A DNA stretch of 64,000 nucleotides, taken from NCBI GenBank assembly GCA_036574205.1, contig JAINCQ010000028.1, positions 32,001 through 96,000 of the forward strand, in the 5' to 3' direction. The notes beneath the pieces were generated by a model. The model saw only the letters and a program-made list of their open reading frames with translations. It made no database searches and had not been told where the DNA came from. Numbering within the stretch: position 1 is the first letter of the stretch; each line of letters begins with the position of its first letter. This document shows positions 1 to 64,000 of this stretch, piece by piece. Origin of the DNA: Elusimicrobiota bacterium (GTDB lineage: Bacteria; Elusimicrobiota; Elusimicrobia; Elusimicrobiales; UBA9959). The position numbers were made by a program, and so were the translations under genes.

Positions 1-823
1 GTCAAGGAAAGAAAAGTGGGTTATTCTTGTTTCAAGTCTTTATGGTTGTCCCTTAAATTGTGTTTTTTGCGATGCTGGTGGAAATTTCAAGGGGTTGGTT
101 TCAAAAGAGGATATCTTCTTTCAGATAAACTATATCCTTAAAGAGTTTAAATCAGAAAATTTTTGCTGCAAAAAACTCAAAATACAGTTTGCGAGAATGG
201 GGGAGCCTTCTTTCAATGATAATGTGCTTTTGGCGCTTAATGAGATGAAGTCAAAAATAAGAGGGCATAAAATTTATCCAAGTCTTTCAACTGTTGGTCC
301 AGCTAATAGAGAAAAATTTTTTACTGAGCTACTTTATTTGAAGAAAAAGCTTTATAAAAAAACTTTTCAGCTTCAATTTTCCATTCATACCACCGACAAA
401 ACAGTAAGAGATGAAATTATAAAAGGTAAGAAAATGGATTTTGGTGAAATATCGGAATATGCAAGAGATTTTTTTGATGAAGATGGCAAAAAGATAACCC
501 TTAATTTTATTTATTCAGAAAAACTTCCGGTTTCTATTGACGTTATAAAAAAATATTTTGACAGGGAAATATTTCTTATAAAAGTCACTCCGGTCAATCC
601 GACGCTTAATGCGATAAATAATAATTTATATTCACCTTTTTCTTACGACTCTAAATCCTGGTTTAATAAGTTGCGCAGTTATGGTTATGATGTGATTGTA
701 AGCGTTGGGGAATATGAAGAAAATAAGATAGGCTCAAATTGTGGTCAGTATATAACTAATTATCTTAATTCACATAAAAATATATCGCCCAGCTATACTT
801 ATAGAATAGAAAAAGTTTTATAG
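1..823 (+). CDS. RlmN/Cfr-like radical SAM protein, 5' end outside the window
   Basis: Frame is open from base 2: SRKEKWVILVSSLYGCPLNCVFCDAG (CxxxCxxC), then FARMGEP and C-terminal GSNCGQ as in RlmN-family enzymes. Confidence 0.75.
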   Translation, partial: SRKEKWVILVSSLYGCPLNCVFCDAGGNFKGLVSKEDIFFQINYILKEFKSENFCCKKLKIQFARMGEPSFNDNVLLALNEMKSKIRGHKIYPSLSTVGPANREKFFTELLYLKKKLYKKTFQLQFSIHTTDKTVRDEIIKGKKMDFGEISEYARDFFDEDGKKITLNFIYSEKLPVSIDVIKKYFDREIFLIKVTPVNPTLNAINNNLYSPFSYDSKSWFNKLRSYGYDVIVSVGEYEENKIGSNCGQYITNYLNSHKNISPSYTYRIEKVL

Positions 824-1426
824 TTGCCAGACTCTTTTAAGTGATTTTACAAAATACTCGGTTATTGCGCTTATAGTTGTTGTTGTATCAAGTCCTTCCC
901 AGCCCATATAAGCTGACCAAATAACACTTCCTGTTTCTATATCTATCATTCTAACTGACAGCGCAACCTCAGCGGTAGTTTCAAGTATAGTGGTATCGCT
1001 TGAAGAATCTAAATTTTGGGTATAAATATTTTTACCCTTTATCTCTTTTATTGAGTCAAAAGAGGCGGCGGAGTTTTTTACAAGATATTTAGTGTTTGGT
1101 TTGAAATTTATTACGCTTCCAACAAACAGCGCGTCTATTGAAAGCATTCTGCCTATTTTTTTTCTATTATGCTGTTCTATAAGATTAGATTGGTTTAAAT
1201 TTAGCTCTTTTATAACCGAATCAATCTGCTGTCTTTCAACTACATCCGCTCCATATTTAAGCAAGGTTATAGTCATAATATCTGCCGCAGCATCTCCTTG
1301 CGGACCGCTAAAATTTAGAACTGCAACTCTTTTAATTTTAGAAAAATCAGCTTTTTTGTTTACAGCAATCTGCGGTGAGGCGCAGGAAAAAGTTAAAGCA
1401 GATAAAAAGATTATAATTTTTTTCAT
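818..1426 (-). CDS. CsgG/HfaB-like lipoprotein
   Basis: Signal peptide with lipobox LTFSC; RVAVLNF, VVERQQID, VRMIDIETGSVIWS motifs. Confidence 0.65.
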   Translation of the reverse strand: MKKIIIFLSALTFSCASPQIAVNKKADFSKIKRVAVLNFSGPQGDAAADIMTITLLKYGADVVERQQIDSVIKELNLNQSNLIEQHNRKKIGRMLSIDALFVGSVINFKPNTKYLVKNSAASFDSIKEIKGKNIYTQNLDSSSDTTILETTAEVALSVRMIDIETGSVIWSAYMGWEGLDTTTTISAITEYFVKSLKRVWQL

Positions 1427-1824
1427 TTCATTTCTTTGAGATATTTAATATGTTTTGACGCGATATCGGTTAGTTGTTTTGATTTTGAGTATTTCAGGCA
1501 GTTTTCCCAGTTTTCTATTGCTTTTGTATAATCCTTTTTCTTTTCATAAATCATTGCAATCATATAATAGATACTTGCGTTTAAAGGATCAAAGTTTTTT
1601 GCTTTTTCAAAATAAAGCAAAGCGTTGTCTATATCCTCTATTGAAAGATATAGATGCGCTATTTTTATATAATCAGGGGCTGGATTTTTAGGGTTTACTG
1701 CTGCCTTTATCTGCTCTATTTTAATTTTTATCAAAGCTATTTCTTCATCAGATTTTTTTTGTTGCTCAGCAAAAAAATAACTGCCAGCAAACAGTATAAC
1801 AAACAAGAATATAATTTTCTTCAT
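1423..1824 (-). CDS. Secreted tetratricopeptide-repeat protein
   Basis: Signal peptide; TPR pattern ALLYFEKAKNFDPLNASIYYMIAMIY...AIENWENCL. Confidence 0.75.
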   Translation of the reverse strand: MKKIIFLFVILFAGSYFFAEQQKKSDEEIALIKIKIEQIKAAVNPKNPAPDYIKIAHLYLSIEDIDNALLYFEKAKNFDPLNASIYYMIAMIYEKKKDYTKAIENWENCLKYSKSKQLTDIASKHIKYLKEMK

Positions 1825-1871
1825 AACATTTCCTAATTAAGTTTTTTTTCTATTTCTAAACTCCAATAAAA

Positions 1872-2232
1872 TGGAGGCGCCGGGATTTGCACCCGGGTCC
1901 ATAAATGATGCCACATGCTTACTACAGGTTTAGTCGCTGTTGTTTAAAGAAGGATTAGGTCAGCGACAACCATAATTCCTTCCCAGTCCGTTTGTTTTTC
2001 GCAAATTTTCATCACGGACTTACGATGAAAATTGCTATCCCGGTTAATGACGCAGTATCAATTGCCCCGGGAAAGCAATTGTCTGCGTGGACATTTAACG
2101 CTTATTAGGCGTGTGCCCATGCCATCTCGTATGAGTTGGCAGTTGTTTTTTTGACCCTTTTTTACGTGGCCGGGGTCATCCACGACCTGCAAGCGATGCG
2201 ACAACCCATCTATGTCAAGCCTATTCGCCCCC
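1872..2232 (-). ncRNA. ssrA: tmRNA; predicted tag (A)ANSYEMAWAHA at 2140..2105
   Basis: 5' GGGGGCG pairs with 3' CGCCTCC-A (G3:U alanine identity); T-arm CCGGG TGCAAAT CCCGG; about 361 nt; AACT-GCC resume context then 11 codons and TAA TAA; CCA not encoded. Confidence 0.93.
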
Positions 2233-2258
2233 TTATTGTAAAAGAACTCCTCTAATAT

Positions 2259-2286
2259 ATTTTAGCAGATTTAAATATTATATCAA
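2259..2286 (-). promoter_or_regulatory. Probable sigma70 promoter of tmRNA
   Basis: Minus strand TTGATA-16 bp-TAAAAT with extended -10 TGc. Confidence 0.5.
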
Positions 2287-2371
2287 TAGATAAAATCCTA
2301 CTTGGTTTAACCCAAGTTTGCAAAATGCCATAAACATATTTGCCAGATTTAATATCATCTAACCATAAAAC

Positions 2372-2787
2372 AACATCCACTAATTTTCCACGGCCGTGTT
2401 TAAACTGTGGATAATAATTTAGTGCAAAATTAGCTATTTATTTAAATCCCTTCCCCCACTTAAATTTATTTTTCTCTCCCTTGATGGGAGAGGAACAAGG
2501 TGAGGGTGAAAAAAAAGAGAGGGGACATAGCAGTTAAACCGTCCCGGAAGGTAATATTGTGGTTAAACTGTGGAAAATTGTTTATGTAAAGCTTGATGAG
2601 ATAAATGATAAAGTTTGTAGCTTATATGTTATGATATTGAGAAACATTATAAATGAGCTGATGAATTGGTTTTTTAGATTAGCAATTTCAAAATCATGAA
2701 AAGTCCAACCTGCCTGTGCGTGTCCGCCTGACTGCGAGTGTCTTTGCTCAGGTAGACACGCAGACAGGTATGTATAGATATCTTACA
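2372..2787 (+). repeat. Composite intergenic repeat, copy A (DnaA-box palindrome, CTCTCCC/GGGAGAG hairpin, linker, GC-rich hairpin)
   Basis: Block-wise homologous to 38540..39008 in inverted orientation; 2697..2787 is nearly identical to the reverse complement of 38540..38630. Confidence 0.85.
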
Positions 2788-2831
2788 ATTACTTGTGAAT
2801 ATGTGAGTTTTTATTGTAAAATAGTTTTATT

Positions 2832-2903
2832 GGCGCGGTAGCCAAGTGGTAAGGCCGCGGTCTGCAAAACCGCTATACGTCGGTTCGATTCCGACCCGCG
2901 CCT
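2832..2903 (+). tRNA. tRNA-Cys (GCA)
   Basis: Acceptor GGCGCGG/CCGCGCC, anticodon arm GCGGT CTGCAAA ACCGC, T-loop GGTTCGATTCC, U discriminator. Confidence 0.97.
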
Positions 2904-2925
2904 TTTTTTCTTTATAGAGGTTGAG

Positions 2926-4089
2926 ATGGAATTAAGTAAAATAGCTGTTTCAATAAAACCTTCTGCAACTCTTAGATTAAATGAAGTAGCTAACAGGCTT
3001 AAATCTGAAGGAAAAGATATAATACACCTTGGCGGCGGGGAACCAGAGTTTGATATCCCTTTAAAAGCCATAAGCCGCTCAATTGAGAAATTGAACTCTA
3101 AAAGGGTTAATTATACTCCCACCTCAGGAATAAAAAAACTCAAAGAAAAAATTTGCGAATATGCTGGCGCACTTTATGGAATTGAGCCGGATATAGATAA
3201 TATAGTTGTAAGCTCGGGAGCAAAACAGTGTATATATAATTTTTTGATGGCAACTGTTGATCCGGGAGATGAAGTTATAATTCTGGCGCCTTATTGGGTA
3301 AGTTATCCTGAGATGGTTTCAATGGTATATGGAACTCCTGTTATTGTTAAGCCTTCAAATGGACTTATCCCTTCCTGGGAGGATATCAAATCCCATATCA
3401 CATCTAATACAAAAGCGATAATGATAAATAGCCCAAATAATCCGAGCGGGCTTGTTTATCCTGATAAGTTAATGGAAAAAATTTTGACATATTGCTATGA
3501 TAATAATATATACATCCTTCTTGATTCAATATATGATCAGCTGATAATAGATGATATAAAGACTTCTTCGCCATTTTCACATACCGGTGGGATTATAGAT
3601 AATGTAATATTGGTTAACGGAGTTTCTAAATCTTTTGCTATGACTGGTTTTAGAATAGGATATTCAATATCTTCAAAACCTGTTGCAAAAGCTATGACAA
3701 AAATTCAGGCTCAGGTTACATCCTGTCCGAGTGATCTTTCTCAAGTTGCTGCAATAGGTGCTATTGAAGAAGGTAAGGATTTTACTTTAAAGCTTGTTAA
3801 CGATTTGAGAAGGAAAAGAGATATCCTCTGTGCCGGGCTTGATAAAATAAAAAAAGCTGTTTATATAAAACCACAGGCTACTTTTTATAGCTTTGTTGAT
3901 TTTTCGGCATATGAAAAAGATAGCACGAAACTTTCTTCAACCTTAATAGAAAAAGTAGGGGTTGTTACTGTTCCGGGTTGTGAGTTTGGAATGGAGGGGT
4001 ATTTGAGGATAAGCTTTTGCGGAGCAGATAACGATATAAAAAGAGGAGTTGATAGAATACGGGAATTTGTTGATGGAGGAAATTTATGA
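2926..4089 (+). CDS. PLP-dependent class I aminotransferase (aspartate aminotransferase-like)
   Basis: GEPEFD, APYWVSY, NSPNNPSG, SKSFAMTGFRIGY. Confidence 0.9.
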   Translation: MELSKIAVSIKPSATLRLNEVANRLKSEGKDIIHLGGGEPEFDIPLKAISRSIEKLNSKRVNYTPTSGIKKLKEKICEYAGALYGIEPDIDNIVVSSGAKQCIYNFLMATVDPGDEVIILAPYWVSYPEMVSMVYGTPVIVKPSNGLIPSWEDIKSHITSNTKAIMINSPNNPSGLVYPDKLMEKILTYCYDNNIYILLDSIYDQLIIDDIKTSSPFSHTGGIIDNVILVNGVSKSFAMTGFRIGYSISSKPVAKAMTKIQAQVTSCPSDLSQVAAIGAIEEGKDFTLKLVNDLRRKRDILCAGLDKIKKAVYIKPQATFYSFVDFSAYEKDSTKLSSTLIEKVGVVTVPGCEFGMEGYLRISFCGADNDIKRGVDRIREFVDGGNL

Positions 4090-5642
4090 ATGCTATTGGA
4101 TTGAATACAAAAGGGAAAATTTTTGTAAATTTAAATGAGGCTGAGCTTTATGAGCATATAATTAAAAATGATGAGGGGGTTATTTTAAATACCGGGGCAG
4201 TTTGTGTAAATACTGGAAAACATACTGCCAGAAGCGCTCAGGATAAGTTTATAGTCAAAAAAGAGCCATCATCAAATAATATAAACTGGGGTGAAAATAA
4301 TGTTCCAATAGAGGAAGATGTTTTTTTAAATTTGCTGGATAAGATGAAGGATTATCTTTCTAAAAAAGATATATATATTAGAAACTCATATATTGGCTCA
4401 AATCTTGATTTTCGTTTGAAAACAAGAGTTATAACTGAATTGGCATGGCACAGTTTATTTGTCAAAAATCTTTTCTTTGATTATGAGGGAGAGTTGAAGG
4501 ACAGTGATGTTGATTTTACCATAATATGCTTGCCTCGTTTTAAGGCTAATCCTGCGATTGATGGGACAAGAACTGAAACTTTTATAATAATAAGTTTTGA
4601 GCATAAAACAGCTATAATTGGTGGGACAGCATATGCTGGTGAGATTAAGAAAACAGCTTTTAGCGTTATGAACTATCTTCTCCCACTAAAGAATGTTTTC
4701 CCAATGCATTGCTCTGCGAATATATCCGTTAAAAATGAAACAGCAATTTTCTTTGGCCTGTCTGGAACTGGAAAAACGACTCTTTCATCAGATCCTCAAA
4801 GAAGGTTAATAGGGGATGATGAACATGGCTGGGGGGATGATGGGATTTTTAATTTTGAAGCAGGATGTTATGCTAAGGTTATAAATTTAAGTAAAGAGGC
4901 AGAGCCTCAGATATATGCTGCAGTTAATAGATATAAAAGCGTTCTTGAAAATGTAGTATTTGATAGTAATCGTATGCCTGTCTTTGAAGATGGAAGTTTT
5001 ACTGAAAATACAAGATGTGGATATCCCCTTAGTTTTATTGATAATGCAGTCTATGGAGAAAAGTTTCCTCATCCTAAGAATATAATTATGCTTGCATATG
5101 ATGCTTTTGGAGTTTTGCCACCAATAGCAAGATTAAATCACAATCAGGCAATGTATCATTTTATATCGGGATATACCGCCAAGGTTGCAAATACTGAGAT
5201 GGGGATTAAGGAGCCAAAAGCGACTTTTAGCGCCTGCTTTGGAGCTCCTTTTATGAGCCATCATCCAAAGGTTTATGCAAGTATGTTAAGCGAGAAAATG
5301 AAAAAACATAATTCTAACTGCTGGTTGATAAATACCGGGCTCAGTGGAGGTCCTTATGGAGTTGGGAAAAGAATCAGCATAAAACTAACAAGAGAGATTT
5401 TAAACTTCGCGCTTGAATATGAGGAAAACTGGGGAGTAAAATTTGAAAAAGATAAGGTTTTTGGATTTGAAATACCTCAGATTTCAAATATAGATAAAAA
5501 GCTTTTAAATCCATCGCTTTCCTGGAATAATAAAGCAGAATATGATGCTAAATACAGGGAGTTAGCTGAGATGTTTAAGAAAAACTTTCAGAGGTTTAAT
5601 ATAACCGACTCTGATATAACAAAAGGCGGTCCGCTTATATGA
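4086..5642 (+). CDS. pckA: Phosphoenolpyruvate carboxykinase (ATP)
   Basis: YAGEIKK, MHCSAN, FFGLSGTGKTTLS, LIGDDEHGW, NFEAGCYAK, TENTR. Confidence 0.97.
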   Translation: MNAIGLNTKGKIFVNLNEAELYEHIIKNDEGVILNTGAVCVNTGKHTARSAQDKFIVKKEPSSNNINWGENNVPIEEDVFLNLLDKMKDYLSKKDIYIRNSYIGSNLDFRLKTRVITELAWHSLFVKNLFFDYEGELKDSDVDFTIICLPRFKANPAIDGTRTETFIIISFEHKTAIIGGTAYAGEIKKTAFSVMNYLLPLKNVFPMHCSANISVKNETAIFFGLSGTGKTTLSSDPQRRLIGDDEHGWGDDGIFNFEAGCYAKVINLSKEAEPQIYAAVNRYKSVLENVVFDSNRMPVFEDGSFTENTRCGYPLSFIDNAVYGEKFPHPKNIIMLAYDAFGVLPPIARLNHNQAMYHFISGYTAKVANTEMGIKEPKATFSACFGAPFMSHHPKVYASMLSEKMKKHNSNCWLINTGLSGGPYGVGKRISIKLTREILNFALEYEENWGVKFEKDKVFGFEIPQISNIDKKLLNPSLSWNNKAEYDAKYRELAEMFKKNFQRFNITDSDITKGGPLI

Positions 5643-6490
5643 GATGCCTTGCTATTTTTAGAGAATTAACAAATTCTCCAAATAGAGAAAATGACGATGC
5701 TTTAATATTAAAAGCTGTCTGTGATGAACTTGTAAAGCTTGGGGTTAAGGTTCATCTTATAGAACCTGAGATTATAGATGATGTTCTAAATGAGAAATGG
5801 GATGTTGTCATTGCAATGTGCGAAAATCCTCATAACTTAAATAAAATCCGTAAAATTGATGCTATTTTTGTTAATCCAGTTGAATCAGTTTTCAATTGTT
5901 ATAGAGTCAAAATGTATGAACTTGTAAATAAAAAATGTCCTGATATTTTTCCAGAATCAGAAATAAGAAGGATGTCTGATTTTCCGGGTAAAAAGCCAGA
6001 TTTCATAGATGGTGAAGGTGTTTGGGTTAAAAGAGGGGATGTTCATAATACCTGTCTGCATGATGTTCATTATGTCAAAAAATGGGAGGATGCAGTTAGA
6101 GTGAAAAAAGATTTTGAAACAAGGAATATAACAGATGTAATGATTCAAAAACATATATCAGGCGATTTGATAAAATTTTATGGCGTTGGTCCTGGAAAAT
6201 GGCTTGATTGGTTTTATCATAAACCAACTGTTGCAATGAAATATGAATTTGATGTAAATAAATTACATAAAAACGCAATAAGATTTGCTGAGGCTGTTGG
6301 TGTTGAGGTCTATGGTGGAGATGCAATAATTACCAGAGATTCAAAAATATATATAATAGATATTAACAGCTGGCCATCTTTTGCAAGAGTAAGAGATAAA
6401 GTAAAAAGGGTAATAGCAGAGCATATTTTTAATAAAATAGCGGTAGTCAATAAAATTGGAGGAGAAAATGAAAGCGGAAACAAAAAATAA
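5639..6490 (+). CDS. ATP-grasp fold protein of unknown function
   Basis: WVKRGD, IQKHISGDLIKFYGV, VYGGDAII, IIDINSWPSF match the ATP-grasp layout. Confidence 0.65.
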   Translation: MRCLAIFRELTNSPNRENDDALILKAVCDELVKLGVKVHLIEPEIIDDVLNEKWDVVIAMCENPHNLNKIRKIDAIFVNPVESVFNCYRVKMYELVNKKCPDIFPESEIRRMSDFPGKKPDFIDGEGVWVKRGDVHNTCLHDVHYVKKWEDAVRVKKDFETRNITDVMIQKHISGDLIKFYGVGPGKWLDWFYHKPTVAMKYEFDVNKLHKNAIRFAEAVGVEVYGGDAIITRDSKIYIIDINSWPSFARVRDKVKRVIAEHIFNKIAVVNKIGGENESGNKK

Positions 6491-7823
6491 AAAAATAAAA
6501 AAATCTGGAGATTTTATCCCCGGACCTAATTCCCTTAAAATATTTGAGGAAGAACAGAAATACATAGCGCCGGGGGTTCAGAGTATTGCGCTTTTTTCTA
6601 AATTAGTTATGGAGAAAGGCGAAGGGGCTCATTTTATAGATGTAGACGGCAATAAATATCTTGATATGTATGCAGGGGTTGGAGTTGCATCTTTGGGACA
6701 CGGTCATCCTAAGTATGCAAGGGCAATCAGCGATCAGGTTTCAAAAATAAATACAGGAAGTTTTACCACAGCAAGAAGAGCAAATTATTGTAAAACCCTG
6801 GCAAAATACACTCCCGGAAATCTAAAAAGAATCCAATTTTACTCAGGCGGAGCTGAGGCGGTAGAGGCTGCTATAAGGCTTGCAAAAAGTTATACTAAAA
6901 ATTATGAGGTTGTTGGTTTTTGGGGTGGTTTCCATGGAAAAACTGGTACTGTTCTGGGGCTTCTTGATGATTTTAAAAGAGAATTGGGACCTATAATGAG
7001 TGGGATTCATTCTGTCCCATATGCTTATTGTTATAGGTGTCCATTTAAAATGGAGTATCCTTCATGCGGGCTTTATTGTGTGGAGTTTATAAGAAAGCAA
7101 TTAAAGCAGGAAAGCGCTGGAAAGATAGCCGCTTTTATTGTGGAACCGATACAGGGGACAAACGGAAATGTTGTTCCTCCACCGGATTTTCTTAAAGCTG
7201 TAAAAGAGGTGGCGTGGGAAAATAATGCGGTTTTGATAGCCGATGAGATGATATGTGGTTTTGGAAGGACGGGGAAGATGTTTGGGGTTGAACATTTTGG
7301 AGTAGTTCCTGATATAATGACTGTTGGCAAGGGCATAGCAAATGGTTTCCCGGTAGCTGGCGTTATTTCAACTGATGAGATAATAAACTCAAAACCATTT
7401 GCAAATCCAAGTGGGAGTTCATCCAGTTATGGGGGAAATCCCCTTGCAGGATGTGCGTGTGATGTTACATTAAGCGTTATAATAGAGGAAAACCTTGTTG
7501 AAAATTCAAGAAAAGTTGGTGAGTATTTGCTTAATGAGTTTAAAAAACTTCAGGAAAAATACAGGTTTATAGGTGATGTGAGAGGAAAAGGACTTATGAT
7601 AGGGGTTGAACTGGTGAAAGATAGAAAAACAAAAGAACATCTTGATAAACATATAACAAGAAGATTATTTGATGAATGTTTAAAACGCGGAATGATTTCA
7701 ATGTGCTATTCTCACACTATAAGAGTAAACCCTCCGCTTGTTATAACGCAAAAGGAAGCTGAAACTGCTATAAGAATTTATGATGAAGCTTTTAGCGCTA
7801 TATCAAAGGAATTTAATATTTGA
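6468..7823 (+). CDS. Class III PLP-dependent aminotransferase
   Basis: DVDGNKYLD, GGAEAVEAA, FHGKT, VEPIQG, LIADEMICGFGRTG, PDIMTVGKGIANG; ATG follows GGAGG. Confidence 0.92.
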   Translation: MKAETKNKKIKKSGDFIPGPNSLKIFEEEQKYIAPGVQSIALFSKLVMEKGEGAHFIDVDGNKYLDMYAGVGVASLGHGHPKYARAISDQVSKINTGSFTTARRANYCKTLAKYTPGNLKRIQFYSGGAEAVEAAIRLAKSYTKNYEVVGFWGGFHGKTGTVLGLLDDFKRELGPIMSGIHSVPYAYCYRCPFKMEYPSCGLYCVEFIRKQLKQESAGKIAAFIVEPIQGTNGNVVPPPDFLKAVKEVAWENNAVLIADEMICGFGRTGKMFGVEHFGVVPDIMTVGKGIANGFPVAGVISTDEIINSKPFANPSGSSSSYGGNPLAGCACDVTLSVIIEENLVENSRKVGEYLLNEFKKLQEKYRFIGDVRGKGLMIGVELVKDRKTKEHLDKHITRRLFDECLKRGMISMCYSHTIRVNPPLVITQKEAETAIRIYDEAFSAISKEFNI

Positions 7824-7835
7824 TTAATTGATAGT

Positions 7836-8831
7836 ATGAAAAAACTTGCAATTGTTGGCTTTGGCGCTGTTTGCGAAAATGCTCACGCAAAAGCCTTAAA
7901 TGAATTAAAAGATATTATTACACCTGTATGTGTTTTTGATCTATCAAAGGAAAGGATAAAAAAAGCGGTTGAAATTCTTAAAGTTGTGGGGTATGAAAGC
8001 CTTGATGAGATGATAGAGAAAGAAAAAATAGATGTAGCTCTTGTTTCCACTCCTCCATCAACCCATAAGGATATAATAATAAAACTTCTTGAAAAAGGGA
8101 TAGATGTATTATGCGAAAAACCCTTATGTGTTAATTTAAGCGAGTTTGATGAGATATCTGATGCGGTTTATTCAAACGAAAAGATAGTATATACTGTACA
8201 TAACTGGAAATATTCCCCTCATATATTGAAGATAAAAGAGTTAATTCCTGAAATTGGTGAGTTGAAATATGTAGAATGGAAGACTTTAAGAAAAAACCCT
8301 TCTCAGTCAGCATCATATAACTGGAGAATAGATCCCAGACTTAGTGGGGGGGGAATAGTATTTGATCATGGATGGCATGTCATATATATTTTAAATTCGC
8401 TTATAGGGAAGAGAATTTGTGATATAAATGCTCAATTTGATTTTACTCAAAATTTAATAGATGAGGTTGCTGATTTAACACTGGTTTATGAGGATAAAAC
8501 AATAGCAAATATTCATTTAAGCTGGAAATCCTGTTTGAGAAAAAATTTTATCTTTGCATATGGCTCTAAAGGAATTCTAATTTTTGATGATGATATAATA
8601 AAAATAGAAAAAAAAGATGGCGAAAAAATAGAATTTTCTTTTGATGAAAAGCTATCAGCATCATCCGCTCATCCTCTCTGGACAAAATATATTTATATGG
8701 ATTTTATTAAAGCCATAGATGATAGAGGTAAGTTTGAAGAAAATTTTGATGAGGCAAGACAGTGTATCAAAACTATAATGGCTGGCTATAAGTATTATGA
8801 TCAGAGAAAAGATAAAGCTATATGTAATTGA
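7836..8831 (+). CDS. Gfo/Idh/MocA family NAD(P)-dependent oxidoreductase
   Basis: AIVGFG Rossmann start, VLCEKPL, SGGGIVFDHGWH. Confidence 0.9.
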   Translation: MKKLAIVGFGAVCENAHAKALNELKDIITPVCVFDLSKERIKKAVEILKVVGYESLDEMIEKEKIDVALVSTPPSTHKDIIIKLLEKGIDVLCEKPLCVNLSEFDEISDAVYSNEKIVYTVHNWKYSPHILKIKELIPEIGELKYVEWKTLRKNPSQSASYNWRIDPRLSGGGIVFDHGWHVIYILNSLIGKRICDINAQFDFTQNLIDEVADLTLVYEDKTIANIHLSWKSCLRKNFIFAYGSKGILIFDDDIIKIEKKDGEKIEFSFDEKLSASSAHPLWTKYIYMDFIKAIDDRGKFEENFDEARQCIKTIMAGYKYYDQRKDKAICN

Positions 8832-9273
8832 ACTAATAAGACTTGGGATATTGCTGATAACTTTTTATATGCTTGAAAGTTTTTTAACCTCACTTTCATT
8901 TATATCTGAATTAACCATTTTTTCAAATAAAATCCTTTTTACAGAATTTTTAGCCTTTTTATTCTTGTCTCTGTCTTGTTATATAATTTATGAGTTTTCT
9001 GTAAGAACCAGGAATATAGTAAATGAGATGTTTCCTATTATTCCAGATGCTGGGCTTATTCATTGTTTTATTATATATCTGATAGTAATTGTTTTATCTT
9101 ATTTTGCCGGGATTGGTATTTTTAGAAAAGTAGTAGAAGAGGATTTGTGGTGGAGTTATAATCTTGTTTTTATAGGTTTTTTGATTTATTATTCTGCTAA
9201 AATTGGGTTGGTAGTTTATAAAAACAGCCATACAATAAGCTCTAATATATTTGAAACATTTAAAAAATTTTAA
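8797..9273 (+). CDS. Hypothetical membrane protein (about 4 TM)
   Basis: 158-aa ORF within the operon with four hydrophobic segments. Confidence 0.65.
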   Translation: MIREKIKLYVIELIRLGILLITFYMLESFLTSLSFISELTIFSNKILFTEFLAFLFLSLSCYIIYEFSVRTRNIVNEMFPIIPDAGLIHCFIIYLIVIVLSYFAGIGIFRKVVEEDLWWSYNLVFIGFLIYYSAKIGLVVYKNSHTISSNIFETFKKF

Positions 9274-9282
9274 GGAGGATAT

Positions 9283-10137
9283 ATGAAATTATTATTTTTG
9301 ATTTTCAGCTATCTTGTTTTTGCTGAAGACTATTCCATCCAGCCGTATGCTGTTATAAGCGATACAAAGATGATAAATGAAGGTTCTACTCTTGTTAAAA
9401 GTAAGAAATACGATGTGTTATGGACATTAAATGACTCGGGAGATACTGCAAGAATCTTTGCAATTGATTTATCAGGTAAGGTTATAAAGCCCCAATGGCT
9501 AAAAAAATACAATGGAATTAAAATAGTTGATGCGGCTAATATAGATTGGGAAGCAATGACATATGATAATGAGGGAAATCTTATAATCGCAGATATAGGT
9601 AATAACTATAACTATAGAACCGACCTTGCTTTATATAAAATAGCAGAGCCAAACCCATTTTATGCTGATCAGTCAGGGATAATTTCAAAGTATCTTATAA
9701 GATATCCTGACCAAAAAGGGTTTCCACCATCACCAAATGATATGAATTTTGATGCGGAAGCTATTTTTTATTATAAAGGAAAGCTTTATTTAATAGCCAA
9801 AACTAGATCAACAACCATAGCTACTATTTATAGGTTTGATTCTTTAAAGCCATGGGATATAAATATCCCACAAGTGTCAGCTAAATTTGACTTTAAATCA
9901 ATGGTTACAGATGCCGCAGTATCTGAAGATGAAAAGCACATTGCAGTTTTAACATATAATTATGTATGGCTTTTTGAAACTGAGGATAAAGAAAATCCCT
10001 TTTCAGGTCGTTTTTATAATAAGGAAATATCACTTGGACAATGCGAGGGTATCAGTTTTTTAAACAATAATGAGATTGTTATTTCAAATGAGGAAGGGTA
10101 TTTGTTTAAAATAAAAATCTCAGATTTGAAAAAATAA
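9283..10137 (+). CDS. Secreted protein, probable beta-propeller
   Basis: AGGAGG RBS, signal peptide, blade-like motifs WTLNDSG, DWEAMT, IADIGNN, FDAEAI, VTDAAVS, QCEGISF. Confidence 0.65.
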   Translation: MKLLFLIFSYLVFAEDYSIQPYAVISDTKMINEGSTLVKSKKYDVLWTLNDSGDTARIFAIDLSGKVIKPQWLKKYNGIKIVDAANIDWEAMTYDNEGNLIIADIGNNYNYRTDLALYKIAEPNPFYADQSGIISKYLIRYPDQKGFPPSPNDMNFDAEAIFYYKGKLYLIAKTRSTTIATIYRFDSLKPWDINIPQVSAKFDFKSMVTDAAVSEDEKHIAVLTYNYVWLFETEDKENPFSGRFYNKEISLGQCEGISFLNNNEIVISNEEGYLFKIKISDLKK

Positions 10138-10347
10138 AGACACAACTTATCCCTGAAAGCTTTTCAGAAAATCCAGATGACAATACTTTTTAATTCGTGT
10201 TTCCTCTAAGTAATCTTATTTTTTTATATGGTGATAATATATAGGGCAGAAAAGAATAAAATTTAAATTCAAAATTGTTTCTATTATCCTTATTAATATT
10301 TTTAAAATGATATAATTTAATATGAATTGATTTTTTTGGAGGCGCTT

Positions 10348-11820
10348 ATGAAATTTGTTGAATGCGTTCCAAATTTTTCCGAAGGAAAAGATAAAAAGAA
10401 AATTGATAGCATAGTAAATGCCGCTAAAAGTGTTAGCGGGGTAATGGTGCTGGATGTTGAAAGCGATATAGACCATAATAGAACTGTTTTGACTTTTATA
10501 GCTCCAGTTGAAAATGCAGTTGATGCAATGTTTGAGGTTGCTAAAAAATCTCTTGAACTTATTGATTTAAATTATCATAAAGGGGAACACCCGAGAATGG
10601 GGGCTCTTGATGTCGCTCCTTTTATCCCAATAATAGACACAACTATTGAAGAATGCATAGATCTTGCAAAAAAATTAGGGAAAAGGATTGGAGATGAGCT
10701 TAAAATACCGGTTTATTTATACGATCAGGCCGCACAAAGAGAGGATAGAAGGGATCTGGCGAAGGTTAGAAAAGGTCAGTTTGAGGGACTTAAAGAGGAG
10801 ATAGGTAAAAATCCTGATAGGATTCCTGATTTTGGACCAAACTCAATTCATCCTACCGCTGGCGCTGTGGCTGTTGGAGCAAGGTATCAGATAGTCAATT
10901 TCAATGTTAATTTAGATACAACTGATATGAATTTTGCAAAGACTCTTGCAAAAAAAATTAGAACAAGTGGTGGAGGATTGCCGGCTTTAAGAGCGAAAGA
11001 AATATTTTTAGAATCCAAAAATCAGGTTCAGATATCCACAGTTCTTACTAACTATAGTGTAACATCAATTAAAAAAGTTCTTGATGAAATAAGAAAAGAA
11101 ATAGACCCTAAGGGTATAAAAATAACCGATACTGAGTTGATAGGACTTACTGCCCAAAAACCGCTTATAGATTATGCTATAGAAAGTTTAAATGTTAGCA
11201 ATTTTAATTATGATAATCAGGTTCTTGAAAACAAAATAACAAAGATGTTAATGCAATGGGATGTCGCGTCAAGCTTTGTGATAGAGGAGATGGCAAACTC
11301 TTCTCCAACACCCGGGGGAGGGTCTGCTGCTGCTATAAGTGGCTCTATGGGAGCGGGGCTTATTGAGATGGCTTTTTCTATAACAGCAAAATCAAAAAAA
11401 ACGCCTGAGGAGGTCAAGAAAAAGCTAATTGATTATATTAAAAAGATTTATGCCAAAAGAAAAGAGCTTGAATATCAAATAAGAGAAGATGCAAGGTCCT
11501 TTGATCTTGTTATGGCTGCTTTTAAACTACCGAAAGAAAATCCTGAAAGAGGAAAGGAAATAGAAAATGCCCTTATATATGCTGCAAATATTCCGCTTAA
11601 AACTGCCCTTTTATGCGCTCAGGTTATTGAAATTGCAAAAGAGGTAAGTGAGACAAAGGAAGAAGTAATATCAGATTATAGAAGCGGTATATATATGCTT
11701 GAATGCGCTATTAAATGCGCTCTTGAAAATGTTTATATAAATATAAAATCCATAAATAGTGAAGAGATAAAAAAGAAGATATCTGAGGAAGCATCCAGAG
11801 TTGCTATGCTTATTAAGTGA
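10348..11820 (+). CDS. ftcd: Bifunctional glutamate formimidoyltransferase / formiminotetrahydrofolate cyclodeaminase
   Basis: ECVPNFSEG, DHNRTV, HKGEHPRMGALDV; C-terminal SPTPGGGSAAA cyclodeaminase domain. Confidence 0.92.
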   Translation: MKFVECVPNFSEGKDKKKIDSIVNAAKSVSGVMVLDVESDIDHNRTVLTFIAPVENAVDAMFEVAKKSLELIDLNYHKGEHPRMGALDVAPFIPIIDTTIEECIDLAKKLGKRIGDELKIPVYLYDQAAQREDRRDLAKVRKGQFEGLKEEIGKNPDRIPDFGPNSIHPTAGAVAVGARYQIVNFNVNLDTTDMNFAKTLAKKIRTSGGGLPALRAKEIFLESKNQVQISTVLTNYSVTSIKKVLDEIRKEIDPKGIKITDTELIGLTAQKPLIDYAIESLNVSNFNYDNQVLENKITKMLMQWDVASSFVIEEMANSSPTPGGGSAAAISGSMGAGLIEMAFSITAKSKKTPEEVKKKLIDYIKKIYAKRKELEYQIREDARSFDLVMAAFKLPKENPERGKEIENALIYAANIPLKTALLCAQVIEIAKEVSETKEEVISDYRSGIYMLECAIKCALENVYINIKSINSEEIKKKISEEASRVAMLIK

Positions 11821-11834
11821 TTTTGGGAGGTTAG

Positions 11835-13475
11835 ATGAATCAGCTTGATACAATAACCAGAAGTCTTATGCTTTCAAGCCTTAAAGAATATGCAAAAAGA
11901 AAACTTACATATGATTTTATAAGGGAAAAGGATAGGGAGAATGAATGCCCCGTTGATATTTTGAGGGAAATGTATAATCCAGATATTCTTGGGATACACC
12001 TTGTTTCAATACCTCAAGAATATGGAGGACTTGGTGGAGGGACTTTTGATTTATACAGAATTTGCGAGCAGCTTGCAAAAATAGATCTTGGTATAGCTAC
12101 AAGTGTTTTTGCGACATATCTTGGTATAGATCCTATAAATGTCGGTGGGACAAAAGAGCAAAAGGCGAAATGGTTGGGAAAGATAGCCAGAGAAAGGCTT
12201 ATGGTGGCTTATGGCGCAACAGAACCAGATGCTGGGAGCGATTTAGTCAATTTGAAAACTAAAGCTGAACGTGTTATAAAAGACGGCAAAATAGTGGGAT
12301 ATAATATAACAGGGTTAAAACAGTGGATTTCAAACGGCGGAATAGCTGATTTATATACAATTCTTGCAATGGCTGAAGGAGGACCAAGCTGGTTTATAGT
12401 TGAAAGAGGAGCAGAAGGTTTTACCAGCGCTCATCATGAAGATAAGCATGGCATAAGACTTTCAAACACTGCCGGGCTTTCACTTGATTCTGTTTATGTA
12501 CCTGCTGAAAATTTAATAGGTGGTGTAGAGGGACAGGGGCTTTTACAGGCGCAGGCGGTTTTTGGATATACAAGGCTTATGGTTGCAGCTTTCGGTCTTG
12601 GTTGCGGATGGTCAGCGCTTGAAACATCTATAAGATATAGCCAGCAAAGGATTCAAGCAGGCGGGCCTCTTTCTGAAAAGCAGGGGTATACTCATAAATT
12701 AATAGTTCCAAATGCGGTAAATCTTGAAGCTTCAAGAGCATATATTGAGTATGTGGCAAATAGACTTGATAACGGTGAGCATGGACTTCAAACTGAAGGG
12801 GCAATAGCTAAATATTTTGCAACAGAAAGCGGTAATAAAGCTGCAGAGGATTCAATTCAAGCTCTTGGAGGATATGGTTATACCAGGGATTTTCCAGTAG
12901 AAAAAATTAAAAGGGATGTAAAAATTACCTGTATATATGAAGGGACAAATGAGATTATGGAAATGACAATATATAGAGGAAGGTGGCAGGAGCATTTAAA
13001 AACAAGAGGAGAGTATTATAGTAAAATGGCTGAGGAACTTGAAAAGTTGGTGGAAAAAAATAGTGACTGCGGTTTAGAAGAATCTGCTATGGCTTTAAGA
13101 ACCTTAGCGGCTGTTATGGAGGAGGCAAGGATTGGGAAACTGACAAGGCATCAATATGTAACTTTTGTTCTTGGAAAACTCATATCCATAGCAGAGCATG
13201 CTTATGTTTTTGCGAAGACAGCTATGAAAGAAAAATATAGCGAAACCATTAAATTTGATTCAAACACTTATAAAGCTATGGCAAGGATATTCGCTAAAAA
13301 TGCCGCGCTTAAAATAGCGTATGAAGGCTCTGCTTTGATATTTCAATCTGCGGAAAATGTTGGGAATTTAAGTGGGAAAATTAATCTTGAAAAAATAAAT
13401 AAAATCCAGAAAGGAGTTGTAAATGATATGGATTTAGTTGCAAAATCTTTAACTCAGGTTTTTAAATCAAGATAA
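11835..13475 (+). CDS. Acyl-CoA dehydrogenase with C-terminal extension
   Basis: YGATEPDAGSD, KQWISNGG, QALGGYGY, IYEGTNEI. Confidence 0.92.
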   Translation: MNQLDTITRSLMLSSLKEYAKRKLTYDFIREKDRENECPVDILREMYNPDILGIHLVSIPQEYGGLGGGTFDLYRICEQLAKIDLGIATSVFATYLGIDPINVGGTKEQKAKWLGKIARERLMVAYGATEPDAGSDLVNLKTKAERVIKDGKIVGYNITGLKQWISNGGIADLYTILAMAEGGPSWFIVERGAEGFTSAHHEDKHGIRLSNTAGLSLDSVYVPAENLIGGVEGQGLLQAQAVFGYTRLMVAAFGLGCGWSALETSIRYSQQRIQAGGPLSEKQGYTHKLIVPNAVNLEASRAYIEYVANRLDNGEHGLQTEGAIAKYFATESGNKAAEDSIQALGGYGYTRDFPVEKIKRDVKITCIYEGTNEIMEMTIYRGRWQEHLKTRGEYYSKMAEELEKLVEKNSDCGLEESAMALRTLAAVMEEARIGKLTRHQYVTFVLGKLISIAEHAYVFAKTAMKEKYSETIKFDSNTYKAMARIFAKNAALKIAYEGSALIFQSAENVGNLSGKINLEKINKIQKGVVNDMDLVAKSLTQVFKSR

Positions 13476-13491
13476 TTTTAAGGAGTAGAAT

Positions 13492-14283
13492 ATGAATATA
13501 TATGTTTGTATAAAACAGGTTCCAGATAGCACAGAGGTTAAAATTAATCCGGAAACGGGGACGCTTATAAGAGCGGGTGTCCCATCTATACTTAATCCTT
13601 ATGATCATTTTGCTGTTATGACTGCTGTAAATATCAAAAAATCCAATCCACGAGCGGTAGTTAATGTGATATCAATGGGACCTCCGCAGGCAAAAGAAGT
13701 GATTCAGCTGGCGCTTGCTCTCGGAGCTGATAAGGGGTATCTTTTAAGCGATATGGCTTTTGCGGGCTCTGACACATGGGCGACAGCTTATGCCCTGTCT
13801 TCCGCAATTAGAAAAATAGGAAAATTTGATCTTATAATATGCGGGATGCAGGCTATAGATGGAGATACTGCTCAGGTTGGGCCTCAGATAGCCGCTCAAC
13901 TAAATATAGAGCAAATAACATTCTGCGATTCAATAAATATAGAAGGCAATAAAATTATAGCCAAAAAACACATAGATGATGGTTATGATATAGTTGAAGC
14001 TAATCTTCCGGTGCTTGTTACAATGGTTATGCCAAAAGACTTTGAATTAGCTTTTCCATCATTTGTTCATATAAAGAATGCTCTTTCAAAAGAGATAAAT
14101 GTTTATTCTGCTGATAATATAGGAGTTAATAAAGAATTAGTAGGACTTAAGGGTTCTCCAACTCAGGTAAACAGAATATATCCACCTAAAAGAGAGGTTA
14201 AGACAACATTTATAAATACTACTTCAGTAGAAGCGGTTGATCGTATAGTTGAGATATTGAAACAGGAAAATTTTATAAAATAG
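13492..14283 (+). CDS. etfB: Electron transfer flavoprotein beta subunit
   Basis: VCIKQVPD, AGSDTWAT, QAIDGDTAQVGP, GLKGSPT. Confidence 0.95.
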   Translation: MNIYVCIKQVPDSTEVKINPETGTLIRAGVPSILNPYDHFAVMTAVNIKKSNPRAVVNVISMGPPQAKEVIQLALALGADKGYLLSDMAFAGSDTWATAYALSSAIRKIGKFDLIICGMQAIDGDTAQVGPQIAAQLNIEQITFCDSINIEGNKIIAKKHIDDGYDIVEANLPVLVTMVMPKDFELAFPSFVHIKNALSKEINVYSADNIGVNKELVGLKGSPTQVNRIYPPKREVKTTFINTTSVEAVDRIVEILKQENFIK

Positions 14284-14295
14284 CGGAGGTATGAA

Positions 14296-15522
14296 ATGGC
14301 AATAGCTGTTTTATCAAATTGTATAGGTTGCTCTAAATGCGTTGCTTCATGTCCCTTTGAGGCGATATCAATCTCCAATAAGAAAGCTGTTATAGATTTG
14401 ACTAAATGCACTTTATGCGGCGCTTGTGTCCCTGTTTGTCCTGTTAAATCTATAGTTATATCCAGAGATACGGAAAAAAAAGATTTAAGCGACTGGCGGG
14501 ATGTATGGGTTTTTGTGGAATTTGAAGATAATATTAATCCAAAAGAGCAAGGAGAAATTAAAAAAGTATCTTTTGAGTTAGTTTCCAAGGCAAGGGAACT
14601 TGCTGATAAACTACATCAAAATCTTTGTGTGGTTGTTTTGACTGATAAAAACAGAGAATATGAAAAGATTTTTTCAGAGTATGGTGTAAATAAAATGTAT
14701 ATTGTGGAAAATGAGGAATTTCTGCCTTATAATACCTCAATTTCATCCCTTGCGCTTACCGCATTAATAAATAAATATAAGCCAGCTGTTGTTCTTTTTG
14801 GAGCCACATATAAGGGACGGGACCTTGCGCCTCATATAGCATCTAAACTTTATGTAGGCCTTACCGCTGATTGTACTGGACTTGATATAAACAAAGATGG
14901 ACATCTTGTACAGTCTCGTCCAGCTTTTGGCGTAAACATTATGGCAGATATATTATCCCCCAATTCAAGACCTCAGATGGCAACTGTAAGACCTAATGTA
15001 ATGAAAGTGGTGAAATCAACTTCTGTGCCAGTTGAGGTAATAAAAGAAGATATTAAAATAAATCCTGGCATAAGAAAAGTAAAACTAGTGGAAAGGCATA
15101 AAGAGGAACATAAAGGTTATGTTAAAATTGAAAATGCGGATATAATAGTGTCAGGTGGAAGGGGATTGAAAACAAAAGAGAAATTTGAAGTCCTTCATGA
15201 ACTTGCCGCTCTTTTAGATGCAAGTGTTGGCGCTTCAAGAGCTGCGGTTGACAGCGGCTTTATAGATAAAAAACATCAGGTAGGTCAAAGCGGAACTACT
15301 GTTAGACCAAGGCTTTATATGGCTTTTGGGATATCCGGCGCTGTTCAACATCTTGTTGGAATGAGAAACTCAGATGTTATAATAGCTGTTAATAAAGACC
15401 CTAATGCAATGATATTTACAGTCTCTCAATACGCTGTTATAGGGGATGCGCAGGATATAATAAAAAAGCTTATAGAAAAGCTTAAAGCTGCGAAAGAGTC
15501 GCGATTAAAAACTGGTAGCTGA
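14296..15522 (+). CDS. etfA: Electron transfer flavoprotein alpha subunit with N-terminal 2[4Fe-4S] ferredoxin domain
   Basis: CIGCSKCVASCP and CTLCGACVPVCP; GLTADCT, VSGGRG, QVGQSG, GISGAVQH. Confidence 0.95.
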   Translation: MAIAVLSNCIGCSKCVASCPFEAISISNKKAVIDLTKCTLCGACVPVCPVKSIVISRDTEKKDLSDWRDVWVFVEFEDNINPKEQGEIKKVSFELVSKARELADKLHQNLCVVVLTDKNREYEKIFSEYGVNKMYIVENEEFLPYNTSISSLALTALINKYKPAVVLFGATYKGRDLAPHIASKLYVGLTADCTGLDINKDGHLVQSRPAFGVNIMADILSPNSRPQMATVRPNVMKVVKSTSVPVEVIKEDIKINPGIRKVKLVERHKEEHKGYVKIENADIIVSGGRGLKTKEKFEVLHELAALLDASVGASRAAVDSGFIDKKHQVGQSGTTVRPRLYMAFGISGAVQHLVGMRNSDVIIAVNKDPNAMIFTVSQYAVIGDAQDIIKKLIEKLKAAKESRLKTGS

Positions 15523-15599
15523 ATAAGTTGTTGTTATTTTTGGTGGAAATAAGAACTGCGAAGTAATCTGATCAATTACTTTTAATACTTCGTGATACT

Positions 15600-17570
15600 A
15601 TGGGTGGGATATTTAGGAAATTTTTTAATACGATAATAGGTGTTGGTTTTTTACCAATAATTTTTGTTCTTATTATAATTTTCTATTACCAGTCTGTTTC
15701 AAAAAAAAATCTTATAAACAATTATCAAAGGTTATGCGATTTATATGCCGTTTCTTCTTATGAAAGTATAAATAATTTTGCAACCCGGCTTGATTATTTA
15801 TATTATCTAAGAAGTGTATATAAGGATGATTCTATTTTCCTTAAAAAAATAATAGAAAAATATGAAGAGGTTGTCTTTGTTGCTCTTCTCAACTCTTCAG
15901 GCAAAGAAAGCATGAGATATTCTGTTGAGGGTTTTTCAAAATTATTTCCCGTGATAGACATATCTTCTGAGGATTATTTTGCAAGAATAAAGGATTCTGA
16001 TAGAGGCGTTATAGGTAATTTTCAGATTGTAAAAGACTGGCCAATAGCAAGTATAGTCTATCCTGTTGGAAAAGATTTTGTGTATGTTGTAGTTAACCTT
16101 AGAAAGTTTTTTTCTAATGTGTATAAAACAAGAATAGGGAATACTGGTTTTGCTTTCTTTTTAAGCGAGGGTGGGGTAGTTTTAAGCGATATTGATGTTA
16201 ACATTGGATATAAAGAGATGAATAAAATTACCCAAAACCTTTATGGAAACGCTGAAATTTTTATTAATGGGAAAAATTATTTTTCCGTTTTTAGAAAAAT
16301 AGCCGATCTTGAGTTGTATCTGGTGCTTTCAATGCAAAAGGAAGAATTTTTTAGAGATATAAACCTGATATTCTACTCAATGCTATTTTTGATATTTCTG
16401 GTTTTAACTGTTTCTTATTATATAGCTTTTGTAACATCCAGAAATCTTGCCAGACCCATTTCTGCGCTTATATCAGCAAGCGAAAGAGTTTCTAACGGAG
16501 TTTTTAACGAGCCTGTTGTTGAAAGAAGCGATTTTAAGGAATTTAATGATCTTCTTAAAGTTTTTAATTCAATGATGATAAGGCTTGGAGAATATAATAA
16601 TTTACAGATAGATAAAATAAAAGACGAAAGAGAAAAACTTTATACCATAACTAACAGTCTCAAAGATGCTATTATACTTATTGATTTTAATGGGGATGTT
16701 GTTTATTCAAATAAACAGGCGGAAGAAATTTTCAATGGGGATTTTAAAATAATAAAAGAAAATATAGGTATAATAGATAATAAAAACGAAAGTTTAAACA
16801 GGATAATAAATATTAAAGATAAATATTTTGAGATTTACTCTGATATTATAAATCTTACAAGGGGAAAACCCTTAAAACTTGCGGTTGCAAGAGATGTTAC
16901 ACTTGAAATGAATATATATAAGGTTAAGGAGGATTTATTTCGCTCTATAGCGCATGATTTGAGAAATCCTCTTTTGAATATGCAGGGTTATATCAAGCTG
17001 CTTTCCTATGATGCCGATGAGAAATCAAGGCGATACATAGATGGGCTTAAAAACGAAAGCGAGATTGTTTTTAGAATGATTGAAAATATTCTTGATATGT
17101 CACGAATAGAAAATAAAAAACTTGAATTGAAAATCTCTAAGACCAATATTGTTGAGTTTGCAAAAAAGCTTGCTGAAAGATATGATATAAGGGCAAAAAG
17201 CAAGAATATATTTTTTGAATTGGATATTCCCTCAGAGCCGATATATGCCGCAATAGATGAGGAGCTTTTTTCGCGCGCAGTTGATAATATTCTTTCAAAC
17301 GCTTTTAAATATACTGATGAAGGTGGAAGGGTAAAATTTCAAATTGTTTGCTCAGATAAAATTTATATAATTATAGATGACACAGGTAAAGGAATTGATC
17401 CCTTAATGTTGAAAAATATTTTTGACAGGTTTAAGACAACCTCAAAAGACGGTTTTGGACTTGGTCTGAGCATAGCTAAGACAATAATAGATATGCATAG
17501 GGCTTCAATAAAAGTTGAGTCTGAGTTGTCAAAAGGAACTAAGTTTACTATTTCTCTGGATAAGGTATAG
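15600..17570 (+). CDS. Membrane sensor histidine kinase (Cache-like, HAMP, PAS-like, HisKA, HATPase)
   Basis: Two TM helices; IAHDLRNPL, NILSNAFKY, DTGKGI, GFGLGL. Confidence 0.92.
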   Translation: MGGIFRKFFNTIIGVGFLPIIFVLIIIFYYQSVSKKNLINNYQRLCDLYAVSSYESINNFATRLDYLYYLRSVYKDDSIFLKKIIEKYEEVVFVALLNSSGKESMRYSVEGFSKLFPVIDISSEDYFARIKDSDRGVIGNFQIVKDWPIASIVYPVGKDFVYVVVNLRKFFSNVYKTRIGNTGFAFFLSEGGVVLSDIDVNIGYKEMNKITQNLYGNAEIFINGKNYFSVFRKIADLELYLVLSMQKEEFFRDINLIFYSMLFLIFLVLTVSYYIAFVTSRNLARPISALISASERVSNGVFNEPVVERSDFKEFNDLLKVFNSMMIRLGEYNNLQIDKIKDEREKLYTITNSLKDAIILIDFNGDVVYSNKQAEEIFNGDFKIIKENIGIIDNKNESLNRIINIKDKYFEIYSDIINLTRGKPLKLAVARDVTLEMNIYKVKEDLFRSIAHDLRNPLLNMQGYIKLLSYDADEKSRRYIDGLKNESEIVFRMIENILDMSRIENKKLELKISKTNIVEFAKKLAERYDIRAKSKNIFFELDIPSEPIYAAIDEELFSRAVDNILSNAFKYTDEGGRVKFQIVCSDKIYIIIDDTGKGIDPLMLKNIFDRFKTTSKDGFGLGLSIAKTIIDMHRASIKVESELSKGTKFTISLDKV

Positions 17571-19679
17571 ATGAAGATATTTAAGAAAGAATATAAATCT
17601 GTTTATATAGTTGGAATAGTTTTTAGTTTTATATTTACAATTTTTTACCTTATAGATTTTGAACTTTCTCAATCTCTCTTTTTTTCATCCCTTGAGAAAA
17701 AATGGCATGACACTAAATTTTATAGTGCGATTGATATATTAAGGGATCTACATATTTTTCCTCAACTTAAAGAGCCGGACAAAAGGATAATAATAGTTGG
17801 CATTGATGATAAAACACTTGAGTCTTATGGCTGGCCTATGCCAAGGAGATATTATAAGCCTTTGATTGAGAATCTCAATAAATATGGCGCAAGGGTAATT
17901 GGATTTGATATTATGTTTTTTGACCCGGATAAAAGGGATCCAGAAAATGATAAAATTTTATCTCAAACTGTCAGGGAAAATAAAAATGTTGTTCTTGCTG
18001 TCTCTGTCGGAGATAACGCAAATATTAATCTTCCAATGAAGGTTCTTCTTGAAAACACTACTAACCTTGCATCTCTTTCAGCATCAACTATGATAGACTC
18101 TGACGGGAAAATAAGGAAAATTTATCCTTTTCTTACAGCTATGAACTTTGAAGGTGAAGAGAAGGTTTATTATTATAAAGATGTTTGTCCCGGGTGTGGG
18201 GATATTTCAGAAATTGGCCTTCCACTTTTAGGAACATACCTTTATTCTTTTTATAGCGGAATAAGCTTAAAGGATTTATATCAAAAATGGCATAGCGAAT
18301 GGGGGGATAAATCCTTTCTTATTAATTTCAGGAAAACTAGAGAAAAATCCTTAACTGTTTTTTACGATTATATTTCTGTTAAAGATGTAATAGAGGATAC
18401 TTTAAGCGATGAGGAAAAAAATAAACTTAAAGGAGCTATAATCCTTGTAGGTTCTATATCTCAGGGAACATTTGACCATTTTCCAACTCCAGCATCTGAA
18501 CATACTCCGGGGATAGAAGTTCATGCGCTTGCGATAGATAATCTTCTAAACAACGATTACCTTTTAAAGACTAAATTTTATATTTTCTTTCCAATTTTTT
18601 TGTTTTATATATGGTTGCCAGTATTATTGATAAAAAATAATGTTTTGAAACTTACTTTATATGATTTTGCTTTTTTGGTTATTCCTCTATTTTTAAGTGT
18701 GAGTTTAATAAAATATAGATACGATTTTTATTTTATAACCTATCTTATCCCAAATCTTATAAGCTATACTTATGTAGTAGCGTATAAATCCATTGTTGAA
18801 GATAAACAAAAAAGGTGGATTAAAAATACATTTTCACAATATCTCTCTCCAGAGGTGGTTGATATTCTTGTAAGTGATCCGAGCAAACTAAAACTTGGTG
18901 GAGAGAAGAAAGATATGACTATATTTTTTATGGATATAGCAGGTTTTACTTCTATAAGCGAAAAATTATCACCTGAAGAAGTCACAAATCTTTTAAATAT
19001 TTATCTATCTGAGTTAAGCGATGTTATTTTAGCTTATAAGGGAGTTATAGATAAATATATTGGAGATTGTATTATGGCATTCTGGAATGCTCCTGTTGAT
19101 TTGAAAAATCACAGGACTTACGCTGTAAAATCAGCAATTAAATGTTTGGATAAAGTAAGAGAGTTAAATTCCAGAAATAGTGGCACAAGCGGGATAAATG
19201 TAAGAATAGGAATAAACAGTGGGGATGCGGTTGTTGGTAATATGGGTTCAAATAAGAGATTTTCATATACTGTTCTTGGAGATACTGTTAATTTAGCTTC
19301 AAGGCTTGAGGGAGCAAATAAATATTTCCACACCAATGTGATGGTAAGTGATGATGTTTATAAAGAGGCAAAGGAAGAAATAGTTTTCAAATATATTGGT
19401 GATATTCTTGTTGTTGGAAAAGCTCAAAGTGTAAAGGTTTGGGAGCCTTATAAGGAAATAAAGGATATGAATGATGAAGATAAAGAGTTTATCAAAAACT
19501 TTGAAAATGGCATAAAATATTTCTATGATGGAGATTATCCTAAAAGCGCCGATTTTTTTAAATCCGCTTTAAGACTAAAAGAAGATGCTCTTTCAAGGTT
19601 TTATTTTGAACTTTCTCAAGAATTTTTGAAAAAAGGCAATGATGGTTTTAATGGAATTTTTAATATAAGGAGTAAATAA
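17571..19679 (+). CDS. CHASE2-domain class III adenylate cyclase
   Basis: IVGIDD..WPMPR and PGIEVHA (CHASE2); 3 TM; FMDIAGFT, DKYIGDCIMAFW, YTVLGDTVNLASRLEG. Confidence 0.93.
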   Translation: MKIFKKEYKSVYIVGIVFSFIFTIFYLIDFELSQSLFFSSLEKKWHDTKFYSAIDILRDLHIFPQLKEPDKRIIIVGIDDKTLESYGWPMPRRYYKPLIENLNKYGARVIGFDIMFFDPDKRDPENDKILSQTVRENKNVVLAVSVGDNANINLPMKVLLENTTNLASLSASTMIDSDGKIRKIYPFLTAMNFEGEEKVYYYKDVCPGCGDISEIGLPLLGTYLYSFYSGISLKDLYQKWHSEWGDKSFLINFRKTREKSLTVFYDYISVKDVIEDTLSDEEKNKLKGAIILVGSISQGTFDHFPTPASEHTPGIEVHALAIDNLLNNDYLLKTKFYIFFPIFLFYIWLPVLLIKNNVLKLTLYDFAFLVIPLFLSVSLIKYRYDFYFITYLIPNLISYTYVVAYKSIVEDKQKRWIKNTFSQYLSPEVVDILVSDPSKLKLGGEKKDMTIFFMDIAGFTSISEKLSPEEVTNLLNIYLSELSDVILAYKGVIDKYIGDCIMAFWNAPVDLKNHRTYAVKSAIKCLDKVRELNSRNSGTSGINVRIGINSGDAVVGNMGSNKRFSYTVLGDTVNLASRLEGANKYFHTNVMVSDDVYKEAKEEIVFKYIGDILVVGKAQSVKVWEPYKEIKDMNDEDKEFIKNFENGIKYFYDGDYPKSADFFKSALRLKEDALSRFYFELSQEFLKKGNDGFNGIFNIRSK

Positions 19680-19680
19680 G

Positions 19681-20385
19681 ATGGATATATTCTGGCGGCT
19701 TTCTTTAAGCCATTTAATAGCTGATTTTACACTTCAAACAAACTGGATAAATAGAATGAAAAGGGAAAATGTAAAAGGAGTAATTATACATGTTCTTGTT
19801 CATATAATAGTTACAACATTACTTCTTACTCCTTACCTTGATAAGCTCTGGTTTAATTTTTATAATTTCAAATTAACCGGATATGCCATGATACTTATCA
19901 TATGCTTTTTTCATTTTATAATAGACCAGACAAGGGTTTATGCCATAAAAAACAAGATATATCCTGATAATACAATAAGCTTTATAGCTGATCAAATTTT
20001 TCATTTTTATTTTATTTTTTTATTCACTCCTTTTGTAAACGTTCCAATAGATTTTTCAGGAGAAAAAATAATTATGCTTTTCACATTTCTCGTTATTATC
20101 ACTCATACGACCACTATTTTTGTTTATTATATAGAAAAAGATTTGAGTAACTTGCCTTTTCCGAGCTTTGATCAAAAATATTTCATGATTTTTGAAAGAG
20201 TGGTTATATGGGCATTTTTTCTTCTTAATGGATGGTGGTGGGTGTTTTTACTTGCTGCCTGGATTTATCAGCTTTATTATTTTAAAAAGAAAAAAATAAT
20301 AGATATAACTAATGTTAATTTTTATATTAGTGTAATATTTTCTATGTTCTTTGGAATTTTATCAAGGCATTTTTATTATAAGTAG
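19681..20385 (+). CDS. DUF3307-like membrane protein
   Basis: HLIADFTLQ, H...H, HFIID, DQIFH motifs. Confidence 0.75.
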   Translation: MDIFWRLSLSHLIADFTLQTNWINRMKRENVKGVIIHVLVHIIVTTLLLTPYLDKLWFNFYNFKLTGYAMILIICFFHFIIDQTRVYAIKNKIYPDNTISFIADQIFHFYFIFLFTPFVNVPIDFSGEKIIMLFTFLVIITHTTTIFVYYIEKDLSNLPFPSFDQKYFMIFERVVIWAFFLLNGWWWVFLLAAWIYQLYYFKKKKIIDITNVNFYISVIFSMFFGILSRHFYYK

Positions 20386-20493
20386 ATTTTTTATATTTAT
20401 AAGCGAAATAATTTAGTATGTATTAATTTTAGGTTAAATTAAAGGGAAAGTTCGTGATCTTACAGGCTTTATTGAGTATTTAAATATAGAAAT

Positions 20494-21018
20494 ATGAGTA
20501 TTATTATTAAAAAAGGAGATATAACAAAAGAAAATGTTGACGCAATAGTAAATGCGGCAAATTCAAGCCTTTCAGGTGGTGGTGGAGTGGATGGCGCCAT
20601 ACATAGAGCCGCAGGTCCTGAGCTTTCTAAAAAATGTTTTGAGATTATAAAAAAAATCAAAGTTCTTTCTCCGGGCGAATGTGTAATAACGCCTGCTTAT
20701 AATATATCAAATGTTAAATACATAATACACACAGTCGGTCCTATATGGCGTGGCGGAGATTTTAATGAAGAAAATATTTTAAGAAGTTGTTATGAAAACT
20801 GCTTTAAACTTGCGCGCGCCAATAACATAAAAACTATAGCTTTTCCATCTATTTCCACGGGCGCTTATGGTTATCCTGTGGAAAAAGCTGCAAAGATAGC
20901 AATAAGATCGGCTATAAGTAATAAAGAATTTTTTGATAAAATTATACTTATAACGTTCAGCGATTTTGATTTTAATGTTTATGAAAAAGAGATTGGAAAC
21001 TATGAAAATTGGGATTAA
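20494..21018 (+). CDS. Macro-domain O-acetyl-ADP-ribose deacetylase (YmdB-like)
   Basis: GDIT, DAIVNAAN, GGGGVDGAIH, IAFPSISTGAYGYP. Confidence 0.92.
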   Translation: MSIIIKKGDITKENVDAIVNAANSSLSGGGGVDGAIHRAAGPELSKKCFEIIKKIKVLSPGECVITPAYNISNVKYIIHTVGPIWRGGDFNEENILRSCYENCFKLARANNIKTIAFPSISTGAYGYPVEKAAKIAIRSAISNKEFFDKIILITFSDFDFNVYEKEIGNYENWD

Positions 21019-21586
21019 TACTCCTATTGAAAATGTTAAATTTGTTATTGTTGATGTTGAAACTACCGGGCTTGATCCTGAAAATGACAGGATATGTGAG
21101 ATAGCAATTTCTGCGCTTTTAAATTTTAGAGAAGTAAATAGTTTTTCTACTTTAATAAATCCTGGTATTCCTATACCAAAAGAGATTTCAAGGATACATG
21201 GTATAACTGATGATGATGTTAGTAAAAGTCCTCATTTTTCCAATATAATTAATCGAGTCCTTGAGATGCTTTATGATGGGGTTTTTGTAGGACATAACGT
21301 GGATTTTGATTATGGATTTATAAATGCCGAGCTTGCCCGTTGGGGTTATACAATGCCAGATGTTTATAGAATTGATACTCTAAAGATTTCAAGAAAATTT
21401 TGCAACAATATCCCAAACAATAAACTTGAAACTGTTGCAAGATCCATAAATCTTTTTTCTGATGACTGGCATAGGGCGGAAAACGATGTGCAGATAACAA
21501 GAAAAATATTTGAGTATTTTCTCAGGATGTTTGTAAAAGAAAATCAAGTTATAATGCTTGGAGATCTTTTAAAAATAACAGGTTGA
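21002..21586 (+). CDS. DEDDh 3'-5' exonuclease (DnaQ-like)
   Basis: VDVETTG, VGHNVDFD, HRAEND. Confidence 0.9.
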   Translation: MKIGINTPIENVKFVIVDVETTGLDPENDRICEIAISALLNFREVNSFSTLINPGIPIPKEISRIHGITDDDVSKSPHFSNIINRVLEMLYDGVFVGHNVDFDYGFINAELARWGYTMPDVYRIDTLKISRKFCNNIPNNKLETVARSINLFSDDWHRAENDVQITRKIFEYFLRMFVKENQVIMLGDLLKITG

Positions 21587-21598
21587 AAAGGAGGAATA

Positions 21599-23131
21599 AT
21601 GTCTATTAAGATAGATGGAAGTTCTTTGAAGATTGAAGATGTAGTTAAGGTTGCAAGATACGGAGAAAAAGTTGAGTTGACCCCCGATGCGGTGGAAAGG
21701 ATAAAGAAATGCAGGGCGATGCTTGAAAAAAAGATTGAGAAAAATGAAATTATGTATGGTGTTAATACCGGAATAGGAGAGCTTGTAAATGTTGTTCTAA
21801 ATGAGGAACAGATAAAACAATTTCAGAAATATCTGGTATATAACCATGCAGCCGGAATAGGAGATCCATGTCCAATAGAGCATGTAAGAGCTGCTATGCT
21901 TAGCAGGATAAACGTTCATGCTAAAGGGCATTCTGGATGTAGAATTGAGATAACTCAGACATATGTTGATATGCTAAATAAAGGTGTGGTCCCGGTTGTA
22001 TGCGAGAAAGGTAGTGTTGGCGCCTGTGGAGATCTTGCTCCAATGAGTCAGATAGCTTTATCACTTCTTGGAGAAGGTGAGTGTTTTTATGAAGGCAAAA
22101 GGATGCCAACAAAAGATGCTATGGCTAAGGCTAATATCCCAATTCCAGGTCTTAAAGCAAGAGATGGTCTTGCTGCTATAAATGGTTCAAACCTTATAAC
22201 GGGGATAGGATGCCTTATTATATATGATGCTGAGAGATGGATAAAACAGGCTGAAATATGCGCCGCAATGACCCTTGAAGCTCTTATGGCTAATATGAAG
22301 CCATATGATAGAAGGCTTCATGAATTAAGAGGTTTTAAGGGAGCTATAACTTCTGCGGAAAATATAAAAAAGGTTATAGATGGTTCAGATCTTTTAAGTG
22401 GAAAGGTTAAAGTTAAGGTTCAAGACGCCTATTCTATGAGATCAACCCCTCAGGTTATAGGCGCTTTAAGAGATCATCTTAGCTGGACTAGGAAACAATT
22501 TGAAATAGAATTAAACGGCGTAGCCGATAATCCTATATTTTTGCCAGAATCAGATACTGTTTTAACAGGGGCAAACTTTCAGGGAACACCGATAAGCATG
22601 CCGCTTGATATGGTAGGAGCTGGCATAACAATGGTTTGTGTTTTAAGTGAAAGGAGGCTTAACAGATTGCTTAACCCGGCGTTAAGTGTTGGCCTTCCGG
22701 CTTTCTTGACAAAAGGGGCTGGAATGTTTTCAGGTCATATGTTAAGTCAGTATACAGCGGATATGATGATAGTTGAACAGAGAATATTAAGCGCGCCAGC
22801 CTGTATCCAGTCTATTCCAGCAGCAGCCGATCAGGAAGATTTTGTAAGTATGGGGATGAATACCGCTCTTAAAACCAAACAAATACTTGAAAACGCTTAT
22901 GGGGTGCTCGGAATAGAGTTTATAGCCGCAGCTCAAGCTCTTGATTTCAGAAACTTTGAATTTGGCAGAGGGACAAAAGCTGCGCATTCTGCTGTCAGAA
23001 AAGTTGTAAAACATCTGGATGAAGATAGGCCTTTATTTAATGACCATAATGCAATGAAACAAGCAGTTAAAGAATGTGGAGTGCTTGAAGCTGTTGAAAA
23101 TGAAATAGGGGAATTGAAAACTTCCTGGTAA
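21599..23131 (+). CDS. hutH: Histidine ammonia-lyase (MIO tripeptide ACG)
   Basis: [42 protein letters not shown]; adjacent to hutU. Confidence 0.85.
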
Positions 23132-23151
23132 AAACAAAGGAGGAAGATAAT

Positions 23152-24792
23152 ATGAAAGTAAAAGCGCCAAGAGGAAATAAAATAACTTGTAAAGGTTGGG
23201 AACAGGAAGCTGCTATGCGGATGCTTATGAACAATTTGGATTCCGAAGTAGCTGAAAAACCTGAGGAACTAATAGTTTATGGTGGAAGAGGAAAAGCTGC
23301 AAGAAATTGGGATGCTTTTAAAGCTATAATTAAAAGCTTAAAAGAATTAAATGATGATGAAACACTACTTGTTCAATCAGGAAAACCGGTTGGCATAGCT
23401 AAAACACATGAATATGCTCCAAGGGTTTTAATAGCAAATTCCAATTTAGTTGGTAATTGGGCTAAATGGGAAGTTTTTAATGATCTTGAAAAAAAAGGTC
23501 TTATAATGTATGGTCAGATGACTGCGGGCTCCTGGATTTACATAGGCACTCAGGGTATATTACAGGGAACTTATGAGACTTTTGCGGCATGTGCCAGAAA
23601 ACATTTTAAATCTGATTTAACTGGCAAGCTTGTTGTAAGTGGTGGGCTTGGTGGAATGGGAGGGGCTCAGCCTCTTGCAATTACAATGAATAATGGAGTT
23701 GGAATTATTATAGAGGTTGATCCTCAAAGGATTCAAAAAAGGCTTAAAACTGGATATTTAGATACAATGACTGAAAGTTTAGATGAAGCTCTTGAAATAG
23801 CAAACAGATACATAAAAGAGAAAAAACCTATTTCAATTGGTCTTTTGGGAAATTGCGCTGAAATACTCCCACAGATGCTTAAAATGGGAGTAAAGATAGA
23901 TGTTTTAACTGATCAAACTTCAGCGCATGACCCGTTAAATGGCTATATTCCAAAAGGTTTAAGTTTAGAAGAAGCTAAAAAGTTAAGAGAAAAAGATCCG
24001 GATAGCTATATAAAAAAATCAATGGAGTCTATGGCAATACATGTTGAAGCAATGCTTGGATTTTTGAAAAATGGAACGATTGTTTTTGACTATGGAAATA
24101 ATATAAGGACGATGGCTTATAATCAGGGTGTTAAAAATGCTTATGATTTTCCCGGTTTTGTGCCAGCTTATATAAGAGATTTATTTTGTGAAGGTAAAGG
24201 ACCATTTAGATGGGTAGCTTTAAGTGGGGATCCGAAAGACATATACTTTACGGATAAACTTGCAATGGAAACATTTCCCAAAAATGAGACTATGATTAGA
24301 TGGATTAAGATGGCTTCAAAAAAGGTTCATTTTCAGGGCCTTCCAGCAAGAATATGCTGGCTTGGTTATGGAGAAAGGCATATTTTAGGGCTTAAGTTTA
24401 ATGAGATGGTTAAAAAAGGTAAGATATCCGCTCCTATTGTAATTGGAAGGGATCATTTAGATAGCGGATCTGTTGCAAGCCCTTTTAGAGAGACAGAATC
24501 TATGAAAGATGGCTCAGATGCAATAGCAGATTGGCCTATTTTAAATGCTTTGCTTAATACCGCAAGTGGTGCAAGCTGGGTTAGCTTTCATCACGGCGGT
24601 GGGGTTGGGATAGGATATTCTTTACATGCCGGTCAGGTTATAGTTTGTGATGGAAGCAAGAAAATGAGAGATAGGATTGAAAGGGTTTTAACAAATGATC
24701 CTCTTATGGGAGTTTTAAGGCATTATGATGCAGGATATGAGATAGCCAAAAAATTTGCTCAAAAAAATAAGATAAAAATTCCAATGAGATAG
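23152..24792 (+). CDS. hutU: Urocanate hydratase
   Basis: [46 protein letters not shown]. Confidence 0.98.
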
Positions 24793-24850
24793 CATATAAC
24801 TGCTAGTATTATTGTTATCATCCTCCTCCGGTTAGGATGAACCCAAAGAT

Positions 24851-24868
24851 AACCTACGAGGTTGAAAA
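24851..24868 (+). repeat. 18-bp direct repeat AACCTACGAGGTTGAAAA, left boundary of island
   Basis: Identical to 27412..27429; palindromic core AACCT-ACG-AGGTT. Confidence 0.75.
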
Positions 24869-24911
24869 TAACTTTAAAACATAAATCTTCATCTTATTAT
24901 CCTCCACTTAA

Positions 24912-25042
24912 AAAAATGATGGTATAAAAAACCTATTTAATTATAGGACTAAGGTTATTGAAAAATGAAATATTTTGAGGTAATTTATAAGTGGTTTAAG
25001 GTGAATATTATAAGGAGATGTTGAAAAGTAGATGTATTAACA
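24912..25042 (+). repeat. About 130-bp duplicated promoter/leader, copy 1
   Basis: Highly similar to 26356..26480 (shared ACCTATTTAATTATAGGACTAAGGTTATTGAAAAAT...GTGGTTTAAGGTGAATAT...GATGTATTAACA). Confidence 0.9.
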
Positions 25043-25086
25043 GACTGAGAAAAAAATAAAATCACACAATATAAATCAAGGAGAAA

Positions 25087-25793
25087 ATGGTAAAATAGTA
25101 GTAGTGGTGTTAATGGCAGTGTTAATGTTCTCTTATACAAATGCAGAAGAGACTAAAATGGACTTTGATGGGAAAGTTCAAAGAACTGAGAGTATTATTG
25201 AAACTATAAAAGCAAACATTGATAATGCTAATGCTCTTAATGTTTCCCTGCCGAAACCAGAACCTGAGGTAGTGAATAATACTGATAAAATGGAAGAAAG
25301 GAATCTTGATTATTCAATTAAAACAGCTATAGAATACTGTAAAAAACAAAATTTCAGTATTCTTGAAAATAACTTTAGAAACTTGCTTATCCATGGGACA
25401 AGGGAAGAAAAATATGAATTCGTTTATAATGCTGGAAAGACTTATGTTTTCCCTCTCAGGATTAGAAGAATGTCTTTGTTTGATAATAAAAGTACCCAAT
25501 ATAACATTCAACAGTTATCTAAAACGAGATTATATACATGTATCGCATCTCATATTGAAGAGGAATGTATAAACCGTCCGGTTTGTAGAATTGTTTGTAC
25601 CGCTGCATCTACTTTTGCGGGAAGTGTAGCTGGCGGACACACTGGGGCAGCGGTTGCTATTGGTGTTTCCGGACAAATATGCCAAGAATTATGCGAACTA
25701 ATTCCTGAATGCAGCTTAATAACAGTTTGCGATAAATAGCAAGACGATCCGATTAATATTGGGATGCAAGATCAAAATGGAAATTGGTATTAA
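25087..25793 (+). pseudogene. Secreted Cys-ladder/Gly-zipper protein (putative toxin), probably inactivated
   Basis: RBS and ATG at 25087 are one base out of frame with ORF 25104..25739; repair gives a clean signal peptide; after TAG 25737 the frame stays open 17 codons to TAA 25791, 16 nt before the next ATG. Confidence 0.55.
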
Positions 25794-25809
25794 TGCAAGG
25801 AGAAATAAA

Positions 25810-26262
25810 ATGAGCAAAGAAACAAAAGCTATGATTTATATTACTTCGGTGGTAAGTATTTGCTTTGTGAGTATAGAATATCTGAATGGCTTAAGTTTTT
25901 TTAGACAACTTACGCCTGTTTTGAGAATTTTTATAGCAGGTATAATTGGTGGGGTTGTTGGTTTAGTATTTACAAGCATAGCGTATTTGTGTGATAAATA
26001 TATTAAAAGTGAAAAGGGAGGTCCTCCAATATCCTTCTGGAAATATATTCTAATCTTTTCTCAACCTCAAAAGGGAAAATTAAGACGCGCAATAACAGCA
26101 GGGTTTGTTGCGTCTTGTATAATCTTACTCCATGAGTTAGGGTATTTTGTTCATCTAAATCTGGTTGCAAGATTTTTTATTGGTGTAGTTTTGGGTGTGA
26201 GTATTGGTTTATTGGTTGAGTATGTAGCTAAAATTGTACCTAAACAAAAGACTATTACATAG
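25810..26262 (+). CDS. 4-TM membrane protein with internal duplication (putative immunity protein)
   Basis: AAGGAG RBS; halves SFFRQLTPVLRIFIAGIIGGVVGLV and GYFVHLNLVARFFIGVVLGVSIGLL resemble each other. Confidence 0.6.
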   Translation: MSKETKAMIYITSVVSICFVSIEYLNGLSFFRQLTPVLRIFIAGIIGGVVGLVFTSIAYLCDKYIKSEKGGPPISFWKYILIFSQPQKGKLRRAITAGFVASCIILLHELGYFVHLNLVARFFIGVVLGVSIGLLVEYVAKIVPKQKTIT

Positions 26263-26355
26263 TTTCTGCTCAAGAACTTATAGAAATTATTGTGCCAACT
26301 ATAAATTAAAGCCAAAAAAGTTTTTTCTTGGCAAATTAAATTAACTATTATGTAG

Positions 26356-26480
26356 AAAAATGATGGCATAAAAGACCTATTTAATTATAGGACTAAGGTT
26401 ATTGAAAAATAAAATATTTTGAGGTAATTTACAAGTGGTTTAAGGTGAATATAAGGAGATGAAAAGTGGATGTATTAACA
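26356..26480 (+). repeat. About 125-bp duplicated promoter/leader, copy 2
   Basis: Direct repeat of 24912..25042. Confidence 0.9.
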
Positions 26481-26509
26481 CTATTTGCCAATAATTGGAA
26501 AGAGGGATT

Positions 26510-26758
26510 ATGAATATCATAAAGGTTGTGAGTATCCTAAAAAAGATAAATAATGATAAAGAATTTAATAATTCTTTTGTCCGTATGACGGGCATATTTG
26601 TCGGGATAATGCTTATAAATCACTATTTAAAGATATTTGATAAATATAGTGGTTTTATCGCAGTTTTCATGGCAGTAATTGTTAGCTGTGTATCTTATAG
26701 TTTATGGATATTTATTATTGGAGGTTTATATAAATTGTATAAGCGGCTTAAAGCATAA
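26510..26758 (+). CDS. Small 2-TM membrane protein
   Basis: GAGGG RBS, ATG, two hydrophobic helices, basic C-terminus. Confidence 0.55.
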   Translation: MNIIKVVSILKKINNDKEFNNSFVRMTGIFVGIMLINHYLKIFDKYSGFIAVFMAVIVSCVSYSLWIFIIGGLYKLYKRLKA

Positions 26759-26906
26759 AAGATTTTCCTATACTGGTCAAAACCTGTTATATTTTAAAAA
26801 TGTTAGTAGAAATTAGTAATTTTCTTACCAGCTATAGATGCTTTTTTAGGTAAACATATACAAAAAATGTATTTTTCTAAATAGAATATTCCAAAGGGGG
26901 TTTTTT

Positions 26907-27101
26907 ATGATAAAAAGGATATTTGAAAATACGGCTTTTTGGTTATGTCTTGTTGGAATAATAATAGCCCGTATTATTCATAAAAAATATGGTAATTCTA
27001 TCCCAGAATATATTGATTTTTTGGTTACTTCTTTGTTACCATCATTTGGTATATTGATAGGTATTTATATTGAGAAGAAACGACGCAAGCAAATAACTTG
27101 A
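26907..27101 (+). CDS. Small 2-TM membrane protein
   Basis: AAGGGGG RBS, 64 aa, two hydrophobic helices, basic tail KKRRK. Confidence 0.55.
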   Translation: MIKRIFENTAFWLCLVGIIIARIIHKKYGNSIPEYIDFLVTSLLPSFGILIGIYIEKKRRKQIT

Positions 27102-27144
27102 AACATCAAATTTAGTAAACAATAATTTATATTTTGCTTTCAAA

Positions 27145-27265
27145 AACATCCACTAATTTTACACGATCGTAGTTAAACTGTGGATAATAATTTATTAGAA
27201 ATTCTATAACTTTCTTCTGACTAACATCCACTCATTTTACACGGCCGTGTATAAACTGTGGATGA
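27145..27265 (+). repeat. Two tandem copies of the 43-bp DnaA-box palindrome
   Basis: AACATCCACTAATTTTACACGATCGTAGTTAAACTGTGGATAA (27145..27187) and AACATCCACTCATTTTACACGGCCGTGTATAAACTGTGGATGA (27223..27265). Confidence 0.9.
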
Positions 27266-27411
27266 TAGTTTAGTATAAAAAAAATTTCTACTACTGTAAT
27301 TGATTATATATATGTTATGATATTGATAAGCGACATAAATGATTAAATCCGAAAAACGCCAATGGGATATTTTTTAAATCAGAAATTTCAAAATCATGAC
27401 AATCTTTAGAC

Positions 27412-27429
27412 AACCTACGAGGTTGAAAA
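27412..27429 (+). repeat. 18-bp direct repeat AACCTACGAGGTTGAAAA, right boundary of island
   Basis: Identical to 24851..24868. Confidence 0.75.
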
Positions 27430-27572
27430 AGGTTAGAAATTAAATATGATTATTTTTAATGCGACTGCTTTTTCAATCAATAGTATAAAGTAAAAAAACA
27501 GAGTTTCGCTTAGATTGGTTTCGATCTGAATCATTGTTTTTTTATTGTTTTTCAATCTTATATAATATATTT

Positions 27573-30125
27573 ATGTCAACTTCTAAAACAATAAACGATA
27601 TAGACACTCCATTAATGAATCAGTATAAAGAAATAAAAGCTCAATATGAGGATTCTATATTGTTTTTCAGGTTAGGTGATTTTTATGAGATGTTTGATGA
27701 GGATGCCAAAACTGCTTCAAGAATACTTGGTTTGGTGCTTACCAAAAGACATGGTGTGCCAATGTGCGGGGTGCCATACCATTCTGCCATTAATTATATC
27801 TCAAAGCTTATTAATAATGGTTTTAAGGTTGCAATATGCGAGCAGATAGGGGAGGATGACAAAAAGTCAAATCTTTTTAAACGAAAGGTTGTAAGGGTAA
27901 TAACCCCCGGCACTGTAATAGAAGACAATCTCCTCAACGCCAAATCAACAAATTATCTTGCGGCTGTTATAGTTGATATGGTTGGCTGGGGTATGAGCTG
28001 GATTGATGTATCCACAGGGGAGTTTTATTCTATTAATAAACTTGATGATGCATATTTTAGTGATTTTCTTTCCTTAATATCAAGGGTTTCTCCCAGAGAA
28101 ATAGTCAGCGATTCAAATACTTTGAGATATATTGAACAAAACAGGATTAATATTTTTAAAGATAAAGTATCTGTTTTAAATCCAGATTATAATTTAGATT
28201 ATCCCTGGATAAAAGAGTCTATATGGCAAAATAATAAATTGGCGCTGAAATCCGCTTTGCTTGCCCTTTCTTATATAAAATCCGTTCAACCCGAAATGAC
28301 ATCCTCTCCTAAACCGCTTTATTTTGATGACTCAAACAATTTAAAGCTTGATGAAACTGCTATAAAAACACTTGAGCTTATAGAGCCTGATTATGAGGGG
28401 GGGCATTCTCTTTTTGACGTCATAGATTATTCAAAAACCTCTATGGGTTCAAGATTAATTAAGAAATGGATCTTAAACCCGCTTTCAGATTATTATACGC
28501 TTAAATCAAGACTTGATGCTGTGGAATATTTTTATAATAATGAAGAAAAGGTTGAGGCTTTATGGAAGGTGATTTCAGAAATTCCTGATATAGAAAGGAT
28601 TTGTGGTAGAATTCTAAACACAAGCATAACGCCTCAAGATGCTGTTGCTATAAAAAATGCGATTAAAAAACTTGATTTAATAGCAGATTATCTTAAAGAA
28701 GGCGATTTTATTTCTTATATTCCGGATGTTGTCAGAAGGGTTGACGCAATAAGAGATCTTAATAATCTTGGACAGTTGTTAGAAAAAGCTATTGATGAAA
28801 ACTCATCTCTTAAAGCAGGGGAAGGAGATCTTTTTAAAAGCGGATATAATTTAGACTATGATGAGCTAAAAAAACTCATTGATGACTCTCAAAGTATTAT
28901 AAAAAATCTTGAATTAGCCGAGAGAGAAAAGACAGGGATTAACTCGCTTAAAATTGGATACAATTCTAATTTTGGATATTTTATAGAAGTTACCAAAACT
29001 CATATTTCCAAAATCCCATCTCATTACATAAGGAAACAGACGTTAGTTGCTTCAGAAAGGTTTATAACGGATGAGTTAAAAAGACTTGAAGAAAAGATTT
29101 TAAGCGCAAGCGAAAAAATAAAGAAACTTGAGCTTTCTCTCTTTATGGAGATAAAGAAAGAGGTTTTGAAGTATATTTCAAAAATAAGCGCTTTTGCTTT
29201 TGTTATTGCATATGTAGACGCTTATGCTGCGTTAGCTGAGGCGGCAAGGAAAAACGATTATGTAAAACCTGAGATAGTCAATGAAGATGTAATAGAAATT
29301 GAAGATGGTCGTCATCCTGTTGTGGAAAAATTTTTAAGCTCTTCTTCTTCTTTTGTGCCTAATGATCTTACATTTAATGAGAAAATAAGGTCTATAATTA
29401 TAACAGGACCTAATATGAGCGGAAAAAGCGTTTACTTAAGACAAAACGCTTTGATAGTTATAATGGCTCAGATGGGTTCTTTTGTTCCGGCTTCTAAAGC
29501 CAGAATAGGGATTGTTGACAGGATAATGACCAGAATAGGCGCTCATGATAAGCTTGTCAGAGGCGAGTCTACTTTTATGGTTGAAATGAAGGAGACAAGT
29601 AACATATTAAAGCTTGCAACAAGAAAAAGCCTGATACTTTTAGATGAAATTGGAAGGGGAACTTCAACATTTGACGGGATTTCTATAGCATATGCGGTAC
29701 TTGAATATATACATAAAAATATAGGAGCCAAAGTTCTTTTTGCCACTCATTTTTTTGAGATAACTGAGTTGGCAAATAAATATGAGGGAATCAGAAATCT
29801 TAATATATCGGTTAAAGAGTGGGTAAACTCAAAAGGTAAAACCGAAATATCTTTTCTTCATAAAGTTGTGGAAGGCGCAGCTGACAGATCTTATGGTGTT
29901 CATGTTGCACAGATTGCAGGACTTCCAGAACAATGTATCAAACGAGCAAGGGAGATATTAAAAGAACTTGAAAGCAGGGAAATAGACTTACATGCAAAGT
30001 CTGAAATGCTTCCACTTTTTTCATCAAATCCTTTAATTGATAAAATCAAACTAATAGACATAGACAAAATCACACCTATAGAGGCTCTTAATATACTTTC
30101 TGAATTAAAGAAAGAAATAGAATAA
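27573..30125 (+). CDS. mutS: DNA mismatch repair protein MutS
   Basis: TPLMNQY, FRLGDFYEMF, ITGPNMSGKS, GESTFMVEM, LLDEIGRGTST, SYGVHVA. Confidence 0.98.
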   Translation: MSTSKTINDIDTPLMNQYKEIKAQYEDSILFFRLGDFYEMFDEDAKTASRILGLVLTKRHGVPMCGVPYHSAINYISKLINNGFKVAICEQIGEDDKKSNLFKRKVVRVITPGTVIEDNLLNAKSTNYLAAVIVDMVGWGMSWIDVSTGEFYSINKLDDAYFSDFLSLISRVSPREIVSDSNTLRYIEQNRINIFKDKVSVLNPDYNLDYPWIKESIWQNNKLALKSALLALSYIKSVQPEMTSSPKPLYFDDSNNLKLDETAIKTLELIEPDYEGGHSLFDVIDYSKTSMGSRLIKKWILNPLSDYYTLKSRLDAVEYFYNNEEKVEALWKVISEIPDIERICGRILNTSITPQDAVAIKNAIKKLDLIADYLKEGDFISYIPDVVRRVDAIRDLNNLGQLLEKAIDENSSLKAGEGDLFKSGYNLDYDELKKLIDDSQSIIKNLELAEREKTGINSLKIGYNSNFGYFIEVTKTHISKIPSHYIRKQTLVASERFITDELKRLEEKILSASEKIKKLELSLFMEIKKEVLKYISKISAFAFVIAYVDAYAALAEAARKNDYVKPEIVNEDVIEIEDGRHPVVEKFLSSSSSFVPNDLTFNEKIRSIIITGPNMSGKSVYLRQNALIVIMAQMGSFVPASKARIGIVDRIMTRIGAHDKLVRGESTFMVEMKETSNILKLATRKSLILLDEIGRGTSTFDGISIAYAVLEYIHKNIGAKVLFATHFFEITELANKYEGIRNLNISVKEWVNSKGKTEISFLHKVVEGAADRSYGVHVAQIAGLPEQCIKRAREILKELESREIDLHAKSEMLPLFSSNPLIDKIKLIDIDKITPIEALNILSELKKEIE

Positions 30126-30186
30126 AATTTTTAAAAACTTATAGATATTGTGTCTTTAGTCCTATTGCCAATATAGGCTTTAAGCC

Positions 30187-30215
30187 TTGACATGTCAACA
30201 ATTATCTGTTAGTAT
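30187..30215 (+). promoter_or_regulatory. Sigma70 promoter of the clostripain-like gene
   Basis: TTGACA-17 bp-TAGTAT with extended -10 TG; -35 lies within the palindrome TTGACATGTCAA. Confidence 0.65.
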
Positions 30216-30231
30216 TAATTTAGGAGGCGTT

Positions 30232-31665
30232 ATGAAATTATTAAAGATTTTCTTAGCGGTTTTAATAACAACGAATTTAAATTTAGTTTCACAGGATTTT
30301 AAGGGGATTACCTCAAAGGAGATAAAAAATGTAGATGTCCCAATGCCCAATAAAGGGTTTGTGACAGATGTGGTTAACGCGGCAGGGCAGGTAATAGAAG
30401 AAGCAGGAAATATAATAAAAGATTATGCAATTGTAAATCCAGTTAGAGATTTGACGATAATGGTTTTTATAAACGCTAAAAATGATCTTGAATCTGCGGG
30501 ACTTTATAATGTAAATGATATGGAAAGAATTGGCTCAAATGATAAGCTTAATATTATAGTTGAGCTAGGCAGAATGAATGGGCAAAGCGGAGATACACAG
30601 GATGATGGAAATTGGATAGGCGTTAGAAGACTTCTTATTAAAAAGGATAATGATACAAAAAAAATAACATCCCCGATTTTATATTCCAAAACTGGAGCAA
30701 ATGTTTATGATATGGGGGATTATAAAAAGGTTATAGATTTTGTTAAATGGACAAAGAAAAAATTTCCTGCAAAAAGATATATGCTAATTTTATGGGATCA
30801 TGGCACGGGATGGCTTGATCCAAAGAAAAAAGAAGAAGCGGCAAATAAAGGAATTTCTTTTGACGATGAAACTGGAAACTATATAGCTACTGAGGAAATA
30901 GGAAAGATAGTCAAAGAAGTTGGTGGGGTGGATATACTTGCCTTTGATGCATGTCTTATGCAGATGGCAGAGGTGCTTACTGAGGTGAAAGATAATACAA
31001 AGGTTGTTATAGGTTCTGAAGAGGTTGTGCCTGGATATGGCTATCCATATGGATTGTTTCTTGATGTAATTTCAAAAAATCCAAATATGTCTAATGAGGA
31101 TATTGCAAAAGTTGTAATCGAAGCCTTTAAGGTTTTTTACGCGTATGTAAAACAACCTGCCATGCTCAGTGCGGTTAGATCAAATAAAATTTCTCGCTTA
31201 AACAATCTTATGTTTGAGTTTGCTAAAGCGGCTATGGCTGGTGATGAGATAGAAGCATTAAAAAAAGCAAGACAGGAAATAATAAGGTTTGATATACTTG
31301 GAGAAGACACCGATCCTGATAAGAATATATCTTTTTTTGGAGATATATATCAGTTTGCTGATATAGTATCCAGAAATATATCAAAAACTGATGATAAGTC
31401 AATAGAGCTTAAAGCAAAAGCTGAAGCACTTAAGAACTTTATAGTAAGAGAGTTAGTAATCTCAAGAGCTTCTTATGGCAATGAGAGAACTGGAAAATCT
31501 CTTGATATGGCATATGGGGTAAGTGCTTATTTTCCTCCAGTTCTTACTCAAATAACATCTGATAAGATAGATGGAATATTAAGGCAACCTTATAGAAATT
31601 TTAAGTTTGCAAAGGAAAGTGGCTGGGGTGATTTTGTAAAATTTCTATACGAGAAAGCAAAATAA
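30232..31665 (+). CDS. Secreted clostripain-family (C11) cysteine peptidase
   Basis: AGGAGG RBS, signal peptide, LILWDHGTGW (His), AFDACLM (Cys), GSEE. Confidence 0.88.
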   Translation: MKLLKIFLAVLITTNLNLVSQDFKGITSKEIKNVDVPMPNKGFVTDVVNAAGQVIEEAGNIIKDYAIVNPVRDLTIMVFINAKNDLESAGLYNVNDMERIGSNDKLNIIVELGRMNGQSGDTQDDGNWIGVRRLLIKKDNDTKKITSPILYSKTGANVYDMGDYKKVIDFVKWTKKKFPAKRYMLILWDHGTGWLDPKKKEEAANKGISFDDETGNYIATEEIGKIVKEVGGVDILAFDACLMQMAEVLTEVKDNTKVVIGSEEVVPGYGYPYGLFLDVISKNPNMSNEDIAKVVIEAFKVFYAYVKQPAMLSAVRSNKISRLNNLMFEFAKAAMAGDEIEALKKARQEIIRFDILGEDTDPDKNISFFGDIYQFADIVSRNISKTDDKSIELKAKAEALKNFIVRELVISRASYGNERTGKSLDMAYGVSAYFPPVLTQITSDKIDGILRQPYRNFKFAKESGWGDFVKFLYEKAK

Positions 31666-31855
31666 TTTTAAATTCGGTTTTGTATTTTGCTGATATGTGA
31701 GGGTTGGGAATTAATAATTTGAAGTGAAATTATTTAGTTGAAAAAAATATGTTTATTTATTTTATATAATAAGCTTATAGTAGTAAAATATTGTGTTTAA
31801 ATTTGTGCTAATATATATTCAATAAAATTATCTAGGGTATGAATGAAAAACAGAT

Positions 31856-31957
31856 ATGAGTAAATATAAGTGGAGCAAGTTGAAATTATTACAATTAGGA
31901 AAATATGCTGAGTACTTTGTAAAAATGGAATTTACTCTTTATTGTTTAAATTTGTGA
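31856..31957 (+). pseudogene. N-terminal remnant of a probable PD-(D/E)XK nuclease-like gene
   Basis: 33-codon ORF MSKYKWSKLKLLQLGKYAEYFVKMEFTLY resembles the G.xAE helix preceding the nuclease core; then truncated. Confidence 0.4.
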
Positions 31958-31999
31958 AATCTAAATTGCTCTATAAATATAAAGAAGATAGTTAAGGAA

Positions 32000-33355
32000 A
32001 TGAAAATAGAAATGACAGACAATAAGATACTATCAAAAATAATGATATCTCCAGAAGAAATTATTAATTTGTTTAAGGTAAAGGAAATAGATAGGGAATA
32101 GTCATTTGAGAAGATTAAGCCTTCTGATACCGGAAAGTGGACTCATAATTATCACAGATATCCTGCTAAGTTTATTCCACAATTAGTTGAGAAATTAATT
32201 GATGAATACACTATATCTAATGAAGAGATTCATATAAATGATCCATTTATGGGTTGTGGAACAACTATTGTTACTGCTATTTCTAAGGGATTTAAAGCAA
32301 GCGGGACAGATATAAATAAAATTGCTTATCTTATTACAAAGGTAAAATCCACGCCAATAAAACCAGAATATCTCAATAAAAAAATTGAGCAATTTATATC
32401 TCAATTAAAAGCGTTAGATAGAGGAGGACTTTTTAATGATAAGATTGAGCCATTAATTCCTCAAAAACATATTGATAGGATTAATTACTGGTTTACAGAT
32501 GAAAATAAAAATGAACTTGGAAAAATATTAAAAGTTATTTATGATGAAAATGATGAGGTTATAAGAAATTTTTTCCTTGTTGCTTTTAGCCACATTTTAA
32601 AAAATTGTTCCAGATGGCTTCAAGGAAGTACAAAGCCCAATAGAGATTTGAAGAAAAGGCAAGTCAAAGCATATGAGGCTTTACTAAGACATTTGATAAA
32701 GATGCAAAGAGGAAATGATGCTTTTTATAAAATCGTTCCGGAAAGAGTAATGAGGAATTTAAATCAATATTTAAATATTGAGCTCGGAGATGCCAGAAGA
32801 CAACCTGTACCTGATAAAAGTGTAGATTTAGTTATAACTTCAAGTCCTTATGTGACAAGCTATGAGTACGCAGACTTACATCAATTATCAACTATATGGC
32901 TTAATTTGGCAGATGATTTGACAGGATACAAGAAAAAGTTTATTGGTACCTCTCATAAAAAATACGAAAATAAAATAATAAGAAGTTCAATCGCCAGGAA
33001 TATAGTAGATAAGATTTCTATTAAAAGTAAAGTGCTGGCGAAGGAAATTGAGGCTTTTTTTATTGATATGGAAGAGGTTTTCGACGAGAGTTTTAGAATT
33101 TTAAAACATAGGGGTAGAGCTTGTTATGTTATAGGCAATACGAAATTGAAGGGAGTTGATATTCTTAATGCAGAAGTCTTTGCCGAAAGTTTGCAATATT
33201 CAGGTTTTAAACTTGATAGGATAATAAAGAGGGAAATTCCTTACAAAATATTGCCGCAGAAGAGAGATGAAAAGACAGGGAGATTTACTAGTGATTGTGA
33301 AGCAGATTTACAGGCATATCCTATTGAATATATTGTCATTGGATTAAAGGAGTAA
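32000..33355 (+). pseudogene. N4-cytosine-type DNA methyltransferase with an in-frame TAG at 32099..32101
   Basis: Same frame from ATG 32000: ...IDRE*SF...THNYHRYPAKFIPQ...DPFMGCGTT...TSSPY; the tracked ORF 32249 starts inside motif I. Confidence 0.8.
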
Positions 33356-33360
33356 GAAAT

Positions 33361-34047
33361 ATGAAATTTGAGGATTTGAAAAAATTATATTTGCAGAAGA
33401 AAGAGCAATTTGGGGCGGAAAGCTACAAATATATATCAGAAGTATTAAAGGAAGCAAAAGAAATTCATAAGAGAGATTGGTTAAAACATCCGACTCCAAT
33501 TGGAGATCATGAACAGAGTTGGAGAGCTTTTAAAGGGAAAAATTTAGAAAAGCTGATCCAATGTATTATTACAGATGAAGTCAAAAGACTTGGCTTGAAG
33601 TTGGTTAATGGTAATCAGCTAGAACGAGCTACAAATCTTTCCAAAGAGTTAAGTCAAGTAAAACGAAATTTGGCTGTTGATTATGGAGAGTTTGGATTGC
33701 ATTTGCCAGATGTTGATATTATTATTTATAATCCTCAAAACTATAAAGTTTTAATTTTAATTTCGAGCAAAGTAACTTTGCAAGAAAGAATTGCACAAAC
33801 TGCATACTGGAAACTAAAACTTTCTCATGATGAAGCAACAAAACACATAAAGGTTTATTTTATTACCCCTGATGAAGATGGGACGTTAACCTATAGAAAA
33901 CCGGCTAAAAAGGGCAGGGCAATTGTAGAAATAGATTTAGATGGCAGTTATGTTTTGACTGATGAAAAAATAGAAGAAAGTGATAAAGTTAAACTTTTCA
34001 AGTGCTTTATAGATGATTTGAAAAAGTTGTTGAAAAATGAGATCTAA
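33361..34047 (+). CDS. Type II restriction endonuclease, BsaWI/CCGG-family-like
   Basis: QSWRAFKGKNLE, LPDVD, SSKVTLQERIAQ; lies between two methyltransferases. Confidence 0.7.
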   Translation: MKFEDLKKLYLQKKEQFGAESYKYISEVLKEAKEIHKRDWLKHPTPIGDHEQSWRAFKGKNLEKLIQCIITDEVKRLGLKLVNGNQLERATNLSKELSQVKRNLAVDYGEFGLHLPDVDIIIYNPQNYKVLILISSKVTLQERIAQTAYWKLKLSHDEATKHIKVYFITPDEDGTLTYRKPAKKGRAIVEIDLDGSYVLTDEKIEESDKVKLFKCFIDDLKKLLKNEI

Positions 34048-34723
34048 AAAACCCAAATTTGAAACAACAACACTATGGGACTTCCCAACTCAAAATTATG
34101 GGGATACTCCCCATGGCAATAATAAATATCCTGGTGTAACACCAGCGTTTGTTATTTGGAATCTTATTCAAAGATATACAAAAGAAGGAGATCTTGTAGT
34201 TGATCCGATGTGTGGCAGCGGAACAACTATTGATGTTTGCAAGGAAGAAAAACGTAAGGTTTTAGGTTTTGATATAGTTCCTTATAGAGAAGATATAAAA
34301 CAAGAAGATGCAAGGAAATTACCATTAGGAAATGAAACTGCAGATTTTATTTTTATCGATCCTCCTTATTCAGATAACATAAAATATAATGATCACCCTG
34401 ATAATATTGGTAATATATCTTGTGAAAATCCAATATTTTTTGAAGAATTAGAAAAAGTAGTGAAGGAGATGTATCGTATTTTGAAGCCAGGAAAATATAT
34501 TGCATGGCTTGTCGGAGACCAGGCAAAAAAGAAAAGATTTGTGCCAGTAGGATTTAAATTATATTTTATTGTTGAAAGATACTTTAAACCTGTTGATATT
34601 ATTTGTGTAGCTAGACACAACCAAACTTCTAATACACCACTTTGGCATGAAAGGGCAAGAAAGTATAATTTTTATCTTCGTGGTTTTAAATATTTGATAG
34701 TGATGCAAAAGAGCAGTAAATAA
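34037..34723 (+). CDS. Amino (N4/N6) DNA methyltransferase
   Basis: VDPMCGSGTT and FIDPPY. Confidence 0.85.
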   Translation: MRSKKPKFETTTLWDFPTQNYGDTPHGNNKYPGVTPAFVIWNLIQRYTKEGDLVVDPMCGSGTTIDVCKEEKRKVLGFDIVPYREDIKQEDARKLPLGNETADFIFIDPPYSDNIKYNDHPDNIGNISCENPIFFEELEKVVKEMYRILKPGKYIAWLVGDQAKKKRFVPVGFKLYFIVERYFKPVDIICVARHNQTSNTPLWHERARKYNFYLRGFKYLIVMQKSSK

Positions 34724-34906
34724 AATTATCATATTTTATAAAATAATATCCATACTTTGTTTTTTTAAAAAGTTTTATCTTTTAAAATTAAAATTCTTTT
34801 AAATTTATTAATTTTTTACTGATTTGCAGCAGTTTTTAGTTCGTAGGATTTTTTAGATTTGATTCGGAGTTTTTTAATTTATCGCTAAAAAAAGTAAAAT
34901 TTGTTT

Positions 34907-36286
34907 ATGAAAATAAAATTTTGTGGAGCAAGTGGCGGAGATGTTACAGGATCAAAACATCTTATAAGCTTTAAAGGTGGAAGTATTCTTCTTGATGCGG
35001 GGCTTTTTCAAGGTAGAAGAAAAGAGACTATTGAAAAAAACTTAAATTTTCCATTTTTAGTTGATGATATTGACGGTGTAATAATTTCACATTCTCATAT
35101 AGACCATATTGGGGTCCTTCCAGTTCTTGTAAAGAAAGGTTTTAACAAGGGTATATATTTAAACAGGATAACTGCTGAGATATCCAGGATTATGCTTTTA
35201 GACTCTGCACGCCTTCAAAAAGAAGATGCAAAATTTTATAACAAAATACATCCCCAGGAAAAGCCAATAGAGCCGATTTATGACGAAGAAGATGTTCAGA
35301 AAGTTTTTGGATTGTTTAAAACCTTTGAAAGAGGAGAGTTTTTGCAGCCTATTGATGGAGTATATGTCAAATTTATAAATGCTGGACATGTCCTTGGTTC
35401 TTCATCTATTGTAATAAACGATGGTAAAAATAAGATATTGTATACAGGTGATATAGGAAGGCAAAATCAGCTGCTTTTAAAATCTCCGGATATTGAAGAA
35501 AATATAGATTGGCTTATTATGGAAACTACATATGGCGATAGGGATCATGACGATATAAAAAATGTATATCAGGAATTTTCCAGTATAATAGAAGAAGCGA
35601 TAAAGAATAAAAGTAAAATTATAATTCCAAGTTTTTCCCTTGAAAGAACTCAGGAGATAATATACCTTATTGATATGCTAATTCATGAAGAAAAGTTTAG
35701 AAAGATAGATGTTTATGTAGATAGTCCTATGAGTGTTAGAATAACCGATATATTCAATAAAAATCTTGGAGAGGTAGATTTTAATGTTTGTTTCAAAAAT
35801 TATACCAGGTTTGATAAGGATCCTTTCGGCTATGAGTATATAAAATATATTTCATCCAGAGAAGAATCTCAAAGGCTTAATCAAAAGGAAGGACCAATGA
35901 TAATAATCTCTGCTTCAGGAATGTGTGAGGGAGGAAGGATACTTCATCATATAAGAAATTCAATAGACAATGAAAAAAATATTCTTCTTATTGTAGGCTA
36001 TCAGGCTGAAAATACTCTTGGTAGAAGGCTTAAAGACGGCGCAAAAAAGGTTAAGATATTTGGGCTTGAACATAATGTTTTTTTTAAGGTCAGATCACTT
36101 GATTTTTTTTCAGCGCATGCCGGGCGAAGTGATCTTCTTGATTATGTCATGAAAATAAATCCCCAAAAAGGTATCTTTCTTGTTCACGGTGAAGAAAAAG
36201 CCAGAACATCTTTTAAATTCTTGCTTAAGGAAAATGGCTTTAAAAATGTTTTTACTCCGGATATGGGTGAAGAGTTTGAGATATGA
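34907..36286 (+). CDS. Metallo-beta-lactamase / beta-CASP ribonuclease
   Basis: SHSHIDH, AGHVLGS, YTGD, ETTYG, SASGMCEGGRI, SAHA, VHGE. Confidence 0.92.
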   Translation: MKIKFCGASGGDVTGSKHLISFKGGSILLDAGLFQGRRKETIEKNLNFPFLVDDIDGVIISHSHIDHIGVLPVLVKKGFNKGIYLNRITAEISRIMLLDSARLQKEDAKFYNKIHPQEKPIEPIYDEEDVQKVFGLFKTFERGEFLQPIDGVYVKFINAGHVLGSSSIVINDGKNKILYTGDIGRQNQLLLKSPDIEENIDWLIMETTYGDRDHDDIKNVYQEFSSIIEEAIKNKSKIIIPSFSLERTQEIIYLIDMLIHEEKFRKIDVYVDSPMSVRITDIFNKNLGEVDFNVCFKNYTRFDKDPFGYEYIKYISSREESQRLNQKEGPMIIISASGMCEGGRILHHIRNSIDNEKNILLIVGYQAENTLGRRLKDGAKKVKIFGLEHNVFFKVRSLDFFSAHAGRSDLLDYVMKINPQKGIFLVHGEEKARTSFKFLLKENGFKNVFTPDMGEEFEI

Positions 36287-37557
36287 GAGAATTTGAAGTA
36301 GAATTTTCTAAGATTGTTTACGAGGGCAAGGCGCTTGGCAGAAAAGATGGGAAGGTCATATTTGCTTATGGGGCGCTTGCTGGCGAGAAAGCAATTGTAA
36401 AACCAATATTTGAGAAAAAAAATTATATTGAGGCTGAAGTTGTCTCTATTATAGATAAAAGCAAATTCAGAATTGATCCGATAGAGGATCATTTCCTTTC
36501 ATGTTCACCCTGGCAGATAATAAAATATGAAAAGCAGGTTGAGTTTAAAAAAAGACTAATTGAGGAAAGCCTTTTTCAGACCTCAAAAGAAACTATAATG
36601 CTTAATGATTTTATAGCTTGTGAAAAAAAATTTGGTTATAGGACAAAAATAGAATATAGTTTTATGGAAGATGAGGATGGTATTTTTTTGGCTTTTCATA
36701 AAAGAGGGGATTATTCAAAAAAAGTAAAGCTTATAAATGGATGCGCTTTAATAGATAATGAAGCAAATACCATCGCGCTTGATATTTTAAAAAAAATAAA
36801 CAAATTAAAAATACCTTTAAATATTCTTAAAACGCTTATAATGAGAAGAGCAGAAACTGAAGCTAAAATAATCGCTTCTTTGTTTATAAAAGACAGAGAG
36901 TTAAAATTTGAATTTGAGAAAGAAAATTTAAGGGGATTTAATCTTGTGTATTCAAATCCAAAAACTTCTATTTCCACAGTGGATGAAATTTTATATAAAG
37001 AGGGGGAAGATTATCTTATTGAGAAAATATGCGGAAAAAAAATTTATTATGGTTTTGATTGTTTTTTTCAAAATAATATTCCTCTTTTTGAAAAAGCCAT
37101 TTTAGAAATAAAAAAAGAAATTTCCGCTGCTAATAAGGTTCTGGATCTTTACTCAGGTGTTGGTGTAATAGGGATTTGCCTGGCTGATATATCAAAGGAA
37201 ATTACACTTATAGATTTAAATAAATCAAGTATAGAATTTGCGAAAAAAAACATAGAAATAAATAGTATAACTAATGCAAAAGCATTTTGTTTTTCAGACT
37301 CAAAGATAGACCTTGATTTTTTTGATGTTGATGTATTGATTTTAGATCCTCCAAGAGCAGGGATACATAAAAACACAATCAAAAATATTATGAAAGCGCT
37401 TCCGCAGAAAATTGTTTATCTGTCCTGTAATCCTATAACCCAGGGAAGGGATATGTGTTTTTTTCTTGAAAAATATAAGGTTATAAAGACGATTGGCTTT
37501 GATTTTTATCCAAATACCCCACATATGGAAAGCCTTATAATTTTAGAGAGAAAATGA
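36283..37557 (+). CDS. RNA m5U methyltransferase (RlmD/TrmA family)
   Basis: TRAM-like N-terminus, FFQNN, DLYSGVG, LDPPRAG, YLSCNP, DFYPNTPHME. Confidence 0.88.
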   Translation: MREFEVEFSKIVYEGKALGRKDGKVIFAYGALAGEKAIVKPIFEKKNYIEAEVVSIIDKSKFRIDPIEDHFLSCSPWQIIKYEKQVEFKKRLIEESLFQTSKETIMLNDFIACEKKFGYRTKIEYSFMEDEDGIFLAFHKRGDYSKKVKLINGCALIDNEANTIALDILKKINKLKIPLNILKTLIMRRAETEAKIIASLFIKDRELKFEFEKENLRGFNLVYSNPKTSISTVDEILYKEGEDYLIEKICGKKIYYGFDCFFQNNIPLFEKAILEIKKEISAANKVLDLYSGVGVIGICLADISKEITLIDLNKSSIEFAKKNIEINSITNAKAFCFSDSKIDLDFFDVDVLILDPPRAGIHKNTIKNIMKALPQKIVYLSCNPITQGRDMCFFLEKYKVIKTIGFDFYPNTPHMESLIILERK

Positions 37558-37605
37558 TAAAATAATTTTTAAGTTAGAGTTTTAAAGTTATCAAAAGGGG
37601 GCTTT

Positions 37606-38490
37606 ATGAAAAAAAGAATATTTTTTTCTCTTATTATTTTTGGAATGTTTCTTATCCCTTTTCTTATACTATCAAATCACTTTATAAATACGGTTAATGA
37701 GATAAATCTTAATGGAGCCCTGTCAAGGATGGAGTTTTCTATAAATTCAATATCTTCTAAACTTGCCGATACTCTCATAAAAGAATATGATGTTTTAAAA
37801 AATATAAGGGATAGTAATATAGAGGATAGTGTTATAAGGTCAAAAGCCAGAGAGATTTTAAATTCAAGCACAATAGTTAAGAAAATTTCTGTTTTTTCTC
37901 TTAATGGTTCTTTGATCTATTCTACCGATGCCAAAGAAAAAAAATCGCTTAAATCAGATAGGCTTTTTGAGACAGCAAAAGACATAAAAATTCCTGTTGG
38001 GATTGTGGCTTATCCAGATAACAGTCCGCCTGAGCTTATTATGGGGGAAAAAATTTCAGATAAGATAATAATAACTGTAATGGATTTAGGTTTTCTCAAT
38101 GAGCAGTTGATTAAAATATCCCGGAAATTATATGGTTCTATTTATCTTGTAGATGGAGATAATAACATTATATTTGACTCAAATTATGATTATATTTTTA
38201 ACTCCGGGACAAAGATAAATGAAAACATATCAACATTAATTTCTTCCCTTATTTCCAGAAATCTTTTCAGTTATAAAGGGATAATTTCAATAAATGGTGA
38301 AAAAACTTTAATAGCTATTTCCAATATTGAAGGCACTAAGTGGTGGCTTATTAATACAACTCATTATGAGAAGATGGTTGATATGGGGCTTATTTCCTGG
38401 GCAAAAAGGGTTGTTTATTTAGGTATAGCGCTTTTTATTGTTTTTAGTTATATTTCGGTTTTATTGATGGAAAGGTTTTATAACGCATAA
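37606..38490 (+). CDS. Cache-like sensor protein with two TM helices and no cytoplasmic output domain
   Basis: N- and C-terminal TM helices; IYLVDGDNNII and IEGTKWWLI Cache-type motifs; stop right after TM2. Confidence 0.6.
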   Translation: MKKRIFFSLIIFGMFLIPFLILSNHFINTVNEINLNGALSRMEFSINSISSKLADTLIKEYDVLKNIRDSNIEDSVIRSKAREILNSSTIVKKISVFSLNGSLIYSTDAKEKKSLKSDRLFETAKDIKIPVGIVAYPDNSPPELIMGEKISDKIIITVMDLGFLNEQLIKISRKLYGSIYLVDGDNNIIFDSNYDYIFNSGTKINENISTLISSLISRNLFSYKGIISINGEKTLIAISNIEGTKWWLINTTHYEKMVDMGLISWAKRVVYLGIALFIVFSYISVLLMERFYNA

Positions 38491-38539
38491 ATAATTTTGT
38501 GTTATAGTTTATCTTATTTTCCATTTTCAGGAAATATCC

Positions 38540-39008
38540 TGTAAGATATCTATACATACCTGTCTGCGTGCCTGCCTGAGCGAAGACACTCGCAGTCAGG
38601 CGGACACGCACAGGCAGGTTGGACTTTTCATTATTTTTAAATTGTTTACCTAAAAACCAATTTATTGGCGTTTTTCAATACCATAACATATAATCCATAA
38701 ACCCTATCATTTAAACTCCATATGATGAATATTACCTTTCTGGACGGTTTAACTGCTATGTCCCCTCTCCTTTTTTGAAGAGGGTTAGGGTGAGGAGATT
38801 TCACCCTCACCTTAATCCTCTCCCATCAAGGGAGAGGAAAATTAAGTGTCAATAAGGGAATTTAATTTTTTCACCCTCATCCTTCACCTTCCCCCATCAA
38901 GGGGGAAAGGACGGTTTGACCGTCTAAGGAAGGTAAAACCAGGTTTTGTTTGGGTTAAAAAACAATTATCCACAGTTTAACCACGATCGTGTAAAATTAG
39001 TGGATGTT
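38540..39008 (-). repeat. Composite intergenic repeat, copy B (inverted), with three CTCTCCC/GGGAGAG-type hairpins
   Basis: Reverse complement of blocks in 2372..2787; hairpins near 38761, 38800 and 38870; DnaA box TTATCCACA at 38966..38974. Confidence 0.85.
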
Positions 39009-39139
39009 AATTTAAGGTTGCGGGTTAATATAATTTATGTTTTTTTAGTTATATTTGTGTTTTTAAATAATAAATCCTGCTTAATTAATAAAACTTATTA
39101 GGTCTTTTCAATAATCTAAATTAGTATTGTAATACCAAT

Positions 39140-39169
39140 TTGACAGCTTATATATAACTTTAATAGAAT
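39140..39169 (+). promoter_or_regulatory. Sigma70 promoter of nifU-nifS
   Basis: TTGACA-18 bp-TAGAAT, followed by GGAGG RBS. Confidence 0.65.
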
Positions 39170-39188
39170 ATATATTAGTGGAGGAGAG

Positions 39189-40022
39189 ATGTGGAATTAT
39201 ACCGAAAAGATGATGGAGTATTTTAGAAATCCCAAAAATGTTGGGGAGATTGAAAATCCTGATGCGGTTGGCGAGGTTGGAAGCATTGTTTGCGGTGATG
39301 CCTTGAAATTGACTTTAAAAGTAGATGAAAAAACTCATAAAATACTGGATGCTAAATTTAAAACATTTGGGTGCGCAAGCGCAATAGCCTCATCAAGCGT
39401 TTTGACTGAAATGATTATAGGTAAGACTCTTGAGGAAGCGTCTAAAATAACAAATCAGGATATAGCTGATTATTTGGGGGGGTTGCCTGAGCAGAAGATG
39501 CATTGCTCAGTTATGGGGATGGAGGCTCTTGAAGCGGCTATAGATAACTATTACACGAAAAAAGGAGGCAAAAAAATAATAGGAGAACAGGATAGGATTG
39601 TTTGTAAATGTTTTAGTGTTACAGAAAAAACGATTTTAAAAGCAATAGAGCTGAACAACCTTAAAACTGTTGATGAGGTTACTCATTTTACAAAAGCCGG
39701 CGGAATGTGTGGAAAATGCAAGGGTGAGATAGAAAAGCTTATAAAAGATTTTTGGGCTGCAAAAGTGAAACTAAGTTTTGAGGAAATGACTGTTGTGGAA
39801 AAAATTAAGGTAATTGAAAAAATTCTAAATGAAGAGATAAACCCCAAACTTAAAAATGATGGCGGACTGCTTGAGCTTGTTGATGTAGATGGCAGTAAAA
39901 TAAAGGTAAGGTTTTTAGGCGCCTGTTCAAGTTGTTCGTTAGCCGGAGTTACCTTTAAAGAAGTGGTTGAGAAAGAACTTAAAAATAGGATAAATGGCGA
40001 TATAGAAATAATTTTAGTTTAA
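39189..40022 (+). CDS. nifU: Fe-S cluster scaffold NifU (IscU-like, BFD-like [2Fe-2S] and Nfu domains)
   Basis: CGD, FGCASA, KMHCS; VCKCF...GGMCGKC; DGG...GACSSC. Confidence 0.95.
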   Translation: MWNYTEKMMEYFRNPKNVGEIENPDAVGEVGSIVCGDALKLTLKVDEKTHKILDAKFKTFGCASAIASSSVLTEMIIGKTLEEASKITNQDIADYLGGLPEQKMHCSVMGMEALEAAIDNYYTKKGGKKIIGEQDRIVCKCFSVTEKTILKAIELNNLKTVDEVTHFTKAGGMCGKCKGEIEKLIKDFWAAKVKLSFEEMTVVEKIKVIEKILNEEINPKLKNDGGLLELVDVDGSKIKVRFLGACSSCSLAGVTFKEVVEKELKNRINGDIEIILV

Positions 40023-40038
40023 AGTATTGGAGAAATTT

Positions 40039-41235
40039 ATGGATAAAGTTATTTATTTTGATAATAATGCGACTACAAGGGTTAGTGATAATGTTAAAGA
40101 TGAAATGGATAAATTTTTTACAGAATTTTACGGAAATCCATCAAGCATGCACTATTTCGGCGGGCAGGTACAAAAGTATATGGATGAGGCAAGAGAAAAA
40201 GTGGCGGAGCTTTTGGGATGTATGCCTGAGGAGATTGTTTTCACAAGTTGTGGAACTGAAAGTGATTCTACGGCTATATATAGCGCATTAAGGGTAAATC
40301 CGGATAAAAAACACATAATAACAACATCCGTTGAACATCCGGCGGTTTTAAATCTTGCCAAACATCTTGAACAACAGGGATACAGGGTAACATATCTTCA
40401 AGTAGATAAAAATGGAATGATAGATTTAAATGAACTTGAGAAATCAATATCCTCTGATACAGCAATTGTTTCAATTATGTGGGCTAATAATGAAACAGGG
40501 GTGATTTTTCCGATTGAAAAAGCTGCTGAAATAGCTAATAGAAAAGGTGTTTTATTTCATACTGACGCAGTACAGGCTGCGGGTAAAATACCTATAAATC
40601 TTTCTAAAACCAAAATAGATATGCTCTCAATTTCAGCTCACAAAATCCACGCTCCAAAAGGAATAGGAGCGCTTTATGTAAGAAAGGGGGTTAGATTCTC
40701 TCCTTTTTTGATAGGTGGACATCAGGAGAGAGGAAGACGTGCCGGAACAGAAAATGTTCCTTATATAGTAGCTTTTGGTGAAGCGGCGCGTCAGGCAATG
40801 GAGAATCTTGAAAAAGAAAATAAATATGTTAGATCTTTAAGAGAAAGACTTGAAAAAGGGATATCCGAAAGGATTCCAAATATAAGAATAAATGGTTTAA
40901 ATTCTCCGCGCCTTCCAAATACTTCAAGCATAAGTTTTGAGTATGTAGAGGGCGAGTCAATAGTCCTTCTTTTAAGCGAAAAAGGGATATGTGTTTCTAC
41001 TGGTTCAGCATGTTCAAGCGGTTCGCTTGAGCCTTCCCATGTTCTTATGGCTATGGGAATACCTTTTACATATGCTCATGGAACTATAAGGTTTTCTTTA
41101 AGTACTTACAATACCGAAGATGAAGTTGATTATGTTATAGATCAAACTGCAAACGTAATCAAGAAATTAAGAGAAATCTCTCCTTTTAGTGATTTAAGAC
41201 CTCGTTTTGAAAATGAGAAAGAGATTCATCATTGA
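40039..41235 (+). CDS. nifS: Cysteine desulfurase
   Basis: YFDNNATT, HTDAVQ, SAHKIHAPKG, STGSACSS, PSHVL. Confidence 0.95.
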   Translation: MDKVIYFDNNATTRVSDNVKDEMDKFFTEFYGNPSSMHYFGGQVQKYMDEAREKVAELLGCMPEEIVFTSCGTESDSTAIYSALRVNPDKKHIITTSVEHPAVLNLAKHLEQQGYRVTYLQVDKNGMIDLNELEKSISSDTAIVSIMWANNETGVIFPIEKAAEIANRKGVLFHTDAVQAAGKIPINLSKTKIDMLSISAHKIHAPKGIGALYVRKGVRFSPFLIGGHQERGRRAGTENVPYIVAFGEAARQAMENLEKENKYVRSLRERLEKGISERIPNIRINGLNSPRLPNTSSISFEYVEGESIVLLLSEKGICVSTGSACSSGSLEPSHVLMAMGIPFTYAHGTIRFSLSTYNTEDEVDYVIDQTANVIKKLREISPFSDLRPRFENEKEIHH

Positions 41236-41254
41236 TTTTTTATTTGGAGATAGA

Positions 41255-41785
41255 ATGGAAAATACGCTTTTAAACAGTATTGAGTATAAAATTGTAAAGA
41301 CAAGGTTTGGGATCTGGAAAAGCTTTGGATATCAAAATGGCAATTCATATCATGAATTTATTTCGGATTCAAAAATATTTGGCTTACCAGTTTTTCATTA
41401 TACCTACGGTATAAATCCTGAAACTGGTAGACGTAAGTGGGCGGAAGGTTTTATAGCGCTTGGAAGGTTTGCGCGTGGTGTTATTGCTATAGGACATATA
41501 GGGATTGGAGTTATTGCATTCGGACAGCTTTCGCTTGGTTTTTTAGTTTTTGCTTAGGCATCTATTGCTTTTATTTCGCTTGGACAGGTTTCAGTTGGTC
41601 TTTTTTTTGCATTGGGACAGTTTGCGCTTGGCTATGTTGCAATAGGACAATTAGCAGCTGGGAAATATATAATAGCGCAGAAAGGTTTTGGTGAATATAT
41701 TATCACCTCCGGTATAAAAGAGGCTAACATTGGAGATATCTTTAATTTTCTCAAGTCCACTTTTTTAAAATTTTTTTATAAATAG
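41255..41785 (+). pseudogene. Gly-rich 'GQ'-repeat membrane protein interrupted by an in-frame TAG at 41555..41557
   Basis: Frame continues past TAG: FGQLSLGFLVFA*ASIAFISLGQVSVGLFFALGQFALGYVAIGQLAAGKY... to TAG 41783. Confidence 0.7.
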
Positions 41786-41833
41786 TAAAATATTATTAAT
41801 AAATTTGGGATGTTTTTAATTTTTGGAGGCTAT

Positions 41834-42847
41834 ATGTTTAGGATTGTGTGTGTTGTTTTCTTAACAGTAAACTTATTATATGCTGAAAAAATAGAATTGA
41901 AAGATGGAAGCGTAATATATGGCGATTTTGAAGGGGTTATGGATGATTATTATGTTATCAGAACAAAATATGGGATTTTGAGTGTGGCAAAATCGGAACT
42001 TTTGACTCCACCTGATATTCAAATAGCCACAGGGGTTATTAATGGCAACAAAGGATATGAACTTAAAATAATAATAAAAAAATCAAGCGATGTATATACA
42101 AGATTTTTTTACGAAAATGATGTTATAACATCAACGCAAGTATTATCTTTAACAGGCGTTATTATTTCAAGCTCTGGATTTGTTAAAGATGGAATATATT
42201 ATGAATATGATGAAAGTGGTAATTTGATGGCTGAAAGAACAATAAAAAATTCTCTTGACAATGGTCCAGTAATAGAGTTTTATCCAGATGGCATAGTAAA
42301 ATCACGTATTGATTTTAAAGACGGGAAGATAAATGGAAAAGCTTTTTTTTATACTCCAGATTCTAAATTGATACTTGAGCAAACATATTCAAATAATGTC
42401 CTTGATGGTTTTTCCATAGAATATGATTTAGATGGTAATGTTAAATCCAGAGTTTTATATTCTCAAGGAAAAATAGCGGATAGTATAGCGAAAAAAGACG
42501 ATAGTGAGAAACAACCTGACGAACAGCTTGAAAATAAAATTATTGAAAATCCAAAAAATATCTCAACAGATAGGATTTCTACAAAGGTTATAAAAATAGC
42601 TCGCGGCAAAAAAATTTTTCTATATAAGAATAATAAATATACGGGAAGTTTTTCCATAGATGGAGATTATAATGTCATAGATATTAATGGGAAAATATCT
42701 AATGGAGAAATTATTGTTGAGGACGGGAAAACTAATTTGATTTTTAACTTCTCCAATAATTGGCCAATCAGCCTTAAAATTGTCATGGGTGGGGTTATCA
42801 AGGATGATTTTATATACGATGAAAATGGCAGGGCGAAAAGAAAATAA
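41834..42847 (+). CDS. Secreted MORN-variant repeat (YwqK-like) protein
   Basis: Signal peptide, IELKDGSVIYG, repeats such as NGPVIEFYPDGIVKS and DGFSIEYDLDGNVKS. Confidence 0.7.
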   Translation: MFRIVCVVFLTVNLLYAEKIELKDGSVIYGDFEGVMDDYYVIRTKYGILSVAKSELLTPPDIQIATGVINGNKGYELKIIIKKSSDVYTRFFYENDVITSTQVLSLTGVIISSSGFVKDGIYYEYDESGNLMAERTIKNSLDNGPVIEFYPDGIVKSRIDFKDGKINGKAFFYTPDSKLILEQTYSNNVLDGFSIEYDLDGNVKSRVLYSQGKIADSIAKKDDSEKQPDEQLENKIIENPKNISTDRISTKVIKIARGKKIFLYKNNKYTGSFSIDGDYNVIDINGKISNGEIIVEDGKTNLIFNFSNNWPISLKIVMGGVIKDDFIYDENGRAKRK

Positions 42848-42885
42848 AGACACATGATTCTGCTTGATAGGAGAAAATATTAAGG

Positions 42886-43986
42886 TTATGTAAATGGAAA
42901 TGATATCTCAACGACTGCTCCAGTTGAATCGTTATAAATTTTAAATTCTCCATTGTGTTGTTTAACTATATTATATGATGAATAAAGTCCAATCCCAAGT
43001 CCTTTTTCGTCTTGTCTAAAAGACTTAAATGGTTCTATTTTTTCAATTATTTCTTTTGGAAAGCCGGGTCCATTGTCTGAGATTTTAATTTTTAGGTTGT
43101 TCCCTGATTCCTCAATCAAAATTTTTATAACTCCATTTTTTTCAGGAAGAAATGATTTAGAGTTTATAAGAATGTTAAGCAACGCTCTGGTTATAAGAAG
43201 GGGATTTCCTTTTATATTTTTCCTCCTAGATTTATCCATAAATTCAATCTTTGCGCCGGCTAATTTTAAAGCCGGTTTAATTGTTTCAATTGCCTGGTTG
43301 ACTGGTTCAGTTATATTGATAATGGTCATATCGTAGGCGTTGGATTTTGCGGAGTTTATCGCGTAATAGATAAGATTGGCTGACATCTTAGAAGCATATT
43401 TTATTCTCAATATATCTTCTTTTGAAAATGTTTCATTTCTTTCAATGATTTCCATCGTGAGGTTTATGATTGTTAAAAAATTTTTTATATCATGCATTGA
43501 AGTTGAAATTAACTCTAATTTTTCCTCAATTTTAGGATTTTGAATTTCTGTTTCAAAATTTACTGCATTTGCCATAAGCGCTTCTATTTCTTTTTTTTTG
43601 GAAATCACCTCTTCTTCAAGCATATACTTTGCCTTTACCTCTTTGCATATTATATATCCCCCACCTATAACTATAAAGCCTTCAATAAAACATTTTCCAA
43701 CATTTACCAAATCTTTATATGGCTGGTTCATATACATAAAAAACATCCCCAGAGCGACCATAATAGAAATAATCCAGAAGTAAAAATATGTTCCTGTCAT
43801 AGAAACTGTAAATATTGGAAGGAGTAAAAGAACCCAGAAATAAGAGTCTAATTGTCCTGAAAGATTAATTATTGAAAATGCAAGAATAAGATTTGTTACG
43901 GATATTAAAATTATTGCAAGAGGATTTATGTATAATTTGTTATTCAAATATCTATTAGTTGCAAAATTAATTACCATCAAAAACAT
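42886..43986 (-). CDS. Membrane sensor histidine kinase; true start probably upstream (about 44110-44134)
   Basis: Multi-TM N-terminus; SMHDIKNFL, NILINS, DNGPG, GLGIGL; frame stays open about 42 codons upstream. Confidence 0.85.
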   Translation of the reverse strand: MFLMVINFATNRYLNNKLYINPLAIILISVTNLILAFSIINLSGQLDSYFWVLLLLPIFTVSMTGTYFYFWIISIMVALGMFFMYMNQPYKDLVNVGKCFIEGFIVIGGGYIICKEVKAKYMLEEEVISKKKEIEALMANAVNFETEIQNPKIEEKLELISTSMHDIKNFLTIINLTMEIIERNETFSKEDILRIKYASKMSANLIYYAINSAKSNAYDMTIINITEPVNQAIETIKPALKLAGAKIEFMDKSRRKNIKGNPLLITRALLNILINSKSFLPEKNGVIKILIEESGNNLKIKISDNGPGFPKEIIEKIEPFKSFRQDEKGLGIGLYSSYNIVKQHNGEFKIYNDSTGAVVEISFPFT

Positions 43987-44229
43987 TAGCGGATATAGTA
44001 TTTTGGGGTAAATTATTTTGGGATTTGATTTAAAAAATAAAGCGATCGTAAAAATAAATACTGCAAATATAAGCTCATATTTATTTTTTTGAAAAATTTG
44101 GAATTGGATTGTTTATTTCCGGAAAAATTTTCATCTATTATATTATAGTATTAAATAAAGAAAAAAATACATATGATGTAGATTGTTTTATTATTTCTTT
44201 CTATTTCGTAAAATAAAAGGCTCAAGAGT

Positions 44230-44594
44230 GGATATGGTCGTATACAGTTATCAAATTCAACATCTTCATTTGTTAAATTGAATGCTTCCTGGATTTTTGT
44301 AAGGTCCTTATTTCTTTCTTTCTAAAGTTCTTTGTCCGATACGAATTGGTCATAAAGATTAGAATTACCATTTAAGTAGTGAATTTTTATCCTGCTTTTT
44401 GAGAAGTTTCCGTTGATGTTCAGTAACATCCTTAGTCACTAATATCTCTTTTTTTCTGCTTGATACAATTCATCAGACAGTTTAGCTTCTAACTTAGCGA
44501 TCTCAGGTTTGCGTGCTATTTCACAATCTCTGCAAAGCATACCTCTGGCAGAAAAGGATAGTTTCTTAGCACACCTTTGACAAAATTTCATCAT
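44230..44594 (-). pseudogene. Degraded gene with N-terminal CxxC...CxxC zinc ribbon
   Basis: MMKFCQRCAKKLSFSARGMLCRDCE... followed by frameshifted, stop-containing protein-like segments. Confidence 0.4.
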
Positions 44595-44751
44595 TTTTTA
44601 TCACTTCCAATTTTTATAATACCCTGAAGTCAATTGCAGAAAAAGTTTTGCATGCTTGCGAAGTTCTCTTTAGGCAATTTAGTGACGCGTCGCAAACACG
44701 TTGCCATATACTATTGGTCGTTTATCATTATTGTCGAAAATTTTCCATCAT

Positions 44752-45525
44752 TTATTTGAATTTTGAAAAGTATTTATCTATTTCTGGCCTCAACTCTATT
44801 CCTACTCTTTCAAAACAATTCAGTAACTCCAAATAAGCGCCTTCCCCTCCCAGAAAATCCCAAAATTCCTCTGCAACCTTGAGTTCATTATCTAAATCCA
44901 GCATTCCTTTTAGTGTCCATCTTTCATAAGGTTTTGGTTCGTATGGATTGTAAGGAATGGCAACATACTAATGAATATTCGCATCTGGATATTTTGATAA
45001 ATAGATTGCTATCCATTCCATTAATGTCCGCTTAAAATCTTTAAAATTGCTAATATTAGGTTTAGCTGTTTTTAAATCGAACAGATGTATGCTTCCATCT
45101 TTACTTTTAACAAACAAATCTACTTTAACTGTTCTTAATTTATTAATCTTAACCTTTACGCAAACTTTCCTTATCCTTTCAATTTCCTCTGTTTTGTTTG
45201 GAGTTCTACCTGTTGTTAGTTCGTTTATGATATGTTGAATTTCATTTTGAGCCTCTTCACTTATCGTATCACCTACCACAAATTGTTTTTGTGCAACAGG
45301 AAATCTTAAACCTGCCAATGTTTCAGCCACAGGTTCAAAAATGGAAATACCAAAAGTGGTGTTTAGAGAATGGATAAAAGAAAATAACGCCATCCTATCA
45401 CGACCAAGTAGGCGATAATGAAATGGCATATTACTGGTTTCTGGTTTATATGTTAAAAATTTATTCCTTAGACTTTCTCTAATAGTATTTTCAACTTTTT
45501 TTATTTGTTCTTTTGTAAGAGCCAT
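44752..45525 (-). pseudogene. TdeIII-family-like type II restriction endonuclease with an in-frame TAG at 44970..44968
   Basis: MPFHYRLLG, SLNTTFG..FE, VDL, DLKTAKPN; after TAG the frame continues YVAIPYNPYEPKPYERW...EEFWDFLGG to TAA 44752. Confidence 0.8.
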
Positions 45526-45528
45526 TTT

Positions 45529-47133
45529 TCATCTTTCCTTTAAATGAAATATTGATTCTGTGTAAGGAGTATTCCTATCTTTCTCCACTCTATTAAGGAC
45601 TGGCCTCTTGAATTGATTGACAATTTTCATCCCAGCCAATTCTGCAATCTTAGGATAAAGATGAAATTTATCATTAGCCACTAAAAAAATATCATAATCA
45701 TTTTGAAGATATTTCTTGCAATTTAGAAGAACCTCTGCTATGTTTCTACTATAAGAAATTCTTTGAGCTTCTCCCTGACCTTGGGATAGAGAGCCTATCT
45801 CTAAATCATCATTACGTTCAAATTCAAATATTTCATATGCATACGCATGTTGTTCGTGATAATCAATAAGTCCAACATAAGGTGGGCTTGAAAATATCCC
45901 TCTTATTTTTTGTCTTAATAACATTTCTGCAAACTCAGTGTCTCTTTTTTTAATTTCTTCGTAAATATTTATTGTCCTTGAGTCTCCGCATAAACAGACC
46001 TGAATTGTACCTGTTCTTAATTTATCAAATTCTTTAAGTCGATTTAGTGTATCTACTGTATAAAATTCCCACCATTTTGTGATAGAAAATATTGGTTTAC
46101 AAATTTTTCCATGCTTTTTGCAATAATATGGAGTAGTAACTGGTTCTTTTAGGGTAGCTAAATCTGCATGTGTCGTTGCTCTACAAGAGCGTACAGTTCT
46201 ACTTAAAACAATGGTTAAAACTTTCTTTACATCCATGTTATCTATCTTTTTTATTTCTTGTGCTAAGAAATCTATCTCTTTCCTTACAGGTTCTAAGAAC
46301 CACCTATCTAAAAAACTTTCATTTTTATCCTGTCTTATTTTGATATGATACCTTTGAATCAACTCATTATAAATAGTAAGAAACTCTTTTTCTTTCTCTT
46401 TGGAGTATTCATCTTCATTGATTGTTCTACTGGCAACTTTCCTTTTATATTCTGGCGATGGAAAATATTTAATGTTAAATTTTGCAAGTTCTGATAGTAA
46501 ATGTTCTTCAAAAATAATATTTTTTTTATTCTTCTGAAAGTCTTTTAATTTTGAAGTTAATTTGTGAATTGTGTCTGCAATTAAAATTAAATTATGCTTT
46601 TCAACTTTTACATTAGAAATTAAAACATTGAAAGAAGAAATATCTATTCCAATGGCATGCATTCCTAATTCGTTTGCCTGAACTAATGTTGTTCCACTTC
46701 CACAAAAAGGGTCTAATACTATATCACCTTTATGAAAGTATATCTCTTTCTTATACTCATCCGTGTGAGAATCAAGGAAATACTCTACTAATTGAGGAAT
46801 AAATTTACCCTTATAAAGATGTAACCTATGAACATGTTTTGTCCTTTCTGCTTCCTTATATTGGACAAATGAGATATGCCAATTAACATCTTCTCCTAAT
46901 ACCTTTTTCCAATCTTTTTCCCTAGAAAAAGAATCATAATAATTTTTTAATTCCTCTATATCTATGAGAGGATTCCCATCAGATCCATATCTTTTTATTC
47001 TTCCGTATTGAATTAGATAAGATATATTTGAAAGGGTAACTTTGCGACCTGTATATTGAGAAGCCAAAATACTTGCCTCTTTTAAATTAATCAATTTCTT
47101 ATCTTCTTCTCTAAAAGATGTAAATTGGTTCAT
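45529..47133 (-). CDS. N4-cytosine-type DNA methyltransferase with N-terminal HTH-like domain
   Basis: HVHRLHLYKGKFIPQ, LDPFCGSGTT, FSSPPY; adjacent to the endonuclease. Confidence 0.88.
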   Translation of the reverse strand: MNQFTSFREEDKKLINLKEASILASQYTGRKVTLSNISYLIQYGRIKRYGSDGNPLIDIEELKNYYDSFSREKDWKKVLGEDVNWHISFVQYKEAERTKHVHRLHLYKGKFIPQLVEYFLDSHTDEYKKEIYFHKGDIVLDPFCGSGTTLVQANELGMHAIGIDISSFNVLISNVKVEKHNLILIADTIHKLTSKLKDFQKNKKNIIFEEHLLSELAKFNIKYFPSPEYKRKVASRTINEDEYSKEKEKEFLTIYNELIQRYHIKIRQDKNESFLDRWFLEPVRKEIDFLAQEIKKIDNMDVKKVLTIVLSRTVRSCRATTHADLATLKEPVTTPYYCKKHGKICKPIFSITKWWEFYTVDTLNRLKEFDKLRTGTIQVCLCGDSRTINIYEEIKKRDTEFAEMLLRQKIRGIFSSPPYVGLIDYHEQHAYAYEIFEFERNDDLEIGSLSQGQGEAQRISYSRNIAEVLLNCKKYLQNDYDIFLVANDKFHLYPKIAELAGMKIVNQFKRPVLNRVEKDRNTPYTESIFHLKER

Positions 47134-47236
47134 TGCTTAACTTCTCCCTTTTTGTCTTTTGCTATTTAATTTTGCCAATAACAGCTTGATAAACTTTTCT
47201 TCTTTTTTCAAGCGACCAATTGCGTATAACTCGTTC

Positions 47237-47259
47237 ATATCCGAATCAGTTTCGGATAT
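47237..47259. promoter_or_regulatory. Inverted repeat ATATCCGAA-N5-TTCGGATAT (candidate operator)
   Basis: Perfect 9-bp arms about 105 bp upstream of the methyltransferase start. Confidence 0.4.
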
Positions 47260-47343
47260 ACCATTGATTTTGGGGTGATATCCAAAGCAGTTTAGATACT
47301 CCGAATGTAGCTAATCCCTTTAACTTGGAATATACTCTTTTCG

Positions 47344-47417
47344 TGGGCCCGGTAGGACTTGAACCTACGACCCATCCGTTATGAGCGGATTGCTCTGACC
47401 GACTGAGCTACGGGCCC
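47344..47417 (-). tRNA. tRNA with CAT anticodon, most likely tRNA-Ile2 (lysidine type)
   Basis: GGGCCCG/CGGGCCC acceptor, ATCCG CTCATAA CGGAT anticodon arm, GGTTCAAGTCC; paired 1:72 and no GGG/CCC anticodon stem, so not initiator. Confidence 0.9.
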
Positions 47418-47487
47418 TGATAACTATATTATATTTTTTTTGAAAACAAATTCAAAATAAATTATATATATTTGCAAACTTTTATCT

Positions 47488-47530
47488 TTATCCACAGTTT
47501 AACCACGGTCGTGTAAAAGTAGTGGATGTT
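47488..47530 (-). repeat. 43-bp DnaA-box palindrome (solo copy)
   Basis: Plus strand TTATCCACAGTTTAACCACGGTCGTGTAAAAGTAGTGGATGTT. Confidence 0.9.
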
Positions 47531-47682
47531 ATTTTTATGAGATTATGGAAATTTATCTAATATTTTCTATTTTGCTTGCAATCTTAATCATATAGTTTAG
47601 AAAGGATAAAAATTTTTTTCATAAATAAAATATAAAGAATCTCCTAAAGACAGTTTTTTAGTAGTGTTAAAAGCCAATTTAG

Positions 47683-48936
47683 TTAGAGTTTTTCAATAGA
47701 CCCTAAATAGTTTCTAAGATCCTTCCAGAAGGAGGAATAAGTTTTTGACACAGAATCTTTATCTTTTATTTTAATTTCTGGATTATTGATTATTTTAAGT
47801 AAGCCACCAATCATTGCAACTCTATGGTCTTTTTGTGGATCAAGGCTTTTGATTTTTTTAAAATCAGATGGTCCAATTATAGTTAACTTATTTTTGGTTC
47901 TTTTAACCCTAACTCCAAGTTTTTTAAGAATTAAAAATATATTTGAAAATCTGTCAGATTCTTTGTTTTTTAAAAGGTTTATATGGTGTATTTCGCTCTT
48001 CCCCTTAGCTTTTGCCATAATAAGGGCAAGTGGCATAATCTCATCTATCATAGTAGTTATATCTTCTTTTATAACTATTGGTTTTAAGTTTTTTGGTGGT
48101 TTTATATGTATATCTGCTATTGGTTCATTTGATATAACTTTTTTGTTTTTAAACAAAATCTTTGCCCCCATTTCAGATATTGCTTTTAAAAATCCAATTC
48201 TTTTAGGGTTAATACCACAGTTTTTAATAACTATTTCTTTTTTTAATAACAAAGCTATTGTAATAAAAACAGCAGCCTGTGATATATCCCCTGGAACTTC
48301 TATATTTTTCGGAGTTAATTTATTTTTGGTAATGTAAATACTTTTTCCGGCTTTATGTGTAGTTATTCCAAACACTTTTAAAATCCTTTCCGTATGGTCT
48401 CTTGTTAAAAAAGTTTCTTTTATTTTTATAGGACCGGAATATAATGATGCTATTAATAAAGCAGATTTTGTCTGAGCTGAACTGGTTTTAAAATTTAGGG
48501 GTTTTAAAATTGATGGATATGTTTGAATCGGTAACTTAAAATTATTATGTTTTATTTTAGCCCCCATTTTTTTAAAAATCAGTATATCCTGTTTAAAACT
48601 TCTTCTTAAAATAGTCTTTTGTCCATTTATTTTATAGGGAAATTTTTGATTTAAAAGAATTGGAAGCAAAAGTCTTAATAGAAGAGCAGATTCTCCAACG
48701 TTTATTTGAGCTTTTTTAGCACCATATTTGCCGAACCCTTTTATCTCAATAGATTTTGAGTTTATTTTTATTTTAGCTCCAAGTCTCCTGAGATTTTTTA
48801 TTGTATTTAATGAGTCCTCTGATATAAGCGGATTTAAAATTTTTATTTTTTTATCTGAAAGCGATGAAAGAACAAGATCTCTTATTGTTATTGATTTATC
48901 TGGAGGGGGGATGTATATTATTTTATTTTTCATCAT
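47683..48936 (-). CDS. aroA: EPSP synthase
   Basis: PPDKSIT, VGESA, SSAQTKS, TRDHTE, VPGDIS, KESDR, DHRVAM. Confidence 0.92.
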   Translation of the reverse strand: MMKNKIIYIPPPDKSITIRDLVLSSLSDKKIKILNPLISEDSLNTIKNLRRLGAKIKINSKSIEIKGFGKYGAKKAQINVGESALLLRLLLPILLNQKFPYKINGQKTILRRSFKQDILIFKKMGAKIKHNNFKLPIQTYPSILKPLNFKTSSAQTKSALLIASLYSGPIKIKETFLTRDHTERILKVFGITTHKAGKSIYITKNKLTPKNIEVPGDISQAAVFITIALLLKKEIVIKNCGINPKRIGFLKAISEMGAKILFKNKKVISNEPIADIHIKPPKNLKPIVIKEDITTMIDEIMPLALIMAKAKGKSEIHHINLLKNKESDRFSNIFLILKKLGVRVKRTKNKLTIIGPSDFKKIKSLDPQKDHRVAMIGGLLKIINNPEIKIKDKDSVSKTYSSFWKDLRNYLGSIEKL

Positions 48937-49372
48937 CCGTATTAATCTTCAAACAGAAATCTATTGCTTTTAAATAAGAGTTTATGCCTTCACCCAAAAA
49001 AGTTTTGATACAGACATCTTTTACGACGGATTTTCTTCTAAATTTTTCGCGTTTATTGATATCTGAAAGGTGAACCTCTATTGTTGGAATTCCGCATGCT
49101 TTTATGCAATCCCTTATAGCATAGCTATAATGGGTAAATGCCGCGGGGTTTATTATTATAAAATCCGCCCAGTTCATTTGTTTTGTTATTAAATCTATTA
49201 TCTCGCCTTCATAATTTGATTGATATATTTTTATCAAAACATTTTTAGACTTTGCATAACTTTTTAATTTTTTATTTACTTCTTTAAGCGAAAGCTTGCC
49301 ATATATTTCTGGTTCCCTTTTACCAAGGAGGTGGAGATTAGGACCGTGTATGATTAATATTTTTTTTCGCAT
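48923..49372 (-). CDS. aroQ: Type II 3-dehydroquinate dehydratase
   Basis: HGPNLHLLGKREPEIYG, QSNYEG, INPAAFTHYS, IEVHLS. Confidence 0.96.
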   Translation of the reverse strand: MRKKILIIHGPNLHLLGKREPEIYGKLSLKEVNKKLKSYAKSKNVLIKIYQSNYEGEIIDLITKQMNWADFIIINPAAFTHYSYAIRDCIKACGIPTIEVHLSDINKREKFRRKSVVKDVCIKTFLGEGINSYLKAIDFCLKINTDDEK

Positions 49373-50397
49373 AACTCCTCATATGTTTTTGATAATATTG
49401 AAGGATCAATGTTTATAGCAGGTTTAATTTTCTTTTTCTTTAATACAAGAAAATAATTATTAGATCCTTTATTTTTCTTATCATAAGTTATTAATTCAGA
49501 AAATCTTTTAAAGTCAGATTTTTTAAAAGGAAATGCTGGCTCATAGATTTTGAATATTTCGCTAAATTTCTCCTTTTTATAGTTTATAAGTCCTAAATTT
49601 TTTGATAAAAGTACTTCATATATAACACCATAATATACTGCATCGCCATGAGAAATGTCATATAACTTTTCAAAAGCATGAGCGGGAGTATGTCCGAAAT
49701 TTAGAATTTCTCGCTTTCCATTTGAATCAAAAGGGTCTTTCTGGACTATATCGGTTTTAAATTTGACACATAAATTTATGGAAGATTTAATTGCCTGTGG
49801 ATTTTTAGTTATTACTGATGGCAGAAGTTTTTTTAGTTTTTCTGATGTTTTTTGTGGGGTTATTAAGATGTATTTTACCATCTCGCCTATCCCGTTAAAA
49901 AAAGTTTTATTTTGTTTTAAGGGAAATTCCCAGTCTATGAGGACAAGCACCGGAAAATGAAAAGTGCCTAAAAGATTTTTAATTCCATTAAAATCTATTG
50001 CAGTTTTCCCGCCGATAGAGGCATCTATCTGTGAAAGAAATGTGGTTGGGACAGATATCCATCTGATTCCACGCATATAAAGCGAAGAGGCAAGGCCGAC
50101 TATATCTGAAACCTTCCCGCCGCCAAATGCAAGAACAATAGAGTTTCTTGTTAATTTATTTTTGGCAAAAAAATTTAAAATACTTGAAAGCTCAGAAAGA
50201 TTTTTGTTGCTAAGAGGTTGTAATTCAAAAACTGGATATGAGTTAATTTTTCTTTTTAAAAAAGGTTTTGCCATTGAATCTGCTACAATAACAAGTTTAT
50301 CGTAATCTAAATCTGATAGTTCTTTTTTCAAATTCAGGTTCTCTAAAATTTTTATAAAAGAGTGTGTTGTTCTCTTAATTTTTAGTTTAATTTCCAT
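49354..50397 (-). CDS. aroB: 3-dehydroquinate synthase
   Basis: FGGGKVSD, PTTFLSQIDASIGGKT, KNLLG, LNFGHT..H, SHGDAV. Confidence 0.93.
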   Translation of the reverse strand: MEIKLKIKRTTHSFIKILENLNLKKELSDLDYDKLVIVADSMAKPFLKRKINSYPVFELQPLSNKNLSELSSILNFFAKNKLTRNSIVLAFGGGKVSDIVGLASSLYMRGIRWISVPTTFLSQIDASIGGKTAIDFNGIKNLLGTFHFPVLVLIDWEFPLKQNKTFFNGIGEMVKYILITPQKTSEKLKKLLPSVITKNPQAIKSSINLCVKFKTDIVQKDPFDSNGKREILNFGHTPAHAFEKLYDISHGDAVYYGVIYEVLLSKNLGLINYKKEKFSEIFKIYEPAFPFKKSDFKRFSELITYDKKNKGSNNYFLVLKKKKIKPAINIDPSILSKTYEELCEKKY

Positions 50398-50905
50398 AAT
50401 ATGCGGCTTTTATTTTATTAGTTATTTCCCTCAATTTTATTTCTTTTATTGTGATAAGAGCTTTTGAGTATTTTTTTAATCTTTTCTTATAAAGCGTAAT
50501 TATCTTTTTTTTGGTTTCAGGATATCCTGTTAATAATGGGCGTGTGTTTTTGTTTTTTAAAAACCTTTTCTCAAGAATCTCAAATGGTGGATTTAAAAAG
50601 ATTTCAAGCGCTTGTGGTTTTTTTGTTGGGAAGAATCCTCCTCCCGTGGCTATAACACAGTTTTCCTCTTTCAGAATTTTTGAAAAAATTTTTTTCTCAA
50701 TCTTTCTAAAATTGGTGAATCCATATCTTTTAGTAAAATCTGATATTCTTCCATGTATTTTTTCAAACTCAGTATCAATGTCATAAAATTTAAGCCCTAA
50801 TTTTTTTGAAATAGATTTTGCCACTGTAGTTTTCCCTGAGCACATAAAACCGTATAATATTATCTTTTTATATTTTGAAGTTTTTTTAGTGTTTGTCTTT
50901 TCCAT
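50387..50905 (-). CDS. aroK: Shikimate kinase
   Basis: GFMCSGKTT, DID, FRKIE, IATGGG, TRPLL. Confidence 0.9.
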   Translation of the reverse strand: MEKTNTKKTSKYKKIILYGFMCSGKTTVAKSISKKLGLKFYDIDTEFEKIHGRISDFTKRYGFTNFRKIEKKIFSKILKEENCVIATGGGFFPTKKPQALEIFLNPPFEILEKRFLKNKNTRPLLTGYPETKKKIITLYKKRLKKYSKALITIKEIKLREITNKIKAAYYGN

Positions 50906-51879
50906 ATATTGAATGCTCTTTTTATTTCATTGAAATTTTCATTGCCAAATTTTAACATTATCTCATTTGCCAGTGTATATGAAACAACATGTTCACAGAT
51001 TATGGCAGCTGCAAAAACTGAGGTTATATCACTTGTTTGTGATGATAGTTTTAGTTTCTTTTTAGTTTTAAGGTCATAGCTAATTACTTCTTTTTTAATA
51101 GAAGCCAGAGGTCTTGTTGCGGCTCTTATGATAATATCGTTCCCATCAGTTATGCCAGCTTCAATTCCCCCCAGAACAGCCGGATGCTTTATAACCTCAG
51201 TAACTTCCTTCTGACTTAATTTAAACCCATCTCCAAACTCAATGCCTTTTATTGAGCCAATTGTTAAAATTGCTGATGCAAGTTTTGAAGAGATTCTATC
51301 TTCACCCTGTGAAAAACCGCCAACTCCAGCCGGAAAGTTTTTTACTCTTATTTCAAAAACACCGCCAAAACTCAAACCTCTTTCTTCAAAATTCTTTATT
51401 ATACTCTCAAATTTTTTATTATCATTTTCTCCATAACAGGATATAACCTTTGATTCTACTTTTATTCCAAGAAGTTCAATAAATCTTTTTGTAAAAGAGA
51501 ATATGGCAACTCTTGCCGCAGTTTCCCGCGCAGATGATCTTTCCTTTATTATTTCTGCGTTATAATGGGAATATTTAATCATACCCGCAAGTTCACTATG
51601 GGTGGGGGTGAAGTAAGAATGCGGTTGGATTTGAGAGGGATTTGAATTTTCAATTAAAATCCCTATAGGCATTCCGGTTGTTATCCCGTTTTTAACCCCG
51701 CTTATAATTTCAAATTTGTCTGTTTCAGATTTCTGTCTTATTCCCCTTCCAGGACATTCTCTCCTTCTTTTAAGTTCATTGGCTATATACTGAGGGGTTA
51801 TCCTTACACCATAAGGAAAACCATCAAGGATTGCAACAAGAAATTTTCCATGAGAATCTCCTGCTGTTAGATACTTCAT
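50860..51879 (-). CDS. aroC: Chorismate synthase (divergent)
   Basis: TAGDSHG, ERSSARETAARVA, SIKGIEFGDGF, GGIEAGITDG. Confidence 0.9.
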   Translation of the reverse strand: MKYLTAGDSHGKFLVAILDGFPYGVRITPQYIANELKRRRECPGRGIRQKSETDKFEIISGVKNGITTGMPIGILIENSNPSQIQPHSYFTPTHSELAGMIKYSHYNAEIIKERSSARETAARVAIFSFTKRFIELLGIKVESKVISCYGENDNKKFESIIKNFEERGLSFGGVFEIRVKNFPAGVGGFSQGEDRISSKLASAILTIGSIKGIEFGDGFKLSQKEVTEVIKHPAVLGGIEAGITDGNDIIIRAATRPLASIKKEVISYDLKTKKKLKLSSQTSDITSVFAAAIICEHVVSYTLANEIMLKFGNENFNEIKRAFNIWKRQTLKKLQNIKR

Positions 51880-52667
51880 AAATTCCTCTTTAAATATTTT
51901 ATAAGTTTTCTATTTATATTTGAAACTAAAATTCCTGTGATAAATTTAAATCCCTCAATTGCTTGTTGGACTAAAATTTCAATGCCGTCTATATAATTTA
52001 TTTTTTTCTTTTTTGCTTCACAAATTATATTGGTATCATTTTTATCATAAGCCCAGTCTACTAAAAGAGATAAGTTTTTAAAGTTTATATTGAGAGTATC
52101 ATTTGAATACATCCCTATTGGTGTCGCATTTATAAATATATCATATTCTTTTTCGCATTTATTGAATCCAAAAACCTCAAACTTAAACTTCTTGCCAAAT
52201 TTTTTACACATAGCCTTTGCTTTTTTTTCATTTCTTGCTGATATAAAAATTTTTTTTACGCCCATTTCACCAAGCGCTTTAATTGATGCTCTTGCAGATC
52301 CTCCACAGCCTGCTATAAGAGCTGTCTTGCCTTTAATCTTGTATCGGCTGATTAGTTTTTTGAAAGCAAGATAGTCAGTATTTATCCCGAAAGCTTTTGA
52401 ATCCCTTATCTTTACACAGTTTATAGCGCCAATTTTTTTAGATAACGGTTTAATAGATGGGTGTTTAAATAGCTGTTCTTTAAATGGTATAGTTATAAAA
52501 AATCCATCATATCCATTTCCAATTATCTCATTAACTAATTCTTGACAATTTTTAGTCTCAAAAAGGGTAAATTTTAATTTAATTTTTTTCTCTCTTGCAA
52601 TATATTCAAATATTTTTTTAGAAAGTGATTTTGAAAGTGGATATCCCAGCAGTCCCAGTTTTATCAT
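51876..52667 (-). CDS. aroE: Shikimate dehydrogenase
   Basis: GYPLSKSLS, TIPFK, GAINC, NTD, GCGGSA, INATPIGM, DGIEILVQQA. Confidence 0.9.
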   Translation of the reverse strand: MIKLGLLGYPLSKSLSKKIFEYIAREKKIKLKFTLFETKNCQELVNEIIGNGYDGFFITIPFKEQLFKHPSIKPLSKKIGAINCVKIRDSKAFGINTDYLAFKKLISRYKIKGKTALIAGCGGSARASIKALGEMGVKKIFISARNEKKAKAMCKKFGKKFKFEVFGFNKCEKEYDIFINATPIGMYSNDTLNINFKNLSLLVDWAYDKNDTNIICEAKKKKINYIDGIEILVQQAIEGFKFITGILVSNINRKLIKYLKRNL

Positions 52668-53608
52668 CTGATTATATTCATTACCTTTTTAAATGTTTCT
52701 ATATCTATTATCTGTTTTGTGTCTATTAGCGATTTTTCCGGGGTTATGCTTGTTTCAACCATAACTCCATCAGATATTCCTGCCGTTTTAGCTGCAAAGT
52801 TTATAACTTTTTTCCTGTCTTTTGCGCTATGGCTTAAATCGGCGATTATTGGTATTTTCAACTCTTTTTTTATTCTTTTTATTATCTCTAAATTTATTGA
52901 TGCAATCCCATCTGAAAGATTATCTCCCCTTTCACATAAAATTATTTTCTTTGCGCCATATTTTAAAATATATTCAGCGGAATATAAAAATTCTCTTAAA
53001 TTAGATTTTGGCTGCCTTTTTAAAAGAACCGGTAAACCTGAAGCTGCTGCTTCTTTTAAAAGCACATAGTTTTTCATATTTCTTGCGCCTATCTGGATTA
53101 TATCGCATACTCCTGTTAATTTATCAATAACTCTATAATCCATAACTTCCATCACAAATGGGACTTTTAATTTTTTTCTTGCCTCTTTTAATTTTGAAAT
53201 TCCTTTTTTACCAAACCCTTCCCATCCATAGGGTGAGCTCCTTGGCTTAAACAAAGGCGCCCTTATAGCGTCAACTCCAAGTTTTTTAAGTTCAAAGCCA
53301 GTTTTAATGAAGATATCCCAGTCATCTATAACACATGGCCCTGCTATAATAATTTTTTTTAGCGGGTTTATCGGATACTTAAAACGATATTTATATGAAT
53401 AGACAAGTGGAAGCAGTTCATGGTTTTTAGCTTCTATTTTTTTAACTCCCTTTATATTTTCAAGTCTTGGGAAAATATTATAAACATATCCTGCTTTAAA
53501 GTTTTTCACTAAAAATTCACGGTTTTTATGTATTAAAATTAATTTGGGATCTATTTTTTTAATTTCCTCTGCTATCTTTTTCGGATTCCCATAAAATGTT
53601 ATTCTCAT
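52664..53608 (-). CDS. aroF: DAHP synthase, class I-beta
   Basis: IAGPC, FKPRSSPY, QIGARNM, VLLKR, LCERG, DLSH. Confidence 0.88.
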   Translation of the reverse strand: MRITFYGNPKKIAEEIKKIDPKLILIHKNREFLVKNFKAGYVYNIFPRLENIKGVKKIEAKNHELLPLVYSYKYRFKYPINPLKKIIIAGPCVIDDWDIFIKTGFELKKLGVDAIRAPLFKPRSSPYGWEGFGKKGISKLKEARKKLKVPFVMEVMDYRVIDKLTGVCDIIQIGARNMKNYVLLKEAAASGLPVLLKRQPKSNLREFLYSAEYILKYGAKKIILCERGDNLSDGIASINLEIIKRIKKELKIPIIADLSHSAKDRKKVINFAAKTAGISDGVMVETSITPEKSLIDTKQIIDIETFKKVMNIIR

Positions 53609-53862
53609 TTTTGTAACTCTCTGGATTTTTTTATTATAACTGAAAAAATCTGTGAGATTTCATTTTTATATTTCCCTGCGTTTTTTTTAACATTTGTCAT
53701 AACTTTTTTTTCTCTTGCTTTATCTGTTATTTTTAAACCAATTTTTTTCTTTACATCTCCTATCCTGGAAGATAAGTTAAATCTTTTTTTCAAAAGTTTT
53801 ACCAGTTTGATATCTATTAAATCTATTTTCATTCTTAAATCTTTTATTTTATGTTTTACCAT
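53605..53862 (-). CDS. Monofunctional chorismate mutase (AroQ class)
   Basis: LRMKIDLID..LVKLLKKR...IGDVK......D.ARE...SRELQ. Confidence 0.88.
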   Translation of the reverse strand: MVKHKIKDLRMKIDLIDIKLVKLLKKRFNLSSRIGDVKKKIGLKITDKAREKKVMTNVKKNAGKYKNEISQIFSVIIKKSRELQK

Positions 53863-54529
53863 AGTTTAAAACAAGTCTTTTTATGTGCGGAGAATTTATA
53901 ATTTTATTAATTCTAAAATAAGAGTTTTCTTTTAAATAAATAATTTCTCCGCTTTTTTCCTCTTCTAATTTTATAACATTTTTATCAATACAGCTATATT
54001 TACAGTTTCCTATTTTATACTCATATGGGCAAAACCTTGTCATTGCAAGATACTCAAATGGATAATAGTATGATAAAGGTATTTTTGAGTCTTTTAATTT
54101 TTTAACGATAAATTCTTCATCTGTTTCTACATATTTTATTCGATATTTTTTTATGAAATTTGAGAGAAAATTTATGTCCATCCTTAGATAATCATGCGAA
54201 ATCGGCCTTGACAAAAGGACTTCAACCATAAATTCCCTTCTTCTTATTTCGTTTATAAATCCTATATCAGTGGCTGAGACCTCAACCTGAATTTTTGATT
54301 TTGTTAGTTTATTTAAGAGTAATATTGCTTTTTTTACATTGTTGTCATTCATAAGAGAGGTTGCAATAGTTAAATTTTTAATTCCATTTTCGTAAAGAAA
54401 TTTTATGTGTTTAAAATCTGGAATAAGGTTAGCGCAAAAATTAGAGCCAGTATAGACTCTATCAAATTTTTTTAAGTATTTTATATTAAGATTATCAAAA
54501 GGATTTATTAAAATTGCTTTTTCTAACAT
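53849..54529 (-). CDS. U32-family protein, UbiV-like
   Basis: DRVYTGSNFC, DIG, LAMTRFC-x8-C-x3-C: one N-terminal plus three C-terminal Cys. Confidence 0.6.
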   Translation of the reverse strand: MLEKAILINPFDNLNIKYLKKFDRVYTGSNFCANLIPDFKHIKFLYENGIKNLTIATSLMNDNNVKKAILLLNKLTKSKIQVEVSATDIGFINEIRRREFMVEVLLSRPISHDYLRMDINFLSNFIKKYRIKYVETDEEFIVKKLKDSKIPLSYYYPFEYLAMTRFCPYEYKIGNCKYSCIDKNVIKLEEEKSGEIIYLKENSYFRINKIINSPHIKRLVLNYGKT

Positions 54530-55362
54530 ATAAACCTGTATTTTAAAGAGAGTTTTTTGTAAATTTTATCATAGTCATTGACTGCTTTTAGCGCCTGGGA
54601 TAAAAATTCATCTTCAGTTTTGGCTTTTTCCGCAATAGCTGAGATAAGCTTTGCTTCGGAAAATATTAGTTGTGTAAGATTAAACAGAGGGGATCTGCCT
54701 ATTTTAACTATATTTACCCCAAGTTTATAAAACCTGTAAAATTGTCTTAATCTTTCCCTTGTAGAATATGTTGTCATTCTAAATATTTTCCCATCGTTTA
54801 AATAGGTTTTAAGACAAGCTGTTGAATCTTCTCCATGGCAGTTTAAAAAACATATCCCGTTAAACATCTTACAAGTTTCTCTATGTTTTATAAACATTTC
54901 AGTTTCTATTTGTTTTATTATATTTTTTGCTTCTTCCGGGGTTATTTGTTCACATAGCGCTATTCTTTTAATGCCGTAATTTTTGAAAAACTTAAGTGAA
55001 TATGAATTGAGGCATAGGCTAAGCGTTGAAAGAATTGTAAAAAGTTTTAATTTTCTTTTTTTCAACTCCTCAAAAATTGCTATATCTTTGATTATAAAAC
55101 CGTCAACCCCAGCCTCAGCTAGTTCTTCTATGGCTTTTATTGCTTCCCAGATTATTTCCCCCTGAACTTCGTTTGCCACATAAAAAAGTTTTTTCCTGCC
55201 CAATAATTTCTTTGCTTCTATAAAATCTTTTTGTTTTGAAAAGTTTGGCGCTTTTTCCACATGAGATGGTATATACGAAAGTCCGCAGTAAAATTCATCA
55301 GCGCCAAGTTTAAGGAATTTTTCTATTTCCTTTAAAGTTCCGGCTCCAACCTGGATAATCAT
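54523..55362 (-). CDS. U32-family Fe-S protein, UbiU/TrhP/RlhA-like
   Basis: GADEFYCG, GVDGFIIKD, ILST....N, GIKRIAL, ETEMF..C-x6-C-x3-C-x7-C, GVNIVKIGR. Confidence 0.8.
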   Translation of the reverse strand: MIIQVGAGTLKEIEKFLKLGADEFYCGLSYIPSHVEKAPNFSKQKDFIEAKKLLGRKKLFYVANEVQGEIIWEAIKAIEELAEAGVDGFIIKDIAIFEELKKRKLKLFTILSTLSLCLNSYSLKFFKNYGIKRIALCEQITPEEAKNIIKQIETEMFIKHRETCKMFNGICFLNCHGEDSTACLKTYLNDGKIFRMTTYSTRERLRQFYRFYKLGVNIVKIGRSPLFNLTQLIFSEAKLISAIAEKAKTEDEFLSQALKAVNDYDKIYKKLSLKYRFIC

Positions 55363-55398
55363 AACTAAATTCTATAAAATTTATGTAAAATATTGTTT

Positions 55399-55800
55399 AT
55401 GGAAGATAAGATTTTTGTAATTGCGGTAGATGATGATGATGTAATACTTGATATGTATAAGGGGGGACTTGTAAATTATGATGTTATGGTTTTTGACGAG
55501 CCTAAAAAAGCAAGGGAGTATCTTTTTGCAGGGAACAGAAAGCCTGATATAATCCTTATGGATATAATGATGCCTTCAGTGGATGGTATAACACTTATAA
55601 GGGAGATACATTCAAGCGATAAACTTTGCGACATTCCCATAGTAGCTGTAAGCGGGCTTTCTGATGCCGCCACATTAAACGATGCTATGCTTTTTGGCGC
55701 TGTGGATTATATTATAAAACCATTTGATATTGTTGAACTTTCAAACAGGATTAGGTCAATAGTAAAAAAATATAAAAACAGGAAGATGGAGGAAAGATGA
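55399..55800 (+). CDS. Single-domain response regulator
   Basis: VDDD, LMDIMMPSVDG, VSG, IIKPF. Confidence 0.92.
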   Translation: MEDKIFVIAVDDDDVILDMYKGGLVNYDVMVFDEPKKAREYLFAGNRKPDIILMDIMMPSVDGITLIREIHSSDKLCDIPIVAVSGLSDAATLNDAMLFGAVDYIIKPFDIVELSNRIRSIVKKYKNRKMEER

Positions 55801-56963
55801 ATATTTTAGGGTTATTTGGAAAAACCGAGGATGGTTCGACAGAAAGGCTTATTCAGTATTCTTTCTTATATTTTGCTTTTTATGTAATTTATACAATGCT
55901 TACTAAAAGACTTCAGGAGCTTTATAAACTTAGTGGAACTACTTTTACAGTGTATAATACTATCGGGGGGATGCTAATTTGCATATTGGTTGTGATAGTT
56001 TTGAAGTGGTATAAATTTAAATCTTCAACTTATATAAAGTTTTTAGGTATTAATATGCCTAAAGAGTTTTTATATATAATACCATCCGGGGTTTGCACTG
56101 CTATTATTATTCCCACAACAACCCTTATGTATACTCTCCCAATTTCAGTTATGGTTGCTATGATAATAATGAGGGCAAGCATTATAATTATAAGCAGGGT
56201 TATAGATCAGATTCAGATATGGCAGGGGATATTAAAAAAGAAAGTTTACTGGGAAGAAAATGTGGGTTCTATATTTGCCATTTTAGCTTTAAGCGTTCAG
56301 TTATTTATAAAAATTCATACAGGGGATGATTTTAGGATTGATTTTTTTAAGGTAAATCCCGGAGATTTTGATTTTATCAGAAATAATGCTGCAATGATGA
56401 TTCTTACTTTTTATCTTGGAGCTTATACTATCAGGCTTTACATAATGAATTATTATAAAAACACAAGACCAAAAGGCGCTGTTTATGATACGAAAGGTTT
56501 CTTTGCGATAGAGCAGATAGCAAGCACTGTAGCAATACTTCTGGCAGGTTTTCTTTATTATTATTTTGCTGAAGTTGATACAACTGTTGAAGGCTATAGC
56601 AAAACCTTTGCTTATCAATATAAATTTTCTTTTGATAATGTGCCTGAGAAATGGGGGATGATTGTTGCAAGTGGAATCCCTTTTGGTATGGCAGCCTTTT
56701 TTTCAGTATTTTTATTTATGTTTAAAGGAAGAACAGCAACCTTTGCCGGGCTTGTAAATAGAATAACCTCTCTACTTGCGGGAACCTTTTCTACAATATT
56801 GTTATGGCTTTTCTTTAATAAGAAGGCGCCTAAAAATGAGGATTGGATAGCTCTCATCCTTGTTTTTATTGCTATATATTTTCTTGGAAAAGGCGAAAAG
56901 AGGAGAGCCTGTGAACTTATTTCAAACAAAGAAATAGGAACGACAACAGTTAAATGTAACTAA
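55797..56963 (+). CDS. Multi-pass membrane protein (about 10 TM), possible DMT-type transporter
   Basis: 388 aa, many hydrophobic helices, coupled to the response regulator by ATGA overlap. Confidence 0.6.
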   Translation: MNILGLFGKTEDGSTERLIQYSFLYFAFYVIYTMLTKRLQELYKLSGTTFTVYNTIGGMLICILVVIVLKWYKFKSSTYIKFLGINMPKEFLYIIPSGVCTAIIIPTTTLMYTLPISVMVAMIIMRASIIIISRVIDQIQIWQGILKKKVYWEENVGSIFAILALSVQLFIKIHTGDDFRIDFFKVNPGDFDFIRNNAAMMILTFYLGAYTIRLYIMNYYKNTRPKGAVYDTKGFFAIEQIASTVAILLAGFLYYYFAEVDTTVEGYSKTFAYQYKFSFDNVPEKWGMIVASGIPFGMAAFFSVFLFMFKGRTATFAGLVNRITSLLAGTFSTILLWLFFNKKAPKNEDWIALILVFIAIYFLGKGEKRRACELISNKEIGTTTVKCN

Positions 56964-56988
56964 AATTGATTATGTAGAGGTATATTAA

Positions 56989-58314
56989 ATGAAAAATAAT
57001 CGAGTAAATATAGTTGTTATCGGAACGGGATATGTGGGGCTTGTAAGCGGAACGTGTTTTGCGGAGATGGGGCATAGAGTTGTATGTGTGGATAATAATG
57101 AAAATAAAATAAAACTTTTAAAAAAGCTTAAAATGCCGATTTATGAGGAAGGGCTTAAAGAACTTGTAGAAAAAAATGTAAAAGCAAAAAATCTTTTTTT
57201 CACCACAAGCATAAAAGAAGCGATGAGTTTTGAAGGTAAAATAGCTGAGGCTGTTTTTATAGCAGTTGGAACTCCCCCCCGGGATGATGGCTCCGCAGAT
57301 TTAAGCGCTGTTGAGAAAGTAAGCGCTGAGGTTGCTGTCAATATGCAAGATTATACTGTTATAGTGGAGAAGTCTACTGTTCCAGTTGAAACATGCTTGT
57401 GGATTGAAAAGACTATAAAACGATACAATAAGAAGAATATTCCATTTGATGTATGTTCAAATCCAGAATTTTTGAAAGAAGGTGTTGCAATAAATGATTT
57501 CTTAAAACCGGACAGGATTGTTATTGGAGTTCCCTCAAAAAGAGCAGAAGAACTTTTAAGAAAAATATATAAACCGCTTTCAAAATATCCAATGCTTATT
57601 ACAGATGTAAAAAGCGCTGAGATTATCAAACATGCCTCAAATTCTTTCCTTTCCACAAAAATATCCTTTATTAACGCAGTTGCCAGATTATGCGAAAAGA
57701 CTGGAGCAAATATAGATGATGTCGCAAAAGGAATGGGGCTTGACAAAAGAATTGGTCCTGATTTCTTGAAAGCTGGAATAGGATTTGGCGGATTTTGTTT
57801 TCCAAAGGACCTTGAAGCGTTTTACTGGCTTAGCAAGCAAAGGGGGTATGAATTTAATTTATTGAAAGAGGTAAAGAAAATAAATGATGAACAAAAAAAC
57901 TGGATGGTGGAAAAGGTGGAATCTGAACTATGGAATATAAAGGGGAAAACAGTTGCAATCCTTGGCCTTGCTTTTAAACCGAAGACAGATGATATGAGAT
58001 TTGCGCCATCAATAGATATTATAAATTCTCTTTTGGATAAAGGCGCTGTTATTAAAGCTTATGATCCAATAGCGGTTGAAAACGCAAAAAAAATATTTGG
58101 GAAAAAGATATATTATGCTAAAGACCCTTATGATTGTATTAAAGATGTTGATTGTATATGTCTTGTTACTGAATGGGATGAGTTTAAGACTCTTGATTTT
58201 GAAAAGATTAAAAAGATAGCAAAGCATCCTATAATTATAGATGGAAGAAATTTTTATTCTCCACAGAAAATAAGAGATATGGGATTCACTTATATATCTG
58301 TTGGAAGACCATAA
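56989..58314 (+). CDS. ugd: UDP-glucose 6-dehydrogenase
   Basis: GTGYVG, KSTVP, SNPEFL, GFGGFCFPKD, GLAFKPKTDD, DGRN. Confidence 0.95.
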   Translation: MKNNRVNIVVIGTGYVGLVSGTCFAEMGHRVVCVDNNENKIKLLKKLKMPIYEEGLKELVEKNVKAKNLFFTTSIKEAMSFEGKIAEAVFIAVGTPPRDDGSADLSAVEKVSAEVAVNMQDYTVIVEKSTVPVETCLWIEKTIKRYNKKNIPFDVCSNPEFLKEGVAINDFLKPDRIVIGVPSKRAEELLRKIYKPLSKYPMLITDVKSAEIIKHASNSFLSTKISFINAVARLCEKTGANIDDVAKGMGLDKRIGPDFLKAGIGFGGFCFPKDLEAFYWLSKQRGYEFNLLKEVKKINDEQKNWMVEKVESELWNIKGKTVAILGLAFKPKTDDMRFAPSIDIINSLLDKGAVIKAYDPIAVENAKKIFGKKIYYAKDPYDCIKDVDCICLVTEWDEFKTLDFEKIKKIAKHPIIIDGRNFYSPQKIRDMGFTYISVGRP

Positions 58315-58379
58315 TTTTTAAATAATTAATGAGATGATCCTTGAAAAAAAAGGTATTGTTAGATTTTAATGGAGGGGTA

Positions 58380-59312
58380 ATGAGAATTGTTATTACAGGT
58401 GGTTGCGGTTTTATAGGCAGTCATCTTTGCCGCTATTTTATCAATAAAGGGCATTATGTTGTCGCAATAGATAATTTATTGACTGGAAGAATTGAGAATG
58501 TAGAAGATCTTTTCCATACCGGGAGGTTTGAGTTTATAAAATACAATGTGACAAATTACATACATGTAAGTGGAAAGGTTGATGCCATTTTACATTTTGC
58601 AAGTCCTGCCAGCCCCATGGATTATCTGAAATATCCAATTGCAACCTTAAAGGTTGGCGCGCTTGGGACTCACAAAGCTCTTGGTTTTGCCAGAGAAAAA
58701 AAAGCTATATTTATGCTTGCCTCAACATCAGAGGTTTATGGCGATCCTCTTGTAAATCCACAACCTGAATCTTACTGGGGCAATGTAAATCCGACAGGTC
58801 CGCGTGGGGTTTATGACGAGGCTAAGAGATTTGCTGAAGCTATGACATTAGCTTATCACAGGTATCATAAAATGCCGGTCAGAATAGCAAGGATATTTAA
58901 TACTTATGGTCCAAATATGAGGGTTGATGATGGTAGGGCCATACCAAATTTTATAACTCAGGCATTAAAAAACAAACCACTAACGGTTTATGGAGATGGG
59001 ACACAGACAAGAAGTTTTTGCTATATTGATGATCTTGTTAATGGAATATATAAATTATTGATGAGTGATTTAAACGAGCCGGTTAATTTAGGAAACCCAC
59101 AAGAGATGACACTTCTTGAAGTTGTTAAAAAAATAAAAGAGATTACAAGAAGTAAATCAAAGATAGTTTTCAAAACCGCGATGGTTGATGACCCTAAGGT
59201 TAGAAGACCGGATATTACGCTTGCAAAAAAACGCCTCAAATGGGAACCAAAAGTTTTGTTTGAAGAAGGGCTTTTAAAAACAATTGAGTATTTCAAGAAA
59301 GAAATATTATAA
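58380..59312 (+). CDS. UDP-glucuronate decarboxylase (UDP-xylose synthase family)
   Basis: [47 protein letters not shown]. Confidence 0.92.
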
Positions 59313-59348
59313 TATTATTTGATGTGATGTTTTTGATATTTTGACGCA

Positions 59349-60113
59349 GTTTTGACGCAACAAAGATTTGGTCTTTGATATAATGAATTTACGAACAAAT
59401 TATCCAAATTTTTTGTTTTGACGCAACAAAGATTTGGTCTTTGATATAATGTAACGATAAAAAATCGTTACAAGTTCACTGTTTTGACGCAACAAAGATT
59501 TGGTCTTTGATATAATCCCTTGTGTTCAGATTGCTGACAAGACTCCGTTTTGACGCAACAAAGATTTGGTCTTTGATATAATTCTTAATTAAATTCAAAG
59601 TATAAGTATTATGTTTTGACGCAACAAAGATTTGGTCTTTGATATAATTTTTCACGATTTGCTCCCTATCGAAAATCCGTTTTGACGCAACAAAGATTTG
59701 GTCTTTGATATAATCGCTGGGGTTTAATGTGCAGTATAGAGACGCGTTTTGACGCAACAAAGATTTGGTCTTTGATATAATTTTATCAACATTTTATCAA
59801 CATTATTAACAGTTTTGACGCAACAAAGATTTGGTCTTTGATATAATTGACAACTATAAGAAATACGTAAGTGTTTTTGTTTTGACGCAACAAAGATTTG
59901 GTCTTTGATATAATCAAGACCCATATAAACGTTTTATCCTTCATGTTTTGACGCAACAAAGATTTGGTCTTTGATATAATTCAAAGGTTGTATAACGAAA
60001 TTGTATCAGCAGTTTTGACGCAACAAAGATTTGGTCTTTGATATAATATCAACATTATTAACACAAAATGGAATTATGTTTTGACGCAACAAAGATTTGG
60101 TCTTTGATATAAT
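59349..60113 (+). CRISPR. Type II-C CRISPR array: 12 identical 36-nt repeats GTTTTGACGCAACAAAGATTTGGTCTTTGATATAAT, 11 spacers of 30-31 nt
   Basis: Repeats start at 59349, 59415, 59481, 59547, 59613, 59679, 59746, 59812, 59879, 59945, 60012, 60078; adjacent to cas2; strand inferred from 5' GTTTT and 3' TGnTATAAT. Confidence 0.98.
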
Positions 60114-60133
60114 AGGATTTCATAGTAGTGATT

Positions 60134-60163
60134 TTGACAAAAATTTAGTAAAAATGTTAGAAT
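60134..60163 (+). promoter_or_regulatory. Probable tracrRNA promoter
   Basis: TTGACA-18 bp-TAGAAT with extended -10 TG directly before the anti-repeat. Confidence 0.6.
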
Positions 60164-60164
60164 T

Positions 60165-60231
60165 TCTTTGTTGCGTCTTAACATAAAAAGGAAATTCGGA
60201 CCTCTGCAATGCACGTCACGGATTATCCTTT
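60165..60231 (+). ncRNA. Putative tracrRNA (ends approximate)
   Basis: Anti-repeat TCTTTGTTGCGTC-TT-AAC complementary to repeat 5' GTT-TT-GACGCAACAAAGA, followed by long hairpin AAAGGA...TCCTTT. Confidence 0.75.
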
Positions 60232-60586
60232 ACCAGAATTGAAGTTGCTCATAGCTATTCGGGTTGTTTGCTATATTTCGTTTACTATCTTTTATTTTAT
60301 CTGAAATAGTTACCATCTGTCCCCATTGATTATCTGTTATAAAAAGACATTTTATACTTCCAGTATTTGGATTTATTTTTTTTAAATGAGATAAAAAACT
60401 TTCTTTTTTATCCAGTGTAACAGCAGCCCTTACATACACAGAGTATTGAAGCATCAGATAACCGGCATCTAATAAATCATTTCTAAATTTGGTGGCAAGT
60501 CTTCTTTCTTCTGCTGTATCTGTTGGTAAATCAAACATAACAAAAAGCCAGCCCATTCTATATTCACTCCTTTTATTTTTCTTCAT
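60230..60586 (-). CDS. cas2: CRISPR-associated endonuclease Cas2
   Basis: YRMGWLFVMFDLP, FRNDLL..GY.MLQYSVY, ITDNQW. Confidence 0.95.
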   Translation of the reverse strand: MKKNKRSEYRMGWLFVMFDLPTDTAEERRLATKFRNDLLDAGYLMLQYSVYVRAAVTLDKKESFLSHLKKINPNTGSIKCLFITDNQWGQMVTISDKIKDSKRNIANNPNSYEQLQFW

Positions 60587-61478
60587 AAATATGATCTATT
60601 TTAGGAATGTATAAAGCGCCGGGAAAAGCAGAATAAAAACAGTCTGCGACTGAAGATACATATCTATCTATTATCTTTGGCATTTTTAGTTTTTTACCAT
60701 TATATTTAAAAAGTAATGATGTAAATTTTTCAGCCACTACTTTAATAAATTCCCTTATATCTTTTTTAGGATTGTTTTTCTTAAATTCAAATAAAATTAA
60801 ATCACAAAATGGTCTTAGTGGCTCCATTAAATCATATAACAAAGGCTCTGATTTAAATCTATATTTATGATGAATTCCAAGTAATGGATTAAGCCCATGC
60901 GCTATTATTTCTCTATGGCAAAAAGCTCCCATAACAGCATAGGCATAATTCAGCATTTGATTGACTGGATGTTCTGCACCTTTCTTTTCTCTTTCTTTTG
61001 GTTTTTTATGCCCAAATTTAGAAAAATATTTTTTCCAGTAATGTCTTGCGCAATTTCCTTCATCTATATTATTGCTTTTTAAAATCTCATAAAGATTGTG
61101 AGTCACATTTAATTTATCTAAAACTTTTGCTTGATTTTCAATTTTTGCTTTTATTATTTTTTGCCATAAAGAGGAAGAAAATTTTTCATCTTTTTGTATT
61201 TGTTTTTCAAAAATTTGTGAATGGACTATGCCTGAAAATCCAGAAGTCTTTCCTATTGGTCGATAATTTTCATCGCAATGAATGATTACTGCTTTATTAT
61301 TGATTAAATGATTTAAACTTTCACCGGAAAAGGAAATACCTCTTGCAGCTACAATAACTGCTAAAATATCATTTAATGGTGCTCTTTTTTCTCCTTCTTC
61401 GCTTTTTAATACTAAAAATCCTCTATCTACTGAAAGATAACTATTATGGGTTAAGATATGTATTATATGATACGACAT
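60573..61478 (-). CDS. cas1: CRISPR-associated integrase Cas1 (type II)
   Basis: LWQKIIKAKIENQ, EG..ARHYW, NQMLNYAYAV, GIHH, YDLMEPLRP. Confidence 0.95.
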   Translation of the reverse strand: MSYHIIHILTHNSYLSVDRGFLVLKSEEGEKRAPLNDILAVIVAARGISFSGESLNHLINNKAVIIHCDENYRPIGKTSGFSGIVHSQIFEKQIQKDEKFSSSLWQKIIKAKIENQAKVLDKLNVTHNLYEILKSNNIDEGNCARHYWKKYFSKFGHKKPKEREKKGAEHPVNQMLNYAYAVMGAFCHREIIAHGLNPLLGIHHKYRFKSEPLLYDLMEPLRPFCDLILFEFKKNNPKKDIREFIKVVAEKFTSLLFKYNGKKLKMPKIIDRYVSSVADCFYSAFPGALYIPKIDHIYEEK

Positions 61479-61524
61479 TACTTATTTTGTAATGTCTTAT
61501 TTTATCAAAAATATTAAATTTTTT

Positions 61525-64000: not shown

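Follow-up and report, generated by a model that had tools for sequence, protein, structure and literature searches.

UbiU-UbiV (YhbU/YhbV in E. coli) is an O2-independent, prephenate-dependent ubiquinone hydroxylase of the U32 family. Two further members, TrhP and RlhA, are prephenate-dependent hydroxylation factors for tRNA U34 and 23S rRNA C2501, respectively (PMC5727448, PMC10990095). The dependence of RlhA, TrhP and UbiU/UbiV on prephenate, which the original prediction took as its background, agrees with the published work (PMC5727448, PMC6599085, PMC10990095). U32 substrates known so far include RNA (PMC5727448, PMC10990095), and DUF3656 is described as unique to RlhA (PMC5727448). In the proposed U32 mechanism prephenate is converted to phenylpyruvate, which is released; according to the same paper, no U32 protein has yielded a biochemical result in vitro (PMC10990095). 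HXS (HxsA/B/C/D) is an antiphage system of four genes, none of them a U32, with 99.7% of cases in Pseudomonadota (Li et al., Nat Commun 2026, PMC13128918). For an island of group VI nitrogenase-like (NFL) and radical-SAM genes, synthesis of a cofactor has been proposed (bioRxiv 10.1101/765248). Our literature search found no paper describing a coupling of U32 to chorismate mutase, and none describing U32 pairs in Hxs-like clusters.

Here we describe a U32 gene pair that heads a shikimate operon in an Elusimicrobiales MAG (95.3% complete). Our results suggest, with a probability of about one half, that the pair is a prephenate-dependent hydroxylase of an Hxs peptide pathway, for which the aro genes and chorismate mutase (CM) are kept as a supply line.

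A ten-gene operon from U32a to AroA

The stretch of DNA analysed (the window) is 64,000 nucleotides long, and its positions 47683-55362 are filled by ten overlapping minus-strand ORFs encoding U32a, U32b, a chorismate mutase and seven shikimate enzymes. Pfam and NCBIfam matches give the order U32a, U32b, CM_2, DAHP synthase, AroE, AroC, AroK, AroB, AroQ and AroA. All nine junctions overlap, by 7, 14, 4, 4, 4, 46, 11, 19 and 14 nt as measured with the longest ORFs, in line with the gene order and overlaps originally predicted. The genes are as follows.

54523..55362, minus strand: U32a, catalytic-type U32 subunit, 279 aa (PF01136 63.3 bits, cut-off 22.4)
53849..54529, minus strand: U32b, U32-fold partner subunit, 226 aa (no Pfam or NCBIfam match; assigned by fold and Cys pattern)
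53605..53862, minus strand: chorismate mutase, monofunctional, AroQ-class, 85 aa, makes prephenate (PF01817 67.9 bits, cut-off 27)
52664..53608, minus strand: DAHP synthase (type I-beta-like), 314 aa (PF00793 163 bits, residues 85-310)
51876..52667, minus strand: AroE, shikimate dehydrogenase (PF08501 and PF01488; TIGR00507 155 bits)
50860..51879, minus strand: AroC, chorismate synthase (PF01264 248.7 bits; TIGR00033 245.8 bits, exceeding the cut-off of 212.2)
50387..50905, minus strand: AroK, shikimate kinase (PF01202 98.7 bits)
49354..50397, minus strand: AroB, 3-dehydroquinate synthase (PF01761 and PF24621; TIGR01357 237 bits)
48923..49372, minus strand: AroQ, type II 3-dehydroquinate dehydratase (PF01220 182 bits; NF003805 182.6 bits, exceeding the cut-off of 146)
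47683..48936, minus strand: AroA, EPSP synthase, the last gene of the operon (PF00275 243 bits; TIGR01356 285.1 bits against a cut-off of 287.25)

Each of the eight Pfam families exceeds its gathering threshold, and the shikimate pathway is complete up to prephenate. The DAHP synthase has an N-terminal stretch of about 84 aa outside its PF00793 match and scores 219.6 bits against NF006421, under the cut-off of 335. Family annotation of the window genes gave neither PDT nor PDH, and no gene of the trp, pab or men type; within the window the pathway stops at prephenate, as had been claimed. A tRNA-Met (CAU) adjoins the operon. Aminotransferases of class I/II also occur (window 2926-4089).

The U32 pair compared with UbiU-UbiV, TrhP and RlhA

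U32a matches PF01136 only over profile positions 4-107 of 233 and shares 24% identity with E. coli UbiU (E 1e-9). For U32b, which matches nothing in Pfam or NCBIfam, the AlphaFold (AF2) model (pLDDT 92.6) has the U32 protein Mk0906 (5d88) as its top Foldseek match in the PDB (E 8.7e-5, TM 0.56/0.52), followed by generic TIM barrels. BLASTP gives it no significant similarity to UbiV, and hhalign places C32 on UbiV C39 at E 0.01 with a probability of only 4%. Calling U32b a U32 protein is justified by modelled structure and Cys pattern only.

In alignments of 23 sequences, C171 and C183 of U32a are invariant and C117 and C164 are conserved in at least 90%; close orthologs additionally have C26 and C175. 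The resulting spacing, C-x46-C-x6-C-x11-C, matches neither CX6CX15CX3/4C nor that of UbiU (PMC6747719). C164 and C171 correspond in the alignment to C169 and C176 of UbiU, whereas UbiU C232 has no counterpart in U32a, whose fourth Fe-S ligand is uncertain. U32b has the pattern C32...C167-x8-C176-x3-C180, and its far-upstream cysteine and C-x8-C-x3-C segment resemble the CXnCX12CX3C of UbiV (PMC6747719). C32, C167 and C180 are invariant in the 23 sequences, while C176 falls in the same column in 20 of them and a cysteine stands one column earlier in the other three. The alignments bear out the four candidate Fe-S cysteines with non-canonical spacing noted earlier in each protein, putative ligands of a 4Fe-4S cluster.

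U32b lies directly after U32a at all 20 of 20 loci. The predicted complex of the two scored 0.91 in three runs (best of three controls, 0.01), a score reached by 116 of 157 solved complexes and by 2 of 215 mismatched pairs; in the model the partner pLDDT is 91 and at least 99% of contacts agree. U32a and U32b are predicted to form a heterodimer, like UbiU-UbiV.

The architecture is also that of UbiU-UbiV, with two adjacent U32 genes, one larger and Pfam-positive and one smaller and divergent. To this extent the original labels "UbiU-like" and "UbiV-like" are apt, but they do not hold as statements of orthology. U32a reaches 42.9 bits against both the UbiU equivalog NF047963 (cut-off 440) and the TrhP equivalog NF011996 (cut-off 534). 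The RlhA signature DUF3656 is absent, and neither U32a nor U32b has a second Pfam domain. In the tree, all 31 short U32a proteins of Elusimicrobia branch apart from E. coli UbiU, TrhP and RlhA. With failed cut-offs, no DUF3656 and a separate branch, orthology to UbiU, TrhP or RlhA was rejected. Unlike UbiU-UbiV, the pair has no UbiT among its annotated neighbours, and the genes that accompany it are those of radical-SAM peptide maturases and of the aro operon. A search for UbiA-type prenyltransferases, MenD, MqnA and MenF-type enzymes revealed no ubiquinone pathway and only one MenA-like gene; with this MenA-like prenyltransferase present, the organism may have some quinone chemistry.

With TrhP and RlhA the pair shares the U32 family and the presumed chemistry, and the genetic dependence of the E. 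coli factors on the shikimate pathway and CM (PMC5727448, PMC10990095) has its counterpart here in a physical linkage. The pair could be a split short RNA hydroxylase (ho5U34 in tRNA or ho5C2501 in 23S rRNA) fed by aro and CM, on the model of TrhP, the B. subtilis TrhP1/TrhP2 pair or RlhA. RNA is among the known U32 substrates (PMC5727448, PMC10990095), and fusion to a housekeeping operon suits a housekeeping role. The short pairs are moreover the only U32s in this genome and in the small-genome genera g1, g9, g5 and g125, because long RlhA/TrhP-type U32s are absent there. However, U32a and U32b are far shorter than TrhP and RlhA, lack their C-terminal domains and fall in a separate clade, the TrhP cut-off is not reached, and DUF3656 is missing. 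Most larger genomes of the same family (f1) carry a 600-660 aa RlhA-like U32 in addition to their short pairs. CmoA, CmoB and TrhO are absent from the genome, the adjoining tRNA is a tRNA-Met, and the orthologs are mostly embedded among Hxs genes. An RNA substrate is thus unlikely.

Hxs radical-SAM clusters as the home of the pair

The operon had been viewed as a self-contained module. This view did not survive comparison with relatives: orthologs, cluster synteny and the tree place the pair in an Hxs cluster. The orthologous pair lies inside expanded His-Xaa-Ser (Hxs) radical-SAM clusters, with HxsB/HxsC-type genes flanking it at 13 of 18 ortholog loci (2 partial, 3 none); the ortholog loci of G357 and G254 have no Hxs genes nearby. 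A genome of the same genus (G286) has the order HxsB3-U32a-U32b-HxsC4b, and in the genome studied here (G000) HxsB3 and HxsC4b overlap by 32 nt, leaving the slot of the pair empty. The Hxs cluster of this genome is on another contig (C31), outside the window. It unites HxsB (510 and 461 bits, cut-off 370), HxsC-like and HxsD-like proteins, which stay under their cut-offs (best 169 against 268, and 41 against 50), and the His-Xaa-Ser repeat protein HxsA4 (77 bits, cut-off 55; repeat peptide read directly), and so qualifies as an Hxs cluster. The U32a clade of G000 and G060 (100/100) is nested in the Hxs-embedded clade (97/95). HxsB is found in every genome with a listed short U32, and the six genomes without HxsB have a long U32 only or no U32.

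The pair is a displaced member of the expanded radical-SAM maturation cluster, of HxsA4 type, that this Elusimicrobia family carries. Its membership narrows the target, which the original prediction had left open among RNA, lipid, peptide and metabolite. Since Hxs clusters also occur without U32 (G210, G172), the U32 step is at most accessory.

The ancestral neighbourhood of the pair resembles the HXS antiphage system in having HxsB, HxsC-like and HxsD-like proteins and an HxsA4 repeat protein. Unlike canonical HXS, it comprises 3 HxsB, about 8 HxsC-like radical SAMs and 2-3 U32 pairs, together with B12-radical SAM, PP-loop ATPase, TP_methylase-like and sometimes nitrogenase-like genes. The (HGS)n tail of HxsA4 has HSRGGWC at its end, and, unlike in canonical HXS, a peptidoglycan-binding domain was not seen in the protein.

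NflH-D/K, TP_methylase-like genes and a B12-radical SAM share one island with the Hxs cluster, and a truncated U32 directly follows NflK. In lineage, and in combining NflH/D/K with many radical-SAM genes, the island is like the group VI nitrogenase-like loci that Meheust et al. (2020) described from groundwater Elusimicrobia. The main text of that paper does not speak of U32, shikimate, prephenate or peptidase, and its accessible part does not name the radical SAMs as Hxs-type. Hydroxylation of a tetrapyrrole-like or quinone-like cofactor from this island, instead of a peptide, would be in line with the hypothesis of Meheust et al. (bioRxiv 10.1101/765248), with the MenA-like gene and with the U32 matches that adjoin NFL genes in G178 and G114. 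We consider it improbable: no more than 21 of the 61 family genomes have NFL genes, which are absent from G060 and G286 although both have the pair, and the conserved neighbours of the pair are HxsB/HxsC-type peptide maturases and the HxsA4 precursor. Dph5/Dph6-like enzymes with histidine as their substrate would account for the TP_methylase-like and PP-loop genes just as well.

Proposed prephenate supply and role of the pair

The genome has one set of aro genes, with each of the eight families in single copy, and the CM_2 match of the operon is its only one. No PDT, PDH_N, Chorismate_bind (TrpE/PabB/MenF-type), MqnA, MenD, CmoA, CmoB or TrhO was found in this 95.3% complete assembly. The same pattern holds across the 61 genomes of family f1, all of them MAGs and, as relatives, non-independent samples: AroC is present in 55, CM_2 in 56 and U32 in 57, against none for PDT, 3 for PDH_N and 4 for Chorismate_bind; the models of these last three match in 14 of 14 control genomes. 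In a separate control, PDT was positive in 82 of 151 Elusimicrobiota (f1 0/7, f2 0/45). U32 and CM occur together in 54 of the f1 genomes, U32 only in 3, CM only in 2 and neither in 2. The sister family f2 has none of AroC (0/59), CM, PDT, PDH or chorismate-binding enzymes and almost no U32 (2/118, both weak). G210 (98% complete) retains three HxsB genes and has no U32, AroC or CM. These data support the earlier claim that aro and CM are dedicated to prephenate, although a long RlhA-like U32 alone could be the reason why the family retained them.

Linkage of U32 to aro recurs beyond this genome, but in a limited set: only 6 genomes of 3 genera have it, and 14 of the 20 top loci, that of the same-genus G286 included, do not. 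The co-directional ten-gene operon is found in G000 and G060. In two other genera (G315, G226, G325, G402) the CM-aro operon stands back-to-back with the pair and the Hxs cluster. The two arrangements fall in separate U32a clades.

A CM-headed aro operon occurs throughout the family, in most cases without linkage to the pair, as expected if this were an ordinary aromatic amino acid operon in which enzymes not yet recognised, or the U32 reaction itself, complete Phe and Tyr, with the placing of the U32 genes incidental or a case of moonlighting. The aminotransferases and the release of phenylpyruvate from prephenate in the proposed U32 mechanism (PMC10990095) fit this reading. Against it are the near absence of PDT, PDH_N and Chorismate_bind from the family, the joint loss of aro and U32 in f2 and of U32, AroC and CM in G210, the origin of the linkage in two arrangements, and the lack of a route to Tyr or Trp. 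It has little chance of being correct.

We then propose a model for the pair as a hydroxylase of the Hxs pathway. The operon would couple a two-subunit U32 iron-sulfur enzyme to the full route from central metabolism to prephenate. Since every known chorismate- or prephenate-consuming branch appears to be lost in the organism, the shikimate pathway and CM are most likely kept for prephenate as oxygen donor to U32; the CM/aro linkage would fit prephenate use by U32a-U32b. The most likely target of the enzyme is a ring in the HxsA4 repeat protein, or in a product of the Hxs cluster, which it would hydroxylate; the His imidazole, a conserved Tyr/Phe and the C-terminal Trp are candidates. Counting against this model, the modification in canonical HXS adds 8 Da rather than 16 (PMC13128918). 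It is tempting to speculate, more tentatively and at odds clearly below even, that U32a-U32b acts on a protein or peptide, as the first U32 hydroxylase to do so, placing prephenate oxygen on an HxsA4 ring, and that the eight-enzyme pathway serves solely as its supply. If so, HxsA4, which is made on the ribosome, would receive oxygen from prephenate on a His, Tyr/Phe or Trp ring during radical-SAM maturation, and the shikimate-prephenate pathway would survive in an auxotrophic lineage only for an oxygen donor.

The U32-aro operon and its paired proteins

Ten minus-strand open reading frames fill the interval 47683-55362, and all nine junctions overlap, by 7, 14, 4, 4, 4, 46, 11, 19 and 14 nt when the longest frames are taken. 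Pfam and NCBIfam models give the gene order U32a, U32b, chorismate mutase (CM), DAHP synthase, AroE, AroC, AroK, AroB, type II AroQ and AroA, which bears out the overlapping ten-gene U32-aro operon of the original prediction. A divergent response regulator gene lies about 30-40 nt upstream. A consensus scan of the operon for promoters and terminators stayed at the level of shuffled sequence (45 vs 42.9 and 6 vs 4.8).

Features of the operon region
U32a, 279 aa: PF01136 at 63.3 bits (cut-off 22.4), covering only profile positions 4-107 of 233
U32b, 226 aa: no family match in Pfam or NCBIfam
Chorismate mutase, 85 aa: AroQ class
52664-53608, minus strand: DAHP synthase, whose residues 1-84 (~84 aa) form an N-terminal extension without family match
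47343-47417: tRNA-Met (CAU), 3' of the operon, the sole Rfam match

N-terminal extensions of type I-beta DAHP synthases are regulatory domains.

U32a aligns with E. coli UbiU at 24% identity across residues 7-176 (E 1e-9), and its C164 and C171 fall opposite the UbiU cysteine pair, C169 and C176 of UbiU being described as cluster ligands (Pelosi et al. 2019, PMC6747719). Across 23 U32a-type sequences, C171 and C183 never vary, conservation of C117 and C164 is at least 90%, and C26 and C175 are invariant among the nine closest orthologs only. Membership in the UbiU and TrhP families was ruled out for both proteins by score (42.9 bits vs equivalog cut-offs of 440 and 534, respectively), and RlhA was ruled out because neither U32a nor U32b contains DUF3656. 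All 31 short U32a sequences from Elusimicrobia separate from E. coli UbiU, TrhP and RlhA in a 35-row tree. That the pair hydroxylates RNA, as the tRNA factor TrhP and the rRNA factor RlhA do, appears improbable to us.

BLASTP found no significant similarity between U32b and UbiV. Searching PDB sequences with a profile of U32b returned chance-level neurolysin matches only, so that a fold search was needed to place the protein. The best solved-structure match of its AlphaFold model (pLDDT 92.6, pTM 0.90) is the U32 protein Mk0906 (5d88; E 8.7e-5, TM 0.56/0.52). The conserved cysteines of U32b, C32...C167-x8-C176-x3-C180, resemble the CXnCX12CX3C pattern of UbiV with x8 in place of X12, and profile alignment, although weak (E 0.01, probability 4%), sets C32 opposite UbiV C39. 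The fold match, cysteine pattern and weak profile alignment place U32b within the U32 family.

U32a is followed by U32b at each of the 20 best ortholog loci in the phylum. Complex prediction scored 0.91 in three runs, with a best control of 0.01; 116 of 157 solved complexes attain this mark, as do 2 of 215 mismatched pairs. The partner had a pLDDT of 91, and contact agreement was at least 99%. The predicted complex thus supports binding of U32a to U32b.

An exhaustive profile search of cluster representatives matched U32b to 1,852 clusters at E <=1e-3, 1,191 at 1e-10 and 139 at 1e-30. Two of ten clusters looked up carried names, Omnitrophota and Nanoarchaeota. Thus, the partner family is large, unmodelled in Pfam and extends beyond Elusimicrobiota. 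Word-indexed protein searches returned Elusimicrobia proteins only, labelled 'hypothetical' or 'U32 family', and a contig scan with a narrower alignment (A3) gave 13 loci, all in Elusimicrobia. In the 489-aa protein P0147 of a Nanoarchaeota (DPANN) archaeon, a U32b-like domain lies C-terminal to a class I SAM methyltransferase; this architecture shows that the partner family reaches archaea and can fuse with other modifying enzymes.

Retention of the prephenate pathway in family f1

The source genome (G000; 1.85 Mb, 43 contigs, 95.3% complete), assigned to Elusimicrobiales from the names of its homologs, was searched for pheA, tyrA, trp and a second aro set, and the outcome agreed with the dedicated pathway that had been proposed. 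It has one aro set, and prephenate dehydratase (PDT), prephenate dehydrogenase (PDH_N), Chorismate_bind (TrpE/PabB/MenF type), MqnA/D, MenD, CmoA (above cut-off), CmoB and TrhO were not found in it with Pfam models that match control genomes. Next to hutI on contig C6 (25929-29645, L082) lie genes for a polyprenyl diphosphate synthase and for a MenA-like prenyltransferase (152 bits, cut-off 277), both under curated cut-offs. Menaquinone synthesis was considered as a chorismate sink and rejected, as the MenA-like gene is there but the MenF-type, MenD and MqnA/D genes are not found. No chorismate route to the substrate of the MenA-like enzyme was found in the genome, which may use scavenged DHNA or another aromatic acceptor. 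Further histidine utilisation genes lie in the window at 10327-11820 and 21599-24792 (formiminotransferase-cyclodeaminase, histidine ammonia-lyase and urocanase); taken together with the hutI of C6, they fit an amino-acid-fermenting, amino-acid-scavenging lifestyle.

The pattern extends across f1, the Elusimicrobia family of the source genome.

Genomes with a match among the 61 of family f1
AroC: 55
CM_2: 56
U32: 57
PDT: 0
PDH_N: 3
Chorismate_bind: 4

In nearly all f1 genomes listing both, CM_2 and aroC share a contig, with the CM_2 match some 2 kb upstream, so CM probably heads the aro operon. PDT occurs in 82 of 151 genomes of the phylum (for example 36/44 in family f16, 10/11 in f19 and 7/7 in f25), and in the same survey in 0/7 genomes of f1 and 0/45 of the sister family f2. 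That this is an ordinary aro operon whose terminal enzymes escaped recognition therefore has to be set against models that do detect PDT in relatives, and we regard it as unlikely. In f2, AroC was found in 0 of 59 genomes and U32 in 2 of 118, each time as a weak match.

Of the 61 f1 genomes, 54 have both U32 and CM; three have U32 only (81, 84 and 90% complete), two CM only (97 and 60% complete) and two neither. Since these genomes are related, the counts serve as description, not as a statistical test. G210 (98% complete), one of the two with neither, has three HxsB genes and lacks U32, AroC and CM matches altogether, as though the hydroxylase and the pathway presumed to supply it had been lost together in nature. 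The larger f1 genomes mostly encode one full-length U32 of RlhA-like size as well (600-660 aa frame, 225-253 bits; for example G413:C42:22560-23237 and G254:C9:50889-51566). This long protein alone could explain the retention of aro and CM in f1; the genera g1 (that of the source genome), g9, g5 and g125 have short U32 pairs only, without the 600-660 aa U32.

The pair in expanded His-Xaa-Ser clusters

The search for U32-aro linkage elsewhere upheld the predicted association in part. Aro genes flank the pair at 4 of the best 20 ortholog loci (P0001) in the phylum. G060, of the same genus as the source genome, has the identical ten-gene operon. In G315, G226 and G325 (genus g9), the pair and a CM-aro operon stand back-to-back, separated by about 80 nt, and G402 (g125) shares this divergent arrangement. 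Same-genus G286 lacks aro linkage. At other loci, the pair lies among radical-SAM genes. The aro operon of g9 thereby adjoins the pair together with the entire block of Hxs genes downstream, those of the His-Xaa-Ser radical-SAM system. In the U32a tree, the G000 and G060 clade (100/100) is nested (97/95) within Hxs-embedded orthologs and the aro-linked copies of g9 and G402 belong to the other sub-clade; aro linkage thus arose at least twice.

By NCBIfam, the radical-SAM island on contig C31 of the source genome is an expanded Hxs system.

Hxs components on C31
HxsB: 510 and 461 bits (cut-off 370); third copy 316 bits
HxsC/HxsC4-like: ~8 enzymes, best 169 bits, below the cut-off of 268
HxsD-like: 41 bits (cut-off 50)
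HxsA4 repeat protein, ...HTSHTSHGSH...(GSH)n...SRGGWC: 77 bits (cut-off 55)

With the island proteins as tblastn probes, gene order was compared across 28 loci, giving the conserved order ...HxsB3-HxsCx2-unk401-rSAM-U32a2-U32b2-(rSAM)-U32a-U32b-HxsC4b-HxsB2-HxsC1-(unk401)-HxsC4a-PapB-like-HxsCx1-rSAM-NifS. Eighteen ortholog loci of L034-L052 were analysed, L007 and L049 being omitted as too short. HxsB/HxsC-type genes flank the ortholog at 13 of the 18, only partial neighbours are present at two (L040, L044), and no Hxs genes lie beside it at three (L034, the G060 aro operon; L043; L051). G286 has the order HxsB3-U32a-U32b-HxsC4b; in the source genome, the pair is missing from this slot and HxsB3 overlaps HxsC4b by 32 nt, and a second pair, U32a2-U32b2, is kept at C31:128155-129863 beside two radical SAMs. 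HxsB occurs in 55 of 61 f1 genomes and 0 of 14 controls. Every f1 genome with a listed short U32 also has HxsB, and the six without HxsB have one long U32 or none.

At about 91.3-117 kb of C31 (L053-L056), outside the window, an 825-aa frame joins an NflH-like and an NflD-like part, followed by an NflK-like gene, a U32 truncated to 135 aa, some 12 radical-SAM genes (three HxsB, ~8 HxsC-like, one PapB-like, one B12-binding), and HxsD-like and HxsA4 genes. Meheust et al. reported this island as a 'group VI nitrogenase paralog plus radical SAM' locus, and it is now recognisable as an expanded Hxs system. The available text of Meheust et al. 2020 (bioRxiv 10.1101/765248) describes such loci in this Elusimicrobia lineage and proposes a tetrapyrrole cofactor; its main text does not mention U32, peptidase, shikimate or prephenate. 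Group VI is still listed as function-unknown in a 2026 review (PMC13474568). The pair might accordingly hydroxylate a cofactor of the group VI nitrogenase-like (NFL) island; we give this little credence. NFL genes occur in 21 of 61 f1 genomes and in neither G060 nor G286, which rules out strict association and ties the pair to Hxs rather than NFL.

The His-repeat peptide cluster further encodes two members of the TP_methylase family along with a PP-loop ATPase resembling Dph6.

L054:3512-4171, L053:16186-16632 and L054:15626-16330, all minus strand, C31: the two TP_methylase-family proteins and the ATPase

The ATPase scores 65.8 bits with TIGR03679, which is below cut-off, and has matches to PF01902 and to PDB 3rjz (E 1.7e-8); TPm1 had no matches among PDB sequences. 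The diphthine synthase Dph5 is a TP_methylase-family enzyme too. These genes may indicate diphthamide-like histidine chemistry, not tetrapyrrole methylation.

A candidate peptide substrate and its significance

We then propose an aro-fed U32 hydroxylase whose likely target is the Hxs pathway, a reading to which we assign about even odds (roughly 0.5). Supply of the hydroxylase by the aro genes, as first predicted, is well supported genomically; the module proves not to be self-contained, and the likely target narrows to the Hxs pathway. By analogy with the account of UbiU-UbiV in PMC6747719, U32a and U32b would each bind one 4Fe-4S cluster. Following the scheme outlined in PMC10990095, a two-electron oxidation of the substrate ring would come first; prephenate would then decarboxylate and aromatise, giving up hydroxide so that phenylpyruvate remains. 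As candidate substrate we put forward HxsA4 or a product made by its cluster.

HxsA4 orthologs
L055:429-752, minus strand: HxsA4 (P0015)
L036, L038, L070 and L075: HxsA4 orthologs

All five share a leader with a hydrophobic stretch, an 'HSN-Y/L/I-F/T/V' segment, an (HGS)n tail, 9-14 H-x-S repeats and an invariant C-terminal HSRGGWC. HxsA4 thereby offers His, Tyr/Phe and Trp rings as candidate target sites.

As presented in PMC10990095, the evidence for prephenate-dependent hydroxylation by U32 proteins is genetic only, without an in vitro assay. The genomes studied here, in which the prephenate pathway is kept, its other known uses are lost and hydroxylase genes are joined to it, provide independent natural evidence for this chemistry, and the compact 10-gene cassette suits reconstitution. 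The Hxs link proposes a defined, ribosomally encoded candidate, HxsA4, which as substrate would add peptides to the RNA and quinone targets of U32 chemistry. In the full-text literature covered (U32/prephenate hydroxylation, His-Xaa-Ser, radical SAM and RiPPs), no Hxs or RiPP cluster with a pair of U32 genes is described, nor is a shikimate pathway retained for prephenate only. According to the available text of Li et al. 2026 (PMC13128918), in which U32 and hydroxylation go unmentioned, canonical HXS, a system of four genes, acts in antiphage defence and its effector HxsA carries a +8 Da modification, with 99.7% of systems in Pseudomonadota. The Elusimicrobia 'nitrogenase paralog plus radical SAM' islands can thus be reread, at least partly, as peptide-maturation systems with an E. 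coli relative in antiphage defence.

Three further loci were noted in the window.

33361-34723: restriction-modification pair of a BsaWI-like endonuclease and an N6/N4 methylase
44968-47133, just downstream of the aro operon: second restriction-modification pair, a TdeIII-like endonuclease and a 534-aa methylase
60230-63999: type II CRISPR-Cas (Cas2, Cas1 and a Cas9-like protein carrying HNH and RuvC_III domains), extending past the window end

Follow-up and report, generated by a model that had tools for sequence, protein, structure and literature searches.

CRISPR-Cas systems of type II-C, such as those of Neisseria meningitidis and Flavobacterium columnare, encode only cas9, cas1 and cas2, with a Cas1 of the NMENI type. 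They have 36-nt repeats with a -10-like end, 30-nt spacers and a 3' PAM, and their arrays are transcribed toward the leader and grow at the 3' end. Cas9 systems of Elusimicrobia have been named II-C, according to the available part of one report (PMC5174739). For type II-D (Cas9d/Cas9c2; MG33, MG34, MG102), the accessible portions of two reports (PMC9755519, PMC12669027) describe Cas9 proteins of 600-1050 aa, an adaptation module of cas1, cas2 and cas4 (PMC12669027), and Zn-ribbon and RRxRR motifs (PMC9755519). Spacers that overlap, hotspots at oriC and phage-borne DnaA boxes have all been described before. Plasmid origins that depend on DnaA also exist.

The window (the whole 64,000-nt stretch of DNA that was analysed) ends in a Cas9 locus in which two spacers overlap and together spell out part of their target. 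The features of the locus are:

59349..60113, + strand: CRISPR array in which 12 identical 36-nt repeats alternate with 11 spacers (30-31 nt); crRNA on the + strand
60114..60163, + strand: leader side, with an AGG junction after the last repeat and then a TTGACA-18-TAGAAT promoter-like site for the tracrRNA
60165..60270, + strand: predicted tracrRNA, with the anti-repeat at 60165-60182 followed by hairpins; the 3' end is uncertain
60230..60586, - strand: cas2 (TIGR01573 above cut-off)
60573..61478, - strand: cas1 of the type II/NMENI family (TIGR03639, 183 bits; cut-off 120)
61525..64000, - strand: 3' part of cas9, whose full gene encodes 1034 aa and starts 629 nt past the window end (NF049971, 1156 bits; cut-off 375)

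The genes that identify the locus as type II are present: a Cas9 with conserved RuvC and HNH catalytic residues (D10, E516, H595, N609, N618, H752, D755), cas1, cas2 and a predicted tracrRNA anti-repeat. The order is cas9-cas1-cas2-tracr-array. Neither csn2 nor cas4 was identified in the locus, and the cas4 model PF01930 is absent from the host genome (G000, 95% complete). The tracrRNA promoter-like site matches at 11 of 12 positions. The anti-repeat is predicted to pair with the 5' half of the + strand repeat (duplex of -24.7 kcal/mol), and the predicted tracrRNA had no match in Rfam. In another genome (G114), a tracrRNA-like stretch flanks the array on both sides (L151, ~3440-3512 and 4390-4470).

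Like type II-C, the locus has cas9, cas1 and cas2 only, a Cas1 for which cas1_NMENI is the best fit, and the repeat, spacer, PAM side and direction of growth given above. It differs from known II-C systems in that its Cas9 is 13-19% identical to the solved Cas9s listed among the matches and belongs to a separate clade matched by NF049971. That full-length match to the NCBIfam Cas9d model and the size of the protein, which lies inside the II-D range, are shared with type II-D. However, cas4 is lacking, as are the Zn-ribbon and RRxRR motifs; the protein has no CxxC, Cx4C or RRxRR motif and its sole cysteine pair is the invariant C307/C316. A structure model (pLDDT 88) has Sa, St1 and Nme Cas9 as its nearest folds, and no Cas9d structure is among the listed sequence or fold matches. 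Residues that read the PAM could not be named from the model and fold search, as the solved Cas9s are too distant. Thus the NF049971 label may not equal subtype II-D, given a locus without cas4 and the Zn motifs; the model matches 25 of 401 Elusimicrobiota genomes. The system works like II-C and we do not file it as II-D, an assignment based on locus layout and features, not on phylogeny. The closest named Cas9 homologs are from Elusimicrobiota, and 164 relatives of the clade were found. None turned up in GTDB by a single-protein pattern scan, and none in viral contigs.

The direction of array growth was established from relatives. We examined 100 loci of the clade and called 46 arrays; after we set aside 11 odd calls and took out 3 duplicates, 43 were kept. 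Of these 43 arrays, 11 have a mutated first repeat (a floor, because many left ends are contig ends) and none a mutated last one; AGG follows the last repeat in 27. Thus the array grows at its cas2-proximal end, with spacer 11 as its newest entry and spacer 1 as its oldest. Growth is at the same end in II-C systems, as described in parts of two reports (PMC8092290, PMC12477760). The reverse polarity, in which both protospacer pairs described below would be clean products of priming, is ruled out by the terminal-repeat decay and the leader junction. With the anti-repeat and the tracrRNA promoter on the + strand, the crRNA corresponds to the + strand and the 3' flank of a protospacer is the PAM side. 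Each repeat ends in an extended -10-like TGATATAAT, and these ends may act as promoters by analogy with II-C systems (PMC12477760, in the part available). Ten bases that abut the first repeat (window 59339-59348) are identical to repeat positions 2-11, the form of a truncated terminal repeat at the old end of the array. Spacer 2 includes a perfect inverted repeat with a 5-A loop (window 59450-59472), which would be operator- or hairpin-like on its target.

We identified one metagenome run, X1 (hot-spring contigs), as the sole run found to hold the locus; it may be the source sample of the host genome. The spacers for which X1 is informative, and their common stretch, are:

59385..59414, + strand: spacer 1 (oldest); its first 21 nt are present in the contig that carries protospacer 10 (X1 record 2)
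59782..59811, + strand: spacer 7 (older of the overlapping pair); three DnaA-type boxes at offsets 0, 11 and 20; 0 mismatches in X1 record 3
59796..59811, + strand: 16-nt common stretch in spacer 7, the seed region of crRNA 7
59981..60011, + strand: 31-nt spacer 10; a third flank, AAAGA, comes from its protospacer, found 5 nt upstream of protospacer 1
60048..60077, + strand: spacer 11 (newest); it begins with the 16 nt that overlap spacer 7, and its final 14 nt form the 3' flank of protospacer 7
60048..60063, + strand: 16-nt common stretch in spacer 11

The sequence-only reading of this array had noted that the last 16 nt of spacer 7 are the first 16 nt of spacer 11. Direct comparison and two null models bear this out. 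All other spacer pairs share at most 7 nt. Of 5000 sets of 30-mers drawn from the genome, 4 contained a common stretch of at least 16 nt, and of 5000 shuffled sets none did. Among 778 unique spacers from the 43 arrays of the same Cas9 clade, the spacer 7/11 pair is the only one with an end-to-start overlap of 12 nt or more.

The two protospacers occur together in X1. Record 3 (110 nt) opens with 30 nt of repeat, continues with spacer 7, free of mismatches, and with the 14 nt of spacer 11 that lie beyond the overlap, and then reads TAACA. After this come another double box, with a one-letter difference, and a tail of 10 nt; the repeat does not reappear. We take the Logan contigs to have been built with 31-letter words (k=31). 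In a graph of 31-mers, an overlap of 16 nt is too short to join two spacers, and thus the target DNA exists outside the array; the repeat DNA at the 5' end of the record is most likely a graph join through a common 31-mer. Because spacer 7 continues into the rest of spacer 11 and then into DNA that is not array, both spacers come from one real site. The proposal of two acquisitions from a single locus, and of CAAAATGG as the 3' flank of protospacer 7, therefore holds: the protospacers are contiguous in record 3, with non-repeat sequence beyond, and do not map to different loci. The X1 target matches spacers 7 and 11 exactly, and so is not an escape allele at this site. Its known extent is 80 nt, from one short contig of low depth (4.4; 17 for the host flanks), and one of its reading frames is open.

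Record 2 (135 nt, depth 3.2) carries protospacer 10, AAAGA and the first 21 nt of protospacer 1, in a match with 4 other letters over 38 nt, the places of which are unstated. Thus 4 of the 11 spacers fall in two tight same-strand protospacer pairs (7/11 and 10/1). The records are separate contigs, and no linkage to one molecule was seen. Other targets may go unseen in X1 because single 30-nt matches may be too short to register.

An A-rich PAM, which the sequence-only reading had read from the array alone, gains two further natural flanks. The 3' flanks are CAAAA (spacer 7), TAACA (spacer 11) and AAAGA (spacer 10), so that protospacers 11 and 10 agree with protospacer 7 in having A at positions 2, 3 and 5, jointly NAANA. 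Three random genomic 8-mers agree at three or more of the first 5 positions in 0.7% (0.007) of draws, and at three or more of 8 in 3% (0.03). The three flanks are AT-rich and two come from one site, and the 31-nt spacer 10 may be off register by one base. From these natural flanks, a PAM of at least NAA is quite probable, and the fuller NAANA is a reasonable if less secure candidate. The start of the repeat has no A at the NAANA positions, which would spare the array from its own Cas9. In the available part of PMC9755519, the tested Cas9d/c2 enzymes use NGG, NRC or naR, most of them NGG or NRC, and orthologs with an NRC PAM appear in the part seen of a preprint (bioRxiv 10.64898/2026.08.17.745286). 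The naR PAM of one Cas9d member, MG102-39, is compatible with all three flanks. A literature search, in which few subscription journals were covered, found no PAM for this Cas9 clade.

The target resembles a replication origin, as the sequence-only reading had proposed from three 9-mers that are indeed 1, 1 and 2 mismatches from TTATCCACA. The 80 nt hold six same-strand DnaA-type boxes within 70 nt. In the dnaA flanks of 31 loci of the family (14,370 nt), the commonest box-like 9-mers are TTATCCACA (53), TTATTAACA (25) and TTATCAACA (16); in a coding control of 14,570 nt, none of the three ranks in the top ten. Local alignment was applied to 34 dnaA-dnaN gaps, with one truncated locus dropped and two gaps included that had been picked for likeness to spacer 7. 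It placed 20 of the 34 gaps above the 99th percentile of 23,072 host windows, versus 0 of 34 coding controls. The gap of one congener (G286) outscores every host window, yet chance alone gave a window in a coding gene a score of 64.

The spacing of the boxes also fits the genus. For four boxes at 0/11/20/39, the best site in the host genome is its own dnaA-dnaN gap, with 4 mismatches, and the next best has 7. At 3 mismatches or fewer there is a single match in 301 Elusimicrobia genomes, the dnaA-dnaN gap of the congener G060 (1 mismatch), and a reversed control gave none. The G286 gap fits less well (7). The target spacing ranks 1st of 3375 for joint fit to the host and G060 gaps, although the true odds are less extreme because realistic spacings cluster near 9-11; the spacing test is also post hoc, having been designed after the resemblance was seen. 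In the host contig, GC skew flips at dnaA, although the direction of the genes changes at the same place. As a pattern, then, the target has the origin-type architecture of the host genus, with the dnaA-flanking boxes of the family in the spacing of the genus gap, and it may function as an origin. On visual inspection, the target has two in-frame stops at the place of the last dnaA codons in G000, G060 and G286, and the single unplaced mismatch of record 3 could remove at most one of them. A bias of the clade's spacers toward origins in general was considered and rejected: 3 of 778 spacers carry a box versus 0.9 expected, and two of those 3 are spacers 7 and 11.

Boxes of this type occur elsewhere in these genomes. 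In G060, four 11-nt-phased DnaA-type boxes lie in a class 1 CRISPR leader region that is present in two copies (L270 100-150 and L271), where DnaA could control array expression or integration. Tandem boxes also lie upstream of a similar small gene with no Pfam match in the host (G000:C36:34428-34523) and in G402 (L266/L274); this gene is a candidate for regulation by DnaA. Eight host contig ends (C4, C5, C9, C20, C26, C28, C31 and C38) have a common end sequence with an inverted pair of perfect DnaA boxes, probably the end of an IS.

We searched for the carrier in several collections and did not find it. No spacer targets the host genome, where the best match of any spacer has 6 mismatches. 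Exact matches to spacer 11 are absent from IMG/VR, JGI metagenomes and GTDB, and 400 other genomes of the phylum have no match to it at up to 3 mismatches. The 16-nt core occurs at no fewer than 118 loci in viral contigs; the best among the matches listed has 14 of 28 flank positions mismatched, and all are chance matches. Phages and plasmids gave only weak matches to the whole array (E >= 0.06), while 61 family and 401 phylum genomes gave matches to the repeat or the boxes only. There were no exact matches to the target spacing motif in IMG/VR. The 43 class 1 spacers of the congeners and G325 have at most 10 nt in common with the array. The remaining spacers of the array show no likeness to host or congener genes, and the host has no homolog of an open frame that crosses protospacers 10 and 1. 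Within an array of G325 that has another 36-nt repeat and 34-35 nt spacers, 28 nt at the end of the terminal spacer position are identical to the type II repeat described here (L152 ~9476-9509; G325:C11:67480-67508). This piece may be a spacer from a type II array or a fused remnant.

Viral contigs include 80 stretches with triple TTATYAACA boxes, 42 of them outside long ORFs. None of the 80 fits the target spacing with fewer than 7 mismatches, versus 1 and 4 for congener gaps, and so far this spacing has been seen in chromosomes only. As to the source, the sequence-only reading had named a recurring invader or a chromosome. The chromosome of the host itself is excluded, since its dnaA-dnaN locus differs from the target by at least 8 mismatches in spacer 7 and at least 10 in spacer 11. 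The likeliest carrier, with chances slightly better than even, is a small mobile element that uses DnaA, and a congener chromosome comes next. The mobile element is favoured because two tight pairs need a small target or priming, because neither the other spacers nor the protospacer 10/1 frame resemble host or congener genes, and because the in-frame stops stand where dnaA of the genus ends.

The target could instead be the chromosomal origin of a co-occurring congener, entered by transduction, conjugation or transformation and sampled twice as an acquisition hotspot. We consider this possible, if rather unlikely. The spacing signature, found only in dnaA-dnaN gaps of the genus and absent from viral contigs, fits this source well, as do the 7 mismatches that separate spacer 11 from the G286 gap and the lack of this Cas9 in two congeners in the genomes searched. 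Moreover, self-acquisition is reported to have hotspots at oriC, both in one host of a II-C system (PMC8092290) and in Pyrococcus (PMC5737086), but in the accessible parts of the literature such hotspots are kilobases wide. Two overlapping hits on a 2-Mb chromosome would have a chance of ~4e-4 even if all 11 spacers came from it (an estimate scaled from the null model). The other spacers, unlike congener genes, and the stops at the expected dnaA end also stand against a chromosomal copy.

Less probable still is a phage or plasmid array that binds DnaA with no role in replication start (a sink, an injection-stop or a promoter element), and whose oriC spacing is convergence or a leftover. T5 has TTATCAACA and TTATTAACA boxes away from origins (bioRxiv 10.1101/866236, in part), and its injection-stop region is like the target in having the same variant 9-mers clustered. 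Such arrays are also suggested by the 42 viral stretches outside long ORFs and by the boxes that this family has in its class 1 CRISPR leaders, at IS-like ends of contigs and upstream of a small conserved gene. However, the boxes described here, unlike those on other mobile elements, copy the spacing of the dnaA-dnaN gap of the host genus, from which all 80 viral loci are distant.

It is very improbable that both spacers came from the host population, through an allele of oriC that was older or in the minority. The architecture fits the host's own gap, and the self-acquisition noted above (PMC8092290) makes a precedent, but the host locus and the best match in the genome are too far off, and spacer 11 keeps the spacer 7 seed and flank intact, so that a cell with spacer 7 would face an unmutated lethal target. 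We give equally little credence to record 3 as an assembly or PCR chimera of array spacers, or to an array of mixed lineages, in which case the overlap would be uninformative on target and order: the record begins in repeat DNA and most array spacers are missing from X1 contigs, but 31-letter words (the k that we presume) cannot join spacers over 16 nt, new boxes and a new tail rather than repeat lie beyond the end of spacer 11, and the mean depth is 4.4.

Overall, two acquisitions from one foreign DnaA-box replicon site, next to a NAANA-type PAM, is the explanation we favour, at somewhat better than an even chance. The X1 contig and the polarity of the array show that spacer 7 and, later, spacer 11 were acquired from one site on a foreign replicon in the same community. 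Cas9 would have picked sites with a 3' NAANA-type PAM, or at least NAA, as the three natural flanks suggest. The carrier would most likely be a small element, like a plasmid or a phage, that relies on host DnaA to start its replication or that binds host DnaA, and a small target met repeatedly could have left two tight protospacer pairs among 11 spacers.

The order of acquisition adds a caveat to the sequence-only reading. Spacer 11 covers positions 15-30 of protospacer 7 and beyond, and spans the predicted cut of spacer 7; cuts fall 3-7 nt from the PAM in the part of PMC9755519 available. We infer that the younger spacer derives from DNA that spacer 7 had left uncut, and thus that spacer 7 was not cutting at the time. 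In cleavage-primed acquisition, as described in parts of PMC8092290 and PMC8265633, new spacers are products of cleavage, taken from beside the cut of an older one. The pair 1 and 10 has this geometry (and geometry only), as the newer protospacer 10 adjoins the oldest protospacer 1, ~30 nt from the predicted cut. The pair 7 and 11 lacks it: a product of cleavage could not extend across the cut, as protospacer 11 does. Cutting by spacer 7 might, speculatively, have been blocked by bound DnaA or by an anti-CRISPR; alternatively, the target could have resided in cells or congeners without spacer 7, or the array could mix lineages. In its boldest form, the favoured explanation would describe an origin parasite, an Elusimicrobiales mobile element with a near-consensus oriC box array of the host genus, freed from dnaA and shielded from Cas9 by DnaA, so that the same 44 bp are re-acquired while protospacer and PAM stay unmutated. 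We regard this version as doubtful. Overlapping spacers that rebuild a stretch of an invader are also the basis of spacer tiling (PMC6858448), in which, in the part of that report available, deep population spacer sets are used for virus assembly; in the present case a single pair from one array supplies a PAM flank, and this flank was checked in DNA from the sample.

Taken together, the overlap is real and well supported, the system that holds it is ordinary and II-C-like, the PAM estimate is useful and the target is unusual. In a literature search that covered few subscription journals, we found no report of spacers against a host-type copy of oriC. The flanks provide a PAM that can be tested, NAANA or at least NAA, for a Cas9 of 1034 aa in whose clade we found 164 relatives. 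For the editing of AT-rich DNA, Cas9s of fairly small size that have A-rich PAMs are useful. For the biology of these bacteria, the finding points to an unassembled replicon with the host lineage's own origin architecture. If it is a congener chromosome, the array would be a rare record of CRISPR attack on the origin of a relative. If it is a mobile element, it would be a case of natural origin capture, with which one could test directly whether DNA that carries bound initiator evades Cas9.
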